This document shows positions 1 through 64,000 of a stretch of 64,000 nt of DNA, in pieces; within the stretch, counting starts at the first letter, position 1; every line of letters starts with the position of its first letter. The notes under the pieces are model-generated. The model saw only the letters and a program-made list of their open reading frames with translations. It did not search any database and was not told the DNA's origin. The stretch lies in the sequence record OR352942.1. One strand, written 5' to 3'. The stretch comes from Escherichia phage AV112. The translations under genes were made by a program, and so were the position numbers.

Positions 1-1101
1 TTCACCTGTAATAACTTTTTTGATGAAGTGTGCCCTAGCAAAAGCCAGTTTAAATGCTTTTTCAGATTCAAGGATTTTGTTGTCAATACGTTTCTGAACG
101 TAAGTCTTACGGACTTCAACAAAATCTTTGATTAAGTCCACTACGTTATCGTAGACAGCTAATTTACCCTTTTCATTAATCACTGTGATGTTTTGTGAAC
201 GACGTTCGATGAGACTAAAATCTTTCATGATTTTTTCATGACGTAGCTCTTCATCATCAGGAAGCGAGTACTCTTTACGGAACTTCACCTTAAACCCAAA
301 GCCGTGTTCACCGCAATCATCTTCCCATGAGATTAGACCTTTGTCTTCCAACGGGTCAAGAACCTTACTCACATACGTTTCACGGTCGAATTTATATGGG
401 ATTTCAGTTATCTGCATTTGAGTGCGAGATGTGAACTTATATGTTCCGTGAATCTCATAACGCCCATCAACTTCATGTACTTCACCACGGAATTCCGGAA
501 ATTCAACTTTTGGCTTAGTGACATTTTTACCTTGAAGAGCTTGTAATACAGCCTTTTTGACTGATTTAAAACTATGAGGCAGAATATTTGTTGCGTAACC
601 GGTTGCAATACCAGAGACGCCATTCAAAAGAACTGTCGGAATAATAGGAAGATAGAATTTTGGTGGAATGTGTTCTTTATCTTCATGAGCCGGAGCATAT
701 TCAGTATCTTTATATACGTTATAGAAATTTTTACTTACACGAGCAAAAATATAACGAGATGCTGCAGCTTTTTGGACTGTTCGAGAACCAAAGTTGCCTT
801 GGCCATCTAACAGTGGATAGTTGTTGTTCCATGTGTTAGCCATCAATGCACCTGCATCTTGTGCAGAAGATTCACCATGGTGATAACCTAAATCTGCAAC
901 ACCGCCTGCAATTGACGCAAGTTTATGAAATTTTTCTTTATTACCACGAGCCAAATCTAACGCACGATGAACCACAAAACGTTGAACCGGCTTAAATCCA
1001 TCAATCATGTTTGGGATTGCACGGTTTTCAACGGTGTACATCGCATATGCTAAGGCTTCGTTATCAATAATACTTTTTAGATTACGAGAATTCAATTGCA
1101 T
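1..1101 (-). CDS. 52: DNA topoisomerase II medium subunit (GyrA-like), partial; C-terminus lies beyond the window start
   Basis: Minus-strand ORF with ATG at 1099-1101; N-terminus MQLNSRNLKSIIDNEALAYAMYTVENRAIPNMIDGFKPVQR is the GyrA/ParC-type region and matches T4 gp52 as recalled. Confidence 0.9.
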   Translation of the reverse strand, partial: MQLNSRNLKSIIDNEALAYAMYTVENRAIPNMIDGFKPVQRFVVHRALDLARGNKEKFHKLASIAGGVADLGYHHGESSAQDAGALMANTWNNNYPLLDGQGNFGSRTVQKAAASRYIFARVSKNFYNVYKDTEYAPAHEDKEHIPPKFYLPIIPTVLLNGVSGIATGYATNILPHSFKSVKKAVLQALQGKNVTKPKVEFPEFRGEVHEVDGRYEIHGTYKFTSRTQMQITEIPYKFDRETYVSKVLDPLEDKGLISWEDDCGEHGFGFKVKFRKEYSLPDDEELRHEKIMKDFSLIERRSQNITVINEKGKLAVYDNVVDLIKDFVEVRKTYVQKRIDNKILESEKAFKLAFARAHFIKKVITGE

Positions 1102-1105
1102 ATTT

Positions 1106-1246
1106 TCACCATATTAATGAACGAATAACCATTATAACATCTGAAATGAAAAGCACTACTTGGATTAGCCCAAACATCACACCGTAGTACAGAACCGTAA
1201 GCAACAACAAGAGCCCGAAGGCTCCTGCTAAGATTTTCTTAATCAT
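1106..1246 (-). CDS. small hydrophobic membrane peptide (46 aa), below ORF-track cutoff
   Basis: Hand translation MIKKILAGAFGLLLLLTVLYYGVMFGLIQVVLFISDVIMVIRSLIW; ATGA-type overlap with the next small ORF. Confidence 0.3.
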   Translation of the reverse strand: MIKKILAGAFGLLLLLTVLYYGVMFGLIQVVLFISDVIMVIRSLIW

Positions 1247-1392
1247 TGCTCGCCTTTTAATACGTTAAGAAGAGCTAAGACCGCTAAGGTACCTTGTGAC
1301 ACAGCCTGTTGAAATACTGTTGTTTCGCCTGTAACTAAAGTGTTAACGAATAAAAACGACCAACACAGCAATGCAATAATCCATGCTACCAT
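1243..1392 (-). CDS. small hydrophobic membrane peptide (49 aa), below ORF-track cutoff
   Basis: Hand translation MVAWIIALLCWSFLFVNTLVTGETTVFQQAVSQGTLAVLALLNVLKGEQ; stop overlaps downstream ATG. Confidence 0.3.
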   Translation of the reverse strand: MVAWIIALLCWSFLFVNTLVTGETTVFQQAVSQGTLAVLALLNVLKGEQ

Positions 1393-1404
1393 TTTAATTA
1401 CCTC

Positions 1405-1437
1405 AAAAATAAATTAAAGGCCTAGCTTAATAGGCCC
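1405..1437 (-). terminator. rho-independent terminator-like hairpin after the ndd-like gene
   Basis: Minus strand reads GGGCCTATTAAGCTAGGCC followed by TTTAATTTATTTTT. Confidence 0.45.
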
Positions 1438-1444
1438 GTATAAA

Positions 1445-1891
1445 TTAGTAACTCTGCAGAATGAATTTGAAATTATCGGCCAGAAGACGGTTCATTTCAG
1501 TGAGTGTTTGATATTCTGATGTATGATTACGAGTGAATACCAGAGCCAATTGTCCTTTACCATAACCAGTAGTCAGGGGTTTCATGTTCTTAGCTGCAAC
1601 AAAGATTACATCGTATTCAATATTGTTAGTGCCCATAGTACGGGCTAGTTGCGAACGGCCTTGTCGAATGTGAGAAAGAATTGCATCCAACCCTTGTTTA
1701 GAACGTTGGCGTCCTACAAAGAATCGTGCTGCTACTTGTCGCCAATCAGATGAACCTTTAACAAAGAAGTAAAAACCTTCACGAGAACGAAACTCTTTAG
1801 AAACTTCAGAACCGTATTCGCCATTACGAACTACTGCAACAACTTCACCACCAACTGCCAGAAGGTCTTTACGAGTTAAATATTTGGACAT
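1445..1891 (-). CDS. ndd: Ndd-like protein (nucleoid disruption), 148 aa
   Basis: Length and C-terminal motif [38 protein letters not shown] match my recollection of T4 Ndd; position near rIIB is syntenic. Confidence 0.5.
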
Positions 1892-1924
1892 GCTAATTTC
1901 CTCAATTAATTAATGTTTTTGTAA

Positions 1925-1964
1925 TCCATGAGAGCATTATACTCTGCTCTCAAGAGTTTGTACA
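1925..1964 (-). promoter_or_regulatory. PeSL-like early promoter/stem-loop cassette
   Basis: Minus strand TTGTAC-N18-TATAAT with 8-bp inverted repeat TGAGAGCA/TGCTCTCA flanking the -10; same 38-bp unit recurs at 47231-47268. Confidence 0.5.
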
Positions 1965-1967
1965 ATT

Positions 1968-2168
1968 TTATTCGGTTATATCAGAACGTTCAAAAAGCTC
2001 TTCAACAGTTAAACATTCGGTGTCATCCTCAATAAAGAATCGGGTCCAACACGTTGGGGCGATGCAGTTATGAGTTTGCCCGGCTATAGAAGCTACACGA
2101 ATAAGCTGCTGACCATTATTCAGGACAAATTTTTCACCAATTTCAACATCTTTAAAAAGCTTAGCCAT
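1968..2168 (-). CDS. hypothetical protein (66 aa)
   Basis: ORF between two PeSL-like cassettes; no recognisable motif. Confidence 0.4.
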   Translation of the reverse strand: MAKLFKDVEIGEKFVLNNGQQLIRVASIAGQTHNCIAPTCWTRFFIEDDTECLTVEELFERSDITE

Positions 2169-2226
2169 TTTGTATTCCTCATGTTTTGATAGGACTACTA
2201 TACCATAATCCTACCTTGATGTAAAC
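2169..2226 (-). promoter_or_regulatory. PeSL-like early promoter/stem-loop cassette
   Basis: Minus strand GTTTAC-N18-TATAGT, inverted repeat TAGGA/TCCTA, GAGG Shine-Dalgarno before the ATG. Confidence 0.5.
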
Positions 2227-2418
2227 AATTAAATTACATTAAAATATGTTAAAGCCAACCATGTTCCGGTGAACGAACATGCGATGTAAAAACCTGTATC
2301 ACAAATTGTTCTTAGTACAATAATAAGTGCATTTTTCATAAGTACCTCAATGCAATTGAAAATATTATACAAATCATAGGGATACTAAGCAACCATATTC
2401 CGATCCACATTTTAGAGC

Positions 2419-2682
2419 TCATATCTCAACTTCCGCGAGTTCCATATATCCTTTGTTGATAACCTCTTTAAGGTCTTTAGAAAGAATAACACTAAAATGG
2501 TTGTTCATATGTCCATTAACCAGACGAGTTATTTCGGCTTCAGATGACATATAAGGCACGTCTGAGTCCCAATGAGATAGACCCAAATGGGTATAAATCA
2601 TCCCTTCGTCATCTGCAGTGTTGTACATTGAAACAAATTCGCCTGTTACTTTATGTTTTGCATAGAAAAATTTAAATTTCAT
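2419..2682 (-). CDS. hypothetical protein (87 aa)
   Basis: ORF directly downstream of a PeSL-like cassette. Confidence 0.4.
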   Translation of the reverse strand: MKFKFFYAKHKVTGEFVSMYNTADDEGMIYTHLGLSHWDSDVPYMSSEAEITRLVNGHMNNHFSVILSKDLKEVINKGYMELAEVEI

Positions 2683-2738
2683 GATGTTATCCTCTTTTAG
2701 ATAGGACTACTATATCATAGTCCTACTTAGTTGTAAAC
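2683..2738 (-). promoter_or_regulatory. PeSL-like early promoter/stem-loop cassette
   Basis: Minus strand GTTTAC-N18-TATAGT; perfect 8-bp inverted repeat TAGGACTA/TAGTCCTA. Confidence 0.5.
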
Positions 2739-2750
2739 ACTTTTATGAAA

Positions 2751-3371
2751 TTAAAGTTGAAGATACCACCCGTTGTAGTTGCTCTTGCGGACGATTTTCT
2801 TTAGATCTTCATGGTCTCCCACGAACTTTATAGAATAAGAGAAGACGTCAGGTGAGGTTTCTTTGACATCTAATATAATAATGCAATCTGCGACTCGATG
2901 GTTCAAGAAAGGCCCTATATTGATTCCATTACCACCCGGATAATCACCACTGTATCCTGTGGTAACAGAAATCCATTTAGAATCTATCTGGTGTGTCTTG
3001 ACTTCTACACGAATTCCACAATACTTGGGATGGGCTAACACGTCCCATGCATACGTGTACGGGTCTTCTACGTCTTCAATACCTTTATTAACATATCCGT
3101 CTAGCCAATTTGCTACTACATACTCTGCAAAGACCGCAACCTTACAACGTCGAACTACATCTTCTTTGTTTTGGTCAGGATTTTGGCTCAGGGAATACCG
3201 AGCAGTGTCAGCAATCTTCACCTTCATTTCACTAGTCAAAAACTCATTCGACAGGATAAATGTCGGAAGATTCTTCAGTCTCAACAGTCCCAAGTTCGTC
3301 TTTACCATAGATACCTCTGATGTGTAGTTCGCCAAAATAAATGCGGTCACCTTCTTCAAGATATTCTGCAT
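2751..3371 (-). CDS. hypothetical protein; true start probably internal (ATG at 3227, about 159 aa) because the first ATG overlaps the upstream ORF by about 128 nt
   Basis: ORF-track ORF; sits where T4 has denB but I see no diagnostic motif. Confidence 0.4.
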   Translation of the reverse strand: MQNILKKVTAFILANYTSEVSMVKTNLGLLRLKNLPTFILSNEFLTSEMKVKIADTARYSLSQNPDQNKEDVVRRCKVAVFAEYVVANWLDGYVNKGIEDVEDPYTYAWDVLAHPKYCGIRVEVKTHQIDSKWISVTTGYSGDYPGGNGINIGPFLNHRVADCIIILDVKETSPDVFSYSIKFVGDHEDLKKIVRKSNYNGWYLQL

Positions 3372-3531
3372 CTACCGGTGGGATTTCAATAACAACTTCG
3401 TCGCATTCTAACCAGCCGTAGTGTGCATCACCAGGATGTTTTACCAATTTAGCGCAATAAACTGATTTACACTTATGATGACCACGAAGATTAGCAATTT
3501 TGGATTCTGATACGTCAAATGGATGAATCAT
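3244..3531 (-). CDS. hypothetical Cys/His-containing protein (about 95 aa)
   Basis: ATG at 3531 with AGGGG Shine-Dalgarno immediately after the rIIB terminator; sequence MIHPFDVSESKIANLRGHHKCKSVYCAKL. Confidence 0.4.
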   Translation of the reverse strand: MIHPFDVSESKIANLRGHHKCKSVYCAKLVKHPGDAHYGWLECDEVVIEIPPVDAEYLEEGDRIYFGELHIRGIYGKDELGTVETEESSDIYPVE

Positions 3532-3545
3532 AATTACCCCTAAAG

Positions 3546-3570
3546 AAAAAAAGGGGACCAAAGTCCCCAA
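3546..3570 (-). terminator. rho-independent terminator downstream of rIIB
   Basis: Minus strand GGGGAC-tttg-GTCCCC followed by TTTTTTT. Confidence 0.6.
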
Positions 3571-3573
3571 TTA

Positions 3574-4521
3574 TTATTCTGCAAATAATTCAGTAACGTC
3601 TGAAATTACTTCATAACGACAAGTACGCATCTTAGCATCACCATAGTCAACTGGGATGGACACAACATCACGTGGATGAACTTTAACCTTAACAACTTTA
3701 TCTGAGCTAGAACCAAAGTAACGAATATATGATTTAGCACAAACATGTAGACCACGGGAACAAGTTTGTGTATCGTCATCGTTAACACGAGTACGAGGCA
3801 TTGAAACAACTTTACCAGGCGAGTTATCAAATGTGCCGCTATAGCAATCTAAATAGTCTTTACGAACTACTTTCCATGCATAGAAATGCCCATCTTCAGT
3901 GATTTCAATATCGTTTGCAACCAAGAAGTCGAATAAACGTTGTACAGCTTTTTCGCTTGGGTTTTCTAACAGGTTTTCAAGGAATGGCAGATAGAATTTA
4001 AAGTCTTCGCCTTTTTCCATGGAATCAATAATACGGTTAACCAGTCCTGAACGAATTTCTATACCTTGATAAAATAAACTACCACCTTCAATAGTAACAT
4101 TACCGTCAACAAACTTACTAATAGCTTTCTTGATGTTAATAAGTTCGACAGCTTTACTAAGGTTTCCTGCGACCAAATTAGCTTTAATTTCTTCAAAATT
4201 TGCATGACTTGATGGGGTCGCATTGTATGCTACGCGTCCTTCAATAATTGAAATAAATTTAGATGACGCGTTCCATACGATTTCTGGACGATGACCGCCG
4301 ATAATAGGTTCATCATTTTCTGGAACTTCTTCGATTACATAAGAGGCATCGTTTGCTTCAGGGACAACGCCTTCTGCTTTAAAATTCTTAACAATCTTAC
4401 GAAGAGTATCTGTTGAAATGTCGAAGTAATCGGCAATTTCTTTACGAGTCCATTTGCCTGATTCAACCAGGCCATAAGCTTCTAACTGTTCTTCTTGGGA
4501 CAAGCATTTAATATTGTACAT
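3574..4521 (-). CDS. rIIB: rIIB protein (315 aa)
   Basis: Length and N-terminus MYNIKCL resemble T4 rIIB; immediately downstream of rIIA as in T4. Confidence 0.7.
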   Translation of the reverse strand: MYNIKCLSQEEQLEAYGLVESGKWTRKEIADYFDISTDTLRKIVKNFKAEGVVPEANDASYVIEEVPENDEPIIGGHRPEIVWNASSKFISIIEGRVAYNATPSSHANFEEIKANLVAGNLSKAVELINIKKAISKFVDGNVTIEGGSLFYQGIEIRSGLVNRIIDSMEKGEDFKFYLPFLENLLENPSEKAVQRLFDFLVANDIEITEDGHFYAWKVVRKDYLDCYSGTFDNSPGKVVSMPRTRVNDDDTQTCSRGLHVCAKSYIRYFGSSSDKVVKVKVHPRDVVSIPVDYGDAKMRTCRYEVISDVTELFAE

Positions 4522-4530
4522 AATGTTTCC

Positions 4531-6744
4531 TTATTTGGCCGCTTCCACGGCCTTCATGAATTTAACGATTTGAGCGACTTGTTCTTTAGAAAGAGTACCA
4601 CGTCGTCCCATGTAGTCTGACACAATATGATAATTGGTTTCGAATTCAATAACCATTTTATCATCATTATCGTAAGCATTATCTTTAAGCTTATCGAAAA
4701 TTTTAGCACACAATTCTAACTTCTTATTCAGTTCTGTATTAGTAGCACCTGCGAATCGATTCCATCCCCAACGATTATTTACTGTTGAGAGTTTTGCAAA
4801 ATCTTTACTGATTTCTTTGTTTTTAGAGCTAAAATACTTACTAAGGAAGTTAAGCTCTTCATTACGAGTAATATGATTCAAATAAGGCTGTGCTCTACGA
4901 CTTGGTGATACATACTCATCATAATCCACTTTATCGATTAGCGTAATATAGTCATTAATTGATTTTTCGAACAAGCATTCTACTTCACCAAGTTTACGAA
5001 CTTTCTTAGCAATCTGTGGACGAACTACAGTGAACTCTTTAATACCTGACAAATCAGCAATACGGGTCAAGAAATTGGAGTCATAGTTCAACCAACCTTT
5101 ATCTGCGTCAAGACATTCAGCATTAGAACGATTACGAACTATAGCATAACCTTGGATTTTATCAGCTTCACTCGCTGGAATAAAGAGATCTTCTGATACC
5201 CAAACATCGTTTTCATTCTTAAAGAACCGATGAGCACTTGGGGATTTAGGACGAGGCCCATTAGAACGAGTCTTGACTTCAATCCATGGCTTAACGATTT
5301 GTAAAAGCTCTGAAGTCTTGTACATGTTAATGTTGTCGCCATCAAAGATAACTTTAAGGCGTTCCAGAAGTTTCATTGCATCTTCGTCTGTAGGGTCAAC
5401 GAATAGTACGCTTTTACCAAAACCGCGTGGAACTTTACCGGTTAATTTAACCTCGTCTTTAGACATTTCAATTGAATTAAGAGCTCGCATTAATGGAACA
5501 CGTCCCTTAACGTCGTCAATAACAATTTCAACGTTTTTAATGTTAATACCAATCAGACTGTTAATTGAAATAGTTGCAGATGAGCTACCACTTTCACGAA
5601 TACGACGAAGACGAGGGTCTTCAATGATATCGTATACGACGCCGAGATTACACCATTCAGGTCCCATTTTAAAACGTTTGTACAACTCTGAATAAGTTAG
5701 TTGTTCTTTAGAGTATTTCAGTGATTCAATATTAGACCCAGCCTTTTCCATGTATTTACGAGCAGTATAGCCAAGAGAATCAATTTCACGGAACACATGA
5801 CGCGGGTATTTACAATCAATCCATTTCTTAGAATCTTCAGCGAACAATTTAGCATCGATTTCTGCAACGCGTTTATGGATATTTGCTACTGTACGTTTAT
5901 CAAATGACAATGCTTCACGAGACGGGGCTACATCTAGTTCACCCATAGGGAATTTAATATAAGCTGTAGTGCATCGCGTCATCATCCATGTTTGTTCTTT
6001 AATAACACTTCCGATTGGATATACAATACCACCATAAACAGCCATGATATTACCACGTTCACCCCATGGAGCTTCCTTGGCTAAATAAACATCGTCGAAT
6101 TCCGGGAAGTATTTGATATCTTTAACACCACGAACTTCTGCAATATCACCGAGAGGACGCATAACATATGCAATTTCAGATGCGAACTTTTCAAAATCTT
6201 CTGGGTTAACCGGTACAACTACTTCTACACCAGTACGATCATCAGGACCCATCTTATCTACGAAGGTTGGCTTAATCTGTGGACCACTGTCATCTTGATA
6301 AATTACATAACCACGAACTTCACCGTTGTGATAAGACGTAAGGTTAAACGTATCGGTATATGCTAGTGGAGCTTTAGAGCCGAGACCGAATCCACCAATG
6401 AAATCGTTACTCGATGTTTTAGTTGAAGCAAAATATGAGTTATAGATTCCTGGCTCTTCGTCATTACCTCGAATGGTGAAATCACTCATACCAGGACCAA
6501 AGTCTCGAACTACAAAACGTGGGTCTAAACGACCTGGGGCCTGAACAATAAACTTATCAGTGCAACCATTAAGAATTTGACCATCGATACAGTTTGTGAT
6601 TAATTCACGTACACAAGCCAATTCTTTGTTTGTATAAAGGTCATTAGACAAAATCTTATAAACTTTGCTATTGCCTTGAATAGTAAATGCTGTGCTCTTA
6701 CCGCCTGAACCAATAATCGTTTCTTTAGCCGTTTCAATAATCAT
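4531..6744 (-). CDS. rIIA: rIIA protein (737 aa) with N-terminal GHKL-type ATPase fold
   Basis: GHKL-like motifs ELITNCIDG, VRDFGPGM and GGFGLGSKA; size close to T4 rIIA; synteny with rIIB and 39. Confidence 0.8.
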   Translation of the reverse strand: MIIETAKETIIGSGGKSTAFTIQGNSKVYKILSNDLYTNKELACVRELITNCIDGQILNGCTDKFIVQAPGRLDPRFVVRDFGPGMSDFTIRGNDEEPGIYNSYFASTKTSSNDFIGGFGLGSKAPLAYTDTFNLTSYHNGEVRGYVIYQDDSGPQIKPTFVDKMGPDDRTGVEVVVPVNPEDFEKFASEIAYVMRPLGDIAEVRGVKDIKYFPEFDDVYLAKEAPWGERGNIMAVYGGIVYPIGSVIKEQTWMMTRCTTAYIKFPMGELDVAPSREALSFDKRTVANIHKRVAEIDAKLFAEDSKKWIDCKYPRHVFREIDSLGYTARKYMEKAGSNIESLKYSKEQLTYSELYKRFKMGPEWCNLGVVYDIIEDPRLRRIRESGSSSATISINSLIGINIKNVEIVIDDVKGRVPLMRALNSIEMSKDEVKLTGKVPRGFGKSVLFVDPTDEDAMKLLERLKVIFDGDNINMYKTSELLQIVKPWIEVKTRSNGPRPKSPSAHRFFKNENDVWVSEDLFIPASEADKIQGYAIVRNRSNAECLDADKGWLNYDSNFLTRIADLSGIKEFTVVRPQIAKKVRKLGEVECLFEKSINDYITLIDKVDYDEYVSPSRRAQPYLNHITRNEELNFLSKYFSSKNKEISKDFAKLSTVNNRWGWNRFAGATNTELNKKLELCAKIFDKLKDNAYDNDDKMVIEFETNYHIVSDYMGRRGTLSKEQVAQIVKFMKAVEAAK

Positions 6745-6756
6745 ATTTTTCTCTCA

Positions 6757-6957
6757 TCACAAGTTACGTTTAAAAATTTCTGCTACTTCAAGAAGTTCTT
6801 CTTTAGTAGCTGTATCGGTTTGTATTTTATATCGAATTTCTTTAAAGCGTTCTTTAAAGGACTCTGCTGACTCGATATCAAAAAATCTTTGGATAAGCCG
6901 GAATTCCCGGAGCACCGCTTTATCAAAAAGTTCCAAGTCCACGTTATATGTTCTCAT
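6757..6957 (-). CDS. hypothetical small protein (66 aa), rIIA.1 position
   Basis: ORF upstream of rIIA. Confidence 0.4.
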   Translation of the reverse strand: MRTYNVDLELFDKAVLREFRLIQRFFDIESAESFKERFKEIRYKIQTDTATKEELLEVAEIFKRNL

Positions 6958-7049
6958 AATATTCTCTTCAGTAGATTCCTAGGGCACTATTACTAAAGAC
7001 CATATAATCTATCATCTTATGTGTAATAGTGCCTCAGGCGATTCAGGAT

Positions 7050-8150
7050 TTACGCTGTGAAGATTTTATCCCACATCGCAACAACTGCATCTCGGTTATA
7101 CTTTTTCCATACTGCTTCAGCACGTTTAACTCGAGCTTCGTATGTGTCAGTGAATTCTAATACAGCTTTTGTGTAAAGCGCAACTACTTCTTTCTTAGGA
7201 GTAGAGGAATCAATTTCTACACGCACAGTATCTGGGTCGTATTCGAATGTCGCATGAGGATAATCCTTAAAAACTAACTGGATTACAGGGACACCTTTAG
7301 AGATGGCTTCAATAGAACTATTCTCTACTGTACCTGTGTCAGGACACGTATTAATAAGTGCTTTAGCTGTTTTAAGACGTTCCATGATTTCACTGTGTGG
7401 AGCATCAATAATAACAGGATATTTAGCTGGTGGTGCCCATTTACTAGGACAGTATCCTACACCATTTTCGCCTAGTGCTTTAATTGCTTCAAGAGCAACA
7501 TCGGTGCGGCGCATCTTAGTGTCATAACGTTGTGCACTAATAATCAGATCAGTCGCCGGAAGAACTTCAGGTTTCTCATTCAAACAAATAACCGGGTAAT
7601 CTTCGGCTTCAAACAACGGATTTGCTCGCCAATAATCATAATCAATTTTGTCAGTCAGAGCTGAAGTCATATGGCAATATTTACGTTCAAATTCACGGAA
7701 GGCTTTAGTAGGAGCATAACTCTTACCACCGTTCTTATGAATTTGAATAGTCTGGTCCCAAATTTGAACAATGCCACGAGATACCGGTTCAAATGGTGTT
7801 GCCATAAAATTCTTATGAACTTTAGAGAGACCTGCGTCTTTAATTGCCTGAACGGTTAGTTTAGTCGGTTCCATAGTAACAACAAAATCGTATTCATGGA
7901 TGCCGGCTAGTTCAACAATCTTACGAGCCATAGTATAACTCATACCTAGACTGAATTTAGTCAGATGACCAACAGGATGGTGTGTAACTTTCCAGTCACC
8001 AAACGTGTCATTATCAAAGCCGATATAATCAATATCAGCACCAATAGAAACTAAATATTTCAACACATTTAAATGTACTGCTTCAAGGCCACCTTGTACA
8101 CGGTCAGGATTAAATGGGACTGCACGAGATGGGATAAACATAACTTTCAT
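7050..8150 (-). CDS. putative GT-B glycosyltransferase (366 aa), candidate DNA sugar transferase
   Basis: N-terminus MKVMFIPSRAVPFNPDRVQGGLEAVHLNVLKYL resembles the GT4-family start; lies between rIIA and 39. Confidence 0.55.
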   Translation of the reverse strand: MKVMFIPSRAVPFNPDRVQGGLEAVHLNVLKYLVSIGADIDYIGFDNDTFGDWKVTHHPVGHLTKFSLGMSYTMARKIVELAGIHEYDFVVTMEPTKLTVQAIKDAGLSKVHKNFMATPFEPVSRGIVQIWDQTIQIHKNGGKSYAPTKAFREFERKYCHMTSALTDKIDYDYWRANPLFEAEDYPVICLNEKPEVLPATDLIISAQRYDTKMRRTDVALEAIKALGENGVGYCPSKWAPPAKYPVIIDAPHSEIMERLKTAKALINTCPDTGTVENSSIEAISKGVPVIQLVFKDYPHATFEYDPDTVRVEIDSSTPKKEVVALYTKAVLEFTDTYEARVKRAEAVWKKYNRDAVVAMWDKIFTA

Positions 8151-8192
8151 AATTAAGCCTTATTAAAATTAAAATGAAACTCCCGAAGGAGC

Positions 8193-10010
8193 TTAGGACA
8201 TCCATTCTTTACGAAGTTCTGAATCGTCACCCAACAACATTTCAAAGAGTTCTTTCCAATTTTCAGGAAGTTTAACTACGTCGTACACAGGGTTCTGAAT
8301 CATTTCACGATATTCTGACTTTTCAAGGGAGCCTAATCCCTTGATGTATCGAATACTATGCTTAGGAAGTGTATCTTTAGCTTCTTCATACTCAGCTACA
8401 GTATAAAACCATTTTTGAGTTTTGCCAATTTGTGCAATAATTACAGGCGTTTTAACAAAGCGAATACGTCCTTGTTCAAACAATTCAGGCCAATTACTAA
8501 AGAAAGCAAGCAAAGCCGGATAAATACTTCCAAGACCATCATGATCGGCATCGGTCATAATTGCAATATTACGATAGTTCGTATTCTCTGCCTTTTCACC
8601 AAGAATAAGACCTGTGATAGCACAGATATCAAAGAGCTCTTTGTTCTTCATCATATCGGCATATGACATACCCCAGCTATTCATCACCTTACCACGTAAT
8701 GGGAATCCGCCGTGTAGTTCACGGTCACGAACATCAATGAGATAACCAATTGCCGAATCACCTTCTGTTAAAAACAATGTCGTATCTGCATCTTTACCAC
8801 ATTGGTTAGCTTTAATATGCTTATGAACCTTAGCTTTAGTTGCCTTTTTAGCTGCTTTAGTTTCTGCAGCCTTTTCTGCCGCCAATTTACGAGCTAATGC
8901 TGCTTCAACAATAGGCATAATCAAGGCTTCGTTTTTAAGAAGTGCCTGAGCAATTTTCTTAGCATCTAATTGGATATGATTACGAATATCACCATACGTT
9001 GACGTTAAACGTTCTTTAGTCTGAGAATCAAAACGCATGTTGCTCATGTCTCTAATAAACATCAACATTGTGAGGCATTCTTTAACACGAGCTTTAGTGA
9101 CTTCAATACCCTTATATTTCTTTTTAATGCCAGGCAAAAGATGTTCGCAAATATCATCCATTACACATTCAACATGATGACCACCATTTTTAGTATGGAT
9201 GTTATTCACATAAGTTAAATGACGGAAGCCATCTGGTGATGTTGTGAATGCTATAGAGACTTTATCATTTTCTTGAATGATGTTATCTTCACCAAATTGT
9301 TTAGCAAATCGTTTAAAATTACCATCAACCTTTTTACCATTAAATGTGAACTTGATATCAGGATAAACGACTGCCAATGTTTGAAGACGGTCTAAAGTAA
9401 TATCTAAATAAATTTGAGATAAATTATGCTCTTCAAATGAAGAGAAATCAGGAGTGAAGATTACTTTAGTGCCTTTACCTTTAGATTTCTTAGAAGACCA
9501 TGATTTGTTTTCCATTCCGTTTGAACAGTTAACAGTGATTTCATTTTCGCCATCTGACGTGATGCCTGTAAACAACGTAGAGAAGATATTAGTTAAACTA
9601 CTCCCGACGCCGTTCATACCACCAGTCTTGCGTTCAGAGTCGTCACCAAAGTTACCGCCAGCCTTTGGAATAGTCCAGGCTGCTACAGGCCCAGGAATCT
9701 GTTCACCATTTTGGTCGGTGACCATTGCTTGAGGAATACCACGTCCGTTATCTTCCACTGAGACTTGATTATTTTTAATTTGCACATCAATTTTATTTGC
9801 AAACTTAAATGATGTACGAATAGCTTCATCAACCGAGTTGTCAATAATCTCATCGATTAATTTAACCAGACCAGGAACATATTCAACTTGTTGATATTTA
9901 CCAAACAAAAAACGCTCGTGGGCTTCTTTGGCCGAAGAACCAATATACATGCCACTACGTTTCTTAATATGTTCTACATCTGACAATACCTTAATTTCAT
10001 TTTTAATCAT
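8193..10010 (-). CDS. 39: DNA topoisomerase II large subunit (GyrB-like ATPase), unsplit 605-aa form
   Basis: GyrB-type N-terminus with motifs IDEIIDNSVDEA and EDNGRGIP plus a Toprim-like C-terminal half; no separate gene 60. Confidence 0.9.
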   Translation of the reverse strand: MIKNEIKVLSDVEHIKKRSGMYIGSSAKEAHERFLFGKYQQVEYVPGLVKLIDEIIDNSVDEAIRTSFKFANKIDVQIKNNQVSVEDNGRGIPQAMVTDQNGEQIPGPVAAWTIPKAGGNFGDDSERKTGGMNGVGSSLTNIFSTLFTGITSDGENEITVNCSNGMENKSWSSKKSKGKGTKVIFTPDFSSFEEHNLSQIYLDITLDRLQTLAVVYPDIKFTFNGKKVDGNFKRFAKQFGEDNIIQENDKVSIAFTTSPDGFRHLTYVNNIHTKNGGHHVECVMDDICEHLLPGIKKKYKGIEVTKARVKECLTMLMFIRDMSNMRFDSQTKERLTSTYGDIRNHIQLDAKKIAQALLKNEALIMPIVEAALARKLAAEKAAETKAAKKATKAKVHKHIKANQCGKDADTTLFLTEGDSAIGYLIDVRDRELHGGFPLRGKVMNSWGMSYADMMKNKELFDICAITGLILGEKAENTNYRNIAIMTDADHDGLGSIYPALLAFFSNWPELFEQGRIRFVKTPVIIAQIGKTQKWFYTVAEYEEAKDTLPKHSIRYIKGLGSLEKSEYREMIQNPVYDVVKLPENWKELFEMLLGDDSELRKEWMS

Positions 10011-10032
10011 GTTGTCTCCTCGTTATGAAGGT

Positions 10033-10060
10033 ATTCTATCATCCGAAATCTAAAGCAAAA
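10033..10060 (-). promoter_or_regulatory. MotA-dependent middle promoter for gene 39
   Basis: Minus strand tttTGCTTTA (MotA box) - 12 nt - TAGAAT; the MotA box directly abuts the upstream terminator U-run. Confidence 0.55.
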
Positions 10061-10075
10061 AGGGCCGAAGCCCTT
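10055..10075 (-). terminator. UUCG-tetraloop terminator hairpin
   Basis: Minus strand AGGGC-ttcg-GCCCT followed by TTTTT. Confidence 0.55.
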
Positions 10076-10499
10076 ATTTAAATTTAATTTTCTGAAGTGC
10101 ATCAATTGCAGCCAAACGCCCTTGTTCACTTTTAACTGTAATGACCACATCGCCTGATACGATCACCGAACCATCAACAAATTCTATAGAGCCTTTTTTG
10201 AAATCGACAGCTGTATCTGGTTCCGGAACTTCTTCAAAGAATTTAAATTCTGCACCATAAATCAGAATATCACCTTGCATACTATGAATAGTTCGGCCAT
10301 AATCGCCTACGGCTTCTACAGCAATCACCGAAACGCCGTAACCAATCATCTCTTCCACAATAAAATCTTTGGACAATAAAGTAGTATGCAGATTAGTATT
10401 AAGACGTTTACCAGTCGTATTAAGCATTCTCAAGAAATTATCTTCTTGACCTTTGATAATACGATATTTCTTACCAACTTCAAAACCTTTAAAAGCCAT
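10074..10499 (-). CDS. hypothetical protein (141 aa); possible goF-like by position and length
   Basis: ORF immediately upstream of gene 39; no motif recognised. Confidence 0.4.
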   Translation of the reverse strand: MAFKGFEVGKKYRIIKGQEDNFLRMLNTTGKRLNTNLHTTLLSKDFIVEEMIGYGVSVIAVEAVGDYGRTIHSMQGDILIYGAEFKFFEEVPEPDTAVDFKKGSIEFVDGSVIVSGDVVITVKSEQGRLAAIDALQKIKFK

Positions 10500-10501
10500 A
10501 A

Positions 10502-10681
10502 TTAACCCTTCTTAAGTAAGTCGTAAAAACCACCGTTCACATGTTTAGGAGCAGAAACCCGACGAGTAGACAGACGATGACATTCAGGGCAAACATCGGT
10601 TTCTCGTTCAGAAATCCTTTTAATTTTTTCATATTCATGACCACAATCTTCAGATTGACATTTATAGTCGTATAACGGCAT
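10502..10681 (-). CDS. zinc-ribbon protein (59 aa), below ORF-track cutoff
   Basis: Hand translation MPLYDYKCQSEDCGHEYEKIKRISERETDVCPECHRL with two CxxC pairs. Confidence 0.4.
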   Translation of the reverse strand: MPLYDYKCQSEDCGHEYEKIKRISERETDVCPECHRLSTRRVSAPKHVNGGFYDLLKKG

Positions 10682-10683
10682 TA

Positions 10684-11094
10684 TTATTCCTTAAAATGTG
10701 CTTTCAACATTTGATACAAAGACCATGCCTGGTCGTTATTTTCGATAGTAATCGTCATCACCGGAAATTCAGACAATTCGTCAAGTTCATCAGAATCTTG
10801 CTCTTCGGACGCTTGATATGGATTTTCAACTTCATCAAAGAACTCTGCTTCATTCGTGGAGAGCCAGATAAAGTTTTCATCAAGGATATCACCACCTGTT
10901 GCGTATCCAACCGTGCCAGTAGATGTCACAATTTTAGTAGGACGTCCGAGATGGTCAACATCTAAAATTTTAAAAGGTTCCATGCCAAGACGTCGTGCAT
11001 AAATCCCATTATCAGTGTGGTCTTTAATAAACTCTTCTTGGGCACGTTTATCTATAAATTGGTACCATGAGTTAACTCGGAATTTATTAGCCAT
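10684..11094 (-). CDS. hypothetical acidic protein (about 136 aa; start taken at MANKF)
   Basis: ORF-track ORF 10684..11112; ATG at 11094 overlaps the stop of the upstream ORF. Confidence 0.4.
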
Positions 11095-11321
11095 TAGTAA
11101 GTTTCCTTCCAATAAGTTGTACCATTTTCAGTGATTTCACGGAAGATACCATAGATAGGCATTTCATCACCGAGTTTTTCGTAAACGTAAACCACTTCAG
11201 TGTAGCATAAAAATTCTGTCCAGTTTTTCTGTACAACAACTAAATCAGGATTAAACAGAACATCTTCAAACTCATCGATGTTTGAATCAGTAGTTACGTT
11301 TTTAATGATTTGACGTTTCAT
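11094..11321 (-). CDS. hypothetical protein (about 75 aa; start taken at MKRQ)
   Basis: The ORF-track first ATG (11366) lies inside the PeSL cassette; internal ATG at 11321 has a GAGGAG Shine-Dalgarno. Confidence 0.4.
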
Positions 11322-11378
11322 AATATTCTCCTCTTGTTTTGATAGGTCTATAGTATCATAGGCCATAGTTGTTGTACA
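11322..11378 (-). promoter_or_regulatory. PeSL-like early promoter/stem-loop cassette
   Basis: Minus strand TGTACA -35-like, TACTAT -10-like, GAGGAG before the ATG. Confidence 0.4.
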
Positions 11379-11903
11379 TCATTTTAGCAAAATAAAATCA
11401 ACTTGTTCTGCCAATGAACGTCTGAACATTAATTGACAACTTCCGAGGATGAAATCAGGTGCTTCATAGACCGCGATGTAGTATCCTTTAGCTTTCAAGA
11501 GTTCAACATCCACCTGGTCATCAAACCATGCATAAACCGCGTCAACACTTTCAAATCCAAAATAGAGCCCTTTAGCCCAATCTTCACTCAATTCAAATGT
11601 TTGCTCAATTCTATAGTATCTTAAGATATTTTGTTCAAGGAGTTTGTCTTCATTTACTGTAGGACGATTAGGGACATTATAGTTGTCGCCGTGATGGTAG
11701 AAGTTACCTGAGAGTATTCCATGCTTATCAAGGAACTCCCATGTTTCTTCAGAGTTGTCGGTGCCCGTCCAACCGTATGGCGAACGAGGTTCTTTATTCC
11801 AAGAGGTTTCCCAAATTCTGACGGCTTTACCATCTTCGATAGCAATTCCTGGTAATGATTCACGTTGAGTACAAAAACTACGTTCTACGCGGTAAACTAA
11901 CAT
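11379..11903 (-). CDS. hypothetical protein (174 aa)
   Basis: ORF with its own PeSL cassette; no recognisable motif. Confidence 0.45.
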   Translation of the reverse strand: MLVYRVERSFCTQRESLPGIAIEDGKAVRIWETSWNKEPRSPYGWTGTDNSEETWEFLDKHGILSGNFYHHGDNYNVPNRPTVNEDKLLEQNILRYYRIEQTFELSEDWAKGLYFGFESVDAVYAWFDDQVDVELLKAKGYYIAVYEAPDFILGSCQLMFRRSLAEQVDFILLK

Positions 11904-11958
11904 ATTATTCTCCTCTGGTTGATATGGTTATAATATCAAAACCAGAGGAGAAGTAAAC
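11904..11958 (-). promoter_or_regulatory. PeSL-like early promoter/stem-loop cassette
   Basis: Minus strand GTTTAC-N17-TATTAT; perfect 12-bp inverted repeat TCTCCTCTGGTT (11909-11920) / AACCAGAGGAGA (11940-11951) enclosing the -10 and containing the SD. Confidence 0.55.
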
Positions 11959-11962
11959 AACT

Positions 11963-12382
11963 TTATGCAAAAGATGCTGGACAATATTTTTTGATTTGGA
12001 ACTCAGGAACTACCATGAACTGTCCAGCGAAAACGATGTTATAAAGCTTAACACCATCTTCTACCCATTGGTCCGAAATAAAACCAGCAACTTGATTCGT
12101 TGTCCATGGAGACCCGTCAGTTGCAGAAGCAATAGTAAATTCATGGTCTTTTACAACTAAAACAGACCTGCATAGTTTCCATTTGAACGCTTTTTCTTCT
12201 GATTCAATGAATTGGCTTTTAACATAACCAATGTTACCATCGGCGTCACGAACTTTAACTTCGTTACGTCCAAAAACCGGATCACTCACAGAAAGAACTT
12301 CAACCAACTTCCCGGCAACTTTAGAGCGAGAAGCAACAGATACATATACGTAATCACCTGTAGAGAGATTTACAATATTCAT
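11963..12382 (-). CDS. hypothetical protein, member A of a tandem paralogue triplet (139 aa)
   Basis: Shares VSVASRSKVAGKLVEV and FISDQWVEDGVKLYNIVF motifs with the next ORF. Confidence 0.5.
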   Translation of the reverse strand: MNIVNLSTGDYVYVSVASRSKVAGKLVEVLSVSDPVFGRNEVKVRDADGNIGYVKSQFIESEEKAFKWKLCRSVLVVKDHEFTIASATDGSPWTTNQVAGFISDQWVEDGVKLYNIVFAGQFMVVPEFQIKKYCPASFA

Positions 12383-12391
12383 AATAATTCC

Positions 12392-12847
12392 TTAAGCTTT
12401 AAGAGGAGACACATAGCGAGTGATTTCAGATTCTTTAACAACTCGGAAGTCACCTAAGAATACGATATTGTATAACTTTTCGCCATCTTCAACCCATTGG
12501 TCACTAATGAAGCCACACATAGTATCAGTTTTGCTTGGATAACCGTATTCGTCGATGTAATCAAATTCTTTATCGGTTATAAATTCAACGCCTTTGCAAA
12601 GAGCCCATTTGAACTGTACATTAGGTTCAGTAGAAGCAAAATGAGCGCTCACACGAGTTTCCAGGAATTTAGGACTTACGTAAGCGTACTGAGTATCCTG
12701 ACGTCCAAAACTAGGAATGATTCGAACTTTAACTTCTTTAATGCGTCCCATGCCATTTGTGCGAAGTCCGACAACTTCAACCAGACGACCTGCGGCTTTA
12801 GACCGGGATGCAGTTGATACACGCTTAATTTCACCAATAGTAATCAT
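12392..12847 (-). CDS. hypothetical protein, member B of the paralogue triplet (about 151 aa; start at MITIGE)
   Basis: Motifs VSTASRSKAAGRLVEV and FISDQWVEDGEKLYNIVF; ORF-track start 12910 lies inside the promoter cassette. Confidence 0.5.
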   Translation of the reverse strand: MITIGEIKRVSTASRSKAAGRLVEVVGLRTNGMGRIKEVKVRIIPSFGRQDTQYAYVSPKFLETRVSAHFASTEPNVQFKWALCKGVEFITDKEFDYIDEYGYPSKTDTMCGFISDQWVEDGEKLYNIVFLGDFRVVKESEITRYVSPLKA

Positions 12848-12906
12848 AATTTTTCTCTCTTTGTTTAAGTTGAATTCATTATACTCCATCCGTCCTTGGA
12901 TGTACA
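12848..12906 (-). promoter_or_regulatory. PeSL-like early promoter/stem-loop cassette
   Basis: Minus strand TTGTACA-N-TATAAT; inverted repeat CATCC/GGATG; core ATTATACTCCA shared with 13431-, 55878- and 56871-type copies. Confidence 0.5.
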
Positions 12907-12909
12907 ACA

Positions 12910-13404
12910 TTAATTTAGAATATTAACTACTGCACTACGTGGAACCACACTAAAATCACCGGCATGAACAACGTTCAGAAGTTCAACACCGTCTTCAATC
13001 CACTGGTCAGTTACCCATCCATTTACTGGACCATCGAATGGGCGTCGAATTGAAACATATTTACACAATAAATCAGTAGGCTCAATAGGCTTAATCAGAG
13101 TACCGTACATACAAACGATATCCATATCAAAGTGGAGACCATCTTTAACAGGTGCTTCTTCAATCAACAGTTCAAAGTCAGTGCTTGGAAGGGCAGTAGT
13201 AGAAATTGTACCGTATGAATTTTTAATTTCTAAGAATAACCAAGGGCCTTCAACTTGTTTAATGAAGTTAACAATAGTGAAACTATTACCTTGAGTGGCG
13301 CCTAAAATTTCACAAAACTTTTCATAAGCTCGCACTGAAGCACCGTACCAGTTGATTTGTTTTTCGTCTTTCAGGATGTAAGTAGCCGTAGTATTGATAT
13401 TCAT
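12910..13404 (-). CDS. hypothetical protein, member C of the paralogue triplet (about 164 aa; ATG at 13404)
   Basis: C-terminal motif WVTDQWIEDGVELLNVVHAGDFSVV matches the family; the ORF-track start is a TTG inside the cassette. Confidence 0.45.
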   Translation of the reverse strand: MNINTTATYILKDEKQINWYGASVRAYEKFCEILGATQGNSFTIVNFIKQVEGPWLFLEIKNSYGTISTTALPSTDFELLIEEAPVKDGLHFDMDIVCMYGTLIKPIEPTDLLCKYVSIRRPFDGPVNGWVTDQWIEDGVELLNVVHAGDFSVVPRSAVVNILN

Positions 13405-13464
13405 AATGTTTTCCCGTTTGGTTAAGATAGAAAGATTATACTCCAACCATCCTTGGTTGTAAAC
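13405..13464 (-). promoter_or_regulatory. PeSL-like early promoter/stem-loop cassette; member of a roughly 45-70-bp direct-repeat family
   Basis: Minus strand GTTTAC-N18-TATAAT; GTTAAGATAGAAAGATTATACTCCAACC[A/G]TCCTTGGTTGTAAACTG recurs at 55862-55907. Confidence 0.55.
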
Positions 13465-13468
13465 TGTT

Positions 13469-14161
13469 TTATCGCTGTTTTACACTTAACGGGTCAGGAT
13501 TCTCAGGGACATCTTCAAGGCCAAGCGCATAACGCTGAGCATATTTTAACATCAAAATATCTTTAGCACAATCATGAATACTATCATGGGCAACGAATCC
13601 TTTTAGCGTACCCATCGGTAATGGACACATACTTAATCCTCGTGTCAACGAGTAAGCTTCGATTGCCGTACGAATATCGCGTTGAGCCCAGAATTTAACC
13701 GGTTCTAATTTATCAGTATCAATATCTGGTTCAAGAACACCTTCATCACGATAGAGGTCACGAATCAAATCGACCAATATCGGGAAGTCAAAGCTCATAC
13801 CACGGCACCACATCTGTGATTTCCATTGGTCAACTTTATTAGCTCGGCAATAATCTAAAAAGATTTTAATGCCTTCAAGCGTAGTGACATCGTCTTCAGA
13901 CGGAGCCAAGTTTTTACGTGCTTCAGCCGATTGTTCTTTCCACCATTTCATAGTGGATTTAGCAAAAACTCGCTTCCCTTTCTGAGAAGCCAAATTAAAT
14001 TTAATTCGCTTACCTCGTTGAACAAGTTCTTCAAATGATTCAACAACTTCAGGGTCGGAATTATATGCAATAACCGCAAGGTCAATAACAGCCGCTTTTG
14101 ATGTATTGCCGAATGTTTCAAAATCTATAATAACATCAGTGCTCATAATTTTCTCTCTCAA
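13469..14161 (-). CDS. dexA: exonuclease A (DexA), DEDD-type 3'-5' exonuclease
   Basis: Motif VIIDFETFGN at the N-terminus (DEDD exonuclease motif I); size near T4 DexA; directly downstream of dda. Confidence 0.75.
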   Translation of the reverse strand: MREKIMSTDVIIDFETFGNTSKAAVIDLAVIAYNSDPEVVESFEELVQRGKRIKFNLASQKGKRVFAKSTMKWWKEQSAEARKNLAPSEDDVTTLEGIKIFLDYCRANKVDQWKSQMWCRGMSFDFPILVDLIRDLYRDEGVLEPDIDTDKLEPVKFWAQRDIRTAIEAYSLTRGLSMCPLPMGTLKGFVAHDSIHDCAKDILMLKYAQRYALGLEDVPENPDPLSVKQR

Positions 14162-15471
14162 ATAAAATGGACGTCAAACCGACCACGAGTTGTGCCGACA
14201 TACAATAACTGTTTAGCTAATTCTGAATCGGCATAATGGATACACGGTGTATAAACAAAGGCCGTGTCAACAGACATACCCTGGGCCTTATGGAAGGTCG
14301 ATACTGGTAGTGCCTTCACCTTAGTGAACATACGTTTAGCATCCCAGAATTCGCTCCATGGAGCTTTACCACCTTTATTCCAAAATTTGTATGTTTCTGC
14401 GGTCTTAGCCAAAAACAAATTGAATTTATAAAGCTCTTCTTCAGAAGAAATAACCTTTATATCTTCGCGGATGTATTCTTCGTCGTCCCCATATGTTTCT
14501 ACTGTAAGATTCCAGTATCGTATCATATATTCGCCTGAAACACCACGTGCTTTAACAAATGTAGACGTTTCTACAGCATCTCGAATACGAACGAATTGGC
14601 CGTTATTGAAAAGCATTTCGGTAATATTTTTACCATCTAGCTTATATGTCTTAGTAAATGGCTCCTGTAGAACAATGACTTCGTCTTTAATAAATGGTTT
14701 TTCTGTTTCAAGAAGTTTTCGTCGAATAATTGAATTTAACTTGTCCACTGACTTATTTGTGAATGCCATCATTCGATTTTCGAAAAGGTCTTCAGGAGTT
14801 TTAACGACGTTAAAATAGTTCATCATATACGATTTAAGGTCTGTATATCCATGAACACCGTGCCCATCAACTACTTTATCGTAAATCCATTTGCCGTTAC
14901 GAATATCAGTCGCAACATCAATAATTGGTGCGTTGCTACGTTTAACTTCTGTAAGGTTGCATTGCACGAAGTCTTTGTGAGTGAAGAAAGGACTTAGATA
15001 CGCAGTTGATTCGCCTGGGTCTACCGGACGAATCTGGCATCGGTCGCCGATTCCAATTACTGTACACCATTTAGGGATACTAGCTAACATTATTTTAAAC
15101 AGAGAACGGTCGCACATTGACGCTTCATCAAATAACAGTACACGACACAAGGCTAAGTCGGGAACCTTTTTCTGTTCAAACAATACGTTTTCTTCGTATG
15201 TAGTTGGGTTGATTTTAAGAATGCTATGAATAGTCGATGCTTCTTGACCCGCAAGTTTGCTTAGAACCTTTTTAGCAGCATGTGTAGGGGCTGCTAAAAT
15301 AATACCTGATTCTCCAGAAGAAATAAGGGCTTCAACGATGAATCTAGTAAGGGTTGTTTTACCTGTACCGGCAGGCCCATTAATAGTTACGTGATGTTTC
15401 TTTTCTTTAATAGCGTTCATAACAACGTTGAAGGCGTTTTTCTGGCCTTCGGTCAAATCATCAAATGTCAT
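14158..15471 (-). CDS. dda: Dda DNA helicase (SF1B), 437 aa
   Basis: Walker A GPAGTGKTT, Walker B-like LLFDEASM; size and position as in T4. Confidence 0.9.
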   Translation of the reverse strand: MTFDDLTEGQKNAFNVVMNAIKEKKHHVTINGPAGTGKTTLTRFIVEALISSGESGIILAAPTHAAKKVLSKLAGQEASTIHSILKINPTTYEENVLFEQKKVPDLALCRVLLFDEASMCDRSLFKIMLASIPKWCTVIGIGDRCQIRPVDPGESTAYLSPFFTHKDFVQCNLTEVKRSNAPIIDVATDIRNGKWIYDKVVDGHGVHGYTDLKSYMMNYFNVVKTPEDLFENRMMAFTNKSVDKLNSIIRRKLLETEKPFIKDEVIVLQEPFTKTYKLDGKNITEMLFNNGQFVRIRDAVETSTFVKARGVSGEYMIRYWNLTVETYGDDEEYIREDIKVISSEEELYKFNLFLAKTAETYKFWNKGGKAPWSEFWDAKRMFTKVKALPVSTFHKAQGMSVDTAFVYTPCIHYADSELAKQLLYVGTTRGRFDVHFI

Positions 15472-15779
15472 CGTAAAGTCCCTGCAATTGGAATACTAAC
15501 AATACGGCCTGTGTCCAGGATTCGTTGATATAATTTTTGCGTCTCCGCATCTAGTTTAATGTGTTTCATTTCAAGCTTATTAAACCAGAACTTACGCGGA
15601 GTTTCGACCATTCTTAGAACTCCCATTTTTAAATCTGTTTTATACTGTGTTTTCAAAGTATCGAAAACTTTATCTGCAATATCCTTTCTAAAAAATACTG
15701 CAGGACGATGCTCATCAAGTGGAACCGGAACAGTAAATCCTTCCATATCTCGATAAACTATTGCATATACATAAACCAT
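15468..15779 (-). CDS. hypothetical protein (103 aa), dda.1 position
   Basis: ORF overlapping the dda start by 4 nt. Confidence 0.45.
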   Translation of the reverse strand: MVYVYAIVYRDMEGFTVPVPLDEHRPAVFFRKDIADKVFDTLKTQYKTDLKMGVLRMVETPRKFWFNKLEMKHIKLDAETQKLYQRILDTGRIVSIPIAGTLR

Positions 15780-15781
15780 AA

Positions 15782-16528
15782 TTAACCTTTAATCAGTTGG
15801 AATAATGATGCGCTAAGTGGTAAGCCACGTTTCAATTTTAATTTACCAATTAAACCAATCTTTTCAAAACGTTGCAGACCTTGGATAACTTTATCATATG
15901 TATCGAAAAGCGATTCAGCGTCAGTTAATTTAGTTTTAGTTTTCCAGTCAGAGCCTTTAAGAAGAACGTTGAGTTTAGTAAGTTCATGGCCTTCTGCTTG
16001 ATGTGAGCCATTAATGCGTGCTTTCAAAGCAACAATTCTAAGTTTAGATTCGTTAGATAAAGGTTGATTTTTCATCATGTTCGCCATATGCTTAACACGG
16101 TTTTCACGTTTTGCTCGGATTTTTAAAATAGTACCATAAACCTTTTTAATTTGGGCCCATTTCTTCTCGTCGAGATTAAGTTTCTCTACTTTACGGGCAG
16201 AAGGATTAGCGATACGTCTTGCAATGGCATCACGTTTCTCAATAAGTTCTTCTAATGTTAAATCAGAACGAGCCGTGTTATATTTTTTCTTAACTGGGAT
16301 AACATTACCTTTAATGTAGCCGATATCGTTATTAAAACGTTCTAAGGATAATTTCTCACCTTCAACAGAGTTATTGAAAGATTCACCTGAGTAAGCGCAG
16401 ACCTTTTGATCAAGAATGTTTTTAAGGTAATTAAAGTCTAAGTTAAAATCCTTAGAGCGTCTCTTTGCAGAAGCTCTGGTGTGGTCAAGACGACGATTGA
16501 TTTTGTTAATTTTATTATTTGATAACAT
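15782..16528 (-). CDS. srd: Srd-like protein (248 aa), basic/helical
   Basis: Size and position between dda.1 and modA as in T4; highly basic sequence; assignment from synteny. Confidence 0.5.
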   Translation of the reverse strand: MLSNNKINKINRRLDHTRASAKRRSKDFNLDFNYLKNILDQKVCAYSGESFNNSVEGEKLSLERFNNDIGYIKGNVIPVKKKYNTARSDLTLEELIEKRDAIARRIANPSARKVEKLNLDEKKWAQIKKVYGTILKIRAKRENRVKHMANMMKNQPLSNESKLRIVALKARINGSHQAEGHELTKLNVLLKGSDWKTKTKLTDAESLFDTYDKVIQGLQRFEKIGLIGKLKLKRGLPLSASLFQLIKG

Positions 16529-16606
16529 AATATTTTCCTCTGTCTTACGGACGTTAGGTCATTTAGCTGATAGGGTTATAATATCATGCCCTCAGGTAGT
16601 GTACAC
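16529..16606 (-). promoter_or_regulatory. PeSL-like early promoter cassette upstream of srd
   Basis: Minus strand TGTACA -35-like, TATTAT -10, GGA Shine-Dalgarno. Confidence 0.4.
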
Positions 16607-16616
16607 TCTTTTTTCG

Positions 16617-16647
16617 TAAAATGCTTTAATTTTTTATGTGTTATAAT
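16617..16647 (+). promoter_or_regulatory. plus-strand MotA-box middle-promoter-like sequence antisense to modA
   Basis: Plus strand aaaTGCTTTA (16618-16628) - 13 nt - TATAAT (16642-16647). Confidence 0.3.
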
Positions 16648-16680
16648 GGTTCTGAGTTCCATCCGGTTATTCCAATCCGG

Positions 16681-17289
16681 TCAGTAACCGACAATAGACA
16701 GATTCCAGATTGTATAACGTCCATCTTGAATAATAGAATCTACACGCAGTGTAGTCCCTATAGGGAGCATAAATTCACATTCGTCAGATATAAGTCTAGC
16801 ATTAGACCGTCTTGTCGCTTCAGGGAAAGCTCCATTGAACTCACAAGATGGTGCAGCCAGAATCATATTAAGCATATGTTCACGGAAGTTGAAAGCAAAT
16901 GGTGCATCTTTGATGCAGAACATATTAAATGTTCCATAAAAATTATATGAAGCGAAGTTACGTGCTACACCAAACACCGGACTAAAGCTCATTACTCTGT
17001 CAAATTTAATAATACTACCAATGCCTTTATCATCGAGTGTGGCCATAGTTTTCTTAGAGATTCCACGATACATTGTCTCAGGAACAGAAGACGTCCAATT
17101 TCTACGAACAATTGCACTTAAATCTTGTTGGATGCTGTCTGGCTTGTTTTCCATACATTGCCATAGTACACTTTGTTCAATGTCGCTGAATTGCTCATCG
17201 ATTTTGTACTGAAGCATATCTTGATAATCCGGGCATTGAGCACGTCGAACCATTTCTTCAATTTCACACTCGTTATACGGCATAAACAT
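16681..17289 (-). CDS. modA: ADP-ribosyltransferase (ModA-like), 202 aa
   Basis: ART motifs: YRG (Arg), FSPVFGVAR (STS-like), acidic motif near the C-terminus; paralogous to the next ORF; T4 synteny. Confidence 0.65.
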   Translation of the reverse strand: MFMPYNECEIEEMVRRAQCPDYQDMLQYKIDEQFSDIEQSVLWQCMENKPDSIQQDLSAIVRRNWTSSVPETMYRGISKKTMATLDDKGIGSIIKFDRVMSFSPVFGVARNFASYNFYGTFNMFCIKDAPFAFNFREHMLNMILAAPSCEFNGAFPEATRRSNARLISDECEFMLPIGTTLRVDSIIQDGRYTIWNLSIVGY

Positions 17290-17346
17290 TTAGATTTCTC
17301 CTGTGGTTGATAAAGGTATAGTATCATCATCGGAAGAGTTTGTACA
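17290..17346 (-). promoter_or_regulatory. PeSL-like early promoter cassette upstream of modA
   Basis: Minus strand TGTACA ... TACTAT, GGAGA Shine-Dalgarno. Confidence 0.4.
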
Positions 17347-17928
17347 CTAAAAATTCAACATTTTCAAATGAATGATTTTGTATAATCGAGATAAAGGGTC
17401 ATATTCTAAGTCTTCAATTTTCACAATCTCAAATCTAGAGATACCTGAGACCATGTACTCTTGTTCAGATTCAATCATATCTAGGACATCGATACGAGTT
17501 TCTTCCATAACATGCTTAGGGTTCTTTCCGGCAAGTACAATGTTAACCATGTTTTGGTAGTAATCAAAAATGAATGGAGCATTCCTGAGACTAAGAATAG
17601 TGTACGTCTGATATTCCCAGCTCCCGGAGAATTGACGAGCTGTACTGAAATCAGTTGTGAACGATGTTACTCGTCCAGGAGACCAATGACATCCAACAGA
17701 AAGAAGGGAAAGACGTTCTACTTCTTCTGGAGTTACACCGCGGTAGAGTTCTACTGGTACTGTAGAAGTCATATGCTTACGAACAAGATGGTCTAATTCA
17801 TAGTGGAAATCCGGGTCTTCCTTAGAATCAGTGCAAGCCCAGAGAATGTTTTGTTCTTGGCGGGTGAATTTGCTATCAATCAGATTTGTTAGGTATTCAC
17901 GTTCTTGAAGTTCAGATTGACATGTCAT
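17347..17928 (-). CDS. modB: ADP-ribosyltransferase (ModB-like), 193 aa
   Basis: ART motifs YRGV, SFTTDFSTARQF and EQEYMVSG; paralogue of modA. Confidence 0.65.
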   Translation of the reverse strand: MTCQSELQEREYLTNLIDSKFTRQEQNILWACTDSKEDPDFHYELDHLVRKHMTSTVPVELYRGVTPEEVERLSLLSVGCHWSPGRVTSFTTDFSTARQFSGSWEYQTYTILSLRNAPFIFDYYQNMVNIVLAGKNPKHVMEETRIDVLDMIESEQEYMVSGISRFEIVKIEDLEYDPLSRLYKIIHLKMLNF

Positions 17929-17984
17929 GATAGACCTCCATTTAAAGATAAGCCTATCATAACACGAGAGGAGGGAATGTAAAC
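17929..17984 (-). promoter_or_regulatory. early promoter cassette upstream of modB
   Basis: Minus strand GTTTAC-N17-TATGAT, GGAGG Shine-Dalgarno. Confidence 0.45.
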
Positions 17985-18144
17985 TACTTTTTAAGCTTTC
18001 CTACTAAAGGTCCATCAGGGCCGGGTTGTTCTAACATGAATAAGGATGCTTTAAAAAGCAATGTCAGCCCTTTCACCATTCGATACCATGTCTCAAAGTC
18101 TTTTTCCTTGATTTCTAGTAAGAATTTCTCTTTAAATTTCTCTT

Positions 18145-18333
18145 TCATTTCCAAGGACTCCATGGTGGAGGGTCGTCATAATAAGAGGCAAGGTCTTTCA
18201 GGGCTTCAACAGGTAAACTAAAGCCGTGACGTTGTATAATACTATCTAGTTCATCAACAAGTTCACTACGATGCACTTTAGGAGCCTCAACTTCGGGCTC
18301 ATCAAACATACTCATCAAGTCCATATTATTCAC
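18145..18333 (-). CDS. hypothetical acidic protein (62 aa)
   Basis: ORF-track ORF. Confidence 0.35.
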   Translation of the reverse strand: MNNMDLMSMFDEPEVEAPKVHRSELVDELDSIIQRHGFSLPVEALKDLASYYDDPPPWSPWK

Positions 18334-18790
18334 CGAGATAAAAACTAGCAGGTTCAGAGAATGTTTCTAGTGCTACGCCTTTTGTCTTAAAAAATTTCCA
18401 AATAGCTCGTTGCAAATGGATTAAATCTGCTAATGATGTAATAAAGTATTTTTTAGCAAAATACTTATGGTCTCGTTTTTCAAACAAATCTAAACGCTTT
18501 TCTGGATTCACATAAACGGCATTTTCCGTAGATTCATAACCTAAGTCCTTTATGCCTTCTTCAAGACTAAATGGAGAATTTTTAGAATGAGTAATAGCTC
18601 CAACTCGCTCTACACGAATTTTGTAACCTTTAGGAATCTGCAATTTGCAGAATTCTTCTACGATATATTGCGGATTATTTAGACTTTTGTTAATGAGAAT
18701 AGCTATTTCTAGTGGAGTCTTATCTTCTACTGGTATATGTTTAAACGACTTGGCTTCAAGCAAATACATTTTAAATAACATAGCATCCAT
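18326..18790 (-). CDS. hypothetical protein (154 aa); Mrh position
   Basis: ORF between soc and modB where T4 has mrh; no motif recognised. Confidence 0.4.
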   Translation of the reverse strand: MDAMLFKMYLLEAKSFKHIPVEDKTPLEIAILINKSLNNPQYIVEEFCKLQIPKGYKIRVERVGAITHSKNSPFSLEEGIKDLGYESTENAVYVNPEKRLDLFEKRDHKYFAKKYFITSLADLIHLQRAIWKFFKTKGVALETFSEPASFYLGE

Positions 18791-18996
18791 TATAATTTCC
18801 TCGATGGTTCACCCATATAAAGTTTTACAATACGTTCGCCTTCATCTTCGATGAGCTTCTCTTCGTGTTTCTGGAATTCTTTAGCCATATTCTCTTCAAG
18901 AACATCCAGCCAATCTTCCGGACCGACACCATCGTCCCAGCTTTTAAACCATCTTACCACTCTGTTCATTCGCAGCTCCCTGAGCTTGAACCACAA
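18790..18996 (-). CDS. hypothetical protein (68 aa)
   Basis: ORF-track ORF. Confidence 0.35.
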   Translation of the reverse strand: MWFKLRELRMNRVVRWFKSWDDGVGPEDWLDVLEENMAKEFQKHEEKLIEDEGERIVKLYMGEPSRKL

Positions 18997-19166
18997 TCAG
19001 AATAACTTGTCCCAGAATCACCAGGCCAAGACGATACGTATGAATGATTATAATCGGAAGAGCTTGAAGCATTAACCTGTTTTGTTTTTGGACGAACAAC
19101 TTCTTCCATCATTCCGTCGCCGATATATTCCCAACTTTTTTCGTGTGTATCAGGAATAGGCATCAT
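18966..19166 (-). CDS. hypothetical protein with Ser-rich, Cys-containing C-terminus (about 66 aa; start at MMPIPD)
   Basis: The ORF-track ORF 18966..19289 overlaps the upstream gene; internal ATG at 19166 follows its stop with a GAAGG Shine-Dalgarno. Confidence 0.35.
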   Translation of the reverse strand: MMPIPDTHEKSWEYIGDGMMEEVVRPKTKQVNASSSSDYNHSYVSSWPGDSGTSYSDCGSSSGSCE

Positions 19167-19179
19167 ACCTTCGCCTGGT

Positions 19180-19407
19180 TTAACAGCAAACAACTTCTTC
19201 AGCATCGTAAGCATTAATTGTTCCTCGAACAAAACGAACACCACCATCGTCCCAACGGATTTCGGCGTTAAATTTGACGTCTTCACCATCCATCATGAAT
19301 GAGTGTACGACTACATCATCGTAATATCCAAGACCGTATTTCAACGAAACTTCTTGAGCAATCAAAGCACCTAATGTGTTATTAGGTTTAATCCAACGAT
19401 TTAACAT
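19180..19407 (-). CDS. hypothetical protein (about 75 aa; start at MLNRW)
   Basis: ORF-track start 19476 lies in the promoter/terminator region; ATG at 19407 has a GAGGAG Shine-Dalgarno. Confidence 0.4.
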   Translation of the reverse strand: MLNRWIKPNNTLGALIAQEVSLKYGLGYYDDVVVHSFMMDGEDVKFNAEIRWDDGGVRFVRGTINAYDAEEVVCC

Positions 19408-19465
19408 ATTGTTCTCCTCTTGAGTAAGTAAGAATATCTTAACACAGTTTTTAGTGTTTGTAAAC
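19408..19465 (-). promoter_or_regulatory. early promoter cassette
   Basis: Minus strand GTTTAC-N18-TAAGAT; inverted repeat ACAGTTT/AAACTGT. Confidence 0.4.
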
Positions 19466-19472
19466 TGTAGAA

Positions 19473-19498
19473 ACAAAAAAAGGAATCCCGAAGGATTC
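19473..19498 (-). terminator. rho-independent terminator downstream of soc
   Basis: Minus strand AGGAATCC-ttcg-GGATTCCT followed by TTTTTTTG. Confidence 0.65.
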
Positions 19499-19508
19499 CT
19501 TAAATTAT

Positions 19509-19745
19509 TTAACCACTTACTGGTGTAGGGGTAAACATTGCAGCATTCTTAGTTTTCCAATCAGCTGCATCAGAAACTACAGTAGAATATGCTGCCTTTT
19601 CTGATGGAAAGATTTGGTAATGAGAATCTGCAATCCGATGTTCGTTTGAATAAATCTCAAACGGCACAGAAACTTCCATACCTTTAACTTCTTTGCCTTC
19701 ACCAGCAGGATGCGTAAAGGTTTTGATGTTTACATAACCACCCAT
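19509..19745 (-). CDS. soc: small outer capsid protein Soc (78 aa)
   Basis: Sequence GYVNIKTF...YQIFPSEKAAYSTV matches my recollection of T4 Soc; preceded by a late promoter. Confidence 0.8.
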   Translation of the reverse strand: MGGYVNIKTFTHPAGEGKEVKGMEVSVPFEIYSNEHRIADSHYQIFPSEKAAYSTVVSDAADWKTKNAAMFTPTPVSG

Positions 19746-19776
19746 AATTAACTCCTTTGTTGTTTAATTACAGGTG

Positions 19777-19784
19777 TATTTATA
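19777..19784 (-). promoter_or_regulatory. T4-type late promoter (TATAAATA) for soc
   Basis: Plus strand tatttata is TATAAATA on the minus strand, about 32 nt upstream of the soc ATG; the only exact match I found in the window. Confidence 0.6.
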
Positions 19785-19790
19785 ACTTAA

Positions 19791-20312
19791 TCAGTAACCA
19801 TTATCCTGGCGTTCAAAGTTGTGTTGGTTTTTCAAGTAGTAAAGTTTAAAGATTTCTTCAGCGGAAAGACCCAGACCTTGGAACATGTTCAGGACAAAGT
19901 GGAGGATATCAATCATCTCGAATTTAATTTCAAGCTGGTCTTCAGGAGACAGTTCATCGATACGACGATTTCGATATTCAGCATGTTGAGCTTTCCAAGG
20001 CTTCCATACAGAGCTAGCGGCTTTTTCACCATTGCTCATACCACCAAGTGAAGTCAACAGTTCACGGAATTCATCATCAATATAATCTTTCTGATTACGC
20101 AGCCAATCAACAACATCGCCAGCAGTGGCTAATTCATCAGGATGTTTGTTATGTTCAGGCTTGTCATTTGCCAGACGAACCTGTAAAGATTTCTGCATAT
20201 CAAGCATTACCTGCAGAGGGTCTTTATCTTCGTGAATCAGAGCATTAAAATAAGCTTCTTCTGCTTTATCAACACCAGAAATAAGTTGTGAACATTCGTT
20301 AAAGTGTGCCAT
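19791..20312 (-). CDS. 56: dCTP pyrophosphatase (dCTPase/dUTPase, MazG-like), about 173 aa
   Basis: Position next to soc; size close to T4 gp56; ATG at 20312 (MAHF) with AAGGAA Shine-Dalgarno, the ORF-track start being an upstream TTG. Confidence 0.75.
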   Translation of the reverse strand: MAHFNECSQLISGVDKAEEAYFNALIHEDKDPLQVMLDMQKSLQVRLANDKPEHNKHPDELATAGDVVDWLRNQKDYIDDEFRELLTSLGGMSNGEKAASSVWKPWKAQHAEYRNRRIDELSPEDQLEIKFEMIDILHFVLNMFQGLGLSAEEIFKLYYLKNQHNFERQDNGY

Positions 20313-20402
20313 TATTTTTCCTTTCAATTCAGTATAAGAGAGTTTAATTCTAACATTAATTTTATAAAGCGTAATAAATAATAAGGTAACTAAGGAGATA
20401 TT

Positions 20403-20600
20403 ATGTTTAAACTTCCATCGTTAATCAACGCTATTAAAGGCAATAAAAAGAAAACTGCTATCGCTGCAATAGTTGTAGGTGGCATTATTTCATGGAACTT
20501 CGGGATTGCGCCATTGTTAGTTGCCCATGGTGTTATGGTTCCTTCTGTTCCATTGGATACTGTAGTTGATTTGGCCTTTGCTATTATAGGGCTTGTCTAA
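20403..20600 (+). CDS. small two-helix membrane protein (65 aa); only convincing plus-strand gene in the window
   Basis: Strong TAAGGAG Shine-Dalgarno 5 nt before ATG at 20403; hydrophobic sequence; stop converges on and overlaps the gene 61 stop. Confidence 0.45.
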   Translation: MFKLPSLINAIKGNKKKTAIAAIVVGGIISWNFGIAPLLVAHGVMVPSVPLDTVVDLAFAIIGLV

Positions 20601-21619
20601 ATCTTAGAATAACGAGATAATCTCATTTTAGCATGCAACCCACTTGAAATATTCTGTTTCATATATTCTAAAATTTCTTGTGGTGTTGCATTTTCTTTCA
20701 TTACCATATCATTCACATCCTTTGATCTCCACGGAGCTCGGTCCCAGAACATGACACGTTCGCCTGCATCAACTAATCGCTTCATGCGAGCTATAGTATC
20801 CGGATGCCTAGGTTCATTATCCATTACCCATACCCGACGTTCTTTAAATGGTACAACATCTAAATCTATTGAGCCGCCTGTAATAGCGATTGCATTGGGT
20901 ATGAATAAACTATCAATAGGGCCTTCCATTACCCAGACGTCTCCTTCCTTAACACGTTCAACACCATAAATTTTTGTTGCAGACTCAAACGCTTTAATAG
21001 TGATATATTTCTGAGGAGCATCTTTACGAAGTGCACGTCCTTGGAATGACTCAGCCTTCCCGTCTTTATTAAAAATAGGAATCACTAAACGTGGTTCGGG
21101 AATCTCTTTTTTATATGTACCGGGTTGAATCTTGTTGACCAATTTAGGCCATTCTAATGTGAACCATAATCTGTTCCATGATTCTTTAGGAATGCATCGA
21201 GACTTAACATATTTCACAATAGGATGCTCTTCAGGCAGCTTGTCCAGACGAGAACAAGACGGCAAAGAATTTATAGTCTTTTTCTCTGGTTCTGGTTTAT
21301 GTTCAGGAACCTTTTCAATCTTTGGTTCCATTCTAGCTTTTTCTTTACGAACTTCCATTAGATATTCGCGATAAAGCTCTTCATCATACTCTTTTAAGTA
21401 TCCGGAAATTGTATTGTGGTATTGACAATTATAGCAATGTACATTACCAGGAGTACCGCCATAATACCATCCGCGAGCTTTCATTGCATCTGTCTGGGAG
21501 TCGCCACAAACTGGACATCGAAACGTTAATTTAAATGTGCTTGAATTATTGATTTGTCTAAAACGAGGTAGGTGAGAAAACGCACGATAAGCAAATTCAT
21601 TATCTATCCATTCAGCCAT
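20597..21619 (-). CDS. 61: DNA primase (340 aa)
   Basis: N-terminal zinc ribbon CPVCGDS...CYNC and Toprim-like core; size of T4 gp61. Confidence 0.85.
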   Translation of the reverse strand: MAEWIDNEFAYRAFSHLPRFRQINNSSTFKLTFRCPVCGDSQTDAMKARGWYYGGTPGNVHCYNCQYHNTISGYLKEYDEELYREYLMEVRKEKARMEPKIEKVPEHKPEPEKKTINSLPSCSRLDKLPEEHPIVKYVKSRCIPKESWNRLWFTLEWPKLVNKIQPGTYKKEIPEPRLVIPIFNKDGKAESFQGRALRKDAPQKYITIKAFESATKIYGVERVKEGDVWVMEGPIDSLFIPNAIAITGGSIDLDVVPFKERRVWVMDNEPRHPDTIARMKRLVDAGERVMFWDRAPWRSKDVNDMVMKENATPQEILEYMKQNISSGLHAKMRLSRYSKI

Positions 21620-21658
21620 AGTATTCTCCAGAGGCCTTAAATTAATAAGGCCATCATA

Positions 21659-22153
21659 TCACAACTTATTAATATTTACTTTAATTCGCTTTCTTTTCTT
21701 GGAAGGAATTTGTTCTGGACCTTTATTTACGACTGCACCTGTAGTTGTTCCTGATGCAATAGCTTGAGGACTACCGCCTGAATCACCAGCAACCATATCC
21801 TCAAATAAAGGGAGTTCTTTAAATATTTCTTTCTGTTGTTCTTCCGTAATGTTATAGCGTGAAGCTACAGCACTCCAGGCAGACATCATTGAGGCCATTC
21901 CATTAAGACCTGGAACAGTGCTCATCATTCGCTTCATTGAACGAACTGACGCATGAAAAGGTGTATACGCAGCTTTCTCTTCGGGAGTAGAAGGACGTTT
22001 AAGAACACTTCCACGTTCATCGATGATTTTGGCTTCGTATGCTTTCCATTCGGTAAAAGGTTTTTGCATTAGTCGAATAAACTTATATGCATAAACAGAA
22101 TCTATTGCAGTGTTAATAATACCCATAGGTACCTCCTGAGTATATTTAATCAA
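21659..22153 (-). CDS. hypothetical protein (164 aa), 61.1 position
   Basis: ORF-track ORF. Confidence 0.4.
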   Translation of the reverse strand: MIKYTQEVPMGIINTAIDSVYAYKFIRLMQKPFTEWKAYEAKIIDERGSVLKRPSTPEEKAAYTPFHASVRSMKRMMSTVPGLNGMASMMSAWSAVASRYNITEEQQKEIFKELPLFEDMVAGDSGGSPQAIASGTTTGAVVNKGPEQIPSKKRKRIKVNINKL

Positions 22154-22343
22154 TTACAAAGATTGCTTTGTCACCATTTATATCTGTGACTTCATACGTA
22201 GTGCCTTCATACTGCGGAATATTCCAAATTACACCATCATTAGCTTTTACGCTAATATGGTATTGGTGTTTTGAAACAACTTCATAATCTTCAAAACTTG
22301 TAAAAACACTAATTTTAGAACCAGTGCAAATTGCAGTAGTCAT
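22146..22343 (-). CDS. hypothetical protein (65 aa)
   Basis: ORF-track ORF. Confidence 0.35.
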   Translation of the reverse strand: MTTAICTGSKISVFTSFEDYEVVSKHQYHISVKANDGVIWNIPQYEGTTYEVTDINGDKAIFVID

Positions 22344-22344
22344 T

Positions 22345-23004
22345 TTAACCTCGATTCATAAATGCATTAAATATTTGGTCATCAACAGAAATTTCTAATT
22401 CGACTTCAATTGCTTCAGCCTTTTCTTCAGGTGGTAATTCGTATCCACACACTACAATTTTTTCATCGATATCAAAATATACAGAAGCAATATGATTAAT
22501 GTTATTTTCGGTTAAGTCTAAATCAACATCAACATCTTTTTGACCTACACTTAAAGGATAACTAATACGGGTTATTTTATTATCTTTAACAAAGAGTCCA
22601 CCGACATACTCTGTGCTATGTTTGAAGCTTACACGTTTCCGAAATGAAAGATATGATGCATCTTTACCGTGAGCTCGGCTCATAGGACATAATGAATAGC
22701 TAGAATAAGAGATGTCAAATCCTACACCTTCAATATGAGCCAACGTGTCATGATTAAACCAATTATAATCATATGCCAAATCCATTATATTGTAATACGT
22801 GAAAGGCACCGGATTAACATCATACGTTGTACCTTTAAAATCTGCCCAGGCAACGATTTCGTTATCTTTAACAATTACAAAAATTACACCAATATGGTAT
22901 CCATTATTATTTTCGTTCGGCGTTATATTATAACATTGTGCATTAGGAAATTTACCATATTTAAATGGTGCGTTTTTGTGCATGTAATAAATCATATTAT
23001 TCAC
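22345..23004 (-). CDS. hypothetical protein (219 aa)
   Basis: ORF-track ORF. Confidence 0.4.
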   Translation of the reverse strand: MNNMIYYMHKNAPFKYGKFPNAQCYNITPNENNNGYHIGVIFVIVKDNEIVAWADFKGTTYDVNPVPFTYYNIMDLAYDYNWFNHDTLAHIEGVGFDISYSSYSLCPMSRAHGKDASYLSFRKRVSFKHSTEYVGGLFVKDNKITRISYPLSVGQKDVDVDLDLTENNINHIASVYFDIDEKIVVCGYELPPEEKAEAIEVELEISVDDQIFNAFMNRG

Positions 23005-23290
23005 CTGTGATTTCGGTTACGATATCTTTGTTATCGAAATTAGGGTCACAATACAAAACATAATTGTACTGCATGATACCACCAGACTTAAGTTGTTCAA
23101 CAACTTTATTAACCATATTAGGACGGTCTCGTTTAGTGATGTTCATAATATCAGAGAAGATTTGTTGTTCAACATCTTCTTGATTTGCAGTCATTGACCA
23201 CTCACAGAGGTCTTTATCATAACCTGCCGTAACTGGAGCTGGTGCGCATGATACTGCAAGTAAGATTGCTGCCAATGATAACTTTTTCAT
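22997..23290 (-). CDS. sp: Spackle-like periplasmic protein with signal peptide/lipobox (97 aa)
   Basis: Signal peptide MKKLSLAAILLAVSC; motifs AGYDKDLCEWSMT and QYNYVLYCD as I recall for T4 Sp; 97 aa; position between 61 and 41. Confidence 0.55.
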   Translation of the reverse strand: MKKLSLAAILLAVSCAPAPVTAGYDKDLCEWSMTANQEDVEQQIFSDIMNITKRDRPNMVNKVVEQLKSGGIMQYNYVLYCDPNFDNKDIVTEITGE

Positions 23291-23349
23291 TTTAACTCCT
23301 TAGTTGATTTGATAGGACTACTATACCATAGTCCATCTATAATGTAAAC
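23291..23349 (-). promoter_or_regulatory. PeSL-like early promoter/stem-loop cassette upstream of sp
   Basis: Minus strand GTTTAC-N18-TATAGT; inverted repeat TAGGACTA/TAGTCC; GGAG Shine-Dalgarno. Confidence 0.5.
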
Positions 23350-23353
23350 AACT

Positions 23354-23602
23354 TTATTCTTTTTCGCGAATAATAATTACTTGTTGAGGCTGCTGGGCAG
23401 ATTTCTTTTCGGCAACGATAGACCAAATTAAAGTTCCAATCCAACCAATCATCGTCCAGTTAAAGAGTAAAGATATAAAGAAGATTGCTGTTGTGCTTTT
23501 TGTGCCACGAATAAGTGCGATTACCCAAGGCAACATGTAAATGATGATTGAACCAATACCTGCGATTAAAACTGCTACTGAACTAGCTACGAATAATTCC
23601 AT
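23354..23602 (-). CDS. small membrane protein (82 aa, two or three TM helices)
   Basis: Hydrophobic sequence. Confidence 0.4.
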   Translation of the reverse strand: MELFVASSVAVLIAGIGSIIIYMLPWVIALIRGTKSTTAIFFISLLFNWTMIGWIGTLIWSIVAEKKSAQQPQQVIIIREKE

Positions 23603-23663
23603 GTTAATTTCCTCTTGATTTGTTATGTTTATAATATCTTGTTTTAACTTTGGTGTAAACCAA

Positions 23664-24032
23664 TTAATTAAATTTGTTTAAACGTTCAATACACTGGACG
23701 TAGTTATTTGCGATTTGTTTCTGGGTGGGCTCTTTACCAGTTGTTTCAACATAGCGAATGAATGCGATTTCAGTAGCCTGTAGACAATGTTCTTTAACGC
23801 GTTGTTCTTTTGACAATGCTACAGTATCAGAGTCACGATAACGTTGAGCATGGGCATCAGCTTGAATCATTCGATTACCTACAGTAACCGGGTCTTCCAC
23901 TTCAACTTTAGGTTGGTCATACTGTTTAACATTCGGATTGTAAATCAGTTGGCCAACGTTATTAGGGATAAAGCCATGGGCACCACATCCGGTTAATCCA
24001 AATACCATTGCTAAAGCGATTAATTTTTTCAT
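23664..24032 (-). CDS. putative lipoprotein (122 aa)
   Basis: Signal peptide with lipobox LTGC. Confidence 0.45.
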   Translation of the reverse strand: MKKLIALAMVFGLTGCGAHGFIPNNVGQLIYNPNVKQYDQPKVEVEDPVTVGNRMIQADAHAQRYRDSDTVALSKEQRVKEHCLQATEIAFIRYVETTGKEPTQKQIANNYVQCIERLNKFN

Positions 24033-24090
24033 TTCAATTTCCTCTGTAGTTGATAGAAAGATAGTAACACAGTATGTGGTGCTTGTAAAC
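24033..24090 (-). promoter_or_regulatory. PeSL-like early promoter cassette
   Basis: Minus strand GTTTAC-N18-TACTAT; GAGGA Shine-Dalgarno. Confidence 0.45.
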
Positions 24091-24092
24091 AG

Positions 24093-24350
24093 TTATTTTA
24101 AACTTTTGCGAAATTTGCGTTTTTCTTGACGAATCTGTCGTTTAGTCGGACGTACAGCAAATTTAACGAAGTCCACTTTGCCGTGTGGAAACTTTTCAGA
24201 TGCTTCACAGTCCATCATTAGTTCCCATCCTTCCAGAATAAGAGCTTTCCATTGTGTAGTTGATGCAAATTCGTATGTTGATGGTTTAAACACAGTTGAA
24301 TACATATTATCCTCTGAAATCAGCTTCAAAAACTTTCTCGTCATTAACAA
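24093..24350 (-). CDS. hypothetical protein (85 aa)
   Basis: ORF-track ORF. Confidence 0.35.
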   Translation of the reverse strand: MLMTRKFLKLISEDNMYSTVFKPSTYEFASTTQWKALILEGWELMMDCEASEKFPHGKVDFVKFAVRPTKRQIRQEKRKFRKSLK

Positions 24351-24498
24351 ATGCTTTAACTAATGCGTTGTTCACTTCAGCAAGTTGTACCGTAACCCAC
24401 TCGATTTCTTCGCGATCACCTGATAACATAATATCTTTAGTGAACATCTCGCCGCTTTTAAACCAACCTATAAAAGTAACTTTAGTTAATTTGCTCAT
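24307..24498 (-). CDS. dmd: Dmd antitoxin-like protein (about 63 aa; start at MSKLTK)
   Basis: Sequence FIGWFKSGEMFTKDIM...AEVNNALVKAFVNDEKVFEADFRG closely resembles T4 Dmd as recalled; position upstream of 41. Confidence 0.65.
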   Translation of the reverse strand: MSKLTKVTFIGWFKSGEMFTKDIMLSGDREEIEWVTVQLAEVNNALVKAFVNDEKVFEADFRG

Positions 24499-24812
24499 AT
24501 TTCCTCGCAAAATGCCCATTCAGCGTGATAAACTGTAGCACCTTTAGTATCATTCATTTGAACTACGTCTACCGGAGAAATTACTCGATAGAGACGTGGT
24601 TCACCTCCATAAGAGCGTGCTGCTCGTCCTGCATAAATCTTTGCTAAACCGATATCTTCAGTAAAGAATACACGATCCAAGTTTTTCTTACGTCCAGTTT
24701 CAGACAGAACTCCTGTTTCCTCAGGAGGACAAAGCATGTTTTCGATGTTAGCTGAACTACTTGAACCGTGATAAAAAATCTTAAATTCTGCTTTACAATC
24801 GATGGTTTTCAT
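24495..24812 (-). CDS. hypothetical protein (105 aa)
   Basis: ORF directly downstream of a PeSL cassette. Confidence 0.4.
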   Translation of the reverse strand: MKTIDCKAEFKIFYHGSSSSANIENMLCPPEETGVLSETGRKKNLDRVFFTEDIGLAKIYAGRAARSYGGEPRLYRVISPVDVVQMNDTKGATVYHAEWAFCEEI

Positions 24813-24868
24813 TTTGTTCTCCAGTAGTTGATAGGTCTATAATAACACAACTACTGGAGAAGTAAACT
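24813..24868 (-). promoter_or_regulatory. PeSL-like early promoter/stem-loop cassette
   Basis: Minus strand GTTTAC-N17-TATTAT; perfect 12-bp inverted repeat CTCCAGTAGTTG (24819-24830) / CAACTACTGGAG (24848-24859); 31-bp core identical to 58491-58521. Confidence 0.55.
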
Positions 24869-25242
24869 TAAAAACGTAATTTAGATACGTCTGCGTTGAT
24901 TTCGTTTTGGTTTGCGTCGTATGCAATTAAACGAACCGCTTTAGATTGGTCATTCAATGCATAGAAATGATGGAACATTGCTCGAACGATATCACCATTT
25001 ACGAGTTCTACCTGGATAGGAGAACCTTTTTCGAGTTGGAAATGTTCATAAGCTTTGATGGTTCGCAGATAATCAAGTTTTTGATTTCCGGCTCCAACAA
25101 TTTGTACGATACGTTTGCCCATGTTTTCCATACGAGATACAATAGTTTTAGGAGCAAGAATAACGTAGGTTGCCAGCGGAGAAACTACTTCAACAGTTGT
25201 GTTTTCGGTGATTGCAGTAAAAATTGCTTGAGACATATTCAT
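24868..25242 (-). CDS. hypothetical protein (124 aa)
   Basis: ORF-track ORF. Confidence 0.4.
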   Translation of the reverse strand: MNMSQAIFTAITENTTVEVVSPLATYVILAPKTIVSRMENMGKRIVQIVGAGNQKLDYLRTIKAYEHFQLEKGSPIQVELVNGDIVRAMFHHFYALNDQSKAVRLIAYDANQNEINADVSKLRF

Positions 25243-25301
25243 AATGTTTTCCTCTTGGTTTGTGTAAGTACATCATATCATGCCTAGAGGAAGATGTAAA
25301 C
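25243..25301 (-). promoter_or_regulatory. early promoter cassette
   Basis: Minus strand GTTTAC-N18-TATGAT; GAGGA Shine-Dalgarno. Confidence 0.45.
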
Positions 25302-25305
25302 CCCG

Positions 25306-25330
25306 AAAGGAGACCGAAGTCTCCTTTTTG
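25306..25330 (-). terminator. UUCG-tetraloop hairpin immediately downstream of gene 41
   Basis: Minus strand AAAGGAGAC-ttcg-GTCTCCTTT. Confidence 0.5.
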
Positions 25331-26773
25331 TTAAAATTTTAACTCATTGGCTAAGCTATCTAGGTCAGCACGTGTTGCTTTGGCTTTACCTACGCGTTCC
25401 GTACGATTCGCCTCTGCCTGACGCATCTGAGCACCTGCGTTTTCATTTACTGTGTTAGGTGTGTTCATGCCTTCTTGCTCAATCTCAACCCATTTCTGGT
25501 TGCCTTTGCGTACACCCATCAGGAATTTATTCCACTTATTCTTATCGCCGTATCGTGATTTGATTTGTTTGATAAGTTGTTGTTCAGCTTGTGCAAGTTC
25601 TTCGGTTTCAATTACGGCCAACATGAAATCTGCTGTTGCTGGTAAACCTGCTGATTCTGCAATATCACTCATGTTCATATCCGAAGCATCCCATGCTGCA
25701 CGTCCTACTTGAGCTGCAGTCCATAGAACTGTTTCAGATTCTACTGCTAATGCACGAAGTTCTTCTGCGATAGCTTTAACTAATGTGTAGCTATTTTCAG
25801 TGTAAACTCTGATACGACAAGACCCACAAATACCTAAGTAATCAACCATGATTACAGATGGCACAAAGTTCTTCTTGAGTTTCAATTCATTAAGCAATGC
25901 ACGGAATGTATTAGCATTAGCTCCGCCAGTAGGATACTGTTTAACTACTAAACGTCCTAATGTGGATTTTGAACGCCATTTTTCCATCTTGGCTTTATAT
26001 TCAGCATAAGATACGTTACCATCATCAATATCATCAAGTGATACGTCAAGCATGTTTGCATCTATACGCTTAGCGCAAACTTCTTCGGCCATTTCCATGG
26101 AAATATAAAGAACATTATGACCTGTTTGAAGATAATCTGCAGCAAGTGAACAAAGGCCTAAAGATTTACCAACGTTAACACCAGCCATTAAAACGTTTAG
26201 TGTACCAGTTTCAGCACCACCTTTAGTGATTTTATTCAGAATGTTTAATTTGAACGGGACCTTACGTGCTTTGTTCAGATAAGAAAGCCAGCGTGCTTCA
26301 TAGTCTTCCATCCAGTCATGTCCAACATAACTATCAAACGAAATTGAAAGTGCTTGACGCATAATATCAGGAATAGCTCCTACGTCAGGCATTTTCTTGT
26401 TACGTTGTTCTGGAGGTAGTTCAGCATTAGACTGAATCTCAATGATTTTGGACGTAGCGTTATACATCGCTTTTTGCTGGACGTATTTCTCAGTTTCTTT
26501 AACCAACCATTCGTGGTCTTCAGGAGTATCAGCCAATTTTTCAATTAGGTCTGAAGTTCCTTTATATTCAGCTTCAGTTAAAGAACTGTTATCTAAAGCC
26601 ACCTTTAATGCATTTATAGACGGCATTGCATTATATTCGTTAACGTGGCTCTTTATAATTTTAAAGACATTTTTTGCCGGTCCACGCTCAAAATACTCAG
26701 AATCCATATAAGGCCAGACCTTAGAAAAATAAGCCTGGTCATATACTAGATGAGACAAAATAATTTCTACCAC
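25331..26773 (-). CDS. 41: replicative DNA helicase (DnaB-like), 480 aa
   Basis: RecA-like core with Walker A GVNVGKS; size and position as T4 gp41. Confidence 0.9.
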   Translation of the reverse strand: MVEIILSHLVYDQAYFSKVWPYMDSEYFERGPAKNVFKIIKSHVNEYNAMPSINALKVALDNSSLTEAEYKGTSDLIEKLADTPEDHEWLVKETEKYVQQKAMYNATSKIIEIQSNAELPPEQRNKKMPDVGAIPDIMRQALSISFDSYVGHDWMEDYEARWLSYLNKARKVPFKLNILNKITKGGAETGTLNVLMAGVNVGKSLGLCSLAADYLQTGHNVLYISMEMAEEVCAKRIDANMLDVSLDDIDDGNVSYAEYKAKMEKWRSKSTLGRLVVKQYPTGGANANTFRALLNELKLKKNFVPSVIMVDYLGICGSCRIRVYTENSYTLVKAIAEELRALAVESETVLWTAAQVGRAAWDASDMNMSDIAESAGLPATADFMLAVIETEELAQAEQQLIKQIKSRYGDKNKWNKFLMGVRKGNQKWVEIEQEGMNTPNTVNENAGAQMRQAEANRTERVGKAKATRADLDSLANELKF

Positions 26774-26782
26774 GATAACTCC

Positions 26783-27124
26783 TTAAAAGAATTTAAATTT
26801 TTTCTTGGTCCGTTCATTAAAAGCTTGTTGTACTTGCATTGTAACACATTTTTCAACATGCGGTGCAAGTTCTGCTTTTCTGTCCTGGTCAAGAACTGCA
26901 AAGTCCATTACGATTTTACCATCAACCCAGTCTAGTTTTGTAATATAGACTATATGATGAGAACCATCTTCAAGTGTAATCAGAATCTCTTGAATGACAT
27001 TTTCCATTGCTGAACGGATAATTTTAAGAGATTCATTAAACACTCGTTCTTTGCGAATGTCTTCCCCTTCCGAAGAAGGGGATTCATCAACGATTTCTAG
27101 ATTTAAATCATCGAGATTATTCAT
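26783..27124 (-). CDS. 40: gp40-like protein (about 113 aa; start at MNNLDD overlapping the uvsX stop)
   Basis: Position between uvsX and 41 as in T4; call by synteny only. Confidence 0.45.
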   Translation of the reverse strand: MNNLDDLNLEIVDESPSSEGEDIRKERVFNESLKIIRSAMENVIQEILITLEDGSHHIVYITKLDWVDGKIVMDFAVLDQDRKAELAPHVEKCVTMQVQQAFNERTKKKFKFF

Positions 27125-28289
27125 CGAAATCTTCCATTTCGTCAAGGTCATTTTCTATATCTGCTGCAGACGGAGCATCAGAAGTTTTAACCGGAACTTT
27201 AGTTGTTGCTTTGCAATTAATAAGGTCGTTAACAGCGTCATCAACTTCTTTAATAGAAGAGATAGCACCTAGTTTATATTTAGTTTCAATTGCATCTCGG
27301 AAAGGTTTGTGTTTAAACAACGGTCCCCAGAATTCTACACAATCAGTAGCTTTAGCACGCCATGATTTTTCTTCACGAATCATTTCGCCTGTTTCTTCGT
27401 CAAGGAATTCACGAGCATACCACCCGGCTTTAGGCTTAACTACAAAACCAATTTCAGTTGCCATTTCTAACAAGCCACTGAACGGGTCGATACCACCATC
27501 AAAATTAACTGTGATTGGGAAAGTAGATTTTTCTTTAACGGTGCGAGATTTTTCTGCTTTCAACGTGAAGTCATAACCGGTCAATTCTGTACCTTCTTTA
27601 ACCTGACGTTTAGAGATAAAGAATACAGTGTTAGCAGAGTAAAGAATACCTGTACCACCACCCATAATCTCTTTAGGATACAATCCGCCGATTTCCATTG
27701 CTGTATGGTTAATTGCAACACACGGAATATCTTTAATAGTCAGATAAGGAGTCACAATGCGGAACAGAGATTTAAGTGCCTTAGCACGAGACATATCACC
27801 TACAACTTTCTCGTTCAATGCATCTTCGGTTTCTTTCTTAGATGCAGTATTACCGATTGAATCGATAAAGATAATAACTTTATCACCGCGTTCAATCGCG
27901 TCAAGCTGATTAGTCATATCAACTTTAAGTTGTTCGACAGATTGAATCGGAGTATGAACTACACGGTCTAAATCAACACCCATTGAACGAAAATAAGATT
28001 CTGAAGCACCAAATTCTGAATCATAGAACAAACAAATTGCATCTTTATATTTCTTCATATATGCTGCAACCATGGTCAGTCCAAACAACGTTTTAAAGTG
28101 TTTAGAAGGAGCAGCAAAAATAGTTAAGCCTGATTGCAACCCAGCATTCAGTGCACCACCTAATGCAATATTCAACATCGGAATACGAGTAGGGACTTCA
28201 TCACGATTATTAAACAGCTTAGACTTAGTCAAGTCTGCAGTCATTTTAGAAGTAGAAGCTTTAATCAGACGAGATTTTAAATCAGACAT
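27117..28289 (-). CDS. uvsX: UvsX recombinase (RecA/Rad51-like), 390 aa
   Basis: RecA-like core, Walker A-like SKHFKT region, acidic C-terminal tail; size of T4 UvsX. Confidence 0.9.
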   Translation of the reverse strand: MSDLKSRLIKASTSKMTADLTKSKLFNNRDEVPTRIPMLNIALGGALNAGLQSGLTIFAAPSKHFKTLFGLTMVAAYMKKYKDAICLFYDSEFGASESYFRSMGVDLDRVVHTPIQSVEQLKVDMTNQLDAIERGDKVIIFIDSIGNTASKKETEDALNEKVVGDMSRAKALKSLFRIVTPYLTIKDIPCVAINHTAMEIGGLYPKEIMGGGTGILYSANTVFFISKRQVKEGTELTGYDFTLKAEKSRTVKEKSTFPITVNFDGGIDPFSGLLEMATEIGFVVKPKAGWYAREFLDEETGEMIREEKSWRAKATDCVEFWGPLFKHKPFRDAIETKYKLGAISSIKEVDDAVNDLINCKATTKVPVKTSDAPSAADIENDLDEMEDFDE

Positions 28290-28342
28290 TGTATTTTTCC
28301 ATAGGCATCATTATATTTTACTCATGTTTAAAAGATAAGACG

Positions 28343-28370
28343 ATTATATACTAAGGGTTATACAGCATTT
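28343..28370 (-). promoter_or_regulatory. middle-promoter-like sequence for uvsX
   Basis: Minus strand aaaTGCTGTA (one mismatch to the MotA box) - 12 nt - TATAAT. Confidence 0.35.
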
Positions 28371-28382
28371 AAAACTTTAAAC

Positions 28383-28399
28383 AGGCTCTTAACGAGCCC
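28383..28399 (-). terminator. terminator-like hairpin after the P-loop kinase gene
   Basis: Minus strand GGGCTC-gttaa-GAGCC followed by a T-rich run. Confidence 0.4.
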
Positions 28400-28937
28400 A
28401 TTTGATAATTTCTGTAATCAAATTATTACGTTCGCTTGCATTAAATCCTATAACTTTGTTAGCACCATCATGATTAAGTAATTGATACGTTTGGATTTTG
28501 TTATGAATTGCAAACTCTTCAAAATATGAAATGACTGTATTAAAACCGAATGAAGACAAAGTAATAAGGTCGTCTTCAAAACTTTCAGTCATTTCGTTAC
28601 GTGTTAAAATAATTGTGAACACATCATGGTTTTGGCAAAGACGAACATAATCCTGTTCATAAACGTCAAGAACCGAGTCCACATCTTGTCGAATACGTCC
28701 ATAAACCCAGTTACTAATATATCCACGGTCTAACAGATAAATCTTAGTAGGGTCTAAATAATTCAACATCGTTTCGAAACAGCCAACTTCATTTCGAGAT
28801 TTAACATCGAAACGTCCATCAACTGTTCGTTTAGGGAAATCAATCTTTACATATCTTTCACTAATTTCCATTATGTCATTAATGAAAGTTGTTTTACCAG
28901 CATTATCCGGGCCATCTACTAAAATAATTTTAGCCAT
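28389..28937 (-). CDS. P-loop nucleoside/nucleotide kinase (thymidylate-kinase-like), 182 aa
   Basis: Walker A GPDNAGKTT near the N-terminus and LLDRGYIS (DRY-like) motif. Confidence 0.5.
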   Translation of the reverse strand: MAKIILVDGPDNAGKTTFINDIMEISERYVKIDFPKRTVDGRFDVKSRNEVGCFETMLNYLDPTKIYLLDRGYISNWVYGRIRQDVDSVLDVYEQDYVRLCQNHDVFTIILTRNEMTESFEDDLITLSSFGFNTVISYFEEFAIHNKIQTYQLLNHDGANKVIGFNASERNNLITEIIKWAR

Positions 28938-28938
28938 T

Positions 28939-29838
28939 TTATTCCTCGATTACGACATCTTCATATTTAGGTATATTATACGGTGAAGAAATTAAAGCAT
29001 TAAAGTAGATGAACTCACCAAGACCTGGATGGAATACTTCTTCAGGATTTTCGAAATATTGAATCTTCGGTCTTCCTTTAAGAATTTGATAGTACTCAGT
29101 TTTAGTTGGTTTAAAAATTCGAATCAGTGCTTCTTCAGGATACTTATTTCTGTCGAAGCTACTATTTGGATCGGTTATATAAAGCGGTTGACCTAATTGA
29201 ATTGCACATTCAACCACTTGTTCAAAACGATAACACGGGTCACTAATTCGAAATGGATGAAAAATACCATCTAGATGAATAGGAGCCAAATCACCTACAA
29301 GACGCTGCATGATGGAAGGACGTATAACTTTCTGGGTTACGATAATCTTATTACCATCTGCACCTGCGTTAACCAGCACTTCTTTTTGACGTTCATTCAA
29401 CACAGTAGTTTGAAGTGAACGATTAACCGACAACATGTCGGTTTTTAAGAATTCGTCAATGTAAAAACGTGGTTTATTAGGGTCTGCAGTGATATTGAAA
29501 TTGAATTCTACATCAAAAGCGCCGTCATATCCAGTGATATCTGTGATTAGAAAATCACAATCATAATAAGCAATTAATGAATCAACCACAAATTCATTTT
29601 CAGACCAGAAATATTTACGAGTGTTATACGCGTTATCTTTATACCATAATGGAACAAACTTAAATTCTGGGAAAAGACGTTCGCATTCTTTAATATCAGA
29701 TGCATTACGTGGATATGTAATCACATCACCCGGATTAGCACGGTGCAAATGAAGTTGGAAGTTGCCATCCTTAAGGATAGCATACTGTCCAGTTTCATAA
29801 GACCGCATACTCAAGATAGGTACGCGGAAAATAGCCAT
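28939..29838 (-). CDS. hypothetical protein (299 aa) occupying the T4 beta-glucosyltransferase position
   Basis: ORF between uvsX and 42; no similarity to T4 beta-gt that I can recognise. Confidence 0.45.
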   Translation of the reverse strand: MAIFRVPILSMRSYETGQYAILKDGNFQLHLHRANPGDVITYPRNASDIKECERLFPEFKFVPLWYKDNAYNTRKYFWSENEFVVDSLIAYYDCDFLITDITGYDGAFDVEFNFNITADPNKPRFYIDEFLKTDMLSVNRSLQTTVLNERQKEVLVNAGADGNKIIVTQKVIRPSIMQRLVGDLAPIHLDGIFHPFRISDPCYRFEQVVECAIQLGQPLYITDPNSSFDRNKYPEEALIRIFKPTKTEYYQILKGRPKIQYFENPEEVFHPGLGEFIYFNALISSPYNIPKYEDVVIEE

Positions 29839-30554
29839 TAGTCAAGAAATCCTTTAACATAATCAAAATCACGTTCAAACACATGGGCACTTACCATGGT
29901 ATGAGTATAATCACCAACTTCTACACCACATTCGTTAGCGATATAATGAAGTAATTTTCCTTGGAGATAAAAATCCAACTGCATAACAACAGCACAGTTC
30001 TGAGAACGCATATGACAGTGGGTATAAAGCTTACCATCACGAATATAATAAGTCACTGAGTCGGTACATGGATATTCAAGTGTTTCGTCTGAATCAAGCA
30101 AAGCCTGATCAGAACTTTCTAGAATTTGGAACACAACTCTTCGAGAGTTAGGTTTTTCTTTAAGTTCTTTTAGAAGAGTTGGTAACTGGGCCGCAATGCG
30201 AGGACCATAGAAAGTGTTGAAGTTCGCAGGCAAAGCATCTGATTTTGGTTTAGAAATAAATTTAGCGACGTTAGGATATGCCTTAAATGCTTCTTCTGCA
30301 TCAGTACCACCAGAAATCATAAATTTCCAGAAATCTTCAGCATATTCATAAGAGATGCGATTAATACGTGGGTCGGTCATTTTGAATGATGAAGGGGTAT
30401 CAACAACTACTGTCATAGACCCAATTTCATTACAACGTCCAATACGAGAATCAGTTACGAATTCCGGGTTTTCTAAAATTTCACGATTGACGGCTTTAAA
30501 TGCGGATTGAAAATCTGCGGCTTTAATATATTTCATTGTGTTATGTTTTCCCAT
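29838..30554 (-). CDS. 42: dCMP hydroxymethylase (thymidylate-synthase fold), 238 aa
   Basis: Motifs SRRVVFQI and CTDSVTYYIRDGKLYTHCHMRSQN parallel T4 gp42 SRRGIMIY and CTNTVQYLIRD...NMRSND as recalled. Confidence 0.75.
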   Translation of the reverse strand: MGKHNTMKYIKAADFQSAFKAVNREILENPEFVTDSRIGRCNEIGSMTVVVDTPSSFKMTDPRINRISYEYAEDFWKFMISGGTDAEEAFKAYPNVAKFISKPKSDALPANFNTFYGPRIAAQLPTLLKELKEKPNSRRVVFQILESSDQALLDSDETLEYPCTDSVTYYIRDGKLYTHCHMRSQNCAVVMQLDFYLQGKLLHYIANECGVEVGDYTHTMVSAHVFERDFDYVKGFLD

Positions 30555-30738
30555 GTTTACCTCAATACAGTTATTATATACTCAATTCATAAAGCTTATT
30601 TGAATTTCTTAGCGATGTTGATATAACGTAGAGCTTCGGCATCGATACTTCCAAGGACGCTATGAAGGAACGCGTCGACATAGTATTCTAGTTGAACATG
30701 TTCTCTTTAATCACTTTAGCCGCTTTAGTTTCAAACAG

Positions 30739-30757
30739 GCCCATAAGGGCCTTTTTA
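30739..30757. other. GC-rich hairpin with flanking T/A runs in the 42-to-U32 intergenic region
   Basis: GGCCC-ataa-GGGCC followed by TTTTT on the plus strand and preceded by A-run on the minus strand. Confidence 0.3.
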
Positions 30758-30833
30758 AGAATTTGTTCGTTGTTGTTAATTTTAATAGTCAAAATCTCTT
30801 CGTTAAGTTGGTGGTTAAAAGTTTTTCTAGAAA

Positions 30834-31994
30834 TCATTCTGGGTACCTCAAAGCGTCATCAGAGTTAGTTATATCAATAATAGATATAGAGTTTTCCGAT
30901 AACCCATTTTTAGATAACTGACGTTTATAATATCTTTCACAATATGTACACGTCGTCCCACAGATTTCATTAGCACAATCGAAATCTGGATGTTTGAACC
31001 ACCTTTTTTCTAAAAAGCCATCTAACAAAGAGGTTTCAATATTTACCGTATGTGAAAACTCAGTCTCATTTTCAAGAGTGAAAATGGTCTCTAAAGGCTT
31101 CCACAATTCCAACAAATTACCTTCAAATTTTTCAGAAGCATAAGCTTCAAGAACTTTCAAAATGTAGTCTGTGCTACCTGTACGTCCTGAAACTTTGAAT
31201 TGAGTGATACCAATATCATTATAAAGTTTCAAATCTTGAGGACGAACAAAACGAGTTCTCAACCAGTTAAATGGATCTGTATCACGAGCTTTAATACAGT
31301 GCTGCATTGGATATCCATTTAAGGATTTGGCATCATCTACTGTAACATCAGTGCTATGGAAAATATAGCAAGAGTCACGATAACTACAATGTGTTGTATA
31401 CCCTTTACCAGCATTAGAACAGAACTCATTTACAAGAACTTCAAATATTATATTGTTCTTATTACAAAACTCTGCTGCACGCTTCAGGAAAGAAACTGAA
31501 CGGTTCTTATGAATTCCACAGCAGACCTTTTTGATATTATATTGGTCATGCAAGTATTTGATTTGAGTTACAGCATCGACATGTAGAATTGTTGAAACTT
31601 CAATCTCAATGTCTTTATTGACTTCACGAACAATTTCCATAACAACAGGGTTAGCGATAGTAATACGCCAAACGCCTATTGACCAAAGATACTGAACATA
31701 ATCCTGAATAGCTTTCTTCTTCCACTCAACTAGTTCTCTTTTTGAACCAGGATTTATCGTGTTGAGTGTATAGTTAAAGCAAATACCTAATTCGTTACAA
31801 CGTTTAACGTAATCTTCTAACATCTTTTTGTCAACGTCAGGAAGCCTAAAATCAGGTCTGGCTGCTACAAAAGCCATTTCTCTTGTAGAGCCGTATACTT
31901 CGTTTATCAAGCTATTAGGATAAGTTTTATTGAGCTCTACGATTTTATCAAGAAGAGCTAAATCAAAATTCGTTCCGATTTTAAAGGTATTCAT
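30834..31994 (-). CDS. U32-peptidase-family-like protein with C-terminal Cys cluster (386 aa)
   Basis: N-terminal region VYGSTREMAFVAARPDF resembles the U32 start; central NEFCSNAGKGYTTHCSYRDSC resembles the U32 signature; C-terminal CANEICGTTCTYC. Confidence 0.35.
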   Translation of the reverse strand: MNTFKIGTNFDLALLDKIVELNKTYPNSLINEVYGSTREMAFVAARPDFRLPDVDKKMLEDYVKRCNELGICFNYTLNTINPGSKRELVEWKKKAIQDYVQYLWSIGVWRITIANPVVMEIVREVNKDIEIEVSTILHVDAVTQIKYLHDQYNIKKVCCGIHKNRSVSFLKRAAEFCNKNNIIFEVLVNEFCSNAGKGYTTHCSYRDSCYIFHSTDVTVDDAKSLNGYPMQHCIKARDTDPFNWLRTRFVRPQDLKLYNDIGITQFKVSGRTGSTDYILKVLEAYASEKFEGNLLELWKPLETIFTLENETEFSHTVNIETSLLDGFLEKRWFKHPDFDCANEICGTTCTYCERYYKRQLSKNGLSENSISIIDITNSDDALRYPE

Positions 31995-32048
31995 TTTTGC
32001 ATCTCGCGTTAATTGTTGCGATGGTTTTTGCAGGTCTTACTTAAATTA

Positions 32049-32450
32049 TTATAGATTCGGTTTATATGATTTAAATGTTTCGAATTCGCCTTTATTCATA
32101 AGAGCTTTGAATTCGTCAGGACGCATAGCTTTGTCGTCGATAATCCAATCATATACTGGTTTATGTGTTAGCAAATTATGGTACTTCAATCCAATGTTTG
32201 CCAAGTTCTGAATCAGACTTGGGAGAATGTCAATTGCTATACGACCAGGACCGACTGACTTCATACCACGAGCAGTGTAAAGCGTTATGGTATGCCCTGC
32301 ATCATACAGGGCATTAATGGCAGACACCATTTCGACGTCTGGTTTGAAGTTCACGTAATCACGATTGTTATTCCACTCTGTTATACAATCATCGACATCA
32401 AAACAAAGATTAAGCATGTTTTTTACACGGGGCATTAGATTCGTTCCCAT
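32049..32450 (-). CDS. HAD-superfamily phosphatase-like protein (133 aa)
   Basis: Motif I-like FDVDDCIT, motif II-like TLYTARG, motif III-like DWIIDDK. Confidence 0.45.
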   Translation of the reverse strand: MGTNLMPRVKNMLNLCFDVDDCITEWNNNRDYVNFKPDVEMVSAINALYDAGHTITLYTARGMKSVGPGRIAIDILPSLIQNLANIGLKYHNLLTHKPVYDWIIDDKAMRPDEFKALMNKGEFETFKSYKPNL

Positions 32451-34120
32451 TGATGAGTGATATCGCCACCGATTGGACGATAGGAAACACCAGTTTCTTT
32501 ATCAGTTAGTACCCATTTACCAGGATTTTTTGTAATCAGAGTAGCCGTTACAGGTTCTGCTACGTCATAACTAATAGAGCCGTCCTGAAGTACACGGCCC
32601 ATGTTACGTAATTGCTTAGTCAGAAGTTCCATACCTTTATAATATGCGGCTACCGCTTTAAGTGGATTATTCTTGAAATAACCACCTAATGCAATCCAGA
32701 TAATTGCCACTGCCAAATGATGATACTCGTTAAACGAACTCATCTTTCCATATTTGTAAACTAATGGATTGATGTTAATAGTCACATTACAAGTTGTTTC
32801 ATCAATAGTAAACTGTCCCCAGGTCGGATTAGCGTTGAATTCATCATACCCTGAAACAGCATAAAGCACTTTAGCTTCGTCATACAATTTTGGTCCGTAA
32901 ATCTTGGTTTCGCCAAAATATCCACGAGGGTCGATAAACTTGACTTCGCCGTTATCAGTAATCATAGTATTACTGAAGTTCGGGTCACCATGAATAACAG
33001 AGTACTGTCCCTGAGAACGGTTATGATAACGAATAAGGTGTTCTAAAGCTTGTTTCAACATTGGCTTCAGACGCCCAATCTTAGTGTAGTTCACATGTGT
33101 GATTTTACCAAATGAATCAATCAGTGGTTGAATACTTTCACAACGATCAATAACTTTCGTATAGAATTCTTTAGTGAAATCACGACGAACAGTTTCAGGA
33201 CTTACAAAATAAGTGTCTGTGCTGAATTTCAGTGCGTCTAAAATTGCATCAACAATTTGTGGACGAGCAAGACTCGATTTGGATTTAATATATTCAAATG
33301 CTGGCTTACCTTTAATGCGTTCCATTTCAAAGTTATTTTCATTAACAGAAACTAACTGAGGAACTGAATCTGATTTCACTTTAAGATACCATGAAATCTC
33401 ATCTTTCTGAAGAGCTCGGCCCTGTTCGGTTAATGCGAATTTAGTTACAGTTTCTTCACCAATTTCAACGGCATTAAAACTACGATTAAGTTCACGAACT
33501 TCATGAGCTTTTTCAAGTTTAGGCATATCACCTAAATCAATTAGATTCATAAGCTCTGATTTATTGAATGCACTGCCGTAAAGGAATTCTACGAAATCAC
33601 GTCCTTTGCAGTATTCATGAATTTCCTCATCAGTAGAACCCATATAGAATTCCCAGTCTTTGAACTGATAAATTCCTACAACATTACCACCTGTTGAACC
33701 TACGTTAGTGATATTTTCACCGTCGAAATTATATCGACATTCGTCGCCCTTAACATAGATTGCGTTAACATTCCAAGACCACGAACCAAAATCAGGAATA
33801 ATATCACACCAGTTAACAATTACATTATGGCCGTCTAAATCTTTGTGCAATTTAGCAAGAGCATAAGCAGAACCATATGCTTCATCAACTGTACGAATAG
33901 TCACATTGAACCCTTCTTGCTCACAATAAGCTCGAACAGTTTCAGCAAATTTTGAATGAACTACTACAATAATTTCATCTGCGCCAAGGTCAGAATAAAT
34001 TGTATACAAATTGCTCAGAATAGTGTCTTGTTTATAGTTAACAAGCACCTTAGGAATATGATGCGTTATTGGATACAAACGAGTTGCCAGTCCAGCACCA
34101 AGAATAACAGCTTTTTTCAT
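32435..34120 (-). CDS. bifunctional sugar-1-phosphate nucleotidyltransferase / sugar kinase (561 aa)
   Basis: N-terminus MKKAVILGAGLATRL (G-x-G-T-R nucleotidyltransferase motif); C-terminal kinase motifs HGDPNFSN and FIDPRG. Confidence 0.6.
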   Translation of the reverse strand: MKKAVILGAGLATRLYPITHHIPKVLVNYKQDTILSNLYTIYSDLGADEIIVVVHSKFAETVRAYCEQEGFNVTIRTVDEAYGSAYALAKLHKDLDGHNVIVNWCDIIPDFGSWSWNVNAIYVKGDECRYNFDGENITNVGSTGGNVVGIYQFKDWEFYMGSTDEEIHEYCKGRDFVEFLYGSAFNKSELMNLIDLGDMPKLEKAHEVRELNRSFNAVEIGEETVTKFALTEQGRALQKDEISWYLKVKSDSVPQLVSVNENNFEMERIKGKPAFEYIKSKSSLARPQIVDAILDALKFSTDTYFVSPETVRRDFTKEFYTKVIDRCESIQPLIDSFGKITHVNYTKIGRLKPMLKQALEHLIRYHNRSQGQYSVIHGDPNFSNTMITDNGEVKFIDPRGYFGETKIYGPKLYDEAKVLYAVSGYDEFNANPTWGQFTIDETTCNVTININPLVYKYGKMSSFNEYHHLAVAIIWIALGGYFKNNPLKAVAAYYKGMELLTKQLRNMGRVLQDGSISYDVAEPVTATLITKNPGKWVLTDKETGVSYRPIGGDITHQWERI

Positions 34121-34161
34121 GTTGTGGTCCTCATTGGTAAGTAGGAGTATTGTACACTATT

Positions 34162-34305
34162 CTAGTTAAAGCATTCATACTTTGCTTGTAGTCCAATCAT
34201 AATCCATCCGATTATAAGAGTCGGAATCATTACTGGAGCCGTTAAGCTCCAGTAGATAGTCATGACAAGCATCAATAGTAAAAGTCCTATTGTTATTGCT
34301 TTCAT
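34162..34305 (-). CDS. small membrane peptide (47 aa), below ORF-track cutoff
   Basis: Hand translation MKAITIGLLLLMLVMTIYWSLTAPVMIPTLIIGWIMIGLQAKYECFN; ATGA overlap with the SIS gene stop. Confidence 0.35.
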   Translation of the reverse strand: MKAITIGLLLLMLVMTIYWSLTAPVMIPTLIIGWIMIGLQAKYECFN

Positions 34306-34937
34306 TGTTCGCCTCGTAACATGGCACCTAGTGCACCGCCAGGGTGGAACTTAAGGAAGTCATTAGAGGTAAATCCACGTTCAGACGAAAGGTTGATAGC
34401 AAACGTATCGATAAGCGCTAACAACAATGTAGTGGACATGGTCGGAGCCAGAGAATTCTCATCAACCTCTACTGCGATGCCTGTACAGAACGTATAATCA
34501 AAAAGAGCTTCGTATTCTTGTGGAATGTCCGGGTTACAATGCAACAGAATCTGTTTGACGTTCGGACGAATCATTTTAAGATGCTTAGCCACGCCTATCA
34601 TTTCTTCAGTTTTACCAGAACGACTAATATGAATCAACACATCATTAGGCGCAATGAATCCTGCATCACCGTGAGAATAATGTCCAGTGTTCAAGTACAT
34701 ACTCGGGATACCGAGTGAAGCAAATGTCTCAGAAGCTTTAGTTGCAATATTAGCATTCTTACCAACACCTGTAATAATTACTCGGCTTTCATAATTACTA
34801 AGTCCAGGACGTCGAAGAGTTTCTAGAATAGCATTATAACGAGCAGGGTTTTGACTAATTACTTTGGCCATAGCGGCCAAAGAAGAAGCTTGTTTTATGA
34901 TTGCGTCAATAGCGATAGTAATAGGAGTAGTTTTCAT
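34302..34937 (-). CDS. SIS-domain sugar-phosphate isomerase (arabinose-5-phosphate isomerase / GmhA-like), 211 aa
   Basis: SIS-domain features: ITGVGKNANIATKASETFASLG and HISRSGKTEE. Confidence 0.55.
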   Translation of the reverse strand: MKTTPITIAIDAIIKQASSLAAMAKVISQNPARYNAILETLRRPGLSNYESRVIITGVGKNANIATKASETFASLGIPSMYLNTGHYSHGDAGFIAPNDVLIHISRSGKTEEMIGVAKHLKMIRPNVKQILLHCNPDIPQEYEALFDYTFCTGIAVEVDENSLAPTMSTTLLLALIDTFAINLSSERGFTSNDFLKFHPGGALGAMLRGEQ

Positions 34938-34977
34938 ATTTCTCTCATTTAATTAGTTTGCCGTCCATGTCATTATA

Positions 34978-37689
34978 TCAAAAATCGAACATATCGAACA
35001 GAGATGCTTTCTTCTCGTAATCGAGTTTCGCTGCTGATGTGAATCCTTCAAGTGGTTTAATAAATGTCTTCTCAAGGAGAACAGTGTAGTCCATCCAATG
35101 AAGTACGTCGTCTTTAATTAAATCTGTGATTTCAGTACCAGAAGGCCATGCGATACATTTATCACCGAATGGGTTTCCTTCACGTAAAGGCAGAACATAT
35201 ACTTTTTCACCTTCTACAACTTGTGGTGCATCGATATTACCTTTGATAGCACGGTTATACGTCAGAATTCCACGAATATGGAATGGGCATTTAGGACCAG
35301 GGAATCCACCTACATCATATTTAGCAATGTTATTCGCAGAAGATACTGACGCGATGCTAATATAATTCAATTGACGGAATTCTTTTTCAAACTCTTTAAA
35401 ATATTCTTGTAATGATTCTTCGCCTTCCTGAAGCATACGACGAATACATTCTTTAAGAGCTTTCTGTACTGCTTTAGGAGTCGAAGATTTCTGAGTCTCT
35501 AGACCCATGATTTTGAGTTTAGGCTCAGCGTATCTGGTTCCTTCCATATCCCACACGTTTAATGCATAACGTTTCTTACCAGTCCAGAATCCACCAATAC
35601 CTTTAGAACCGAGTGGAGGCCCAGCGATAGCTTCTCGGTCCATGAACATTAAGTGTTGTTTATTGTTCATGTATTCACACATTTCACGGAAACCTCTATC
35701 AATAGCTGGTTCCATACGTTCACGTGCAAACTTATCTAAGAAGTCTACCCAATGGTTGGTATCACGGAATTTAGATTCACCAACCTTATCGATAATTTTA
35801 TCAGCAGATACGTAAATAGAGTCTGTATCACCATAAAGAACGAAAGCTTCACCTTCTGTGCCACAAACTTCATTCAGATATTCATTAACTTTACGTTCAA
35901 TCCACTGTAAAGCCATTTGCCCGAATGTTGTGATTGCAGTAGCATTACGCAAATCGTAATAACGGAACCAAACGTTGCCAAGTGCACCATAAAGTGAGTT
36001 GATAAGCAATTTACGGTTAATTTGGGCAGTCATACCTGCAACTTCAGTACGTTGAGCTCTAAACAACATTTCATTAAGAGATTTAGCAGACAACTTTTTA
36101 ATCTTTTCTTTAATCTCATCACTGAAGTCGAAACGATAATCAACATCTAATGGTTCGTCAACAGAAAGATTAGGATTATGCAATGCCTCTTTAATTATTT
36201 CACCATTACGTTGAGCTGCAAGCATGTAACCTTTATGTTCTTTACGTTGATTAAAGACCTTAGTGATTTCAGTTGGAACAACACCGTCACGGTCTTTATA
36301 ATACATCATGCCGTTAGGAGAACAACTGTACACATCAGAAGGACGTTCAGCAACAGCGTTAATATAATCATGTAATGGAGCTACTTTAAACGTTCCTGCT
36401 ATTGTTTCTGGGCTAATATTCACTTGGCGAATAATACTTGGATACAGAGATGTAAGGTCGAAACTCATTACATATTTGTATCGATTTGGAATAGGTTCCT
36501 TAACAAAAGCGCCGGGATAAGGTTGAACCGGATGAGAACGACCTTGTGGAATCACCTTGTTCTGCTCTTTAAGGCTATTAAAAATAATAGCATCCCATGT
36601 TTTAATTGGGCTAAACACAGATTGAATCTGTATCTTAGCATAATAACCCATGTCCAAACTCAAGTTGATGAACTGACGTTTAGCATCAATTTGCAATACA
36701 CGATACACGTCGATAATGTTATAAGAAATATATCGTTGGTGATTGCTTTCACGAAGCTTAGAAATAGGGCCGTCATATTTCAGTTTACCAACGTTCAATT
36801 CAAATTCTGAAATGTAATCCAGAGAATACGACGGTTGATTGGTAAAAGAGAATTTTTTGTAAAGGTCAATGTAATCAAGAACAGAGATACCGAACAATGT
36901 AATGATTTCACGAGAACCATACATGTTTTCGATAACTTTAACACGAGTTTTACGATGTGGTGATAAACGTTTCGCAGTAGATTCGCCAAAAATATTCTTG
37001 ATTCGGTTATACACATATGGAATATCAAATGACTCAACGTTCCATCCAGTCAAAATGACAGGAGTTTTCTGTTGCCAGAAGTTGAGATATTCCATCAACA
37101 ATTCTTTTTCGTTATCGAACGGCATATAAATGATTTTATCGATAATTTCGGATGGGACTTCATCACCGCCTTGTTCTTGAAGCTTAGCCGCAATTTCGAT
37201 AGACCATTCTTCCACATTCCCGTATGGAGAATTCAAAAGGTCAAATACGTAGAACCTGTCGTCAATTGAGTCATAATGAGTGATAGCATCAATCGGATGT
37301 TTTGCTTGTGACGGCTCAGGGAACCCGTCTGGAGATGTTACTTCGATGTCGAAGTTAGCCACACGAATTTTTGTATGGTCGTATTTGATTTCATAGTTAT
37401 AAGTGTCAGACAAATACGCCAATTTGAAATCGTCCATGCCAAGTGCTTCAAGTCCGATATCTTCCATGCGTTTAATCCATTGGGAGGCATCACGCATATT
37501 GGCGAACAACTTACGAGTACACGGCTTACCGTAGATATCGAAATATTTCGTAGCCTGACTTTCCGGACAATGAGCAAACAGTGATGGTTTATATTCTACT
37601 TCACGAGTACGTTCACGGCCGTTAGAATCGATGTAACGTTCAAAAATTGAATCACCAATCTGTTCAACCGTTAAGTAAAATTCTTTCAT
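34978..37689 (-). CDS. 43: DNA polymerase (family B) with 3'-5' exonuclease, 903 aa
   Basis: Exo motif FDIEV, polymerase motifs SLYPS and YGDTDS; size of T4 gp43. Confidence 0.95.
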   Translation of the reverse strand: MKEFYLTVEQIGDSIFERYIDSNGRERTREVEYKPSLFAHCPESQATKYFDIYGKPCTRKLFANMRDASQWIKRMEDIGLEALGMDDFKLAYLSDTYNYEIKYDHTKIRVANFDIEVTSPDGFPEPSQAKHPIDAITHYDSIDDRFYVFDLLNSPYGNVEEWSIEIAAKLQEQGGDEVPSEIIDKIIYMPFDNEKELLMEYLNFWQQKTPVILTGWNVESFDIPYVYNRIKNIFGESTAKRLSPHRKTRVKVIENMYGSREIITLFGISVLDYIDLYKKFSFTNQPSYSLDYISEFELNVGKLKYDGPISKLRESNHQRYISYNIIDVYRVLQIDAKRQFINLSLDMGYYAKIQIQSVFSPIKTWDAIIFNSLKEQNKVIPQGRSHPVQPYPGAFVKEPIPNRYKYVMSFDLTSLYPSIIRQVNISPETIAGTFKVAPLHDYINAVAERPSDVYSCSPNGMMYYKDRDGVVPTEITKVFNQRKEHKGYMLAAQRNGEIIKEALHNPNLSVDEPLDVDYRFDFSDEIKEKIKKLSAKSLNEMLFRAQRTEVAGMTAQINRKLLINSLYGALGNVWFRYYDLRNATAITTFGQMALQWIERKVNEYLNEVCGTEGEAFVLYGDTDSIYVSADKIIDKVGESKFRDTNHWVDFLDKFARERMEPAIDRGFREMCEYMNNKQHLMFMDREAIAGPPLGSKGIGGFWTGKKRYALNVWDMEGTRYAEPKLKIMGLETQKSSTPKAVQKALKECIRRMLQEGEESLQEYFKEFEKEFRQLNYISIASVSSANNIAKYDVGGFPGPKCPFHIRGILTYNRAIKGNIDAPQVVEGEKVYVLPLREGNPFGDKCIAWPSGTEITDLIKDDVLHWMDYTVLLEKTFIKPLEGFTSAAKLDYEKKASLFDMFDF

Positions 37690-37720
37690 TTAATTTCCTT
37701 TAGACGAGTTATTGTCTTTT
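37690..37720 (-). promoter_or_regulatory. gene 43 translational operator hairpin plus Shine-Dalgarno
   Basis: Minus strand AGAC-AAUAACUC-GUCU followed by AAAGGAAAUUAAAUG; the 8-nt loop equals the wild-type T4 gp43 operator loop as I recall it from the SELEX literature. Confidence 0.55.
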
Positions 37721-37747
37721 GTTTGTTGATGAACTTATTATACTCCA

Positions 37748-37767
37748 AATGGGACCGAAGTCCCATT
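37748..37767 (-). terminator. UUCG-tetraloop hairpin immediately downstream of regA
   Basis: Minus strand ATGGGAC-ttcg-GTCCCAT; a TATAAT -10 (37737-37742) follows. Confidence 0.45.
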
Positions 37768-37770
37768 GCT

Positions 37771-38139
37771 TTAATTACCAATTGTATATTTTGCTTTCAA
37801 AGTCCAGTCATCTTTCTGTTTAAAAGAGATAACACGGAAGTTATTAGTCAGACCAAACAGATCTTCACGAGCAGAGTCTTCAATAACAATCAATCCCCAG
37901 TCTTCAAGCAACTGAGCAATCGAATCACGTCGCTGATAGTCTTCACCATCAATATCAACCTGACGTCCATCCATACGCAGCATTTCTTTAAAGTGGACGA
38001 TATAGTATTTACCTTGCTTTTGGAGGATATGACAAGACTGGTAAAGGACTTTATCCTTGTTATTAGCGATGCCCATACGGGTCAAAGTCTCTTTGACTTT
38101 CAGAAAATCTTCAGGGTTCTTCAATTTAATTTCAATCAT
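37771..38139 (-). CDS. regA: RegA translational repressor (122 aa)
   Basis: 122 aa, identical length to T4 RegA; syntenic between 62 and 43. Confidence 0.8.
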   Translation of the reverse strand: MIEIKLKNPEDFLKVKETLTRMGIANNKDKVLYQSCHILQKQGKYYIVHFKEMLRMDGRQVDIDGEDYQRRDSIAQLLEDWGLIVIEDSAREDLFGLTNNFRVISFKQKDDWTLKAKYTIGN

Positions 38140-38142
38140 TTT

Positions 38143-38706
38143 TTACCATTCCAATGCTATTTTTTTAAATTGTTTTTGTTCTTTCACATTTTTTGTAACT
38201 TCTTTGAGAAACTCATCAGTGACCATGGCCTTCAGTTCTTTAAGGACTATTGGCAACTTGTTATTTTTTTCAAGGAGCCGCTTATACTCAGTAGCATCAT
38301 TCATGTTTATTGTGTAATGTTTCATCAACAGTTTGATAACTAGTAACTCTGAAGTGTCTTCGACTAGTTTAGCCCATTTAGAGAATCGACGACCACGCGG
38401 AATTGCCGCCATCATATAGTTGAAGTGCGCTTCATCACTTAATTCAGAACCGACTAAGTTCATCATGTAAACAGCTGGCATACATTCTGGGAACTGGGAT
38501 AATGAGTTCTCAACCATAAATTTTGAGTAGTCGACCTGAGCAATTGACATAGATTTCTTTTCATTAATAGCATTAATGATTTTAAAGAATTCGTTCTCAG
38601 GTTTTTCTTTAAACATATCAGCACATTTTTGAATCGCATCAGCGTCATTAGACTTCCATGCAATTTGGTGCTCGTTAAGCCGGACGTCATCATCGAATAA
38701 GTTCAT
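38143..38706 (-). CDS. 62: clamp-loader small subunit (187 aa)
   Basis: Length identical to T4 gp62; follows gene 44 with a 2-nt gap. Confidence 0.75.
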
Positions 38707-38707
38707 A

Positions 38708-39670
38708 TTATTTCCAAGTCAGTTCGCATGTCAGTTGAAGAAGCATATACATAACATGTAATTCAATATTACTTGCTAATCCATGAAACTTATTGTTTTC
38801 GCCTGCAATTTCATAAAGCGAAATAATACTTTTACCAGGTGCAACTTGGTCATAACATTCTGAAACTAATTTATCGATGAACCATGAATAATCTGCGGCA
38901 TATTTTGGAGCTAATGCACGAAGCTGTTTGATATCTTTGTTCTTCATTGCTTCGATAACATCAGAGACTGTGCCACGGTCATTAGTTACGATAGACAAAA
39001 TACCCGCATCAAGAACACCTTTAGACGAGTACTGGTCTAATTGGCCAATTGTGCGACGAAAGTCCGGGAAGTTCTTTTTAACCAGAGCTGCAACAACTTT
39101 CATATCAGCGATTTCGATATTTTCGTTCTTACAAATTTCAACCATACGATGAATCATTTTCTTCATCATCGATATTTTATCTTCTTCGGTTGGACGTCCG
39201 AATTCGATAACTCGACAACGACTACGTAATGGTTCAATAATTCCATCGATGTTGTTAGCAGTAATAATAATAGAGCAGTTACTAGAGAATTCTTCCATAA
39301 ACGTACGAAGGTGACGTTGTGATTCGGCGAGGCCACTACGGTCAAATTCATCAATAACAATAACTTTCGGCTTGCCTTCCATTGAGACTGAACGAGCGAA
39401 TGCGGTTAACGGTCCCCGTACAAAATCAATCTTACAATCAGAACCGTTGACGAACATCATTTCGGCATTGATATCATTACATAATGCTTTTGCTACGGTT
39501 GTTTTACCTGTACCAGGAGAAGGAGAGTGCAAAATAATATGAGGAAGTTTTCCTTTAGATACTAAAGACTTGAATGTTTCATGGTCATACGCAGGCAGAA
39601 TACATTCGTCAATGGAAGAAGGACGATATTTCTGTTCTAGAATGTGTTCTTTGGAATTGATAGTAATCAT
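38708..39670 (-). CDS. 44: clamp-loader ATPase (AAA+), 320 aa
   Basis: Walker [11 protein letters not shown], Walker [12 protein letters not shown]-like motif RSRC. Confidence 0.9.
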
Positions 39671-39745
39671 GTAATTTTCCTCATTAACATTAAACTGGAG
39701 GATTTCTCCTCCATAATCATATCACAATAAACGTAAAGCTTTGAC

Positions 39746-40432
39746 TTAGAAGTCGTGAGTAGAATCGGCTTCCATAGCAATAACATAACTTACTTGAGAG
39801 CTTTCAAACTTGGCTGCAACTTTATCACCAGCTCCCCACAACATTACTTTATAGTTACCTGGCTGGATTTTCATATTAGCCATATTGATTACGAAGTTAA
39901 AATTGTTAGAACCGTCATAATCGGTAAGAGTCAAAGAATACTTAGGACGAGTTAGTCCAGAATCTTCAACTTTATTATAGCCATTGATAACAATTTTACC
40001 ATCTTTATTTGTAATAGCAATTGTATCAATCTGAAGACCACGTGAAACTCGAAGCAATTGTTGAAGGTCTTCAGCTTTAATTTCAGTAATCACAGAAGCC
40101 ACTGGGAATTGAATTGGTTTATTAGGAAAAACAATGGTGCTCTTGTCAGCGGCAGGCCAATAAACCGTGGAACGTGTATCTGCAATTTTAATATTACCAT
40201 CGGTGTGCATTGAAATTTCAGCATCATCAGACACTAGACTCAAAATGCTTAAGAAGCTATTCAAATCATAAAGTGCTACGTCAAAATCAATTTCATCGGA
40301 GATATTTGCTTCCGCATAAGTGGTGCCATTAACTGCACGAGTCATAATAAATTTACCTTGACTCAGCAGAATGCCGGAGTTAATAGAGGCAAAGTTTTTC
40401 AGAATAGCGATAGTATCTTTAGACAGTTTCAT
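39746..40432 (-). CDS. 45: sliding clamp (about 228 aa; start at MKLSKD)
   Basis: Size and N-terminus match T4 gp45 as recalled; TATAAACT late-like element upstream. Confidence 0.8.
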   Translation of the reverse strand: MKLSKDTIAILKNFASINSGILLSQGKFIMTRAVNGTTYAEANISDEIDFDVALYDLNSFLSILSLVSDDAEISMHTDGNIKIADTRSTVYWPAADKSTIVFPNKPIQFPVASVITEIKAEDLQQLLRVSRGLQIDTIAITNKDGKIVINGYNKVEDSGLTRPKYSLTLTDYDGSNNFNFVINMANMKIQPGNYKVMLWGAGDKVAAKFESSQVSYVIAMEADSTHDF

Positions 40433-40474
40433 TTTATTTCCTTTCAAGACAATTCAAAGTTTATAACAAATTTA

Positions 40475-40891
40475 TTACGCAGCAACCATTTGCTTTTTAA
40501 TAGCTTCAGGCAGTGATTCAATATATTCTGGAATTTTAGAAGCAACAATTTCGCCAGCTGCAATTAGTTGTTCGTCGGCATCAACACAGTAGAAATCTTC
40601 CAGACGCTCAGAACCATCTTTATCAAGAACGATTTTTCCGCCGGCTTCAATAGAATCTTTATAGTGCTTACGCATCAGATGAATCCACATATCAGATACA
40701 TCATTATCAATAAAACCATAAATCATAAAACGAGTTTCTTGTGGCAAAGATTGGAGTTTTTTAGCACTTGCGTCATCACAATGCAGGACCCATGCTTTAC
40801 GAACACGATTATGGTTATGTGGGTTAGCGTCAGTACGGATAGAAGTAACTTTCAGATCAGCAGCGGTGAAACCTTTAGCAGTAGTAAACAT
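40475..40891 (-). CDS. hypothetical protein (138 aa); RpbA position
   Basis: ORF between 45 and 45.2-like as in T4; no motif recognised. Confidence 0.4.
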   Translation of the reverse strand: MFTTAKGFTAADLKVTSIRTDANPHNHNRVRKAWVLHCDDASAKKLQSLPQETRFMIYGFIDNDVSDMWIHLMRKHYKDSIEAGGKIVLDKDGSERLEDFYCVDADEQLIAAGEIVASKIPEYIESLPEAIKKQMVAA

Positions 40892-40903
40892 ATTATTTCT
40901 CTC

Positions 40904-41104
40904 TTATTCGTAGAAGTCGGTAACTGTCCATGCGGAATTGCGATTAGACATTATTTTATTATACTCATCTTTAAAAGCAGATTTGAGCATTTGTTCAGTA
41001 ACAATATGTTCTTCACCTGAAAACGTATTGGTCAAAACATATTTTTTAATTTCAGGGACAACGAGAAGATGTTGGCCGGTTGAATACTCCATGTTGTTCT
41101 CCAT
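40904..41104 (-). CDS. hypothetical protein (66 aa), 45.2 position
   Basis: ORF-track ORF. Confidence 0.4.
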   Translation of the reverse strand: MENNMEYSTGQHLLVVPEIKKYVLTNTFSGEEHIVTEQMLKSAFKDEYNKIMSNRNSAWTVTDFYE

Positions 41105-41146
41105 TTAATTTGATGTGGTCATTATAACCACATCTTGTTAAAGCGT

Positions 41147-42835
41147 TTATGAAACAGTCATTACCGTAAATCGTCCAACTTTGCTCATTTGAAGATGTTG
41201 TCCATAACGTTGAGGGTCATGGTCTCGATGAGAGATAATGAACACATTAGTATTTTGTAAACTTCCAAGAATGGTATCTATAGCCTTAACAGCCTCAGAA
41301 TCGACAGCACCATCAAAAACCTCATCAAGAATCAGAGTGTTGATTTTAACACCAGAGACCTTTTCAGCAATATCTCGCCATGTAAACAACAATGCGATAT
41401 CGATACGTGCCTTTTCACCTTGACTAAATGAAGCATAACTAAAATCTTCACGACCACGTGATTTTATAGATTCATTGAATTCTTCGTCAATAGAAAACAC
41501 GTAATCAGCTTCCATGATTTTAAGATAATAGTTAATCTGCTTGTTGAACAGAGGCACATATTTTTTAATGATAGCACCTTTAATACCAGAATCTTTTAAC
41601 ATATCTGTGATAATACCACGATGGTATTTTTCAAGAACGATATCAGATTTTGTTTTAATGATTTTATCAAGTTCTTTTTGAAGCAAAGCTATCTCATCAG
41701 CATGGTCGATAAATTCCGCCGAGGCTTGTTCTATTGCAGCTTTAACTTTCTTAGCTTTATCAATAGTGGCAATCATTGCTTGTTTCTTGGTACGAATATC
41801 AGATGCAAGGTCCTGTTTAGTCTTAACATTAGCTCTATATTCGTCCACTAGGACACTCAGATTATCTCTGTGGCATGTAAGTTGCTCGAATGAGTGATTA
41901 CATTCGTGAAGCTTATCGGTAATCTTAGAGACAATAGGATCACCCTGGTGCAACTGCGATGCACAAGTAGGACATGTACCACCATCATGATACATCTTAA
42001 TAACTTTGTTATATGAGTCGATTTTAGATTTAATCAAGAATGCTTCTTGTCCGATCTTGTTGAATGCCTCAGTAGGGTCTTCGTCAAGAACGATATTAAG
42101 TAGACGCTCATTAGCTTCTTCAATTTCTGCTTTTAATGAACGAGCTTCTTTGGCTAGGTCGTCATACATATTCTGTAGACGCGCTACATTATCACCAGAT
42201 AATTTCTTTTGTCGTTCGATATTCTCGTTATAAATCTTAATTTGTTGGATAACACCATCTTTCTTGGCATCGAGAACTTGTCCCTGGGAATTAAGTTCTC
42301 GAACTTGAGACTTATTGATTTTATCCATTTCAGCGAGTGTGCCGACTTCTAAAAGGTCTTCGACAAGTTTTCTGCGAGCAGGGGTGCTAAGAGCCATGAA
42401 AGGGGTATACCCTGCCGTCCCAAGCACAACGATTTGTTTAAAAGACGCGTATGACATTCCGATGCTGCGTTCAAATTCTTCTTGGAAGTCACGACTGCTG
42501 GCAGATTCATCAAGACGAACACCGTCAACGGAGATTTCGAAAATATTGGGCTTTTGGCCACGTTTAATGAAGTATTTTTTACCATCGAATTCCATCCAAA
42601 GCTCAACTAAGAGCTCTTTCTTGTTCGTGCTATTAATGATTTGCCCTTTCTTAACATCACGAAATGGTTTACCGAAAAGTCCGAAAGTAATGGCTTCTAA
42701 CATCGTAGATTTGCCACCACCATTTTTACCAGTGATTAATGTCTTTTGGACTTTATCTAATTGGATATCGATAAAATTTTGCCCAACAGACATTATATTT
42801 TTATAACGAACACGATTTAATTTAAATGTTTTCAC
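41147..42835 (-). CDS. 46: recombination endonuclease subunit (Rad50/SbcC-like ATPase), 562 aa
   Basis: Walker A GKNGGGKST, long coiled-coil with CPTC zinc hook, Walker B/signature LILDEVFD. Confidence 0.9.
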   Translation of the reverse strand: MKTFKLNRVRYKNIMSVGQNFIDIQLDKVQKTLITGKNGGGKSTMLEAITFGLFGKPFRDVKKGQIINSTNKKELLVELWMEFDGKKYFIKRGQKPNIFEISVDGVRLDESASSRDFQEEFERSIGMSYASFKQIVVLGTAGYTPFMALSTPARRKLVEDLLEVGTLAEMDKINKSQVRELNSQGQVLDAKKDGVIQQIKIYNENIERQKKLSGDNVARLQNMYDDLAKEARSLKAEIEEANERLLNIVLDEDPTEAFNKIGQEAFLIKSKIDSYNKVIKMYHDGGTCPTCASQLHQGDPIVSKITDKLHECNHSFEQLTCHRDNLSVLVDEYRANVKTKQDLASDIRTKKQAMIATIDKAKKVKAAIEQASAEFIDHADEIALLQKELDKIIKTKSDIVLEKYHRGIITDMLKDSGIKGAIIKKYVPLFNKQINYYLKIMEADYVFSIDEEFNESIKSRGREDFSYASFSQGEKARIDIALLFTWRDIAEKVSGVKINTLILDEVFDGAVDSEAVKAIDTILGSLQNTNVFIISHRDHDPQRYGQHLQMSKVGRFTVMTVS

Positions 42836-43697
42836 TTAAATTTTTCCTCATGAATTCAGAAACTAAAGCCTGTAAAGAACTTTGTATAGGATATCCTAAA
42901 TTGACTAAATTTTTAGAAAAAGTCACATATTTAGGTTTGTTCATTTTAACCCATTCATCGTAAAGCATATCAAAATTTTCCCAATGATATCCTTTTCTTC
43001 TAGATTTCAAATGAGTGTCTCTAACTTTAGGATTTTTCCAACTGCGTGAAACTCCAGCCGATAATGATTCTCTATATTCGGCTGTTTTAGATATTTTACG
43101 ACAAGCATCCAAATGTTTTTGTTTATTAATAGGGTCACTAAACCACTTTTGGGTCATAATAGAGACGGTTTCTTTAAATTCCTTTGAACTTGTCATAATT
43201 CTGTGTTTCTTTAAATTTTCCGGATTTTTAAACCATGCTTTTAAAGCTTGACTAATCTTAATTCTATTATCCTGATTGGAATAGTATAATGTCATTTTTA
43301 TAGAATTAACTTTACAAACATTTTCGAATTCTAAAGAATACGCCTCGGCTATATTATTTAGTTCATGCGTTGTACAATTTAAATTAAATCGCCCGGTATA
43401 CATTCTTTGAAGCGCGTTAATCATCTTGTGGTTGCCAGTTTTTGCCAAAATGCTATGTGCAATAAAATGGTTATAATGACTTAAATGACACAAGTTCCAT
43501 TTACATGTTTTAAAATCTGGAAAAATAGATTTTGGTAGTATATGGTGAACCTGAGTCAGTCCTTTTACTTTATTAGTTGAATTAGTTTTTATAAAGTTTA
43601 AATACTCATCAAGTCCTTCCCACGAAGGGAAGGAGGTTTTAAGAATTTTATAAATTTGAGTTTCATAATCAGTCTTCGTCATTATACGCGTCCTCAA
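42822..43697 (-). CDS. freestanding HNH homing endonuclease with C-terminal NUMOD-like repeats (291 aa)
   Basis: HNH motif VHHILPKS...WNLCHLSHYNHFIAHS; three repeats of W(F/K)(K/S)(N/D)P...KH; overlaps the gene 46 start. Confidence 0.65.
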   Translation of the reverse strand: MRTRIMTKTDYETQIYKILKTSFPSWEGLDEYLNFIKTNSTNKVKGLTQVHHILPKSIFPDFKTCKWNLCHLSHYNHFIAHSILAKTGNHKMINALQRMYTGRFNLNCTTHELNNIAEAYSLEFENVCKVNSIKMTLYYSNQDNRIKISQALKAWFKNPENLKKHRIMTSSKEFKETVSIMTQKWFSDPINKQKHLDACRKISKTAEYRESLSAGVSRSWKNPKVRDTHLKSRRKGYHWENFDMLYDEWVKMNKPKYVTFSKNLVNLGYPIQSSLQALVSEFMRKNLSENI

Positions 43698-43926
43698 TAC
43701 ACGCTTCAGCCATTTTAAGAATAGAGCCAGGAGTATCGTTGTCCATTATATTAAAGCTAAATTCAACAGCCCAGTCGGTGCAGACATGAACTGCTTTAAC
43801 TTCATTACCTTCAACGCGTAATGGCTCAATCCAATACTTGATAGTGTTCTCGAATCCATCATCATCTTTAACGTCCATTTCAACTTCAAGCCTGAGTCCA
43901 GCATTGTTAAATTCATCTAAAGTCAT
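43669..43926 (-). CDS. hypothetical acidic protein (85 aa)
   Basis: ORF between gene 47 and the HNH gene. Confidence 0.4.
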   Translation of the reverse strand: MTLDEFNNAGLRLEVEMDVKDDDGFENTIKYWIEPLRVEGNEVKAVHVCTDWAVEFSFNIMDNDTPGSILKMAEACIEDAYNDED

Positions 43927-44942
43927 TGTGTTGCCTCAATATAAAGTTCGTTGGAATATTTGACCAGCGCTTCTCTGTCTTCGTCTGAGATATCTGGAAT
44001 CGCGTCAATATATTCTTTAATGATATCTTGAAGAGATTTAATCTCGATTTCCTGGTCGTCATCAGATTCAACACTGTTATCAACTTTAGAAACCATACGA
44101 AGAGAGTGAACTACTTTTTCAAGTTCAGATTCAAACTTAGTCAACTCTGAATCAATTTCTGATACTATAACACGTACGGCTAGATTAGTATAATCAGAAT
44201 AATTGATTTTGCCTTTAAACGGATAAGTGATTCGTCGATGCCATGTTGTTTCGTTAGGAATAAATTCCATACGTTCAACATCAGTGTCAAATACCCAAAA
44301 TCCGCGCGGGTCGTTCTCATCACCTGCAGTAAGGGTCCATGGTGTCCCAATATATTTGACGTTAGCAGCTTCAGAGATTGTGTGGAAGTGGCCGGACCAG
44401 ACTTGTTTATAGGTCTTTAAGAAATCAGGTTCAAGCCCATGAGACTTCATTCCTTTATAGAAATAAAAACCATTCAGTTCCCAGTGCCCAACACAATACG
44501 CTGCGGAAGAAGTCTTGATGTGCTCTAAGATTTCACCTGTATTTTCTTCGCACATCCATGGAACGATATCAATCAGACATCCGTCAAAATCTACAGTAGT
44601 TGGATGCTCGTAAATAGTAAAGTTTTCAAATTGAGTTAACAATTCAGAAACAGTGTTAGGTGTTATTGTATTCTTAAACGCCATGTCATGGTTTCCTATC
44701 GTGACATGAACGTGAATGCCTGCTTTAGAAATCATATCAACGATTTCACGATTGAATTCCATTGTACGATGTGTTATTGCTTTACGGACGTCAAACCAAT
44801 CACCGTACTGAATCCAAGTTTTAATCCCATGTTTCTTAGAGTATTCAATTGCTTGACGAATACCATCACGTTGAATATCTTGAACCCATGGGTCGTCTTG
44901 TTTGACTCCGATATGGAAGTCGCCTAAGTGCAAAATTTTCAT
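43923..44942 (-). CDS. 47: recombination endonuclease subunit (Mre11/SbcD-like phosphoesterase), 339 aa
   Basis: Calcineurin-like motifs LHLGDFH, GDWFD, GNHD; size equals T4 gp47. Confidence 0.9.
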   Translation of the reverse strand: MKILHLGDFHIGVKQDDPWVQDIQRDGIRQAIEYSKKHGIKTWIQYGDWFDVRKAITHRTMEFNREIVDMISKAGIHVHVTIGNHDMAFKNTITPNTVSELLTQFENFTIYEHPTTVDFDGCLIDIVPWMCEENTGEILEHIKTSSAAYCVGHWELNGFYFYKGMKSHGLEPDFLKTYKQVWSGHFHTISEAANVKYIGTPWTLTAGDENDPRGFWVFDTDVERMEFIPNETTWHRRITYPFKGKINYSDYTNLAVRVIVSEIDSELTKFESELEKVVHSLRMVSKVDNSVESDDDQEIEIKSLQDIIKEYIDAIPDISDEDREALVKYSNELYIEATQ

Positions 44943-44966
44943 ATTATTTCCTCATTAGTTAATTCA

Positions 44967-44993
44967 TTCTATCATCCGCTTATAAAGCAAAAA
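44967..44993 (-). promoter_or_regulatory. MotA-dependent middle promoter for gene 47
   Basis: Minus strand tttTGCTTTA - 11 nt - TAGAAT, immediately after the terminator U-run; same architecture as the gene 39 promoter. Confidence 0.55.
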
Positions 44994-45014
44994 AAGGAAC
45001 TCCGAAGAGTTCCT
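44985..45014 (-). terminator. rho-independent UUCG-tetraloop terminator
   Basis: Minus strand AGGAACTC-ttcg-GAGTTCCT followed by TTTTTTG. Confidence 0.65.
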
Positions 45015-45186
45015 ATCCACATAGTACACCATACAGAGGCTCATTTGAACTTTTAAATCGAATGGGCTTGTATGTAATAGTTCCTTCGGCTTTAGCTTTA
45101 TCATAAGACTCTTTAAAACGCCTCATTCTTTCTGCTTTGCCTTTACGGATTTTATCGAAATTTTCAGAGGTCAGGTCGTTCGTCAT
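45013..45186 (-). CDS. small basic protein (57 aa), below ORF-track cutoff
   Basis: Hand translation MTNDLTSENFDKIRKGKAERMRRFKESYDKAKAEGTITYKPIRFKSSNEPLYGVLCG; GAGGTG Shine-Dalgarno. Confidence 0.35.
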   Translation of the reverse strand: MTNDLTSENFDKIRKGKAERMRRFKESYDKAKAEGTITYKPIRFKSSNEPLYGVLCG

Positions 45187-45225
45187 GCATAATCACCTCT
45201 CAGAAAATACCTAAATCGATTTCTC

Positions 45226-45447
45226 TCATCGTTTCCACCATTTCTTAACTTGAAATGAGTCAACCCACACGAGTTGTTTTGGGTCGGCCCTTACAACAGG
45301 TGGACAAATTTCTGTAATAGAACTGTCGTGATATTCCTTTTCAGAGATTTTAACACAAAGAGGACCTCCCAATTTAAGGGTGAACCCTGCGTTCAGCTTA
45401 AGACGTTTAAACTTTGTTTGAACTAGCGCCATTAATGATGTCCTCAA
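45226..45447 (-). CDS. hypothetical protein (73 aa)
   Basis: ORF-track ORF. Confidence 0.35.
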   Translation of the reverse strand: MRTSLMALVQTKFKRLKLNAGFTLKLGGPLCVKISEKEYHDSSITEICPPVVRADPKQLVWVDSFQVKKWWKR

Positions 45448-45730
45448 TAGCCTGACGAGTAGTAACCCACTGGATTTTAATTAACTTGTCATTATATGGT
45501 TGTCGTAGAATATCCCGAGATTTCTTAATAGCATATTCGTAAGCTTCGAAGTTGTTTTGAATTGCTGCTTCTTGAGCATGAGCATAAAGACGGTTTAGTT
45601 CAAAACGATTCTTTTTAAGAATCTTTTCGGATTTTTTACGTGCTTCAGCTTCATTTTTCTTTTGGATTTCTTGTAGCATTTTAGCTACTGCATCTTCTGC
45701 TTCTTTATTTTCAATAATCTCGGTAGTCAT
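45407..45730 (-). CDS. hypothetical helical protein (107 aa)
   Basis: ORF-track ORF. Confidence 0.4.
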   Translation of the reverse strand: MTTEIIENKEAEDAVAKMLQEIQKKNEAEARKKSEKILKKNRFELNRLYAHAQEAAIQNNFEAYEYAIKKSRDILRQPYNDKLIKIQWVTTRQAIEDIINGASSNKV

Positions 45731-45731
45731 A

Positions 45732-45941
45732 TTATCTCATTAAATTAAAATAAAAACGTCCATCCTCTTCAATACGGAACTCATACTCAACCGGAGTCCC
45801 ATTTATCGAAAATGACACGTCATGTGGGTTCAAAGGGTCGATGTCAAAATTAATTTTAAATTCACGACCCAACAGTTTTACCAAATAAGGGATTGCTTCG
45901 TCAAAAGGTTCTTCTAAGTAGTTAGAGATGTCAATTGTCAT
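45732..45941 (-). CDS. hypothetical protein (about 69 aa; start at MTIDIS)
   Basis: The ORF-track ORF 45732..46025 overlaps gene 55; an internal start removes most of the overlap. Confidence 0.35.
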
Positions 45942-46488
45942 CCTCATATAAAAAATCCAAACTAGGCGAATCGCTAACAACTTCCTTCTTTTCAGCCCCA
46001 GGAGCTTTATAAGCGGATTCTTCATAATGCGTCATTTTATCGTAGATGTCTTGAATAAACGTTTCATCTACCAACGCTACCATATCATCGTCATGACTGT
46101 CGTAGACGTTATGAACGAAGTAACTATATTTCTTTGCAACTTCCTTACGTTCTTTTTTGATACGTTGGACAAAAGCATTAAAACAAGCTCGAGTTATGTA
46201 TGCATGTGGGTTATTGTACTTAGTTTCGTCGAAATTATGAAGTCCCTTAATAGAGGCTTCAATCCCATCTGCAATCATCTCCTGCTTCCAAGACTGGGTA
46301 TATCCTGAAAAGTTGAAACGTTTGGACAGGCCTTCGGCGATAAGCATAATTGCTAAACCGATGGTATCATTCTGACGAATAATTTTGTTTGGGTCTTTAT
46401 TATTTAAGAGCTCCTTTTTCCACTCGATTATAGCGGCGAGAAGCTCTTTATTATTCACATAGTTATTTTTAGGTTTTTGTTCAGTCAT
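45931..46488 (-). CDS. 55: late-transcription sigma factor (185 aa)
   Basis: 185 aa, identical length to T4 gp55; helical sigma-like protein; located upstream of gene 47 as in T4. Confidence 0.85.
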
Positions 46489-46552
46489 AAGTACCTCTTA
46501 GCTCAATTCATAGGTCTATTATATCATAATATTTAGAGACCTATCTTAAAGC
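46489..46552 (-). promoter_or_regulatory. promoter/stem-loop cassette upstream of gene 55
   Basis: TATAAT flanked by 8-bp inverted repeat ATAGGTCT/AGACCTAT; TGCTTTA MotA-box-like sequence further upstream. Confidence 0.4.
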
Positions 46553-46643
46553 ACGAGATACTACCAAAGATACGTAACTTTCATAAAGTTGTCGACTTAA
46601 AATTCACCAAACTTTTATTCGGTTATAGTAATTCGAGATAGTT

Positions 46644-46871
46644 TCATTCTATTTCCTTTGCTGCAAATAAGGCAGCATCCAACGAATCAAATTGGTCAAC
46701 GAAATCAATATTCAATGCATCGTCATCCGTAGCATATAACCACCATTGTTTGAATTCGTATTCTAGAATAAATCCAGGACCTTCAATCTGAGGAAGACCT
46801 AGACTATTTGTACTAACTTCATAACCAGCTAGACGCAGGTCATTAATCAAAGTTTCTGTTAATACGTTCAT
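46644..46871 (-). CDS. hypothetical acidic protein (75 aa)
   Basis: ORF-track ORF. Confidence 0.4.
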   Translation of the reverse strand: MNVLTETLINDLRLAGYEVSTNSLGLPQIEGPGFILEYEFKQWWLYATDDDALNIDFVDQFDSLDAALFAAKEIE

Positions 46872-47200
46872 TTTACCGCCTTAACAATTTTCAGGTCAAC
46901 GAATTTTTTCTTACGTTGATTTTTCATACGACGGATAGTCTTTTCAGAGATTTCATGTTTCTGATAAGCTTTAGATTCAACACCAAATGCAGCAACGTCA
47001 AATTCAGAAAGAATATATTGTACTAGAATTTCACGAATAGAATTACGTCCAATTTTCTGGTCGTGTTTTTGCATGATTTCATAAAGACGGAATTCCCACG
47101 CGTCAAGAACTTGAGGAGTAACAATATTGCCGGATTCAAGAAGAGCAACAACTTTATCGAAAGCGAAAGAATTAACTACGTTTTTGATTTTAGTAGACAT
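46868..47200 (-). CDS. hypothetical protein (about 110 aa; start at MSTKIK)
   Basis: ORF-track first ATG (47239) lies in the PeSL cassette; internal ATG has a GAGGAA Shine-Dalgarno. Confidence 0.4.
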   Translation of the reverse strand: MSTKIKNVVNSFAFDKVVALLESGNIVTPQVLDAWEFRLYEIMQKHDQKIGRNSIREILVQYILSEFDVAAFGVESKAYQKHEISEKTIRRMKNQRKKKFVDLKIVKAVK

Positions 47201-47266
47201 ATTATTTTCCTCGGTTATTTTATTATCCAATGAGAGCATTATACTCTGCTCTCAAGAGTTTGTAAA
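47201..47266 (-). promoter_or_regulatory. PeSL-like early promoter/stem-loop cassette; near-identical copy of 1929-1964
   Basis: TGAGAGCATTATACTCTGCTCTCAAGAGTTTGTA shared between the two loci. Confidence 0.5.
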
Positions 47267-47269
47267 TCG

Positions 47270-47482
47270 TTATCCGAACTTTTTAGCGCCTTTCCAGCCT
47301 TCGTACATAACTGCACAAGTCAGTAATACAGCGTGCTGGCATTCTTTGTATTTGTAAATCCAGAACCAGCGTAAAAAGTCTTCATCCTCAACACCGTTGA
47401 GTTTCATGTTGGCAAAGAATTCGGCACGTTCTTCACGAAGTTGCCATGACACAATATTTTCAGGATTCATTTTGTGTTCCAA
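47270..47482 (-). CDS. hypothetical protein (70 aa)
   Basis: ORF-track ORF. Confidence 0.35.
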   Translation of the reverse strand: MEHKMNPENIVSWQLREERAEFFANMKLNGVEDEDFLRWFWIYKYKECQHAVLLTCAVMYEGWKGAKKFG

Positions 47483-47601
47483 GCCCCGTTTTCGTCGATG
47501 AACTTAATCCAGTCATTTACAGACCATTTAGTTGTATCACCCTTTAGATTAACATTTAAAGTATATAATCCCTGCTTAAAAAGCATTCGTTTGATATTCA
47601 T
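47467..47601 (-). CDS. hypothetical small protein (about 44 aa)
   Basis: Internal ATG with GAGGAA Shine-Dalgarno just after the stop of the upstream ORF. Confidence 0.3.
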   Translation of the reverse strand: MNIKRMLFKQGLYTLNVNLKGDTTKWSVNDWIKFIDENGAWNTK

Positions 47602-47608
47602 AATTTCC

Positions 47609-47902
47609 TCAACTGTAACGATAACATTCGTTAGCTTTACGTTTGGCTTCAGTATGAGAAGTATTATAATCATAATCTTCTTTACTGTAAACATCTTTTT
47701 TCAACTTACGAACTTCTTTGCGGAGTTGTCGATTCATTTCGTTCTTGACTTCAGAATCAACGCCTTTCATACGTTTCCATTTATCCGAGCGGAAAATGTT
47801 TTCAACCATGTCTTTGTGGCTAACACCGTCAGGAGCTTTACGTTTACCAAAATAGTCGTAATCACGAACTTTCAAATCTTTACGACGATACGTTTTACCC
47901 AT
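47609..47902 (-). CDS. hypothetical basic protein (about 97 aa; start at MGKTYRR)
   Basis: GAGGT Shine-Dalgarno before the ATG at 47902; Lys/Arg-rich. Confidence 0.4.
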   Translation of the reverse strand: MGKTYRRKDLKVRDYDYFGKRKAPDGVSHKDMVENIFRSDKWKRMKGVDSEVKNEMNRQLRKEVRKLKKDVYSKEDYDYNTSHTEAKRKANECYRYS

Positions 47903-47909
47903 AAGTACC

Positions 47910-48158
47910 TCAGAGGTTGATTGATACAATGCGTTTGATAAAATTCACTTCACTTACTGAAAGGTCTTTAAGACCGATTGATTCTAAACGCTGAGTAAGC
48001 GTCAACATCGGGATATAGTCCCAATGTGTTTTAGACGTTTGATAAGTACGGGCGCCATTAGCAATTTCAACGTTCAAATCAGAAATGGTAATGAATACCA
48101 GACGTTCGTTGTTTACATTAAGAGTTAGAACAACTTTCTTCGAATTCAGACTAATCAT
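47910..48158 (-). CDS. hypothetical protein (about 82 aa; start at MISLNSKK)
   Basis: GAGGAA Shine-Dalgarno before the ATG at 48158; GTTTAC-N17-TAAGAT promoter upstream (48159-48216). Confidence 0.4.
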   Translation of the reverse strand: MISLNSKKVVLTLNVNNERLVFITISDLNVEIANGARTYQTSKTHWDYIPMLTLTQRLESIGLKDLSVSEVNFIKRIVSINL

Positions 48159-48306
48159 TTTGTTTTCCTCTATAGTAGATGGTTTAATCTTAACACATCT
48201 ATTGAGGATGTAAACTGTTTTATGAAAATATTTTCGATTTGAGAGGGGCACAAGGAGATAGTGAAGTGAAGATTCCAATGGATTATATTAGAAATGAGAT
48301 AAAGAA

Positions 48307-48325
48307 GACCAGGCGGCACCTGGTC
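48307..48325 (-). terminator. terminator-like hairpin at the 3' end of the nrdH-like gene
   Basis: Minus strand GACCAGG-tgccg-CCTGGTC followed by a T-rich run. Confidence 0.4.
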
Positions 48326-48647
48326 AATCTTCTATGATATCAGAGTCATATCCTAATGAAATCAAGGACTTTTTAAACTCTGCAATATTCTTTTGTTTCT
48401 TATCATTTAAAAATATGACAGGATAACGAATATTAAGTGAAGTGAATCCTGCACGTTTAGCAAGAGATACGATTAAAGGACGGTCATATTCAATCTTACC
48501 ATTATTAGTGAGGACTTTATAAAATGTATAAGGAGCATTGAGCTCCTTTAAAAGTTTTGTAACAGTATAACATCCTGGACAACGTCCTACTTCTTCAGGG
48601 ATGCCATAGATTTCAATCTTGTTCTTTAAGTTCGAGTTTTGTTCCAC
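48324..48647 (-). CDS. nrdH: glutaredoxin-like redoxin (NrdH position), about 107 aa with putative GTG start
   Basis: C-terminal part of ORF 48324..48776 has KIEIYGIPEEVGRCPGCY (CxxC redox motif); the N-terminal 40 codons overlap another ORF, so a downstream GTG start is proposed. Confidence 0.45.
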   Translation of the reverse strand: MEQNSNLKNKIEIYGIPEEVGRCPGCYTVTKLLKELNAPYTFYKVLTNNGKIEYDRPLIVSLAKRAGFTSLNIRYPVIFLNDKKQKNIAEFKKSLISLGYDSDIIED

Positions 48648-48930
48648 GAGAAATAATTCCTTGGTAAGCCCAATAAGGAGGATTAACAGAATCCTCGCCA
48701 GAGTTTTCTTCAGGAAAATAAACCTGGATAACAAATCCAGATTCATCAAAGGTAAAATAAACTGTAGGTAATTCACCTAACAATTCAGCACGATTATTAA
48801 TTTCTTCGAGTTCTCGTTCGCATCCAGCCCAAAAACTAGGATTTAGACTACATTCATAGAAATAATAGTCATTACCGAACATATCAAAACCATTCCAACT
48901 CTCAACCACATACCGCTCAAAACTAATCAT
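48613..48930 (-). CDS. hypothetical acidic protein (105 aa)
   Basis: ORF-track ORF. Confidence 0.4.
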   Translation of the reverse strand: MISFERYVVESWNGFDMFGNDYYFYECSLNPSFWAGCERELEEINNRAELLGELPTVYFTFDESGFVIQVYFPEENSGEDSVNPPYWAYQGIISRGTKLELKEQD

Positions 48931-48932
48931 AA

Positions 48933-49172
48933 TTAAGCCTTTTTATCAAGAACAGAATTCAGTTTATTAGTAATTTTGTCCAAACGTTCATTGAATTCGC
49001 TGGAAGATAAACCCTTTTCAGGAGAAATTAAACTAATCACGAAAAATACAACAGTAAAAGGAATAAGAAAAATAGCTCCAACTGCCATAAACAAAAAGAA
49101 CGTTACAGTTGTAAGAAAATCAGCTAAACCTTTACGAAATTTATACATATTTACCCTTAATTGATTAACCAA
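48933..49172 (-). CDS. small membrane protein (79 aa)
   Basis: Hydrophobic core FLTTVTFFLFMAVGAIFLIPFTVVFFVISLI. Confidence 0.4.
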   Translation of the reverse strand: MVNQLRVNMYKFRKGLADFLTTVTFFLFMAVGAIFLIPFTVVFFVISLISPEKGLSSSEFNERLDKITNKLNSVLDKKA

Positions 49173-49262
49173 ACATTGATAAACACTAAACTATATTGCG
49201 AATAAAATTCTGGACCAAAACGAAAAATCATATCATTTATAGTATCCATAGTGTAATTCAAT

Positions 49263-49733
49263 TTAATCATGTTTCCACACCCCGTCGGTATTTGTCCAAA
49301 GTCGCTGATTATCTGATCCTCGCCACAGTTTTTTGGTCGGAAGATTTTTCTCATACTTCCCATCAATAATAACATCAACATATTTAAGCATTTCTAGTTG
49401 TTTAATATCTTCAAACTTATATCCTGTCCACAACCAAATGCTTTTATTGGGATAAAGTTTTTTTACTGTTTGAACAATGCAATGAACAACATCTTGGTTA
49501 TCAGGATAGAGAGGGTCTCCTCCAGTTATAGTTAATCCTTCTATATAATCATTATTCAAACATTCAATTAATTGTTCCAGCGTTTCACCGGTGAATGGGA
49601 TACCATTTCTAGCGTTCCATGTTGATTTATTATAACACCCCTCGCATTTATGCAAACAACCTGTAACGAAAAGAACGACCCTGCAACCGGGGCCATTCAC
49701 AAAATCGCAAGGATAAAATCTATCATAATTCAT
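49263..49733 (-). CDS. nrdG: anaerobic ribonucleotide reductase activating protein (radical SAM), 156 aa
   Basis: Cys cluster CLHKCEGC; 156 aa; directly downstream of nrdD. Confidence 0.85.
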   Translation of the reverse strand: MNYDRFYPCDFVNGPGCRVVLFVTGCLHKCEGCYNKSTWNARNGIPFTGETLEQLIECLNNDYIEGLTITGGDPLYPDNQDVVHCIVQTVKKLYPNKSIWLWTGYKFEDIKQLEMLKYVDVIIDGKYEKNLPTKKLWRGSDNQRLWTNTDGVWKHD

Positions 49734-51547
49734 TGGTGTTTAACCCTATGCATGATTTCTTTATTTTTGCCGAGATTAAATCCGCGTTCGTTCGGATTTC
49801 CAAGATAACCGCATGTTCTTCTTATTGTGTTCATCTTTTTAGGATCAGTTTCTCCGCAAACTGAACAAACAAATCCGGTTTCAGTAGGAGTCATTTCATG
49901 AGTACTTCCACATGTAAAACATTTATCTACTGGCATATTAACACCAAAATAATCTAAATGTTGTGCAGCATAATCCCATACAGCCTCAAGACCTTTTAGG
50001 TTATTTTTCATATCAGGAAGTTCAACATAAGAAATGTGACCACCAGTCGCAATGAAATGATATGGCGCTTCACGAGAAATCTTTTCAAACGGAGTAATAT
50101 TTTCTTCTACTGAAACATGGAAACTATTAGTGTACCAGCCTTTATCAGTAACATCTTTTACACTTCCATATTTTTCTGTATCAAGTTTACAGAAGCGATA
50201 ACAAAGGTTTTCAGCAGGAGTAGAATACAAGCTAAAAGCAAAACCGGTTCTTTCAGTCCACTGCTTAAGACGAGCATTCATTTTAGTTAAAATTTCTTGC
50301 CCAATATCACGTCCGGCAAGAATATTCAATTCGTGAATACCAATGTATCCTAAAGACACTGAACTTCTACCGTTTTTAAATAACTCAATTATATCGTCAT
50401 CAGGTTTAAGACGAACCCCGAATGCACCTTCTTGGTAAAGAATAGGAGCAACAGTAGCTTTAACTCCTTTTAAGGAACTAATTCTACACATCAAAGCTTC
50501 AAAACACAAATCCATTCGCTCATTGAACAATTCGATAAATTTCTGTTCATTGAACTGTGTTCCAATATAAGAATCTAACGCAATGCGAGGAAGATTCAGT
50601 GTTACAACACCGAGATTATTACGTCCATCAAGAATTTCATTACCAGTCGAATCTTTCCATACGCTCAAGAAACTACGGCAACCCATTGGAGAAACAGGAA
50701 TAGACGAACCAGTGATAGCTTTATTGTTCTTAACTGAAATAATATCAGGATACATTCTTTTGCTTGCGCATTCTAAAGCAAGCTGTTTAATATCATAGTT
50801 CGGGTCGTCTTTATAAAGATTAACACCCTCTTCAACGAACATAACAAGTTTAGGGAAAATAGGAGTTATTCCATCACGACCAAGGCCTTTAATACGATTT
50901 TTCAGAATTGCTTTCTGAATCATTCGTTCAGTCCAGTCAGTTCCAGTACCAAATGTAATTGTTACAAAAGGCGTTTGTCCGTTTGAACTAAAGAGAGTAT
51001 TTACTTCGTATTCATACGCTTGGAATGCATCATATACGTCTTTTTCTGTTTTAGATTGAGCATAATTCAACGCATCAGCGATTTGCCATTTTTCTGCATC
51101 TTCAATATGTTTTGCATAGGTGCGTTTAACATAAGGAGAAAGAACTTTATCGACATTCGCAAATGTAGTTCCACCATACTGATGCGAAGCAACCTGTGCG
51201 GTAATTTGTGCCATAATTGCAGTAGCAACACCAATCGATTTAGGCGTTTCAATTTGAGCATTGCCTAATTTAAATCCATTCTCAAGCATTCCTTTTAAAT
51301 CTACTAAACAGCAATTAGTAAAAGGCAATGATATACTGTAATCTAAATCATGAAAATGAATTAATCCAACATTATGTGCATTTACAATATGACTTGGAAG
51401 AATACGACAAGCGATATGTTTAGAAACAATACCGGCCATTAAATCTCTTTTTGTTGGAAAGACACGAGAATCTTTGTTGGCGTTTTCGGTATTTAATTCT
51501 TTATCTTTATTTGAAATAAAATTTAAAACATCTTTCTCTAAAGACAT
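49730..51547 (-). CDS. nrdD: anaerobic ribonucleoside-triphosphate reductase (class III), 605 aa
   Basis: C-terminal Cys-rich zinc ribbon CFTCGS...CSVCG and glycyl-radical-type tail RTCGYLG; 605 aa as in T4. Confidence 0.9.
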   Translation of the reverse strand: MSLEKDVLNFISNKDKELNTENANKDSRVFPTKRDLMAGIVSKHIACRILPSHIVNAHNVGLIHFHDLDYSISLPFTNCCLVDLKGMLENGFKLGNAQIETPKSIGVATAIMAQITAQVASHQYGGTTFANVDKVLSPYVKRTYAKHIEDAEKWQIADALNYAQSKTEKDVYDAFQAYEYEVNTLFSSNGQTPFVTITFGTGTDWTERMIQKAILKNRIKGLGRDGITPIFPKLVMFVEEGVNLYKDDPNYDIKQLALECASKRMYPDIISVKNNKAITGSSIPVSPMGCRSFLSVWKDSTGNEILDGRNNLGVVTLNLPRIALDSYIGTQFNEQKFIELFNERMDLCFEALMCRISSLKGVKATVAPILYQEGAFGVRLKPDDDIIELFKNGRSSVSLGYIGIHELNILAGRDIGQEILTKMNARLKQWTERTGFAFSLYSTPAENLCYRFCKLDTEKYGSVKDVTDKGWYTNSFHVSVEENITPFEKISREAPYHFIATGGHISYVELPDMKNNLKGLEAVWDYAAQHLDYFGVNMPVDKCFTCGSTHEMTPTETGFVCSVCGETDPKKMNTIRRTCGYLGNPNERGFNLGKNKEIMHRVKHQ

Positions 51548-52359
51548 AATTCTAATTTATCCTTTTGAAATTCTTCGTCTAAATATGGGTTCCAACCCAT
51601 TTTAAACCTTTTGATGAAATTATCAATTCTAAATTTCGGTAAGTTTAAATCCGCAAAAATAGATGATTTACTTTTAAAATCTGGACCTAAATAATCATAT
51701 AAAATTTCTGCGTATTTTAACCATAATATACAAGTACCAGATTTAATTGCGTTCGGAGTTTTCCAAGGTTTTACACCATACATCGGATTTCCACTTCCTT
51801 TATGCCTGATAGAAGATGAAATTCCAATTTTAATTTTAGCTTCCTTTGTATGCGAAAATCCACGATGCGGATTTTCTTTCCAGTATTTTTTAGAAGCTTC
51901 TGATATTTTCTTTCTGGCTAAATTAGTATGATGCTTTCCATAAAATCCATGATTTTTGCCTTTATTACGATTTCTTTTAATCATGGTTATTGATTGCTTT
52001 TCTCTAGTTTCTTTAGAAGGAGAAATACCATATGTCGTAAATTTGCCATCAGCATATGCTAAATTAAAATACTCTTTATTCCATACATCTTTTTCTATAT
52101 TCTTTTGAAATTCAGCTTCAATGCTAGTTATTTGTTCATCTCCGACTAATTGAAAATATAATATTTCAACTTTCGGCGTTTCTTTCAATAAGGCTTTTTG
52201 AAATTCGGAAGATGACGAAGACGAATAATAAAATTTACCATTTTTATCAATAATATTCGTTCCATCAAAAGTGCAATTGGTTTTACTTCCAATGTAATAA
52301 TATGGTGGGGTTTTAGCATTAATTCTATTAATAAATGATAGTTTATATACTACATTCAT
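51538..52359 (-). CDS. freestanding GIY-YIG homing endonuclease (Seg-like), 273 aa
   Basis: N-terminal VVYKLSF...YYYIGSKTN (GIY-YIG); repeated KNHGFYGKHHT and NPMYGVKPW motifs typical of Seg/I-TevI-type linkers. Confidence 0.65.
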   Translation of the reverse strand: MNVVYKLSFINRINAKTPPYYYIGSKTNCTFDGTNIIDKNGKFYYSSSSSSEFQKALLKETPKVEILYFQLVGDEQITSIEAEFQKNIEKDVWNKEYFNLAYADGKFTTYGISPSKETREKQSITMIKRNRNKGKNHGFYGKHHTNLARKKISEASKKYWKENPHRGFSHTKEAKIKIGISSSIRHKGSGNPMYGVKPWKTPNAIKSGTCILWLKYAEILYDYLGPDFKSKSSIFADLNLPKFRIDNFIKRFKMGWNPYLDEEFQKDKLELCL

Positions 52360-52829
52360 TTTAAACTCTTTCTAAGCTGCTTTTTGAATGAAGCTATTAA
52401 TTGTGTTTTGGTATCAGATTCATTATATTCAAATCCTCTTTGAAGCATCTCGGCCATCATTTCCTCTTTACCTAGTCTTGAGAACTCTTTAGTTTTGTCT
52501 GGAACAAAATTAGGATGGATATTATTATCAGAATAATCTTGTTTCAAATAAGCGAGAAGAGCTTCAAGCCATTCGAGGTAGTCGACATCACGTCCTTTAA
52601 GACCGGAACGGTTGAACTTATGCTTCATTTGACCTTCTGCTGCGTTGCACAGATTACAGAGTAATCCACGAACTCTACCGGCTTTTGGCCCGTTTAATTC
52701 ATGGTCGTGGTCAAGATGGTTACCTTGAACATCAGGGTCTAATTCACGGTGGCAAATAGGACACTTACCGTTCTGTGCATCATAAAATTTTTGTTTTTCT
52801 TCTTTATATTTTGCGCCTGATAATAACAT
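52356..52829 (-). CDS. 49: endonuclease VII (Holliday junction resolvase), 157 aa
   Basis: Zinc motif CPICHRE...HLDHDH...CNLCN; 157 aa as T4 gp49. Confidence 0.85.
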   Translation of the reverse strand: MLLSGAKYKEEKQKFYDAQNGKCPICHRELDPDVQGNHLDHDHELNGPKAGRVRGLLCNLCNAAEGQMKHKFNRSGLKGRDVDYLEWLEALLAYLKQDYSDNNIHPNFVPDKTKEFSRLGKEEMMAEMLQRGFEYNESDTKTQLIASFKKQLRKSLK

Positions 52830-52864
52830 GATAAACCCTTACCTTAAATAGATAAGGGTATTTA

Positions 52865-53290
52865 TTAACTTAAACGTCTTTCTAAATATTCAATGTATTC
52901 TGCGGCTGCTTGCATCAGGTTACCTTCATAGCCGTCGTTATTTTCTTGTCCAGCTAATTTAGCTAATGCATAAGAAATTCGTTCACCTTCGAATTCACCA
53001 AGTTTACTACCTAGCACATCCGCAATATCAGCCGAATCAATTTCTTCGAGTTCATCTATTGAATGGGATTCCCAGAAGCACCAAAGAGAAGTATCACGGT
53101 CATAGATGCAAAGTTTCTCACCTGTGTTCAACATCACTTCGATAATGCCATGGCCGCCATAACCATCTTCGGTAGTAGTACCAATTACCTTGATGATTGT
53201 TCCTTTCTTTAATTCAGGAAACTTGTCTTGTAGTTCTTCATCTTCTTTAACAATCTTGAACCATTTACCGCGAGTTTCAGAAATATTCAT
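52865..53290 (-). CDS. hypothetical acidic protein (141 aa)
   Basis: ORF-track ORF. Confidence 0.4.
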   Translation of the reverse strand: MNISETRGKWFKIVKEDEELQDKFPELKKGTIIKVIGTTTEDGYGGHGIIEVMLNTGEKLCIYDRDTSLWCFWESHSIDELEEIDSADIADVLGSKLGEFEGERISYALAKLAGQENNDGYEGNLMQAAAEYIEYLERRLS

Positions 53291-53291
53291 A

Positions 53292-53489
53292 TCAATATCC
53301 TCTATAAAAGTTGCGATGCGTGCGTTTCGCTTTGCGAAGCTGACGTTTAGTTGGTCGAACCGTAAATGGTCGTCCGGAGAAAAAATTTGGTTCAGTTTTA
53401 ATCAACACATACCAATCGTGTTCGCCACTTTTTAATAAACGGTACAATAATTTAACTTGCATAATAATCTCTTCCCATTTCCAAATCAA
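53292..53489 (-). CDS. hypothetical basic protein (65 aa)
   Basis: ORF-track ORF. Confidence 0.35.
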   Translation of the reverse strand: MIWKWEEIIMQVKLLYRLLKSGEHDWYVLIKTEPNFFSGRPFTVRPTKRQLRKAKRTHRNFYRGY

Positions 53490-53590
53490 TCATATCGTTT
53501 ACTGTAGGTTCATCATAACACGTTTCTTTGTCGTTGTAAACTGTTTCGACGTCTGGCTCGACAGTTTCCCATCGAGCCGAATACCATGGT

Positions 53591-53926
53591 TTAACCCCGG
53601 AGTTTATTGAGCTCTTCATAATCAATCCAGGATTCTAGCCCTGACGGCAGGTCACATTCAATGTTCCACAGAAGCTCTTCGATGGCTTGTAGGCGATTAT
53701 ATTCTTCAACAGTAATAGTAACCATTGTTTCAGGCTTTTTAACCATCATGTCATTCATCAGAATGTACAGGTCTTCACAAACAGCCGGGTCGTCCCATGT
53801 CCATATTTCAGCATCTCGAACTAATGAAGTCGGAATCGAATTTAAAACTTCAAGCTTAGTAGGAGCGTCAGGGCCGAGAAGAGTTGCTACAAATTTATAC
53901 GCTCTGGCGAAATCAATATCATTCAT
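53591..53926 (-). CDS. hypothetical protein (111 aa)
   Basis: ORF-track ORF. Confidence 0.4.
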   Translation of the reverse strand: MNDIDFARAYKFVATLLGPDAPTKLEVLNSIPTSLVRDAEIWTWDDPAVCEDLYILMNDMMVKKPETMVTITVEEYNRLQAIEELLWNIECDLPSGLESWIDYEELNKLRG

Positions 53927-54186
53927 TTAAAATATTCTCGCAGTTGGTCGAATCCACCAATGTGACTTCCGTCAGGAGCAAACACTTGAGGCATAGTCAA
54001 TCCGACTTGTGATTCACGTCCAAGCTTAACCAGAAGCTCAGCAATTTTCTCATCATCAAAAACACCTTTTTCTGGCATAACATTAATGAATTCGAATGGC
54101 TGTTTCTTAACAGTCAGTAATCGTTTCGCATTATCGCAATAAATGCATTTATGAATAGTAGAGTCATACCCGTACACTTTAAACAT
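53923..54186 (-). CDS. nrdC: thioredoxin/glutaredoxin-like protein NrdC (about 87 aa; start at MFKVYG)
   Basis: MFKVYGYDSTIHKCIYCDNAKRLL ... MPQVFAPDGSHIGGFDQLREYFK, near-identical to T4 NrdC as recalled; CxxC motif. Confidence 0.85.
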   Translation of the reverse strand: MFKVYGYDSTIHKCIYCDNAKRLLTVKKQPFEFINVMPEKGVFDDEKIAELLVKLGRESQVGLTMPQVFAPDGSHIGGFDQLREYFK

Positions 54187-54592
54187 TATTTTTCCTTTCA
54201 TCGATTAAATATGCAACGCCAAATACAATACATGTAATAAAACCTGTGATACAGATAGAAACCAACAACACTGTACCAAAGAACCAAATCAAGTTATCTT
54301 TAGTAGTTTGTTTGATATCCATCTCACGAATTTCTATAGCTATTGTATCACCTTTATTCAGAAGCGTATAAAACGACGGTGATACATGCCTGTCAAAAAC
54401 TCGACCTTGTTCATCTTTATAAACTGCAATAAATTCCAGTTTAGAATATTTTCCTGTAGATTGACCTGAAATTAATTCCACTACCTCCACAGGAATTACT
54501 TTAGTTTCCATGTAAGTATTCTGGCTGTTCCAAATGAATGGAATGATGGCAAAAACTAAAGCTACAATAAAACAACGAAGGCTATATCTCAT
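54179..54592 (-). CDS. membrane protein (137 aa)
   Basis: N- and C-terminal hydrophobic helices. Confidence 0.4.
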   Translation of the reverse strand: MRYSLRCFIVALVFAIIPFIWNSQNTYMETKVIPVEVVELISGQSTGKYSKLEFIAVYKDEQGRVFDRHVSPSFYTLLNKGDTIAIEIREMDIKQTTKDNLIWFFGTVLLVSICITGFITCIVFGVAYLIDERKNNV

Positions 54593-54897
54593 TATAATGT
54601 TCTCTCAAATTTGTGGAAGCATTTACGGCATTTCAATTTCAAGTTATCAGTGGTCCAGTTAACCAGTTGGACTTGGATAGTTCCACATTCCGGGCATGGA
54701 TGTTTTGCTGCCGATTTGGCAGCATTTTCACGTCGTTCAACCATTTTCATTATTTCGTTCCATGCCGGAGGAACGAACTCTTCTTCACCGTGGATTTTAT
54801 CTCGCTGAACAAATTCAATCTTTGAACTATCGTCAATAAACTTAACCAAGCTGTGATTAGTGCTCATGTCAATATCCTCTAAAAGACGTAGTTTCAT
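54592..54897 (-). CDS. zinc-ribbon protein (101 aa)
   Basis: CPECG ... CRKC pairs near the C-terminus. Confidence 0.4.
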   Translation of the reverse strand: MKLRLLEDIDMSTNHSLVKFIDDSSKIEFVQRDKIHGEEEFVPPAWNEIMKMVERRENAAKSAAKHPCPECGTIQVQLVNWTTDNLKLKCRKCFHKFERTL

Positions 54898-55847
54898 TAT
54901 AAAACCTCAATGGCATTTCGTAAACCATCCGCTTTTGCATTCAGAGCTTTTAATGATTTAGTTTGTTCTGCAATCTGGGCTTCAACTTCTTTCAGACGAG
55001 ATTTGAGGTATTCGCGTTCTTCTCTTAAGTTATCAACTTTTTCTGCTTTAGGCTCTTTAATAGGCTTAGGTTTATACGTATTAGGGTTCTTCAGTTTAAT
55101 TAGAATGCGTGAACTGTACAGCATTGAACCATTATCTTCGGTTTCGTCATACATTTCCACTACGTCCATCATCTCCACCATCGTGCAGAGTTTATAAGAC
55201 AACGAACGAATAGTTTTGTTGTGCTTATTAATTTCTTTAGAGTTCATGGTGCCTAGATTACGCGAGTAGTAATAAGGAACCTGGATATCAACTGACAATG
55301 ATGCGTTACCATTGCCAGTTGGTTTGAATACTGCAGTAACCCAATCTTTAACATGAACTTTATTTGTACGGCCATCACCGCCAGTGAATAATTTACGAGA
55401 ATGTTTAAAAAGCATATTCACTTGGTTATTGAATTCACAAGCAAATTTATCAGCAAATTTAGTTTCAGGAATGGTAGATAACCAATCAGCTAAATGAGTC
55501 TTTTTAACATCGTTAATAATAGTAAATTCAACCAAATCAGTTTTAGATGTCACAGATTTAATAAAGCTCGGCTTCATAAAGTTTTTAATGTTATCGCGAG
55601 CTACAGTAGAAGATAATAAACGAGAACGTTTGAACCATTGAAGCAGTGTCCCTAATGAATGAGAATACGCATTCTGAGTATCTTTACAGATATGATTTTC
55701 TTGGCCTGTGTATGTACCAAAATCGCGAAGAATACCGCTTACTACAACTCGGTGTGGAACATCAAATCCTAATGAACCAGAAGCACGTTGGGCATGAACG
55801 TTAGCGATAAGACCTGCAAAATAATCAATGTAATGTGAACGTGTCAT
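54897..55847 (-). CDS. hypothetical protein with C-terminal coiled coil (316 aa)
   Basis: C-terminal heptad-rich stretch KVDNLREEREYLKSRLKEVEAQIAEQTKSLKALNAKADGLRNAIEVL. Confidence 0.45.
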   Translation of the reverse strand: MTRSHYIDYFAGLIANVHAQRASGSLGFDVPHRVVVSGILRDFGTYTGQENHICKDTQNAYSHSLGTLLQWFKRSRLLSSTVARDNIKNFMKPSFIKSVTSKTDLVEFTIINDVKKTHLADWLSTIPETKFADKFACEFNNQVNMLFKHSRKLFTGGDGRTNKVHVKDWVTAVFKPTGNGNASLSVDIQVPYYYSRNLGTMNSKEINKHNKTIRSLSYKLCTMVEMMDVVEMYDETEDNGSMLYSSRILIKLKNPNTYKPKPIKEPKAEKVDNLREEREYLKSRLKEVEAQIAEQTKSLKALNAKADGLRNAIEVL

Positions 55848-55905
55848 AATATTTTCCTCTCGTTAAGATAGAAAGATTATACTCCAACCGTCCTTGGTTG
55901 TAAAC
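55848..55905 (-). promoter_or_regulatory. PeSL-like early promoter cassette; direct repeat of 13405-13464
   Basis: GTTAAGATAGAAAGATTATACTCCAACCGTCCTTGGTTGTAAACTG: 45 bp with 1 mismatch to the copy at 13421. Confidence 0.55.
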
Positions 55906-55909
55906 TGAT

Positions 55910-56842
55910 TTATGATTTTAATGCATTCATTGCGTTAAAAAGTTTAGAGTACTGCAACTGGAGCTTGGTAACTACTTGTTGAGCATCACGAAGCTTAGCT
56001 TGTGCTTTGTCAAGTTCAACAGACAGTTGATCCACAGTGCCTTTGATTTGATTATAATAGTAATCTTCGGCAGGAAGAAGGCCGTTAGAGATTTCCAGTT
56101 TAGTCGTCGGTGTGCCGTTAAACATAACAGGTTGTGCTGAAGCTGCATTAATCTTACCGATAGTCGGGGCGACAATAATTGACGCTTCGAACGTTGCATT
56201 TTCCTTTTTAAGATTTTGATAGTATTCAGAGTCTTTGTGCCACCATGGCGCAGGAACCTTTTTACCAATAGATACACGAGCCTGGATAGCGATATGGCCC
56301 TTATTCTTGATAACGTCGATAATATTAAGCTCACGAGAATAAATTGCTTTAATCTGGTGAATATTATCACCTAACACTTCCAACGCTTGGTGGAATACAC
56401 GAGCAACGTTATCATTCTTAGGTTTATACGTAAGAGTGAACTCGTTCTCACTGATAACCATGATTTCTAACTTATCGTAAGTATATTTCAAATGTTTCAT
56501 GTTAATTGCTTGAGGACGAATACGAGAAGCAATGGCCATCAGATTGTTAAGGTTATTCCGGAACTGCTTAGCGAAATATTGTCCTTCACCACCAATACAA
56601 AAATTACGAAGTTTCTGTTTGGCTAATAAACGGCTGAACTCACCGTTTTTAATGAACTCTTTAACGGGTGTGTTAGTAACGCATTCAAATTGAGTAAACT
56701 TACGAGAAGTAATCCCATAATATGAACAGATTTCCTCAATCTCTTCAGGAGTCTTTACAGGCATACGGATAGGATTAGGACCTGGGGTATATGCGTTCGA
56801 GGTAAATTCTTTGATAAGTTCTCTACGTGTAATAGAAGCCAT
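55910..56842 (-). CDS. hypothetical protein with C-terminal coiled coil (310 aa)
   Basis: C-terminal DQLSVELDKAQAKLRDAQQVVTKLQLQYSKLFNAMNALKS. Confidence 0.45.
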   Translation of the reverse strand: MASITRRELIKEFTSNAYTPGPNPIRMPVKTPEEIEEICSYYGITSRKFTQFECVTNTPVKEFIKNGEFSRLLAKQKLRNFCIGGEGQYFAKQFRNNLNNLMAIASRIRPQAINMKHLKYTYDKLEIMVISENEFTLTYKPKNDNVARVFHQALEVLGDNIHQIKAIYSRELNIIDVIKNKGHIAIQARVSIGKKVPAPWWHKDSEYYQNLKKENATFEASIIVAPTIGKINAASAQPVMFNGTPTTKLEISNGLLPAEDYYYNQIKGTVDQLSVELDKAQAKLRDAQQVVTKLQLQYSKLFNAMNALKS

Positions 56843-56897
56843 TTTATATTCCTCATGTTGAAAAATTTATTATACTCCAACCATCCTTGGTTGTACA
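56843..56897 (-). promoter_or_regulatory. PeSL-like early promoter cassette (same repeat family)
   Basis: TATTATACTCCAACCATCCTTGGTTGTACA. Confidence 0.5.
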
Positions 56898-57893
56898 TCA
56901 TTCCTTAAGAAGTTTTACTACTTGAATAAGATTAGCTCGTTCTGTTTTATTTTTACCGTTTAAGCCTGCTAATCGTGAGATTTCATCGTCAGTCTGTTGA
57001 ATAGTTACATTAAGTTCGTTAATCAAAGCTTCAAAGTATTTGATTTGCTCAGCATGTTTTGATTCAAATTTCTGAACCGGAATAACGTCTTGGTTTAGTT
57101 CATCAATAAGGTCTTTAAGAGCATCTTCTTGATTGATATCATATTCAACTTCTTTTATTTCTTCAACGAGCTCGTCTTTATATCTAACGTCTTTTAGTCC
57201 TGGTGCTGGTCCTGAAATCTCTTCTTTAAGAGTACAAACATATCCAATACGGTATCCAATGCCGTCTCGCTTGATATCAACTTCGTCAATAAATCCACAA
57301 TGTTTAAGACCAGAGCCGATTAAGTCAAAATATCCTTGACGACGTCCTTCAAACGTTACACGAACTACTAAGACAGTTTTACCTGCAACCTTTTGAAGCT
57401 CACATTTATAAAAGTTTGTTGAACCTGAATAACGTGGATGAGTTTTAAAGTTCATCTGACGATCTAGGCCCATTTGTAAGCGTGCTGATACGGCCATAAA
57501 ACGTGTTTGGTTCTCGTTAAGATGAGCAACAATCCATTTCAAAGGCATTTTACACTGTTCACGACCGAACAAATCAGTACGTCCTAGATTACGCAGGATG
57601 TTGTTAGAGTTAATCATCGACAGAACATTAAGTTTATTCAGCGCGCTGAAGATTCCATCAGCCATTGATTTTCCGTAACCTTTACACGCTTTAATAAGCG
57701 CTCGCGGTAGATTAGCATAGATTTCAGACGGCATATGAAAATCAAATTTACTAGTCAGTAATTGATGAACTTGGATAGCAATTTGCTCATAATTAAGTGC
57801 TCTGCGATCATTATGATCTTTAAACCACACTTTAATCTGTGAAGCACATAAACCGTTAATTTCATGTTTTACCGCATCAGATGTAATGCTCAT
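56898..57893 (-). CDS. hypothetical protein with C-terminal coiled coil (331 aa)
   Basis: C-terminal EQIKYFEALINELNVTIQQTDDEISRLAGL... Confidence 0.45.
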   Translation of the reverse strand: MSITSDAVKHEINGLCASQIKVWFKDHNDRRALNYEQIAIQVHQLLTSKFDFHMPSEIYANLPRALIKACKGYGKSMADGIFSALNKLNVLSMINSNNILRNLGRTDLFGREQCKMPLKWIVAHLNENQTRFMAVSARLQMGLDRQMNFKTHPRYSGSTNFYKCELQKVAGKTVLVVRVTFEGRRQGYFDLIGSGLKHCGFIDEVDIKRDGIGYRIGYVCTLKEEISGPAPGLKDVRYKDELVEEIKEVEYDINQEDALKDLIDELNQDVIPVQKFESKHAEQIKYFEALINELNVTIQQTDDEISRLAGLNGKNKTERANLIQVVKLLKE

Positions 57894-57955
57894 ATCTATT
57901 TCCTCAGATTGAATTGGAACTCAAAACCATTATAACCCGTCCTTGGGTAAAGCGT
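57894..57955 (-). promoter_or_regulatory. degenerate promoter cassette (MotA-box-like aaaCGCTTTA - 13 nt - TATAAT)
   Basis: Minus strand CGCTTTACCCAAGGACGGGTTATAAT; related to the repeat family. Confidence 0.35.
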
Positions 57956-58483
57956 TTATGCGTGAACCGTCTTTAAACGTTCTTCAAATTTCCGAAGAGT
58001 ACTAATACGTTCTGCTTTCTGTTTTGTATAGTTTGCAATACGTTCTGAAGTGAGAGCGTATCGTTCGTTTACTGTTTCTTTCATGAAGTCAGGGATTTCA
58101 CGAGAAGCTTTAATTTCATCAAACTTATCGAGTACTGCCTGGTCTTCAGCGATTAAATTTTCGTACATCTCGATATCTTTCTTGATGAAGTCGATATCTT
58201 CCTGGGTTACTTTGGATAAACGAGATGCTTTATCCTTTTTGTATTGCTCGTTAGTTTCACGAGACCAGAATAATGTACGTTTTTTGTTAGTGTTTTTGTA
58301 GACTTCCACAATTCCAACTGAATCGATGATAGCAATCCAATTCCAGCGAGATTTGAAAATCTGACCTCCGTCCACGGTAATCTCGTTACCATAAGCAACA
58401 TCATTAAAGAACTTGCTTTGTGCTTCAGATTTAAATTTACCGTCGTTATAATTTACCAGGTTGAAAATATCTTTAGCGTTCAT
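57956..58483 (-). CDS. hypothetical protein (175 aa)
   Basis: ORF-track ORF downstream of a PeSL cassette. Confidence 0.4.
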   Translation of the reverse strand: MNAKDIFNLVNYNDGKFKSEAQSKFFNDVAYGNEITVDGGQIFKSRWNWIAIIDSVGIVEVYKNTNKKRTLFWSRETNEQYKKDKASRLSKVTQEDIDFIKKDIEMYENLIAEDQAVLDKFDEIKASREIPDFMKETVNERYALTSERIANYTKQKAERISTLRKFEERLKTVHA

Positions 58484-58540
58484 GTTTTACCTCCAGTAGT
58501 TGATAGGTCTATAATAACACAACCATAGACCTTGTAAACA
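58484..58540 (-). promoter_or_regulatory. PeSL-like early promoter/stem-loop cassette
   Basis: Minus strand GTTTAC-N17-TATTAT; shares a 31-bp core with 24819-24849 but the downstream stem arm is replaced by ATAGACC, which pairs with GGTCTAT. Confidence 0.55.
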
Positions 58541-58541
58541 A

Positions 58542-58829
58542 CTAAAAGAAACTTTTTTCGGTATTTTTTCCACTGAACCAAACCGACTTCGGGACTTTCT
58601 GTAATTTTTCGGATTTAAGTTTCTCTTCCTGTTCTTTCTTATATGCATCCTTGTCGTACTGGAACAATTCTAAGGCATTCTTTTGTAGACGGTCTAAGGT
58701 AATTAAGGCTTTAGTTTTTCCTTTCAAGGAAGAGTCCTGGCGAACCTCCTCGCTATATTGCATCGTAGAACTAACCATACGATGAGCATACAGTTCGACT
58801 GCGGCTTTAATTTTTTGCATAAAATCCAT
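58542..58829 (-). CDS. hypothetical protein (95 aa)
   Basis: AGAGGA Shine-Dalgarno before the ATG. Confidence 0.4.
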   Translation of the reverse strand: MDFMQKIKAAVELYAHRMVSSTMQYSEEVRQDSSLKGKTKALITLDRLQKNALELFQYDKDAYKKEQEEKLKSEKLQKVPKSVWFSGKNTEKSFF

Positions 58830-58967
58830 AACATATCCTCTTTGATTTGTACACCATTATTTTTAAATATTTCTATGCCCTCAGTAGGTTCCTGGTGTCC
58901 TTCTTTGAGGTAAGCCATATGATTATTCATCTTTATGGCTTTTGTTACCTCAGAACTTCCTATAAGC

Positions 58968-59948
58968 TTATTTCAGTAAAGTAACTTCAGAGATTTCCTC
59001 CCAACCATCTTTATCAGTTGAAATAAAATCTGCTACATAAAGAGCCGTACGTAATGATACATTGCGAAGACGAGATACATTAGCCTTCATCCAGGACAAT
59101 GCTTTATACGTTTCTGCATCTGTCAGACCACGTTTCTGCATCATGTCAGTAGATAATATTACATCTTCAACTCGAACCATAATCTCTTCATTAGAGTGTA
59201 CTCCAAGGTCGAGATACACTGAACGAGATACTAAAGCTTGAAGGTGTGGGGCAAGTTTCGAACCGCGTTCTAACTCTTTATCGATATCAACGTTTGTAAT
59301 GAAAACGATAGTACCTTCAAACTCAAATTCTTTATCAATACCCTTATCATCGAGATAAGATGACGCAGTGCTCCAACAAACTTTGCGTTTATCTCCAGTA
59401 TCTAATGCTGCTTTAAGAAGGTTCAAGATGTCCATATCTGAGAATACGTCAACGTCGTCGATTAAGAGAACGCTGTCTGCATCACGGTTGAGCCAAAGTT
59501 GTTCGTAAAGGCCAATACCGGAGATTTTACCATTAATGCTTTTGTATTTGATGAAACCATTATCATTAGCGTTATTAAGTGCTTTATCCAGAGAATACGT
59601 CTTACCAATACCGGCTGCACCTGAAATAATGAGTGAACGAATTTTGCCATCGATAATGCCATTCGTCATCATGTTCATTACTTTAAAGCGTTTGTTGATA
59701 CGAGTTTTCATATCTTCAGTGCTTTCAACAACTGCAACTGGTGACGTCTCAACTCCTTCCATTACGATGTCTGATTTGAAGACCCATACTCCACGTTCAG
59801 ACCCATCAATCATAACGAAAATTTTACCATCACCTAAGTGGGAACATTCAGGATTAAGCTTTGCTGGGAACCATGTCTTTGTGGCAACATAAGAACCAGA
59901 GATTTCGTTATTACGATAAATACCTTTTTTGATTTGAACGTTGAACAT
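58968..59948 (-). CDS. P-loop (AAA-like) ATPase, about 326 aa (start at MFNVQ)
   Basis: Walker A GAAGIGKT, Walker B LLIDDVD; the second ATG has a GGAG Shine-Dalgarno. Confidence 0.5.
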   Translation of the reverse strand: MFNVQIKKGIYRNNEISGSYVATKTWFPAKLNPECSHLGDGKIFVMIDGSERGVWVFKSDIVMEGVETSPVAVVESTEDMKTRINKRFKVMNMMTNGIIDGKIRSLIISGAAGIGKTYSLDKALNNANDNGFIKYKSINGKISGIGLYEQLWLNRDADSVLLIDDVDVFSDMDILNLLKAALDTGDKRKVCWSTASSYLDDKGIDKEFEFEGTIVFITNVDIDKELERGSKLAPHLQALVSRSVYLDLGVHSNEEIMVRVEDVILSTDMMQKRGLTDAETYKALSWMKANVSRLRNVSLRTALYVADFISTDKDGWEEISEVTLLK

Positions 59949-60015
59949 TTTATTCTCCAATTTACTCATTTCGTTTCGATAGGTCTATAATAACATGTTT
60001 AAAGCAAAAGTAAAC
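59949..60015 (-). promoter_or_regulatory. PeSL-like early promoter cassette
   Basis: Minus strand GTTTAC-N17-TATTAT with GATAGGTCTATAATAAC core. Confidence 0.45.
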
Positions 60016-60017
60016 AA

Positions 60018-60236
60018 TTATTTGCGACGAGATTTTTTGGTAAGAGGTTGAAAGAACACTGCTTTACCTGCTGGGGTTAAGGTGACTCGTAATGCATTAC
60101 CGATTCCTAAGGATGCTTTAACTAGACCTTTAGCTTTCAGTTCACCGAATGCTTGACGTTGGTCTGCATCACGAGTGTTAACCATAAGACCTTTATCACC
60201 TGCTTCACGAATCATTTCTAACATTTTGGTTTTCAT
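60018..60236 (-). CDS. hypothetical basic protein (about 72 aa; start at MKTKM)
   Basis: ORF-track first ATG lies in the PeSL cassette; GAGGAG Shine-Dalgarno before the internal ATG. Confidence 0.4.
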   Translation of the reverse strand: MKTKMLEMIREAGDKGLMVNTRDADQRQAFGELKAKGLVKASLGIGNALRVTLTPAGKAVFFQPLTKKSRRK

Positions 60237-60292
60237 TTTGTTCTCCTCTTGTTTTGATAGGTCTATAATAACATATCCTAAAAGCATGTACA
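60237..60292 (-). promoter_or_regulatory. PeSL-like early promoter cassette
   Basis: TGTACA -35-like, TATTAT -10, GATAGGTCTATAATAAC core. Confidence 0.45.
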
Positions 60293-60314
60293 CTACTTTT
60301 TAAAAATATTTTAA

Positions 60315-60340
60315 CCCCCTAAAGGGACCCGAAGGTCCCC
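60315..60340 (-). terminator. UUCG-tetraloop terminator hairpin
   Basis: Minus strand GGGGACC-ttcg-GGTCCC followed by TTTAGGGGGTT. Confidence 0.5.
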
Positions 60341-60344
60341 ACAT

Positions 60345-60626
60345 TTACTTATCGCACTTAGCAACATAATTAGGCATATCACAGAATACGGAGCGAGTAA
60401 CTACTCGGCCCTTTGACCATGCTTCAGTTGCTTGTCCGGCTGTGCTATTAATATAGCTTGATCTAATGTTCTCAATACCCTGAGAATGTGATGCATTTAC
60501 CGAACCATTAGAAGACCCAGAAGACTGGTTACCACCAGCTCCTGCGCTACCGCTGGCTGCACCCGTGGTAGCACCAACAGAGAATGCCATCATTACTGCG
60601 AATAAACCAATTACTATTTTTTTCAT
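60345..60626 (-). CDS. secreted Gly/Ser-rich protein with signal peptide (93 aa)
   Basis: MKKIVIGLFAVMMAFSVGA signal peptide; low-complexity G/S region; two C-terminal Cys. Confidence 0.45.
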   Translation of the reverse strand: MKKIVIGLFAVMMAFSVGATTGAASGSAGAGGNQSSGSSNGSVNASHSQGIENIRSSYINSTAGQATEAWSKGRVVTRSVFCDMPNYVAKCDK

Positions 60627-60657
60627 ATTTACCTCAAGTTAATGGTTATTTATCTAC

Positions 60658-61647
60658 TTATTTATAGTAAGAATTATGATTTTCGAGATAGACTTGTTCA
60701 AGGAAGTCATCCCAGAAACTCATATCTACTTTTTGTTGCATACCGTTCTTGGCAGCTTGTTCTGATGCATGTTCAACTTGGTCAACGATATCTTCTAGGA
60801 ATTCTTGTACAGTTTTAAACGTATGTTTACCAAGCTTAACATCGAGAATAAATGGAGCATCCTGAAGTGGGTAAACCAGGTCGCCGGTTTTATAAATTTC
60901 TAATAGTTGAAGTCCACCACGACATGCATGACTCAATGCTTTCCAGTCAATACCTTCGTTAGCTTCTGCCTTACGAGCACGTTCACCATAGTTCTCTTCC
61001 AGTTTAACCAGGATGGCATTGAACTCTTTATTGGTTAACGTGTCTTGGAATTTACGGTCTAACAGATTATAGAATGTTTGCTTACCTGTTTTCTCGTTTT
61101 CAGTTTCAACCCACGAAGCAAATTCACCTACAGGCAGAACATTCTTCATATGTGATAAACGAATTACTGCACCATTATCAAAGTATTGTCCCCATTCATT
61201 AGAACGTTTAAGGGCTTGACGAAGAACAGCCAGTCGAGAACCCTTGACACCGTATTTAGAAGCTTGTTTACGGACATACCCTAAATAAGATTTCATGTTA
61301 GTGGTATAGAAACGAGACCTGTTATCTTGAATATACTTCCATACATCAGGCAAATCGGATTTAACTACTAAACTTGGTGGAGTGTGAAGCATATCTAATG
61401 CGACGGTTTCGCCATCTGCAGCTAGTTTAAAGAAATATTTGAGACTATACAACTCATGGTCCACGTCGTCTTTTGTGTTCTTAGAAGATGTGTTATTTGT
61501 GTTCTTGCTCATATGTTCTTTAACGTTACCGGTCAAGATATCACGAGCATGAGGGACATAAATTTCTTTAAAATCGACGTCAGATTCAGGAGTAGACGTT
61601 CCATAAAGGTGGCTACCAAAGTAGCCTTTCATAATTGTTTTCATCAT
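60658..61647 (-). CDS. nucleotidyltransferase-fold (pol-beta superfamily, MNT-like) protein, 329 aa
   Basis: N-terminal GSHLYGTSTPESDVD matches the G-S-x(9-13)-D-x-D NTase motif. Confidence 0.45.
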   Translation of the reverse strand: MMKTIMKGYFGSHLYGTSTPESDVDFKEIYVPHARDILTGNVKEHMSKNTNNTSSKNTKDDVDHELYSLKYFFKLAADGETVALDMLHTPPSLVVKSDLPDVWKYIQDNRSRFYTTNMKSYLGYVRKQASKYGVKGSRLAVLRQALKRSNEWGQYFDNGAVIRLSHMKNVLPVGEFASWVETENEKTGKQTFYNLLDRKFQDTLTNKEFNAILVKLEENYGERARKAEANEGIDWKALSHACRGGLQLLEIYKTGDLVYPLQDAPFILDVKLGKHTFKTVQEFLEDIVDQVEHASEQAAKNGMQQKVDMSFWDDFLEQVYLENHNSYYK

Positions 61648-62117
61648 TTGGCCTTATATTCGAGAGTAGGACAGATTTTTTCTTTACGAGCTTTAAGGTA
61701 TTCACCTATTAATGATTTCTTACGTTCAATAGGCTCAAGACCATTTTTAATTCGTTCTTGGTTTTGTGCAATGAGCTCAATTTCTTTATAATATTTTCTG
61801 TCGTTATATTTGTCTAACAACCAAGACGGACCAATTACCAACCCGGTAGCAATAAAAGCCATGACTGCTACCATTAAAATGCCTACACCAATTGAGGCCG
61901 GAACTAATGTCCATAGACTGCTAAAAACAAAGAATCTAGTTAAAATTTCCTGGCCAATGATTACTACTGCTGCTAAAATAGCAAATCCAATAATTGAAAC
62001 AGACAATACTGGGATTAACGTTTTCCAAAAATAAGCACACAACGTTTTCGGGCGATTCCATGTACTATTGAACGCGGCATAAATTTTAAAGTGCCAAGAG
62101 TTTTCATTGATAATCAT
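61644..62117 (-). CDS. membrane protein (157 aa, about three TM helices)
   Basis: Hydrophobic segments; overlaps the start of the NTase-fold gene by 4 nt. Confidence 0.45.
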   Translation of the reverse strand: MIINENSWHFKIYAAFNSTWNRPKTLCAYFWKTLIPVLSVSIIGFAILAAVVIIGQEILTRFFVFSSLWTLVPASIGVGILMVAVMAFIATGLVIGPSWLLDKYNDRKYYKEIELIAQNQERIKNGLEPIERKKSLIGEYLKARKEKICPTLEYKAK

Positions 62118-62126
62118 AATAATTCC

Positions 62127-62657
62127 TTATTTCAAAGTCGGGATAATAGAATCAAGATAAGCTTTAAGAGCAACTGCTTCATCTTTGTCTAATGTAATGA
62201 TATGTTGACGAAGGTCATCAATTTGACGAATAACTACGACATCGCCATCTTCATAAGAAGGATTAACGCCTAAGACCGTTGTAGAGTCAGGGTTGGCCGG
62301 ATTTGTAATAAAAGCATTACGGCATTTAGCCCATTGAAGTTTGGCCTTTTTGGCTGTTTCAGATTCCACGAATTCTTTCACCTTAGTGACGAATGTTTTC
62401 CAATTATTAATAGAAAAACATTCGTCTTCAGTTTCGATATTAACCCCACTATAAAGTCCATGATAAAAACGAACTTGAAGGTCTTCGTCAATGTTAATTA
62501 CAGATGCATGGCCCGGTGGATTGAGTTTCAAAATCTTGTCCAGTTCCATAGGAAGAATAGTAGCAGCATCATCTTCTTGTGTCAGAACATACACATAACC
62601 ACGTTTTTCGATACATAAATCACCAAACAACTCGGTTGTTTCAATTACAGTTTTCAT
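62127..62657 (-). CDS. hypothetical protein (about 176 aa; start at MKTVIE)
   Basis: ORF-track ORF; the first codon in the track is TTG. Confidence 0.4.
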   Translation of the reverse strand: MKTVIETTELFGDLCIEKRGYVYVLTQEDDAATILPMELDKILKLNPPGHASVINIDEDLQVRFYHGLYSGVNIETEDECFSINNWKTFVTKVKEFVESETAKKAKLQWAKCRNAFITNPANPDSTTVLGVNPSYEDGDVVVIRQIDDLRQHIITLDKDEAVALKAYLDSIIPTLK

Positions 62658-62658
62658 A

Positions 62659-62837
62659 TTATTCACCAATTAAAGTTTCAACAAAATTCACCAAAGCATT
62701 CTGGCAAGCATCAACCTGATTTTCATAAAAGTCTCCGTTATCATTTACCGCATGATAAGCTACATCATTCAAATCTGAATCGGCTTCACGTAAGTCACGG
62801 ATAAGGTCCATCAATTTATTAGCTTGTTCACGGGTCA
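62659..62837 (-). CDS. small acidic protein (about 58 aa), below ORF-track cutoff
   Basis: Hand translation MTREQANKLMDLIRDLREADSDLNDVAYHAVNDNGDFYENQVDACQNALVNFVETLIGE. Confidence 0.3.
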
Positions 62838-62945
62838 TTTTACCATACTCGTTTCAATAAGATTCACTATGCCGTTTACCATGTTATAAGTAAACATCGG
62901 ATAATTGTATTGTACTACAACATAAGCGATAAGCAAAAGTTTCAT

Positions 62946-63003
62946 TTTGTTCTCCATTTGTTTTGGTAGGATTACTATATCATAGTCCTACCAAGACGTA
63001 AAC
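62946..63003 (-). promoter_or_regulatory. PeSL-like early promoter/stem-loop cassette
   Basis: Minus strand GTTTAC-N18-TATAGT; inverted repeat GGTAGGA/TCCTACC; GGAG Shine-Dalgarno. Confidence 0.5.
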
Positions 63004-63236
63004 TACCGATTGTGTTTTAAATGTTGATAAAGTTCTTCAACTTGTTTAGGGTCCAAAACAATTAAGTCATTTTCTTGGCGAAGATAAATCCATCCCTTAT
63101 CCCCAGGGCCATTTTTACAAAACATCACCACCGTATCATCATCTTCAGCGCTTTCAGGTAAAAGTTCAAGTACACCGTCTTCAGATTTTCCAGTATAATC
63201 GTAAAGCATAATGTCCTCACATAATCTCGTTAACAT
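63003..63236 (-). CDS. hypothetical acidic protein (77 aa)
   Basis: ORF-track ORF. Confidence 0.4.
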   Translation of the reverse strand: MLTRLCEDIMLYDYTGKSEDGVLELLPESAEDDDTVVMFCKNGPGDKGWIYLRQENDLIVLDPKQVEELYQHLKHNR

Positions 63237-63396
63237 ACATTTGTAATTCGGTGTGGGCTTCGGCCATCTTTTTCATAGCTTTGTTAATGTCGATGTCTCC
63301 ATCTTCGCATCCATGAGCATTTTCCCAATCAGATACCGCATTAGCGTACTCTTCAATCAAAAACATTAACTTAGAAATTTTTTCTTTACGTGTCAT
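63217..63396 (-). CDS. hypothetical protein (about 59 aa; start at MTRKEK)
   Basis: ORF-track first ATG lies in the PeSL cassette; GGAG Shine-Dalgarno before the internal ATG. Confidence 0.35.
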   Translation of the reverse strand: MTRKEKISKLMFLIEEYANAVSDWENAHGCEDGDIDINKAMKKMAEAHTELQMYVNEIM

Positions 63397-63452
63397 AACG
63401 TTCTCCTCTAGTAAGTAAAGACTACTATAACACAACCTGAGGAGAAGTAAAC
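63397..63452 (-). promoter_or_regulatory. PeSL-like early promoter cassette
   Basis: Minus strand GTTTAC-N17-TATAGT; inverted repeat TCTCCTC/GAGGAGA. Confidence 0.5.
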
Positions 63453-63457
63453 TGCTA

Positions 63458-63492
63458 AACGCAAAAAAGCCCCAACCATAAGGAAGGGGCTA
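63458..63492 (-). terminator. rho-independent terminator-like hairpin
   Basis: Minus strand AGCCCC...GGGGCT followed by TTTTTTG. Confidence 0.45.
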
Positions 63493-63497
63493 GTAAA

Positions 63498-63800
63498 TTA
63501 GATAGATGTAGGCTCTAATTTTATTTTCATGAACTCGGCAAATTGTCTGGCAGTTTTTATGCCTTGTTCATGACATTCAAATGCATCATCACAGGGGCTA
63601 TTTTTGTAATGCTTTGCCATATACTTATAGAATTTTTCAGAATTCTCGACATTTTGAATTTCAAACAAAGTATATACGTTTTTAATCCCTGATTCCATAA
63701 AGTTATCAAAATATGGGTCGGTATACGCAGTACCAACGTTAGGAGTTGTTGCTGCAAAAAACCCCAGCATCGCCATGACAGCTATCGCTCTTAAGGCCAT
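63498..63800 (-). CDS. secreted protein with signal peptide (100 aa)
   Basis: MALRAIAVMAMLGFFAATT signal peptide; strong AGGAGG Shine-Dalgarno. Confidence 0.45.
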   Translation of the reverse strand: MALRAIAVMAMLGFFAATTPNVGTAYTDPYFDNFMESGIKNVYTLFEIQNVENSEKFYKYMAKHYKNSPCDDAFECHEQGIKTARQFAEFMKIKLEPTSI

Positions 63801-63812
63801 ATAGGCCTCCTG

Positions 63813-64000
63813 TTAATTTTGGCCAGTATTTATTTTTCGCCTTTGGACGGCCTTAACATCTGTGAGGTATTTTTCCAGCTTGCGCTTGCGTGTATAATCA
63901 GCTTTAGAACCAGTTTGACGGATATCCTCGTTTAAATGAGAAATAGAATGTCCTAATTCTCTTCGGATTTCATCCAATTGGGTTACAGTAAGATTACGAA
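63813..64000 (-). CDS. hypothetical protein, C-terminal fragment (N-terminus beyond window end)
   Basis: Open minus-strand frame running to the window edge, ending ...[20 protein letters not shown]. Confidence 0.35.

Follow-up and report, generated by a model that had tools for sequence, protein, structure and literature searches.

T4 SegG is said, in the title of a 2003 paper by Liu et al., to have its target in the adjacent gene, with co-conversion. SegG, formerly known as gp32.1 and encoded between genes 59 and 32, has been proven to act as a homing endonuclease, and its target lies in the neighbouring gene 32 (PMC2988022; PMC2330249). Here we describe a relative of SegG that is encoded between gene 49 and nrdD in the window, by which we mean the whole 64-kb stretch of phage DNA that was analysed. 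The original prediction of a Seg-like GIY-YIG homing endonuclease at this position is upheld by homology to SegG, by profile–profile alignment and by the domains of the flanking gene products. With a probability that we put at about 0.8, the gene encodes a free-standing SegG-family homing endonuclease in which a NUMOD3 linker connects a GIY-YIG domain to a C-terminal DNA-binding domain of the SegG type, and which is carried on a promoter-less homing cassette. The protein adds an uncharacterised member to the SegG family, and the element is of an ordinary kind; a literature search gave no description of it, and none that names a seg gene between genes 49 and nrdD.

Position and integrity of the seg gene

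The gene and its junctions are as follows.

51538..52359, (-) strand: seg-like ORF from the ORF listing, ATG start, 273 aa; gene of the predicted free-standing SegG-family homing endonuclease
52356..52829, (-) strand: gene 49 (endonuclease VII; PF02945, PF09124), the upstream flank
49730..51547, (-) strand: nrdD (anaerobic ribonucleotide reductase large subunit), the downstream flank; 605-aa ORF, PF13597 (NRDD) at E 3.6e-171
52356..52359, (-) strand: ATGA overlap of the gene 49 stop and the seg start, the left edge of the insert, from a junction alignment with LF82-3, RB69 and T4
51538..51547, (-) strand: 10-nt overlap of the seg stop (TAG) and the nrdD start (ATG), read from the sequence

In empty-site phages, gene 49 is joined to nrdD by an identical ATGA (annotated empty sites; alignment of LF82-3, RB69, and T4). 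At the other edge, the overlap with the nrdD start that had been claimed for the ORF amounts to 10 shared nucleotides, and an AAGGA in the nrdD ribosome-binding region, which would serve ribosome binding for nrdD, lies inside the 3' end of seg. Up to the junction itself, gene 49 of the window is 98–100% identical to that of LF82-3; this gene provides the homology on the upstream side and, presumably, the transcript for seg. Neither a T4 late-promoter consensus nor a MotA-box consensus was found upstream of seg, and consensus scans for promoters and terminators remained at background level; T4 seg cassettes are likewise promoter-less (PMC2988022). Downstream, nrdD is a single ORF without an intron. 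NrdG was also confirmed among the flanking genes, and nrdD and nrdG overlap directly in the window, with no element in the slot between them.

The ORF is intact in 11 of the 12 seg alleles examined, which come from different phages, its pN/pS across these 12 alleles is 0.07–0.38, and it matches phrog_7504 ('homing endonuclease') with an E of 1e-33; thus, it is not a chance reading frame. Low pN/pS (about 0.13) covers the whole of seg, which is a real gene under purifying selection. No seg paralogues were found within the 64-kb window.

Domain architecture of the seg protein

Three regions are distinguished in the protein.

52036..52359, (-) strand: N-terminal catalytic domain with GIY-YIG fold, aa 1 to about 108
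51763..52023, (-) strand: linker of two NUMOD3 units and a partial third, aa 113–199, including a segment absent from T4 SegG
51541..51774, (-) strand: C-terminal domain, aa 196–273, homologous to the SegG C-terminal domain

The N-terminal GIY-YIG-type motif of the original prediction is found as VVYKLSF (aa 3–9) and YYYIGSK (aa 20–26), giving a 'GIY' strand (VVY5KL) and a 'YIG' strand (YY22IGS) that align with the corresponding motifs of Pfam-positive proteins, within a three-stranded beta-sheet with flanking helices, as in the GIY-YIG fold. The N-terminal 125 aa are 40–42% identical to T4 SegG (BLASTP of aa 1–126 against SegG, E 4e-27), and hhalign against Pfam-positive GIY-YIG domains gives an E of 3.4e-6 with Y5, Y22, E81, and N99 in register; E81 and N99 (in YFN99L) align with the conserved Glu and Asn of canonical domains. 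Across 19 family members with identities of 33–61%, these four residues do not vary, and neither do G24 and S25, the complete set of family-invariant residues in the domain being Y5, R12, P19, Y22, G24, S25, K26, Y44, S47, E81, N99, and A103.

The Pfam search proposed as a check on the prediction was negative: PF01541 gave no match, even at E<=10, to the full ORF, to the isolated domain or to close homologues, and the gathering score was not reached. The same model is also silent on T4 SegG, a characterised GIY-YIG homing endonuclease, so we rejected this silence as a refutation of the GIY-YIG assignment and attribute it to a gap in the coverage of the model. NCBIfam TIGR01453 scored 22 bits, far under its 56-bit cut-off, and Foldseek with the full-length model yielded no significant PDB match (E>1). 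A PDB sequence search with the family profile left the catalytic domain unmatched, the sole match being the I-TevI DNA-binding linker.

In I-TevI, the reference residues are the catalytic Glu E75, the structural or metal-site Asn N90, and the conserved helix Arg R27. No Arg was seen at the R27 position of the seg protein in the alignments inspected; instead, there are the invariant R12, which lies between the GIY and YIG strands, K26, and Y44-x-x-S47. T4 SegG, which has been reported to be active (PMC2988022), has the same residue set, and no Arg is seen at that position in it either. The canonical helix Arg may be dispensable for the GIY-YIG active site of the SegG subfamily, with R12 perhaps taking its place.

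The repeated linker motifs noted at the outset are NUMOD3-like units: KGKNHGFYGKHHT (aa 132–144), then NPHRGFSHTKEAKIKIG, and then a partial third unit, SGNPMYGVKPW. Pfam NUMOD3 (PF07460) matches in two stretches with an E of 6.3e-7 and 29.7 bits, against a cut-off of 20.4, and positions 147–192 of the family profile (alignment A1) match the DNA-binding domain of I-TevI (1i3j; E 2.6e-4). About 62 residues of this linker are missing from SegG and from its orthologue P0004 (alignment A3).

The C-terminal 78 aa have Smith–Waterman scores of 62 against the T4 SegG C-terminus and 137 against P0004; 2000 shuffles scored 25 +/- 4.6, none reaching the observed values (z about 8 for SegG). Conserved positions follow the pattern PW...W...F..GW.P..D.E (alignment A3). 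AF2 confidence is low in this domain (pLDDT 32–56), and no fold was assigned; by its homology, the domain is presumed to be a sequence-specific DNA-binding domain. The protein belongs to the SegG family (phrog_7504), to which both its catalytic and its C-terminal domain are homologous.

Distribution of the cassette and the linked nrdD 5' tract

The presence/absence polymorphism among related phages that the original prediction had suggested looking for is evident: the flanks are matched in 741 phage records and the insert is present in 48 of these, at exactly one point between conserved genes. The gene itself occurs in 48–49 phage records at 96.7–100% identity, with AV113, phage 55 and Lutter among the carriers; T2, T4, RB69 and LF82-3 are without it. 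A cassette of about 1.04 kb, 97–100% identical, is found in both Mosigvirus and Tequatrovirus backgrounds, with identical boundaries across the two genera, and gene 49 is only 67–85% identical between Mosigvirus and Tequatrovirus carriers. The element is thus far more alike than its flanks, indicating lateral spread; in the Tequatrovirus Lutter, for example, the flanks are 97–100% T4-like and the nrdD tract is 99% window-like. Ordinary recombination without nuclease drive could in principle yield this distribution. A homologue that is 58% identical occupies the same site in a distant phage (metagenomic locus L014), with its own linked nrdD 5' end; it is the sole distant example, a search of viral and metagenome contigs for more distant same-site relatives having otherwise given only close copies and true SegG genes. 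Decay or loss forms of seg occur in OLB35, FL18, and Pu-Krd-SF3, from which it follows that the phage does not need the gene.

Part of nrdD belongs to the cassette.

51323..51547, (-) strand: foreign nrdD 5' tract (nrdD nt 1–225, codons 1–75), moving together with seg

The tract is 63% identical to that of the empty-site Mosigvirus LF82-3, and the remainder of nrdD is 95% identical; the divergence is spread over the whole tract and affects synonymous as well as non-synonymous sites (63% identity at both the nucleotide and the amino-acid level). Copies of at least 95% identity are confined to seg+ records plus OLB35, and all other phage nrdD genes reach about 75% identity at most over the tract. 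The distribution of nrdD alleles is bimodal: 599 records have the susceptible type, 49 have the seg-linked type, and intermediates are absent. Nucleotides 1–225 are inherited together with seg in 48/48 records and occur elsewhere only in the seg-deletion derivative OLB35, in which seg has been lost and the tract has been kept; its junction, in a record marked 'UNVERIFIED', would give a chimeric NrdD that begins with seven Seg codons. As to a donor, no phage record other than OLB35 has the tract but not seg. This pattern is indirect evidence that flanking DNA is co-converted along with seg; the tract is presumed to be a cleavage-resistant version of the target region.

Proposed homing mechanism

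We infer that the seg enzyme probably targets the 5' end of nrdD. The gene would be read from the gene 49–nrdD transcript, without a promoter of its own, using the translation start region that serves nrdD in insert-free phages. In a mixed infection with a related seg-less phage, the enzyme would cut the seg-less nrdD within the first 225 or so bases, and the break would be mended by phage recombination with the seg+ genome as template. From the end of gene 49 to nrdD nt 225, the alleles are just 63% identical, so that repair would resolve solely outside this interval, with the result that seg and nrdD codons 1–75 would be copied together as a 1.04-kb unit. The nrdD 5' tract of the carrier, differing at many positions, is presumed to stay uncut.

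A candidate cleavage region in seg-less alleles corresponds to the following position in the window.

51373..51398, (-) strand: position in the resistant tract matching nrdD nt 150–175, the hypothetical region of cleavage in alleles without seg

A cut near nrdD nt 160 is the most plausible guess; it is based on one metagenomic contig (L014), in which a remnant of the nrdD 5' end stops at nt 165. At that point, native nrdD has ATTATGAAT, and the seg ORF begins with ATGAAT. The seg-less nrdD reads 5'-CCGTCTTTTATTATGAATGCGCATGAA-3' at nt 150–175, and nt 121–180 are among the most diverged stretches of the tract (57% identity).

As a tentative extension, to which we give somewhat less than an even chance, the mobile unit may be a two-part cassette of an endonuclease and a replacement nrdD 5' module, the module conferring immunity and swapping the NrdD N-terminus at each homing event; the proposed role of R12 in the active site is included in this estimate. 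The pairing of seg and module looks old, since it is kept in the 58%-identical homologue. If the proposal is true, the displaced resident nrdD fragment that lies upstream in L014, ending at nt 165, marks the cut site, and OLB35 represents the state in which the homing cycle is predicted to end, resistant and without the endonuclease.

Alternative explanations

The seg protein might instead be a decayed or domesticated relic that does not cut, kept for the nrdD start signals or as a DNA- or RNA-binding regulator of nrdD, with the cassette spreading by ordinary recombination only. The canonical Arg not seen at the I-TevI R27 position, the silent Pfam model and the existence of decay forms would all fit such a relic, as would the embedding of the nrdD start and a likely Shine–Dalgarno sequence in the 3' end of seg, an arrangement that, according to a T4 review, favours retention of endonuclease genes (PMC2988022). 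We nevertheless regard this as unlikely: the active T4 SegG has the same residue set, again with no Arg seen at the R27 position (PMC2988022); the catalytic-type residues Y5, Y22, E81, and N99 are invariant among the 19 divergent family members; purifying selection extends over the entire ORF; and the occurrence of almost the same cassette in two genera suggests that it has spread recently and efficiently. Far more improbable is that the ORF is not GIY-YIG at all, with VVYK...YIGSK a coincidence in an AT-rich frame joined to NUMOD3 repeats. The failed PF01541 and Foldseek searches would be expected in that case, but the significant profile–profile alignment in the correct register, the homology of the ORF to SegG, and the invariance of the expected catalytic Tyr, Tyr, Glu, and Asn have already largely refuted it.

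A further alternative, which we consider marginally less likely than a relic, is an active site-specific nuclease with its main target not in nrdD but elsewhere, be it gene 49, a different locus or a sequence of the host or of a competing phage, the tract being hitch-hiking donor DNA from the original lineage. The tract-wide divergence resembles foreign ancestry rather than a few resistance mutations, and some Seg enzymes act beyond homing, one example being SegB, which drives amplification of anti-defence loci (PMC13096335). Against this, the near-identity of gene 49 between seg+ and seg-less Mosigvirus, up to the junction, means that there are no protective differences in that gene; the linkage of seg and tract is absolute in 48 records and conserved in the 58%-identical homologue; OLB35 has the tract without seg; and the known T4 Seg enzymes cut an adjacent gene (PMC2988022, Table 1).

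Significance

The well-studied set of T-even homing endonucleases gains a SegG-family member whose insertion site is new and whose target is probably new as well. A natural homing cycle appears to be visible in public genomes in four states: invaded (48 records), susceptible (about 600), resistant with the gene lost (OLB35), and decaying (Pu-Krd-SF3 and FL18). The case shows that elements of this kind exchange the N-terminal part of an enzyme across phage genera. The Pfam GIY-YIG model misses the whole SegG subfamily, so that automated annotation and surveys of homing endonucleases under-count it. A GIY-YIG enzyme with a long target could also find minor use in the genome engineering of T4-like therapeutic phages.

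Comparison with known systems

The seg protein resembles T4 SegG in its related catalytic domain (40–42% identity) and C-terminal domain, in residing on a promoter-less cassette between two conserved genes whose ends it overlaps, and in going unrecognised by PF01541; its target, too, would be expected in the adjacent gene, away from the insertion point, with the intervening DNA obligatorily co-converted, as for SegG (PMC2988022). It differs in its insertion between genes 49 and nrdD rather than 59 and 32, in its presumed target (nrdD rather than gene 32), and in its NUMOD3 linker, which adds about 62 aa (273 aa in total, against 210 aa for SegG). Orthology to SegG was rejected on genomic position, T4 segG and its orthologue P0004 both lying between genes 59 and 32; the seg protein is a SegG paralogue, and for the same reason the 'SegG' label in the JK42 record is a family-level name only.

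With the intron-encoded T4 enzymes I-TevI and I-TevII, the seg protein shares the arrangement of catalytic domain, flexible NUMOD3-type linker, and DNA-binding domain, and with I-TevII also a 'Y-x-S-S-S' motif after YIG. Unlike these enzymes, its gene is not intronic, identity is about 20%, and no Arg is seen at the R27 position; I-TevII, moreover, targets nrdD far further downstream, at the intron site. I-TevII and the seg element occur in the same nrdD in fPS-2 and Lv5cm. The SegH/mobC slot between nrdD and nrdG belongs to the same homing endonuclease neighbourhood (PMC2988022), and in Lv5cm and FL18 it is filled by canonical seg-like genes. Elements of that slot lie at the opposite end of nrdD, however, and have canonical, Pfam-detectable GIY-YIG or HNH domains.

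Genomic context of the seg ORF

The putative endonuclease gene (hereafter the seg ORF) is placed between gene 49 and nrdD, as originally predicted, with both flanks identified by Pfam:

51538..52359 (-), seg ORF, 273 aa (ORF listing)
52356..52829 (-), gene 49, endonuclease VII, upstream of the seg ORF (Pfam PF02945 and PF09124)
49730..51547 (-), nrdD, downstream of the seg ORF (Pfam PF13597, E 3.6e-171)
aa 113–199 of the seg protein, linker after the catalytic domain, containing two NUMOD3 units plus part of a third

Together with nrdD, nrdG also lies downstream. The gene 49 stop codon and the seg ATG share an ATGA overlap, and the proposed overlap with the nrdD start amounts to 10 nt, the seg TAG lying 7 nt beyond the nrdD ATG. 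In this region, Mosigvirus phages AV113 and 55 match the window at 100% identity. Upstream of the seg ORF, neither a T4 late-promoter nor a MotA-box consensus was found, which fits the description of T4 seg cassettes as promoter-less (PMC2988022).

Domain assignment and architecture

The motifs quoted in the original prediction (VVYKLSF, YYYIGSK, and GKNHGFYGKHHT) all occur in the seg ORF, and its reading as a Seg-like GIY-YIG homing endonuclease is supported and refined by SegG homology, profile alignment, and invariant residues. The Pfam search proposed as a check gave no PF01541 match even at E ≤ 10, including for the isolated domain; the sole Pfam match in the seg ORF was NUMOD3 (E 6.3e-7). 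Pfam GIY-YIG models also failed to match T4 SegG (L005 1201–1833), the seg ORF (N-terminal part, 52036–52359), and the related proteins P0003, P0005, and P0009, and T4 SegG had zero matches across Pfam and none in NCBIfam. The literature counts T4 SegG among the active free-standing GIY-YIG homing endonucleases (PMC2988022 Table 1; PMC2330249); because this active enzyme is Pfam-negative too, Pfam silence is uninformative for the SegG subfamily, and the miss is an annotation blind spot.

T4 SegG is 40–42% identical to the N-terminal 125 aa of the seg ORF (tblastn 2e-19; BLASTP 4e-27), which also matches phrog_7504 "homing endonuclease" (1e-33). An hhalign comparison of two profiles, one built from 20 SegG-like N-terminal domains and the other from Pfam-positive GIY-YIG domains, gave a match spanning 85 columns (probability 87.7%, E 3.4e-6), with the GIY, YIG, Glu, and Asn positions in register. 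Residues Y5, Y22, G24, S25, E81, and N99 are invariant in 19 relatives (33–61% identical). An Arg at the I-TevI R27 position was not seen in the family, whose members instead share an invariant R12 plus a Y44-x-x-S47 motif; T4 SegG shows the same deviation.

Positions 147–192 of the family profile (alignment A1) match the I-TevI DNA-binding domain structure 1i3j (E 2.6e-4). For the last 78 aa, the Smith–Waterman score was 62 with T4 SegG and 137 with its orthologue P0004; none of 2000 shuffles (25 ± 4.6) reached these scores, and the segment is thus judged a homologue of the SegG C-terminal domain. Both SegG and P0004 lack about 62 linker residues that the seg ORF has. From these domain comparisons, both ends of the seg ORF resemble SegG, and the NUMOD3 linker is an addition. 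Because SegG genes proper lie between genes 59 and 32, we regard it as a SegG paralogue rather than an orthologue; P0003, another relative, adjoins gene 5.

Distribution and extent of the cassette

The check for presence/absence polymorphism among related phages was positive: of 741 phage records with matches to the flanks, only 48 contain the ORF. In the empty-site phages LF82-3, RB69, and T4, ATGA likewise joins gene 49 to nrdD. This makes the net insert 812 bp long and sets it precisely between a stop and a start codon. The foreign DNA extends past the seg ORF. Relative to empty-site Mosigvirus LF82-3, identity is 98–100% in gene 49 as far as the junction, 63% (nucleotide and amino acid alike) in nrdD nt 1–225 (the tract), and 95% in the remainder of nrdD. 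In the phage nrdD collection, the tract occurs at ≥95% identity only in seg-carrying records and one derivative, all others being about 75% identical or less; "susceptible-type" nrdD 5′ sequence is found in 599 records, with 0 intermediates.

The cassette is also carried by the Tequatrovirus phages fPS-2, Lv5cm, Lutter, and PD112. In Lutter, gene 49 is T4-like (97–100%, vs. 67–85% window-like), nt 1–225 of nrdD are window-like (99%, vs. 62% T4-like), and nrdD is T4-like again from nt 241 on. Therefore, one 1.04-kb unit with the same boundaries entered two genera. The seg ORF is under purifying selection (pN/pS 0.07–0.38), with intact alleles in 11 of the 12 examined.

In some Tequatrovirus genomes, a single nrdD is associated with as many as three homing endonuclease genes: fPS-2 (L008) and Lv5cm (L009) combine the upstream seg gene with an I-TevII intron within nrdD, and in Lv5cm the nrdD/nrdG slot holds a segC/segH-like gene as well. 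Of these, the window (at 49263–52359) has only the upstream seg gene. Separately, in an ungapped comparison with LF82-3, identity falls from >95% to ~25–35% at ~53900–54330, ~1.1 kb upstream of gene 49. An indel or different small ORFs probably account for this drop, which falls in the hypervariable 49.x/nrdC region upstream of pin.

Proposed homing mechanism and target

T4 Seg enzymes cut in a neighboring gene and are copied in along with flanking DNA (PMC2988022; PMC2330249). By analogy, the seg protein would cleave a seg-less nrdD allele, and repair of the break from a seg-carrying genome would copy the seg gene in. Because homology is poor from the end of gene 49 to nrdD nt 225, repair could be resolved only outside this interval, which would explain the absolute seg–tract linkage and the fixed boundaries. 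The target most likely lies inside nrdD nt 1–225, given that differences able to protect a carrier abound in the nrdD tract and are lacking in gene 49. A nuclease that is active but targets a site outside nrdD is very unlikely: both the sequence identity in gene 49 and the conservation of the seg–tract linkage speak against it. That the seg protein is an inactive or domesticated relic is also improbable, being at odds with the invariant catalytic residues, the purifying selection, and the recent spread across genera.

A metagenomic contig from a distant T4-like phage (L014, Logan SRR27536177, 2188–3180) has a 58%-identical seg homologue at the same site, split by one frameshift that may reflect a pseudogene or an assembly error. 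Gene 49 is followed by 55 leftover codons from the N-terminus of the resident NrdD, then by the seg gene, and then by an entire nrdD that has a 5′ end of its own. The leftover stops at nrdD nt 165, precisely the point at which the native gene reads ATTATGAAT and the start of the seg ORF reads ATGAAT. The L014-linked NrdD N-terminus and the window tract share ELNTEN, PTKRD, and GLIHxHDLDY, which are absent from empty-site alleles. These sequence features tentatively suggest that the nrdD 5′ module and the endonuclease gene have long been partners, and that the break may lie near nt 160; our confidence is low because L014 is a single contig.

Loss and decay of the seg gene

In Mosigvirus OLB35 (L006, MH992122.1, flagged UNVERIFIED) the seg gene is absent; nrdD opens with the first seven seg codons (ATGAATGTAGTATATAAACTAT; MNVVYKL), fused in frame at about nrdD codon 9, and retains the seg-linked tract at 96–100% identity (2480–2730, approximately window 51320–51547). 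OLB35 looks like a deletion derivative that keeps the presumed resistant target and a chimeric NrdD N-terminus. In FL18 (L007, PP400780.1, 2501–3992), seg codons 1 to ~203 are fused to the last ~17 codons of nrdD, so that ~2 kb, nearly the entire nrdD, has been lost; the fusion point coincides with an 18–20-nt near-repeat (CCTTGGAAAACTCCGAACGC in seg, TCTTGGAAATCCGAACGAACGC near the nrdD 3′ end), and a canonical GIY-YIG seg-like gene (276 aa) then follows in the nrdD/nrdG slot. Pu-Krd-SF3 (L025, 601–1423) has an extra T in a T-run (GAA-TTG to GAATTTG at seg nt ~733), either early decay or a sequencing error, and the frameshift truncates the protein at aa 245; Pu-Krd-SF4 is probably likewise frameshifted, judging from its 823-nt match length. 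The three forms show that the seg gene is dispensable for the phage, as expected of a selfish element.

Comparison with known elements

GenBank records label the seg ORF "homing endonuclease" or, for JK42, "SegG homing endonuclease"; a literature search found no paper characterizing it. The closest known element is T4 SegG, which shares its catalytic and C-terminal domains and its lifestyle with the seg protein but lacks the extra linker and differs in insertion site and presumed target.

Follow-up and report, generated by a model that had tools for sequence, protein, structure and literature searches.

The closest described relative of the locus studied here is the nrdC region of phage T4, where nrdC.5 is an anti-Dsr1 counter-defense gene (Srikant, Guegler and Laub, eLife 2022; PMC9391042). 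In that work, nrdC.5 is described as an early gene, and a T4 deletion clone regains plating on E. coli with Dsr1 from ECOR17 when the gene is supplied on a plasmid. Dsr1 is a sirtuin NADase; its TPR sensor reportedly recognizes the major capsid protein, which is a late protein (bioRxiv, PMC12803255). T4 NrdC.3 and NrdC.4 (phrog_1435) and NrdC.6 (phrog_2257) are early-region ORFs as well. DSAD1, with which SPbeta-group phages inhibit DSR2, offers a functional analogy only: it too is a phage protein directed at a defense-associated sirtuin whose sensor recognizes a late structural protein. However, its target is DSR2 rather than Dsr1, no sequence relationship is expected, and binding of NrdC.5 to Dsr1 is putative. 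The T-even internal proteins IPI, IPII, and IPIII also form a T4-like accessory set whose individual members counter different host defenses, but they are capsid-packaged and injected together with the DNA, whereas the nrdC paralogs are early-gene products of the cytoplasm in which no capsid-targeting sequence was noted; the two sets are unrelated in sequence. Genes within hyperplastic regions of T4-type phages are thought to be shuffled by PeSL (promoter-early stem-loop) elements, which are mobile regulatory cassettes (Arbiol 2010, PMC2839356; Comeau 2014, PMC4122927).

We analyzed a 64,000-nucleotide stretch of Escherichia phage AV112 (OR352942.1), referred to as the window, whose DNA is 100% identical to that of Escherichia phage AV113, an RB69-like phage. 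Judged from sequence comparison, the block of interest is the T4 nrdC.3-nrdC.10 accessory region in its RB69-type form. Every gene of the block lies on the (-) strand, and at least 80% of it is covered in 151 phage records. The T4 counterparts are one-to-one: the proteins of 316, 310, and 331 aa (w316, w310, and w331) correspond to nrdC.3, nrdC.5, and nrdC.6, and the 175-aa protein, the 95-aa protein, and the ATPase (w175, w95, and w333) to nrdC.8, nrdC.9, and nrdC.10. A first-pass annotation of this DNA had listed ORFs of 316, 310, 331, and 175 aa and an ATPase (333 aa), and all of them were found where it put them; it overlooked the 95-aa ORF (58542-58829) that separates the 175-aa ORF from the ATPase. 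It had also correctly placed the block in the nrdC region as accessory and hyperplastic, with modular promoter cassettes. Compared with T4, the window phage is without a copy of NrdC.4, and its nrdC.7 homologue adjoins nrdC, whereas in T4 nrdC.7 sits between nrdC.6 and nrdC.8. The T4 neighborhood holds other host modifiers, such as the Lon protease inhibitor Pin.

No motifs had initially been assigned to the three large proteins, but they match T4 nrdC.3, nrdC.5 (DUF7235), and nrdC.6. w316 (54897..55847; precomputed Pfam PF26897) is 56% identical to T4 NrdC.3 over its full length, which makes it the NrdC.3 orthologue; its match to T4 NrdC.4 is weaker (E 1.5e-5). It hits phrog_1435 at E 7e-106, the same phrog that contains both NrdC.3 and NrdC.4 of T4. 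w331 (56898..57893; precomputed Pfam PF26899) hits phrog_2257 at E 7e-127, together with T4 NrdC.6, and its 29-38% identity to that protein identifies it as the NrdC.6 orthologue. The C-terminal coil of w331 is 58% identical to that of T4, where the reference has the coil in a different reading frame. w310 (55910..56842; Pfam PF23882 DUF7235, phrog_2351) is an RB69-type NrdC.5, and its identity to the protein annotated NrdC.5 in RB69 is about 91%. The DUF7235 model matches it end to end, scoring 373 bits where the cut-off is 30, and matches T4 NrdC.5 over its full length with 421 bits. w310 shares with T4 NrdC.5 the Pfam model, gene order, length class, and C-terminal coil, but it is only 24% identical (E 7e-10) to the protein that was tested, and anti-Dsr1 activity of the RB69-type protein is putative.

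Direct BLAST of w316, w310, and w331 against each other gave no match; profile comparisons, nevertheless, identify them as tandem paralogs of one fast-evolving family. The families form an hhalign chain, from NrdC.3-NrdC.4 (98%, E 2e-13) through NrdC.4-NrdC.5 (83%) and NrdC.5-K37 (95%) to K37-NrdC.6 (92%). All three window families also match a single bridge profile at 96.8-97.7% (E 2.6e-10 to 2.4e-12); this profile consists of single-copy counterparts from other T4-like phages and assumes homology among its six component families, which are linked pairwise or via shared partners at 51-92%. After removal of the coil (the last 65 residues), the matches fall on the same 130-145 columns at 90.8-96.2% (E 1e-6 to 2e-9): 96.2% for the NrdC.3+NrdC.4 profile (E 2.1e-9, 145 columns), 90.8% for the w310 family (E 1.2e-6, 137 columns), and 94.2% for the w331 family (E 1.2e-7, 131 columns). 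In hhalign controls with about 24 unrelated clusters taken from the same loci, one reached 12.5% and the others no more than 2%; none of the 36 decoys, reversed or column-shuffled, exceeded 2.6%. Independently, a MAFFT alignment covering 33 sequences in 11 subfamilies recovered the same motifs in the same order and supports the core of each window protein, and PHROG cross-matches connect the families. The shared core spans aa 65-235 of w316 (55143..55655; motifs 1 to 3, LQWFKRSRLLSSTVARDNIKNF, FADKFACEFNNQVNMLFKHSRKLFTGGDGR, and LSYKLCTMVEMMDVVE), aa 60-175 of w310 (56318..56665; motifs 1 to 3, VKEFIKNGEFSRLLAKQKLRNFC, FAKQFRNNLNNLMAIASRI, and FHQALEVLGDNIHQIKAI), and aa 77-206 of w331 (57276..57665; motif 1 FSALNKLNVLSMINSNNILRNLG and motif 2 LKWIVAHLNENQTRFMAVSARLQMGLDRQ). 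Outside the three motifs, core identity is only about 10-15%. Pfam and PHROGs keep NrdC.3/NrdC.4, NrdC.5, and NrdC.6 as separate families, and in the literature searched we found no statement that they form one superfamily.

The first reading of the sequence had recognized that the three large proteins share an architecture. In each, a variable N terminus is followed by the alpha-rich core (about 115-170 residues), then by a linker that also varies, and finally by a coiled coil some 50 residues long at the C terminus. Their coiled-coil ends were confirmed. The heuristic exceeded the 95% shuffle threshold only at the C termini, at residues 267-316 of w316, 260-310 of w310, and 278-310 of w331; the coils were assigned to aa 267-316 (54900..55049), aa 257-310 (55913..56074), and aa 278-331 (56901..57062), respectively. 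AlphaFold models w310 with one long helix at 257-308 (pLDDT 56-77, the sole part of the model that high) and w331 with low-confidence helices at 280-308 and 314-329; overall pLDDT is 39 and 42.5. The terminal pattern L..NA...L of w316 is common to its paralogs. Searching the PDB with the family profile gave only sub-significant matches, nearly all in the C-terminal segment and mostly to classical coiled coils (tetherin, GCN4, myosin, and prefoldin), and no solved-structure relative of the three proteins was found. The C-terminal coil probably makes these proteins oligomeric.

Promoter cassettes of two types, all on the (-) strand, accompany the genes. The early sigma-70-type promoter/stem-loop cassette upstream of w316 (55876..55904) reads TTTACA-N17-TATAAT, with 11 of 12 consensus positions matched and a CAACC/GGTTG stem within the spacer, and fits the T4/PST-type PeSL consensus TTTACW-N17-TAYWAT (PMC4122927). 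Its counterpart upstream of w310 (56869..56897), TGTACA-N17-TATAAT, matches at 10 of 12, and a 27-nt repeat common to both cassettes (55876-55902 in the w316 copy) is 96% identical. This first type, ACAACCAAGGAYGGTTGGAGTATAAT, occurs four times in the window against an expectation of 0. Upstream of w331, we read from the sequence a degenerate copy (57929..57951; TTTACC-N11-TATAAT) that retains CCAAGGACGG and was not called by the promoter scan; alone, it probably makes no functional sigma-70 promoter. The proposal that each large gene has its own promoter cassette is therefore true for two of the three, w316 and w310, since the w331 copy is degenerate, with a spacer of only 11 nt. A second type, TGTTATTATAGACCTATC, has eight matches against 0.07 expected and is carried by w175, w333, and a small downstream ORF. 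The copy upstream of w175 (58511..58538) has TTTACA-N16-TATTAT within an 11-bp stem and an RNA fold of -16.9 kcal/mol (z -4.15); that of w333 lies at 59987..60014. Like PeSLs, the window cassettes are dispersed repeats of about 26-30 nt with TTTACW-N17-TAYWAT and a stem-loop in or around the spacer, and they flank variable ORFs in a hyperplastic region. Unlike PeSLs, the first type has a short, weak stem (-6 to -7 kcal/mol, z -0.5 to -1.8), the conservation of which is based on a single compensatory variant. The cassettes may have been involved in duplicating these genes.

A family member is detectable at most of 37 loci, adjoining or just upstream of nrdC.2, and at two further loci an unlinked large ORF occupies the equivalent slot. 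Copies number one to four in tandem, with three to four in T4, RB69, and related groups. Where gp49, NrdC, and NrdC.10 are 70-92% identical, the paralogs are only 19-38% identical or undetectable by BLAST. Among 1.84 billion representatives searched exhaustively with HMMER, only 10 matched, and the matching phage records are Escherichia, Shigella, Yersinia, Salmonella, and Citrobacter phages; by these searches, the family is limited to T4-like phages of enterobacteria. Gene-wide pairwise dN/dS among close relatives is 0.09-0.13 for w316, 0.14-0.29 for w310, and 0.07-0.11 for w331, with no gene-wide arms-race signal. Because dN/dS is this low, the three large ORFs are real genes under purifying selection.

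We consider the block an RB69-type nrdC.3-nrdC.10 region with a paralogous set most likely serving counter-defense, an explanation to which we assign a probability of roughly 0.55. The anti-Dsr1 activity of T4 NrdC.5 is published; the identities, paralogy, architecture, promoters, distribution, and purifying selection come from the present analysis. An early-expressed set of defense-sensor inhibitors is the likeliest reading because T4 NrdC.5 counters Dsr1. Made early in infection, the paralogs would bind host immune sensors ahead of the late phage proteins that set these sensors off, with separate paralogs taking separate targets; T4 NrdC.5 would act in the same way against Dsr1. We infer that w310 has anti-Dsr1 or similar activity, and w316 and w331 may likewise be anti-defense proteins, all presumably working by binding a sensor. 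The target of w310 could differ from that of T4 NrdC.5, since identity is only 24%, and the action of NrdC.5 on Dsr1 could be indirect. Of the "receptor or effector" roles suggested at first, an effector, understood as an anti-host factor, is plausible from the T4 NrdC.5 result (PMC9391042), while a receptor is unsupported. A somewhat unlikely alternative accepts the paralogs but confines anti-defense to the NrdC.5 lineage, the NrdC.3/4- and NrdC.6-type proteins having diverged to other early host-takeover roles, for instance, binding host metabolic, transcription, or nucleoid proteins. The low identity of the cores outside the motifs, the presence nearby of host modifiers such as T4 Pin, and the fact that the sole published phenotype is that of NrdC.5 speak for it; yet varying copy number, fast turnover, dispensability in laboratory hosts, and restriction to a single phage group are what is expected of anti-defense families. 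That the ORFs are selfish or neutral cargo of PeSL cassettes from which the phage gains nothing would agree with their hyperplastic location, the repeated cassettes on their flanks, and that same dispensability, but we regard it as extremely improbable given purifying selection (dN/dS 0.07-0.29), retention in hundreds of phage genomes, and the host-range phenotype of NrdC.5.

Two further readings concern how the proteins relate to one another. The first-pass annotation suggested that the three large ones may be analogous modules; on such a reading they would be alike in composition only, as generic coiled coils, with unrelated N-terminal domains. The empty BLAST comparison fits this, and the coil does supply part of the profile signal, so that probabilities drop without it; however, the coil-less proteins still match the same bridge columns at 91-96%, decoys and the coiled-coil control NrdC.8 stay at or below 2.6%, and the motifs are conserved and in order. 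The idea is largely refuted: the proteins are homologous paralogs with a core of about 115-170 residues, three ordered motifs, and a related C-terminal coil. A single machine made of these proteins plus NrdC.8, NrdC.9, and NrdC.10, in which the ATPase drives a complex held together by coiled coils, is very doubtful, if slightly less so. The genes are contiguous on one strand, and NrdC.8 also has a short C-terminal coil and is limited to phage groups with NrdC.5 and NrdC.6. Against this, NrdC.10 is present in a single copy, with 66-100% identity over 37 loci, whereas the paralogs vary in number (1-4 copies) and sequence and are often missed by BLAST; intervening genes vary between phage groups; several block genes have their own promoters, clear ones for two paralogs; NrdC.8 does not belong to the paralog family (hhalign 0.2%); and plasmid-expressed NrdC.5 alone sufficed against Dsr1. 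We compared conservation, copy number, and promoters and found no link between the ATPase and the three paralogs, which corrects its earlier grouping with them; NrdC.8, NrdC.9, and NrdC.10 are conserved neighbors, not demonstrably the same system. w175 (57956..58483, (-) strand; phrog_2274) is 82% identical to T4 NrdC.8, with its coil at 146-173 by the heptad heuristic, and w95 (58542..58829, (-) strand; Pfam PF23833 DUF7203, E 8e-24) is 35% identical to T4 NrdC.9. w333 (58968..59969, (-) strand; phrog_1250, E 1e-161) is the P-loop NTPase NrdC.10, 77.5% identical to that of T4, although all its matches to Pfam AAA models fall under their cut-offs. The Walker A/B ATPase call was right: both Walker A (GAAGIGKT, aa 116-123, 59601-59624) and Walker B (VLLIDD, aa 166-171, 59457-59474) are present, and all their residues but I169 are invariant in nine homologues.

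Two genes upstream of the block at 54897-59969, endonuclease VII (gp49) and the NrdC thioredoxin, are 89% and 92% identical to those of T4, and we accordingly identify the block as the accessory region "nrdC.x" in an RB69-like phage. All of its genes are on the minus strand. The first-pass annotation had described five open reading frames (ORFs) here, encoding proteins of 316, 310, 331, and 175 amino acids (aa) and an ATPase, and these are present exactly as claimed; a 95-aa ORF had been overlooked. We compared the window ORFs with the annotated T4 region by BLASTP. w316 (54897-55847) matches T4 NrdC.3 at 56% identity, w310 (55910-56842) matches NrdC.5 at 24% (E 7e-10), and w331 (56898-57893) matches NrdC.6 at 38% over the N-terminal 127 aa. 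The 175-aa protein w175 (57956-58483) is 82% identical to NrdC.8, the ATPase w333 (58968-59969) is 77.5% identical to NrdC.10, and the overlooked w95 (58542-58829) is NrdC.9-like, with 35% identity and a match to Pfam DUF7203. RB69 carries a 310-aa gene at ~91% identity to w310. Against Pfam DUF7235 (PF23882; cut-off 30), w310 scores 373.4 bits, with residues 15-309 on model positions 1-307, and T4 NrdC.5 scores 420.6 bits end to end. The position of the w310 gene, between an nrdC.6-type gene and an nrdC.4- or nrdC.3-type gene, is conserved, and the cluster order 15-16-(19)-24-3 is common to the window, T4, and related loci. The PHROG family phrog_1435 holds w316 together with T4 NrdC.3 and NrdC.4, and phrog_2257 holds w331 and T4 NrdC.6. 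The gene identities are nearly certain. The three large proteins, previously said to have no assignable motifs, fall into DUF7235 (w310), phrog_1435 (w316), and phrog_2257 (w331), and the block, made of known, catalogued T4-like ORFs, does not represent a new type of system.

Over the flagged 5,073 bases, the sequence is the same as that of Escherichia phage AV113 (100% identity). Block DNA matches 705 phage records, nearly all from T4-like phages of Escherichia, Shigella, Yersinia, or Salmonella hosts, and in 151 of these a single stretch spans 80% or more of the block query, mostly at 95-99% identity. In pairwise comparisons with three close relatives, w316, w310, and w331 have dN/dS values of 0.07-0.29, much like the flanking genes, so the three large ORFs are real genes under purifying selection. 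Many GenBank records (e.g., OR352943.1, OR352947.1, and MZ868638.1) label all seven block genes "thioredoxin." No thioredoxin domain was found in any of the seven, and the labels were apparently propagated from the nrdC.x locus names. One paper treats nrdC.8 as a nucleotide reductase; this label probably follows from the locus name as well, since our family and homology searches show no reductase similarity for nrdC.8.

Direct BLAST gave no matches among w316, w310, and w331, which had been tentatively proposed as "analogous" modules. w316 weakly matches T4 NrdC.4 (E 1.5e-5), and this led us to test for kinship among the nrdC.3-nrdC.6 families. We took 37 loci from IMG/VR, anchored on NrdC.10, clustered the downstream ORFs, and compared family alignments by hhalign. 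The full-length family profiles form a chain that runs from NrdC.3 to NrdC.4 (98% probability, E 2e-13, 225 columns), NrdC.5 (83%, E 9e-6, 218 columns), cluster 37 (95%, E 3e-8, 214 columns), and NrdC.6 (92%, E 6.5e-7, 186 columns). Cluster 37, like clusters 116, 63, 41, 55, 66, and 76, consists of the single large ORFs of other T4-like genera, which adjoin nrdC.2 or sit just upstream of it; where nrdC.2 is undetected, they sit upstream of nrdC. Six single-large-ORF clusters were then merged into a bridge profile, to which we aligned the window families one by one. At full length, the w331/NrdC.6 family matches at 96.8% probability (E 2.6e-10), w310/NrdC.5 at 97.7% (E 2.4e-12), and w316/NrdC.3+4 at 97.3% (E 2e-11). 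With the last 65 residues removed, the matches are 94.2% (E 1.2e-7), 90.8% (E 1.2e-6), and 96.2% (E 2.1e-9), respectively, and all three families cover the same 130-145 bridge-profile columns. As hhalign controls, some two dozen unrelated clusters of these loci, the coiled-coil NrdC.8 among them, gave a probability of no more than 2%, with one at 12.5%, and reversed or column-shuffled query alignments gave at most 2.6% for all 36 of 36 decoys. The cross-family matches also appear with PHROG models, which others had built.

Aligned independently by MAFFT, 33 sequences that represent 11 subfamilies show the same elements in the same order: motif 1, [FL][KR]xS+xLSxxxAxxxL+NF; motif 2, FxxxFxxNxxxxLxxGxRLxxGddR; a probable strand region; motif 3, LxxALxxMdxVe; a variable linker; and a coiled coil that ends in KLxxAxxxLK. 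Because the bridge matches persist without the coil, the controls are clean, and the MAFFT order agrees, the paralogy of the window families is well supported by sequence. We therefore consider w316, w310, and w331 very probably to be paralogs, and not the merely analogous modules suggested before. This relationship is visible only through profiles and intermediate families. By the same comparisons, one proposed, well-supported superfamily takes in nrdC.3, nrdC.4, nrdC.5, and nrdC.6 along with the counterparts that other T4-like genera carry as a single copy.

The coiled coils that had been noted at the C termini of the three large proteins are borne out by heptad score, AlphaFold helices, and weak PDB matches to coiled coils. 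A home-made heuristic heptad score exceeds the 95% shuffle threshold at the C termini only (w316 residues 267-316, w310 260-310, w331 278-310), and each of the three has an amphipathic heptad-repeat helix of at least four heptads. AlphaFold places a long helix at the C termini of w310 and w331, and in the w310 model this helix is the only region of moderate confidence. The alignments supplied to AlphaFold held window sequences and close homologues only and were shallow (17-18 rows); the models, at pLDDT 39.0 for w310 and 42.5 for w331, are unusable beyond the C-terminal helix. A Foldseek search of BFVD with these low-confidence models returned sequence orthologues only (RB69 NrdC.5 and phage moha, TM 0.17-0.21) and nothing besides them below E 0.1. 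Sequence and profile searches of the PDB gave no significant match for w316, w310, w331, or the family profile; the weak matches of the family profile to PDB sequences lie nearly all in the C-terminal segment and are mostly to classical coiled coils. The coil probably makes the paralogs oligomeric.

When 1.84 billion representative proteins were scanned exhaustively by HMMER, a mixed profile picked out 10 proteins only, so the family is narrow. Word-based homologue searches reached close relatives only, and in a phage collection tblastn matched 144 records with the w310 type, 741 with w331, and 653 with w316, all of them Tevenvirinae of enterobacteria. As judged by these searches, the paralog family is confined to T4-like phages. 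Most genera carry a single copy; RB69-like phages and one further group carry three, and T4 carries four. Where gp49, NrdC, and NrdC.10 are 70-92% identical to the window, the paralogs are 19-38% identical or undetectable. NrdC.3 comes in two allele types, 77-78% identical to w316 in loci L026 and L027 and 54-56% in T4, L028, and L029, and the identities of gp49, NrdC, and NrdC.10 to the window are essentially equal across loci with either allele. Two allele types in otherwise similar T-even loci indicate that NrdC.3 alleles have been replaced, apparently through recombination. On these comparisons, the paralogs show fast long-term turnover and mosaicism. Pervasive positive selection is unsupported gene-wide, with dN/dS of at most 0.29 among close relatives. 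In one IMG/VR locus (IMGVR_UViG_650627003_000001, positions 11051-19200), seven large ORFs of 205-348 aa lie downstream of nrdC.10. They show no kinship with the paralog family or with any sequence of the remaining loci; here the position is occupied by an entirely different cargo.

Near-consensus early promoters are found upstream of w316 (TTTACA-N17-TATAAT, 11 of 12 matches) and w310 (TGTACA-N17-TATAAT, 10 of 12), and the two cassettes have a common 27-nt segment that is 96% identical. Four copies of this first cassette type occur in the window, with none expected. Upstream of w331, the copy has lost ~6-7 nt. The remaining 11-nt spacer fails the spacing requirement, so this copy is probably not a working promoter. 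The claim that each large ORF has its own promoter cassette therefore stands for w316 and w310 and probably fails for w331. A second repeated cassette is present upstream of w175, w333, and a small ORF further on; at w175, its -10 element is inside a stable hairpin (-16.9 kcal/mol, z -4.15). The stem of the first type is small, 5-6 bp (-6.2 to -6.9 kcal/mol, z -0.55 to -1.76). Further first-type copies are located far from the block, at 12878-12903 (-) and 13435-13460 (-). In the copy at 12878-12903, two compensating changes turn the spacer stem from CAACC/GGTTG into CATCC/GGATG, which suggests selection on this small stem. PeSL ("promoter-early stem-loop") cassettes are known from hyperplastic regions of T4-type phages (PMC4122927; PMC2839356), and the T4/PST-type consensus is TTTACW-N17-TAYWAT (PMC4122927). 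In the window, likewise, the w316 and w310 promoters are near consensus and the cassettes are repeated at several sites. By sequence, the block cassettes thus fit the PeSL description, in keeping with the repeat-flanked, modular hyperplastic setting recognized by the first-pass annotation. Apart from one missed gene and one degenerate promoter, that description of the block was accurate, and its interpretation was partly right.

The sole published activity of the NrdC.5 family is anti-Dsr1 and belongs to T4 NrdC.5 (PMC9391042). Srikant, Guegler and Laub (eLife 2022; PMC9391042) reported that a T4 clone, after the loss of accessory genes, no longer plates on ECOR17 and that its infection is restored when host dsr1 is disrupted. 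Plasmid-borne T4 nrdC.5, an uncharacterized early gene according to the authors, restores plating on MG1655 with Dsr1 (PMC9391042). Dsr1 is a SIR2-domain protein that is thought to deplete NAD+ (PMC9391042), and a 2026 preprint describes its TPR sensor domain, common to Avs7, as triggered by the phage major capsid protein (PMC12803255). Given the published NrdC.5 activity and this sensor trigger, a counter-defense role is the best-supported reading. We put a probability of roughly 0.55 on the family being neutralizers of host immune sensors: the paralogs would be made early, probably as oligomers, would act before late structural triggers appear, and would be aimed at targets that differ from one paralog to another. 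What the present analysis shows is gene identity, paralogy, architecture, promoters, and distribution. w310, 24% identical to the tested T4 NrdC.5, may have activity of this kind, and the NrdC.3- and NrdC.6-type copies may be active too, perhaps through direct sensor binding. Judged by sequence, mimicry of the capsid protein or likeness to DSAD1 has a low prior probability for these proteins. Our literature search found no paper on the function of nrdC.3, nrdC.4, or nrdC.6. PADLOC defense-system models matched none of seven proteins, and NCBIfam and Rfam gave no meaningful matches.

The unification places the long-standing "hypothetical" T4 proteins NrdC.3-NrdC.6 and their single-copy counterparts in a family with a proven anti-Dsr1 member. 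Its added value is modest; it turns orphans into a directly testable hypothesis of a tandem counter-defense repertoire. Only tentatively, we propose that the nrdC.3/4/5/6 superfamily might serve as a repertoire of oligomeric inhibitors or decoys that can expand in tandem, every paralog being adapted to its own host immune sensor (e.g., a capsid-detecting TPR of the Dsr1/Avs7 type), with copies gained, lost, and exchanged via recombination at PeSL cassettes. If this were true, paralog number and type would help set the host range of T4-like phages. If the targets of the paralogs do differ, the locus would illustrate in compact form how a lytic phage diversifies counter-defense by tandem duplication, and this would be relevant to predicting or engineering the host range of therapeutic T4-like phages.

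The Walker A/B ATPase was correctly recognized. Judged by Walker A GxxGxGK[ST] and Walker B hhhhDD, w333 has both motifs, GAAGIGKT at residues 116-123 and VLLIDD at 166-171, invariant in nine homologues except for I169. NrdC.10, a P-loop NTPase, is extended by ~100 residues at its N terminus, and no AAA+ or STAND clade could be established for it: Pfam AAA_22, AAA_16, nSTAND3, and AAA_14 are all below cut-offs, PDB profile matches (E at least 0.12) are at the P-loop level only, and PADLOC and NCBIfam gave no match for w333. We saw no evidence that NrdC.10 belongs to the paralog system, because it occurs in single copy and is strongly conserved, unlike the variable paralogs and intervening genes, and because NrdC.5 alone was sufficient in the published assay (PMC9391042).

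Several minor features of the locus were observed. A promoter-like TTTACG-N17-TATAAT is located at 54896-54924, inside the last codons of w316, and at 54897 the w316 stop and the ATG of the nrdC.2 homologue share one base (TAATG). From these two features, nrdC.2 may have a transcript of its own and also be translationally coupled. In the T4 reference (NC_000866, ~12011-12120, -), the last ~36 coiled-coil residues of NrdC.6 are in a different frame, past the annotated stop, and are 58% identical to the w331 C terminus (compare window 56901-57010). The nrdC.6 ORF is intact, at 295 aa, in other T-even phages, and it appears frameshifted or truncated in the T4 reference. Two small genes absent from T4 lie between nrdC.10 and nrdC.11 (60018-60626, -). 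One encodes a 93-aa protein (60345-60626, -; phrog_2243) with a signal-peptide-like N terminus and a Gly/Ser-rich stretch. The other encodes a 72-aa protein (60018-60236, -; phrog_6001) and comes with a promoter cassette of its own and a good Shine-Dalgarno sequence; the GTG start of a 91-aa version in a mechanical ORF listing is probably not its real start. Between the 93-aa ORF and the next promoter, at ~60313-60335 (-), a strong hairpin, GC-rich and with a UUCG loop (GGGGACCTTCGGGTCCC), is followed by an A/T-rich tract and is likely a terminator or an RNA-stabilizing element. The next gene upstream of the block (60658-61647, -) encodes the NrdC.11 nucleotidyltransferase (phrog_388), which matches Pfam RlaP, "RNA repair pathway DNA polymerase beta family," at E 8e-13. 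NrdC.11 is 84% identical to the copy in phage JQD51, and the rest of the JQD51 block is at 97.6%, so by this measure NrdC.11 is locally mosaic too.

What the first reader, a model, noticed from the sequence alone, without database searches (positions are those of the whole stretch)
60658..61647. MNT-type nucleotidyltransferase-fold protein followed by a membrane protein
The N-terminus carries the GS-x10-DVD signature of pol-beta superfamily minimal nucleotidyltransferases, with a roughly 230-aa helical C-terminal extension. The downstream gene, overlapping by 4 nt, encodes a three-helix membrane protein. The context suggests a role in host or defence interference rather than DNA modification.
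Basis: partly seen in the sequence, partly recalled or inferred. Interest (0 to 1): 0.55.

Follow-up and report, generated by a model that had tools for sequence, protein, structure and literature searches.

The report
T4 NrdC.11-type RNA-repair nucleotidyltransferase (RlaP)
This gene is the ortholog, in a T4-like coliphage, of T4 nrdC.11, a known RlaP-family nucleotidyltransferase that most likely adds back nucleotides trimmed from host-cleaved tRNAs before ligation; it is real but already catalogued, and the neighbouring membrane protein shows no sign of being a working partner.

Summary
The window is 100% identical to Escherichia phage AV113, a T4-like Mosigvirus. The ORF at 60658..61647 (minus strand, 329 aa) is real. 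It is 78% identical to T4 NrdC.11, matches Pfam PF10127 (RlaP) above threshold, and has relatives in more than 1,500 phage records. G11-S12, D23 and D25 are invariant in 128 diverse homologs, and position 63 is always acidic. An AlphaFold model (pLDDT 94) shows a pol-beta nucleotidyltransferase core plus a mostly helical C-terminal domain. Its best PDB matches are all nucleotidyltransferases.

The membrane-protein gene (61644..62117) lies upstream, not downstream. The 4-nt overlap holds only for the first ATG, and such overlaps are common in this genome. T4 keeps the enzyme without having the membrane gene at this locus.

Full-length homologs elsewhere sit beside RNA-repair genes. These are Pnkp, Hen1, RtcB and Ro/TROVE in 15 of 80 cellular loci, and RNA ligase with polynucleotide kinase in several viral contigs. 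AV113 itself carries Pnkp, Rnl1 and Rnl2 at distant sites. Two bacterial RlaP enzymes add 1-2 nucleotides to RNA 3'-OH ends in vitro. The likely role is therefore repair of over-trimmed tRNA as a counter-defence, but this is untested in any phage. Already known; modest interest.

The parts
60658..61647 (-). CDS of the 329-aa RlaP-family nucleotidyltransferase, ortholog of T4 NrdC.11. The alternative and probably true start is the second ATG at 61644, giving 328 aa.
   Evidence: ORF. 78% identity to T4 NrdC.11 over its full length. Pfam PF10127 7.7e-13. PHROG 388 2.6e-126. 100% identical to phage AV113.
61303..61647 (-). N-terminal pol-beta nucleotidyltransferase core, about residues 1-115: strands at 3-10, 24-31, 45-49 and 62-68 with intervening helices.
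   Evidence: AlphaFold model, pLDDT 94.3. Best PDB matches are HalB, 3c18, KNTase and LinB. The Pfam RlaP match covers residues 7-152.
61612..61617 (-). G11-S12 of the hG[GS] nucleotidyltransferase motif.
   Evidence: Invariant in 128 of 128 homologs. Coordinates checked.
61573..61581 (-). D23-V24-D25, the two metal-binding carboxylates (DxD).
   Evidence: D23 and D25 are invariant in 128 of 128 homologs.
61459..61467 (-). D61-V62-D63 on the fourth strand. D63 is the inferred third catalytic carboxylate.
   Evidence: Position 63 is acidic in 128 of 128 homologs (124 D, 4 E); D61 is 95% conserved. The strand assignment comes from the model. The catalytic role is inferred, not shown.
61393..61395 (-). 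D85, a further conserved acidic residue in the 'DMLH' segment.
   Evidence: 96% D. Role unknown.
61045..61119 (-). Small beta-sheet insert (residues 177-201) between the helical linker and the C-terminal bundle.
   Evidence: Strands at 177-184, 188-195 and 198-201 in the AlphaFold model.
60664..61032 (-). C-terminal helical domain (residues 206-328), a HEPN/KNTase_C-like bundle.
60919..60948 (-). Family signature D234-W-K-A-L-S-H240-A-C-R243 in the C-terminal domain.
   Evidence: R243 is invariant and D234, K236 and H240 are at least 97% conserved. The tool used this motif as its search pattern for related loci.
61644..62117 (-). Upstream neighbour: a 157-aa membrane protein of PHROG 944 with 2-3 transmembrane segments and a charged C-terminal tail. 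It is syntenic with the enzyme, but not shown to belong to it functionally.
   Evidence: PHROG 944 1.5e-52, no Pfam hit. Hydropathy. Family present upstream on the same strand in 42 of 80 viral loci and 0 of 80 cellular loci. H9, C27, Y29, K147 and C149 are invariant.
62974..63002 (-). Candidate T4-type early promoter (GTTTAC, 17 nt, TG-n-TATAGT) in an intergenic gap. It is a likely start of the transcript that reaches the membrane and enzyme genes.
   Evidence: Consensus scan and sequence. No MotA-box middle-promoter pattern lies on the minus strand between 60 and 64 kb. Assignment is inferred.
60659..60666 (-). TATAAATA, the T4 late-promoter consensus. It overlaps the last codons and stop of the enzyme gene, 33 nt upstream of the next gene's ATG.
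   Evidence: One of only 2 copies in 64 kb, against 7.4 expected. Sequence context.
60313..60340 (-). GC-rich hairpin with a UUCG loop followed by a T-rich tract. It is a terminator-like end of the unit, after the 93-aa gene.
   Evidence: Terminator scan and sequence GGGACC-TTCG-GGTCCC.

Best explanation
The gene encodes the Mosigvirus ortholog of phage T4 NrdC.11, a member of the RlaP family (Pfam PF10127, 'RNA ligase-associating Pol-beta'). The protein has an N-terminal pol-beta nucleotidyltransferase core. G11-S12 and the carboxylates D23, D25 and D63 would hold two divalent metals, probably Mn2+, together with an NTP. A C-terminal helical domain forms the other wall of a cleft lined with conserved basic residues (K27, K131, R223, K236, R243, K271).

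Proposed mechanism. Some host tRNA-targeting defence nucleases cut the anticodon loop and also remove one or more nucleotides; RloC-type wobble excision is the example. In that case the phage Pnkp first heals the ends. NrdC.11 then adds one or two nucleotides, without a template, to the 3'-OH of the 5' tRNA half. The phage RNA ligase (Rnl1 or Rnl2) seals the loop. A fraction of the tRNAs is thereby restored to full length, and phage translation continues.

Shown here: the identity of the gene, its family membership, the fold, conservation of the catalytic residues, the RNA-repair neighbourhoods of full-length homologs, and the presence of Pnkp, Rnl1 and Rnl2 in the same phage genome.

Taken from the literature: addition of 1-2 nucleotides to RNA 3'-OH, shown in vitro for two Pseudomonas RlaP enzymes.

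Inferred: that the phage enzyme has the same activity, and that it acts together with Pnkp and Rnl1 against nucleotide-excising nucleases. The membrane protein encoded just upstream is most likely an unrelated accessory gene that shares the same early transcript.
For: Identity. The window is 100% identical to phage AV113. The protein is 78% identical to T4 NrdC.11 over its full length, and the flanking NrdC.8, NrdC.10 and MobD.1 homologs are in the same order.

Family. PF10127 scores 49.1 bits against a cutoff of 23. 127 of 128 diverse homologs hit PF10127. The RlaP preprint places T4 NrdC.11 in PF10127 cluster 5 (PMC12776372).

Active site. G11, S12, D23 and D25 are invariant and position 63 is always acidic.

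Gene context of full-length homologs at 34-46% identity. 15 of 80 cellular loci have RtcB, bacterial Pnkp, Hen1 or TROVE within 6 kb. In several the neighbour abuts on the same strand: Pnkp at -4, -10, -11 and +3 nt, TROVE at -7 nt (Pfam-confirmed). Among viral contigs, L089 has the enzyme, then an RNA ligase 43 nt downstream, then T4-type Pnkp. L094 has the enzyme, then Pnkp, then Rnl1. L066 has Rnl1, a metallophosphatase, and a P-loop kinase 20 nt upstream of the enzyme. L085 has an HD protein and an OB-RNA ligase downstream.

Partners in the same phage. AV113 encodes Rnl2, Pnkp and Rnl1, 67-75% identical to T4's.

Biochemistry of the family. PfRlaP and PaRlaP add 1-2 NMP to RNA 3'-OH, prefer Mn2+, do not act on DNA or protein, and improve aminoacylation of a repaired tRNA that was missing one nucleotide (PMC12776372). 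The same prediction was made for jumbo phages in PMC7824862.
Against: No phage RlaP has been assayed. The preprint itself labels T4 NrdC.11 'of unknown function'.

The phage clade falls in a different similarity cluster (5) from the characterised enzymes (1a). The Pfam model aligns only to residues 7-152. The C-terminal half has no Pfam match. The PfRlaP crystal structure is not in the PDB copy searched, so the two-domain architecture could not be superposed.

In this phage, and in the T4-like loci examined (NTase identity 47% or more), the gene is not next to an RNA ligase or Pnkp gene. In AV113 those genes lie about 84-112 kb away.

T4 tolerates deletion of nrdC.11-mobD.3 in the laboratory (PMC9825161), so any role is conditional.

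Untemplated addition with little NTP selectivity would restore the correct nucleotide in only a minority of molecules.
Confidence: 0.6

Rival explanations
1. The enzyme adds nucleotides to RNA 3' ends, but for a purpose other than anticodon-loop repair. It could restore or complete the 3' CCA ends of host or phage tRNAs (AV113 carries 10 tRNA genes). Alternatively it could tail host RNAs as a shut-off device, in the manner of MenT-type toxins that extend tRNA acceptor ends.
For: RlaP enzymes label full-length tRNAs and rRNAs as well as cleaved tRNAs, and show little NTP specificity. In T4-like phages the gene is not linked to the ligase or kinase genes. AV113 has a 10-tRNA cluster. MenT-type nucleotidyltransferases that extend tRNA 3' ends are a known way of inactivating tRNA (PMC12409363).
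Against: Homologs of the same clade are embedded in ligase/kinase/Hen1/RtcB/Ro operons, not beside tRNA genes or toxin-antitoxin partners. The characterised enzymes prefer the 3' end at the break of a nicked tRNA over the acceptor end. No antitoxin-like partner is present here.
Confidence: 0.2
2. The enzyme nucleotidylates a protein or a small molecule. One model is an MNT antitoxin that AMPylates and neutralises a host HEPN ribonuclease. Another is an ANT/KNTase-type enzyme acting on a metabolite or antibiotic.
Against: These structural matches are weak (E about 1e-3, TM about 0.3) and reflect the shared superfamily fold. At the sequence level the family is PF10127, not the MNT or ANT families. 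Two RlaP enzymes did not label E. coli proteins. Homolog neighbourhoods point to RNA repair.
Confidence: 0.1
3. The membrane protein and the nucleotidyltransferase form a two-gene module comparable to Hailong (HalA channel plus HalB nucleotidyltransferase). The enzyme would make an oligonucleotide that gates the membrane protein, or that feeds a host Hailong channel to keep it closed.
Against: The enzyme shows no sequence similarity to HalB and the membrane family shows none to HalA in PDB sequence searches. There are no PADLOC hits. T4 and locus L014 keep the enzyme without the membrane gene, and in L017 a homing endonuclease separates the two. 0 of 80 cellular homologs have this membrane family nearby, whereas 15 of 80 have RNA-repair genes. 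Overlaps of this kind are routine in this genome.
Confidence: 0.04

Closest known systems
Phage T4 NrdC.11 (NP_049709.1, annotated 'nucleotidyltransferase')
   Same: 78% identical over the full length. Same position in the nrdC-tk accessory region, with NrdC.10 and NrdC.8 homologs downstream and a MobD.1 homolog upstream. Same Pfam family.
   Different: T4 has the mobD homing endonuclease directly upstream, where this phage has the membrane-protein gene. T4 lacks the two small genes (93 aa and 91 aa) found here between nrdC.11 and nrdC.10. T4's protein is 336 aa.
RlaP family, PF10127; characterised members PfRlaP and PaRlaP from Pseudomonas rtcB-rlaP-rtcA operons (PMC12776372)
   Same: Pfam match above threshold. 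The conserved G-S and aspartate residues are present. The layout is a nucleotidyltransferase domain plus a C-terminal helical domain. Full-length homologs of the phage protein sit in RtcB, Pnkp-Hen1 and Ro operons.
   Different: It belongs to a different similarity cluster (5 against 1a). The Pfam model aligns only to residues 7-152. The model shows an extra beta insert at residues 177-201. In this phage the gene is not adjacent to any RNA ligase. Activity is untested.
Hailong HalB (PDB 9dbh/9dbj), an oligodeoxyadenylate-synthesising nucleotidyltransferase
   Different: HalB is about 217 aa, a bacterial defence protein, and protein-primed on a tyrosine. There is no detectable sequence similarity, and the membrane neighbour here does not resemble HalA.
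Kanamycin nucleotidyltransferase ANT(4') (PDB 1kny) and related antibiotic nucleotidyltransferases
   Same: Top Foldseek hits. They share the two-domain plan of a pol-beta core followed by a helical (HEPN-like) substrate-binding domain.
   Different: Only 8-11% identity and TM about 0.3. Small-molecule substrates. Nothing here suggests a link to antibiotic resistance.
MNT antitoxins of HEPN-MNT toxin-antitoxin pairs (e.g. PDB 7ae9)
   Different: MNT proteins are small (roughly 100-150 aa), pair with an adjacent HEPN toxin gene, and AMPylate a protein. This protein is 329 aa, has no HEPN neighbour and belongs to a different Pfam family.

Membership tests
RlaP (Pfam PF10127, RNA ligase-associating Pol-beta) | Sequence match to the family model above the curated threshold | tested here: met
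   49.1 bits against a cutoff of 23, E 7.7e-13. 127 of 128 diverse homologs also match. The aligned region is only residues 7-152.
RlaP (Pfam PF10127, RNA ligase-associating Pol-beta) | Pol-beta catalytic signature: hG[GS], DxD and a third conserved carboxylate | tested here: met
   G11, S12, D23 and D25 are invariant. Position 63 is acidic in 128 of 128 homologs. The assignment of D63 as the third carboxylate is inferred from the model.
RlaP (Pfam PF10127, RNA ligase-associating Pol-beta) | N-terminal nucleotidyltransferase domain plus C-terminal helical domain forming a cleft, with the last helix packing back on the core (PfRlaP crystal structure) | tested here: inconclusive
   The model (pLDDT 94.3) has a nucleotidyltransferase core, a helical C-terminal domain and a terminal helix at 309-328.
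RlaP (Pfam PF10127, RNA ligase-associating Pol-beta) | Gene neighbourhood with RNA ligase or other RNA-repair genes | tested here: not met
   Not met at this locus: Rnl2, Pnkp and Rnl1 lie about 84-112 kb away in AV113. It is met for full-length homologs of the same clade: 15 of 80 cellular loci and the viral contigs L066, L076, L085, L089 and L094. This association gave the family its name, but only some members show it.
RlaP (Pfam PF10127, RNA ligase-associating Pol-beta) | Adds 1-2 NMP to RNA 3'-OH, Mn2+-preferring, inactive on DNA and protein | not testable with these tools
   Known only for PfRlaP and PaRlaP.
MNT (minimal nucleotidyltransferase) antitoxins | Small single-domain protein encoded next to a HEPN toxin gene | tested here: not met
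   The protein is 329 aa with a large C-terminal domain. Its neighbours are a membrane protein and a signal-peptide protein. There are no PADLOC hits.
MNT (minimal nucleotidyltransferase) antitoxins | Match to the NTP_transf_2 or Polbeta family models | tested here: not met
   The window protein hits only PF10127. Only 2 of 128 homologs touch PF01909 or PF18765.
Hailong (HalA + HalB) | HalB-type nucleotidyltransferase | tested here: inconclusive
Hailong (HalA + HalB) | HalA-type membrane channel encoded beside the enzyme | tested here: not met
   A profile of the membrane family finds no HalA in PDB sequences and has no PADLOC hit. The membrane gene is dispensable for retention of the enzyme in T4.

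The most novel reading that the evidence does not exclude
The membrane protein and the nucleotidyltransferase could be a functional pair rather than chance neighbours. They are kept together on the same strand in about half of the related viral loci, and their stop and start codons abut in three T4-like genera. On this reading the enzyme would make a short oligonucleotide that gates or is sensed by the membrane protein. That would be a phage-borne counterpart of, or a decoy for, the bacterial Hailong HalA/HalB system, whose HalB is the enzyme's best structural match in the PDB.
Probability: 0.04. Interest if true: 0.75.

Novelty: already known. Interest (0 to 1): 0.25.

Why it matters
T4's Pnkp plus Rnl1 pathway is the textbook case of a virus repairing host-inflicted tRNA damage. 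RloC-type nucleases, which also excise a nucleotide, have been thought to defeat that repair. If NrdC.11 fills the gap before ligation, T-even phages would have a three-enzyme answer to such 'smart' nucleases. That is directly testable, because T4 genetics, purified partner enzymes and defined nucleases all exist. For this scan, however, the gene is a catalogued ortholog in a named family. What this analysis adds is modest: the corrected gene order, evidence that the membrane neighbour is separable, and neighbourhood data tying the phage clade itself, not only distant RlaPs, to RNA-repair operons.

Tried and rejected
- Single-sequence AlphaFold failed (pLDDT 37.8, an all-helix artefact). The model was usable only when built with the 128-sequence alignment.
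- PDB sequence searches with the protein and with its family profile found nothing relevant. The PfRlaP crystal structure is apparently not yet released.
- The afdb50 fold library was unavailable.
- The first homolog search returned only near-identical sequences and was useless for building an alignment.
- The C-terminal half scanned alone against Pfam gave only noise.
- NCBIfam and PADLOC gave no hits for the enzyme or its four neighbours.
- A profile of the membrane family against PDB sequences gave only insignificant matches to transmembrane proteins and no HalA.
- One literature query ('RNA ligase-associating' / 'Pol beta') was swamped by DNA polymerase beta papers.
- The Burroughs and Aravind 2016 paper and the Hailong paper are not held in the library.
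- No MotA-box middle promoter lies upstream of the gene on the minus strand.
- Rejected: using the stop/start overlap as evidence of functional coupling, because 14 of 90 adjacent same-strand pairs here overlap by 1 or 4 nt.
- Rejected: membership of the MNT antitoxin family (see membership test).
Full report
**What is in the sequence**

The window is 100% identical to Escherichia phage AV113, a T4-like Mosigvirus (family Straboviridae) isolated from wastewater. The reported coordinates hold a 329-aa ORF on the minus strand, 60658..61647. Its N-terminus is MMKTIMKGYFGSHLYGTSTPESDVDF.

The ORF begins with two tandem ATGs. T4 NrdC.11 and the GenBank and RefSeq annotations start at the second one (61644, 'MKT...'). 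The upstream gene's TGA stop therefore overlaps the start by 4 nt (first ATG) or 1 nt (second ATG).

Because the gene is on the minus strand, the membrane-protein gene (61644..62117) is upstream, not downstream as the finding states. The true downstream gene (60345..60626) encodes a 93-aa Gly/Ser-rich protein with a signal peptide.

**Is it a real gene, and which one?**

- PHROG 388 ('nucleotidyltransferase') matches at E 2.6e-126, and Pfam PF10127 (RlaP) at 49.1 bits against a cutoff of 23.
- tblastn finds relatives in 1,542 phage records, mostly T4-like phages of enterobacteria, Aeromonas, Acinetobacter and Vibrio.
- An exhaustive search of 1.84 billion representative proteins finds 3,214 homologs, of which 742 score below 1e-30. 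Most of the 150 listed are about 300-350 aa and align over nearly the whole query.
- The protein is 78% identical over its full length to T4 NrdC.11. The flanking genes are the T4 nrdC.8, nrdC.10 and mobD.1 homologs in the same order.

The gene is therefore the Mosigvirus ortholog of T4 nrdC.11.

**Fold and conserved residues**

A single-sequence AlphaFold run failed (pLDDT 38). A run with a 128-sequence alignment of diverse homologs gave pLDDT 94.3 and pTM 0.86. The model has four parts:

- a beta/alpha nucleotidyltransferase core, about residues 1-115;
- long helices at residues 119-155;
- a small beta-sheet insert at residues 177-201;
- a helical bundle at residues 206-328.

Conservation across the 128 homologs is as follows:

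- G11, S12, S22, D23, D25, Y132 and R243 are invariant.
- Position 63 is always acidic (124 D, 4 E).
- D61, D85, K131, R223, D234, K236, H240 and K271 are each at least 90% conserved.

This is the pattern of an active enzyme with a basic substrate cleft.

**What the family does**

PF10127 was named RlaP because some members sit in RNA-ligase operons, and it was predicted to restore nucleotides lost from damaged RNA (PMC7824862; PMC12776372). A December 2025 preprint characterised two Pseudomonas RlaPs. Its main findings were:

- They add one or two NMPs to the 3'-OH of RNA.
- They prefer Mn2+.
- They do not act on DNA or protein.
- They prefer the 3' end at the break of a nicked tRNA.
- They raise aminoacylation of a repaired tRNA that had lost one anticodon-loop nucleotide.

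The crystal structure is an N-terminal nucleotidyltransferase domain plus a C-terminal helical domain. The preprint places T4 NrdC.11 in PF10127 (cluster 5, against cluster 1a for the enzymes studied) and calls it 'of unknown function'. I found no paper that tests NrdC.11. T4 survives deletion of nrdC.11-mobD.3 (PMC9825161).

**Does the phage clade itself connect to RNA repair?**

The Pfam model aligns only to residues 7-152, and the C-terminal half has no Pfam match. I therefore did not rely on the distant Pseudomonas enzymes. Instead I used the clade's own C-terminal signature (DWKAxSHAxR) to fetch 80 viral and 80 cellular loci whose proteins align over nearly the full length at 33-100% identity.

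In the cellular set, 15 of 80 loci carry RtcB, bacterial Pnkp, Hen1 or a Ro/TROVE protein within 6 kb (domains confirmed). Several of these neighbours abut on the same strand: Pnkp ends 4, 10 or 11 nt before the enzyme gene, and TROVE 7 nt before it. Each such gene usually occurs about once per genome, so chance adjacency would be well under 1%. That figure is an inference from genome size, not a computed statistic.

In the more distant viral contigs, the arrangements are:

| Locus | Arrangement around the nucleotidyltransferase (NTase) |
|---|---|
| L089 | NTase, then an RNA ligase 43 nt downstream, then T4-type Pnkp |
| L094 | NTase, a 5'-nucleotidase-like protein, Pnkp, then Rnl1 |
| L066 | Rnl1, a metallophosphatase, then a P-loop kinase ending 20 nt before the NTase |
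| L085 | an HD protein and an OB-fold RNA ligase downstream |
| L076 | an Rnl2-like ligase 2.1 kb downstream |

In the T4-like loci examined the genes are dispersed. AV113 encodes Rnl2, Pnkp and Rnl1 (67-75% identical to T4's), but about 84-112 kb from nrdC.11. All partner enzymes are thus present in the same genome, and the operon linkage survives only in relatives.

**The membrane neighbour**

The 157-aa protein belongs to PHROG 944 and has no Pfam, NCBIfam or PADLOC match. It has two hydrophobic blocks, at about residues 33-55 and about 62-101, which means 2 or 3 transmembrane helices, followed by a charged 55-residue tail. Across 21 family members H9, C27, Y29, K147 and C149 are invariant.

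An HMM of the family finds it upstream on the same strand within 2.6 kb in 42 of 80 viral loci. It abuts the enzyme gene in 11 of them. It is found in 0 of 80 cellular loci.

Four observations argue against a functional pairing:

- T4 has the mobD homing endonuclease in that slot, and no membrane homolog in the region.
- Locus L014 lacks the membrane gene, and in L017 mobD sits between the two genes.
- In most loci, other small genes intervene.
- In this window, 14 of 90 adjacent same-strand ORF pairs overlap by exactly 1 or 4 nt.

**Transcription context (inferred)**

Two T4-early-type promoter matches (GTTTAC, 16-17 nt, TG-n-TATAGT) lie in intergenic gaps upstream, at 62974..63002 and 63424..63451. 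No MotA-box pattern lies on the minus strand between 60 and 64 kb. The T4 late-promoter consensus TATAAATA overlaps the enzyme's stop codon, 33 nt before the next gene's ATG. It is one of only two copies in 64 kb, against 7.4 expected. A UUCG hairpin with a T-rich tail follows that gene. The enzyme is therefore probably expressed early together with the membrane protein, and the 93-aa secreted protein late.

**Most likely mechanism**

Host anticodon nucleases cut tRNA. Phage Pnkp heals the ends and Rnl1 seals them; this is the established T4 pathway, as summarised. Nucleases that also remove a nucleotide, such as RloC, would leave a shortened loop that is a poor tRNA after sealing. An RlaP enzyme acting between healing and sealing can add the missing nucleotide back to the 3'-OH of the 5' half, restoring a fraction of functional tRNA.

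The steps shown here are identity, family, fold, the conserved active site, the RNA-repair neighbourhoods of clade members, and the presence of partner enzymes in the genome. The steps that are inferred are the activity of the phage enzyme, its substrate in vivo, and the nuclease it counters. I put this reading at about 0.6.

The rivals, with my confidence in each, are:

- RNA 3'-end addition for another purpose, such as CCA-end repair or MenT-like tailing of host tRNA: 0.2.
- Nucleotidylation of a protein or small molecule, as in MNT or ANT enzymes: 0.1.
- A Hailong-like paired module with the membrane protein: 0.04.

**Comparison and verdict**

It is a pol-beta-fold enzyme with a plausible counter-defence role, but it belongs to the RlaP family, not MNT, and the membrane protein is probably incidental.

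The gene, its family name and the proposed role are already in the literature and in the RefSeq annotation of related phages. I therefore rate it already known, with interest 0.25. The remaining open question is whether NrdC.11 lets T-even phages repair nucleotide-excised tRNAs. That question is specific and readily testable.

Noticed in passing
window 60659-60666 (-): TATAAATA, the T4 late-promoter consensus, overlaps the last codons and stop of the enzyme gene, 33 nt before the ATG of the next gene. It is one of only 2 copies in the 64-kb window (7.4 expected by chance), so the 93-aa downstream gene is probably expressed late and separately from the enzyme.
   Followed up: partly
window 60345-60626 (-): 93-aa protein with a signal peptide, a Gly/Ser/Asn-rich middle and two C-terminal cysteines (PHROG 2243; sub-threshold YbgS-like Pfam hit). 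T4 has no counterpart between nrdC.11 and nrdC.10, and tblastn found it in only 1 of 80 related viral loci.
   Followed up: partly
window 60313-60340 (-): GGGACC-UUCG-GGUCCC hairpin followed by a T-rich tract, between the 93-aa gene and the next small gene. It looks like a stable tetraloop terminator or RNA-stabilising hairpin of the kind known in T4.
   Followed up: no
window 61644-62117 (-) and alignment A2: The PHROG 944 membrane family has invariant H9, C27 and Y29 near the N-terminus and K147 and C149 near the C-terminus, across homologs as low as 19% identical. This may be a metal site or disulfide joining the two tails, which would bear on the membrane topology.
   Followed up: partly
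L002 (T4 56429-57208), L017:9240-9995: The mobD homing endonuclease occupies the slot just upstream of nrdC.11. In T4 it stands where other T-even phages have the membrane gene. In L017 it is inserted between the membrane gene and nrdC.11. This junction appears to be a homing site.
   Followed up: partly
L003 (AV113 GenBank record, 120999-129699): The deposited annotation calls nrdC.11 and several neighbouring nrdC.x homologs 'thioredoxin'. This is evidently a name carried over from the 'nrdC.' gene prefix. The same error appears in many phage records and UniRef names.
   Followed up: no
window 58968-59969 (-): The NrdC.10 homolog is a 333-aa P-loop (GAAGIGKT) AAA-like ATPase with only sub-threshold Pfam hits. 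It lies downstream of nrdC.11 in 35 of 80 viral loci and in no cellular locus. Its function is unknown.
   Followed up: no
L066:991-6311: An 8.5-kb viral contig carries, on one strand, Rnl1, the PHROG 944-type membrane protein, a metallophosphatase, a stand-alone P-loop kinase and the nucleotidyltransferase. This amounts to a split kinase/phosphatase version of an RNA-repair cassette, and it also includes the membrane family.
   Followed up: partly
window, whole: The MotA-box middle-promoter pattern (TGCTTnA, 10-14 nt, TAnnnT) occurs 23 times against 5.6 expected. None lies on the minus strand between 60 and 64 kb.
   Followed up: no
L159:8951-9484, L085:11740-12231: HD-domain phosphohydrolase genes lie just downstream of the nucleotidyltransferase in a bacterial locus and a viral locus. 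They may be further end-healing components of these repair cassettes.
   Followed up: no
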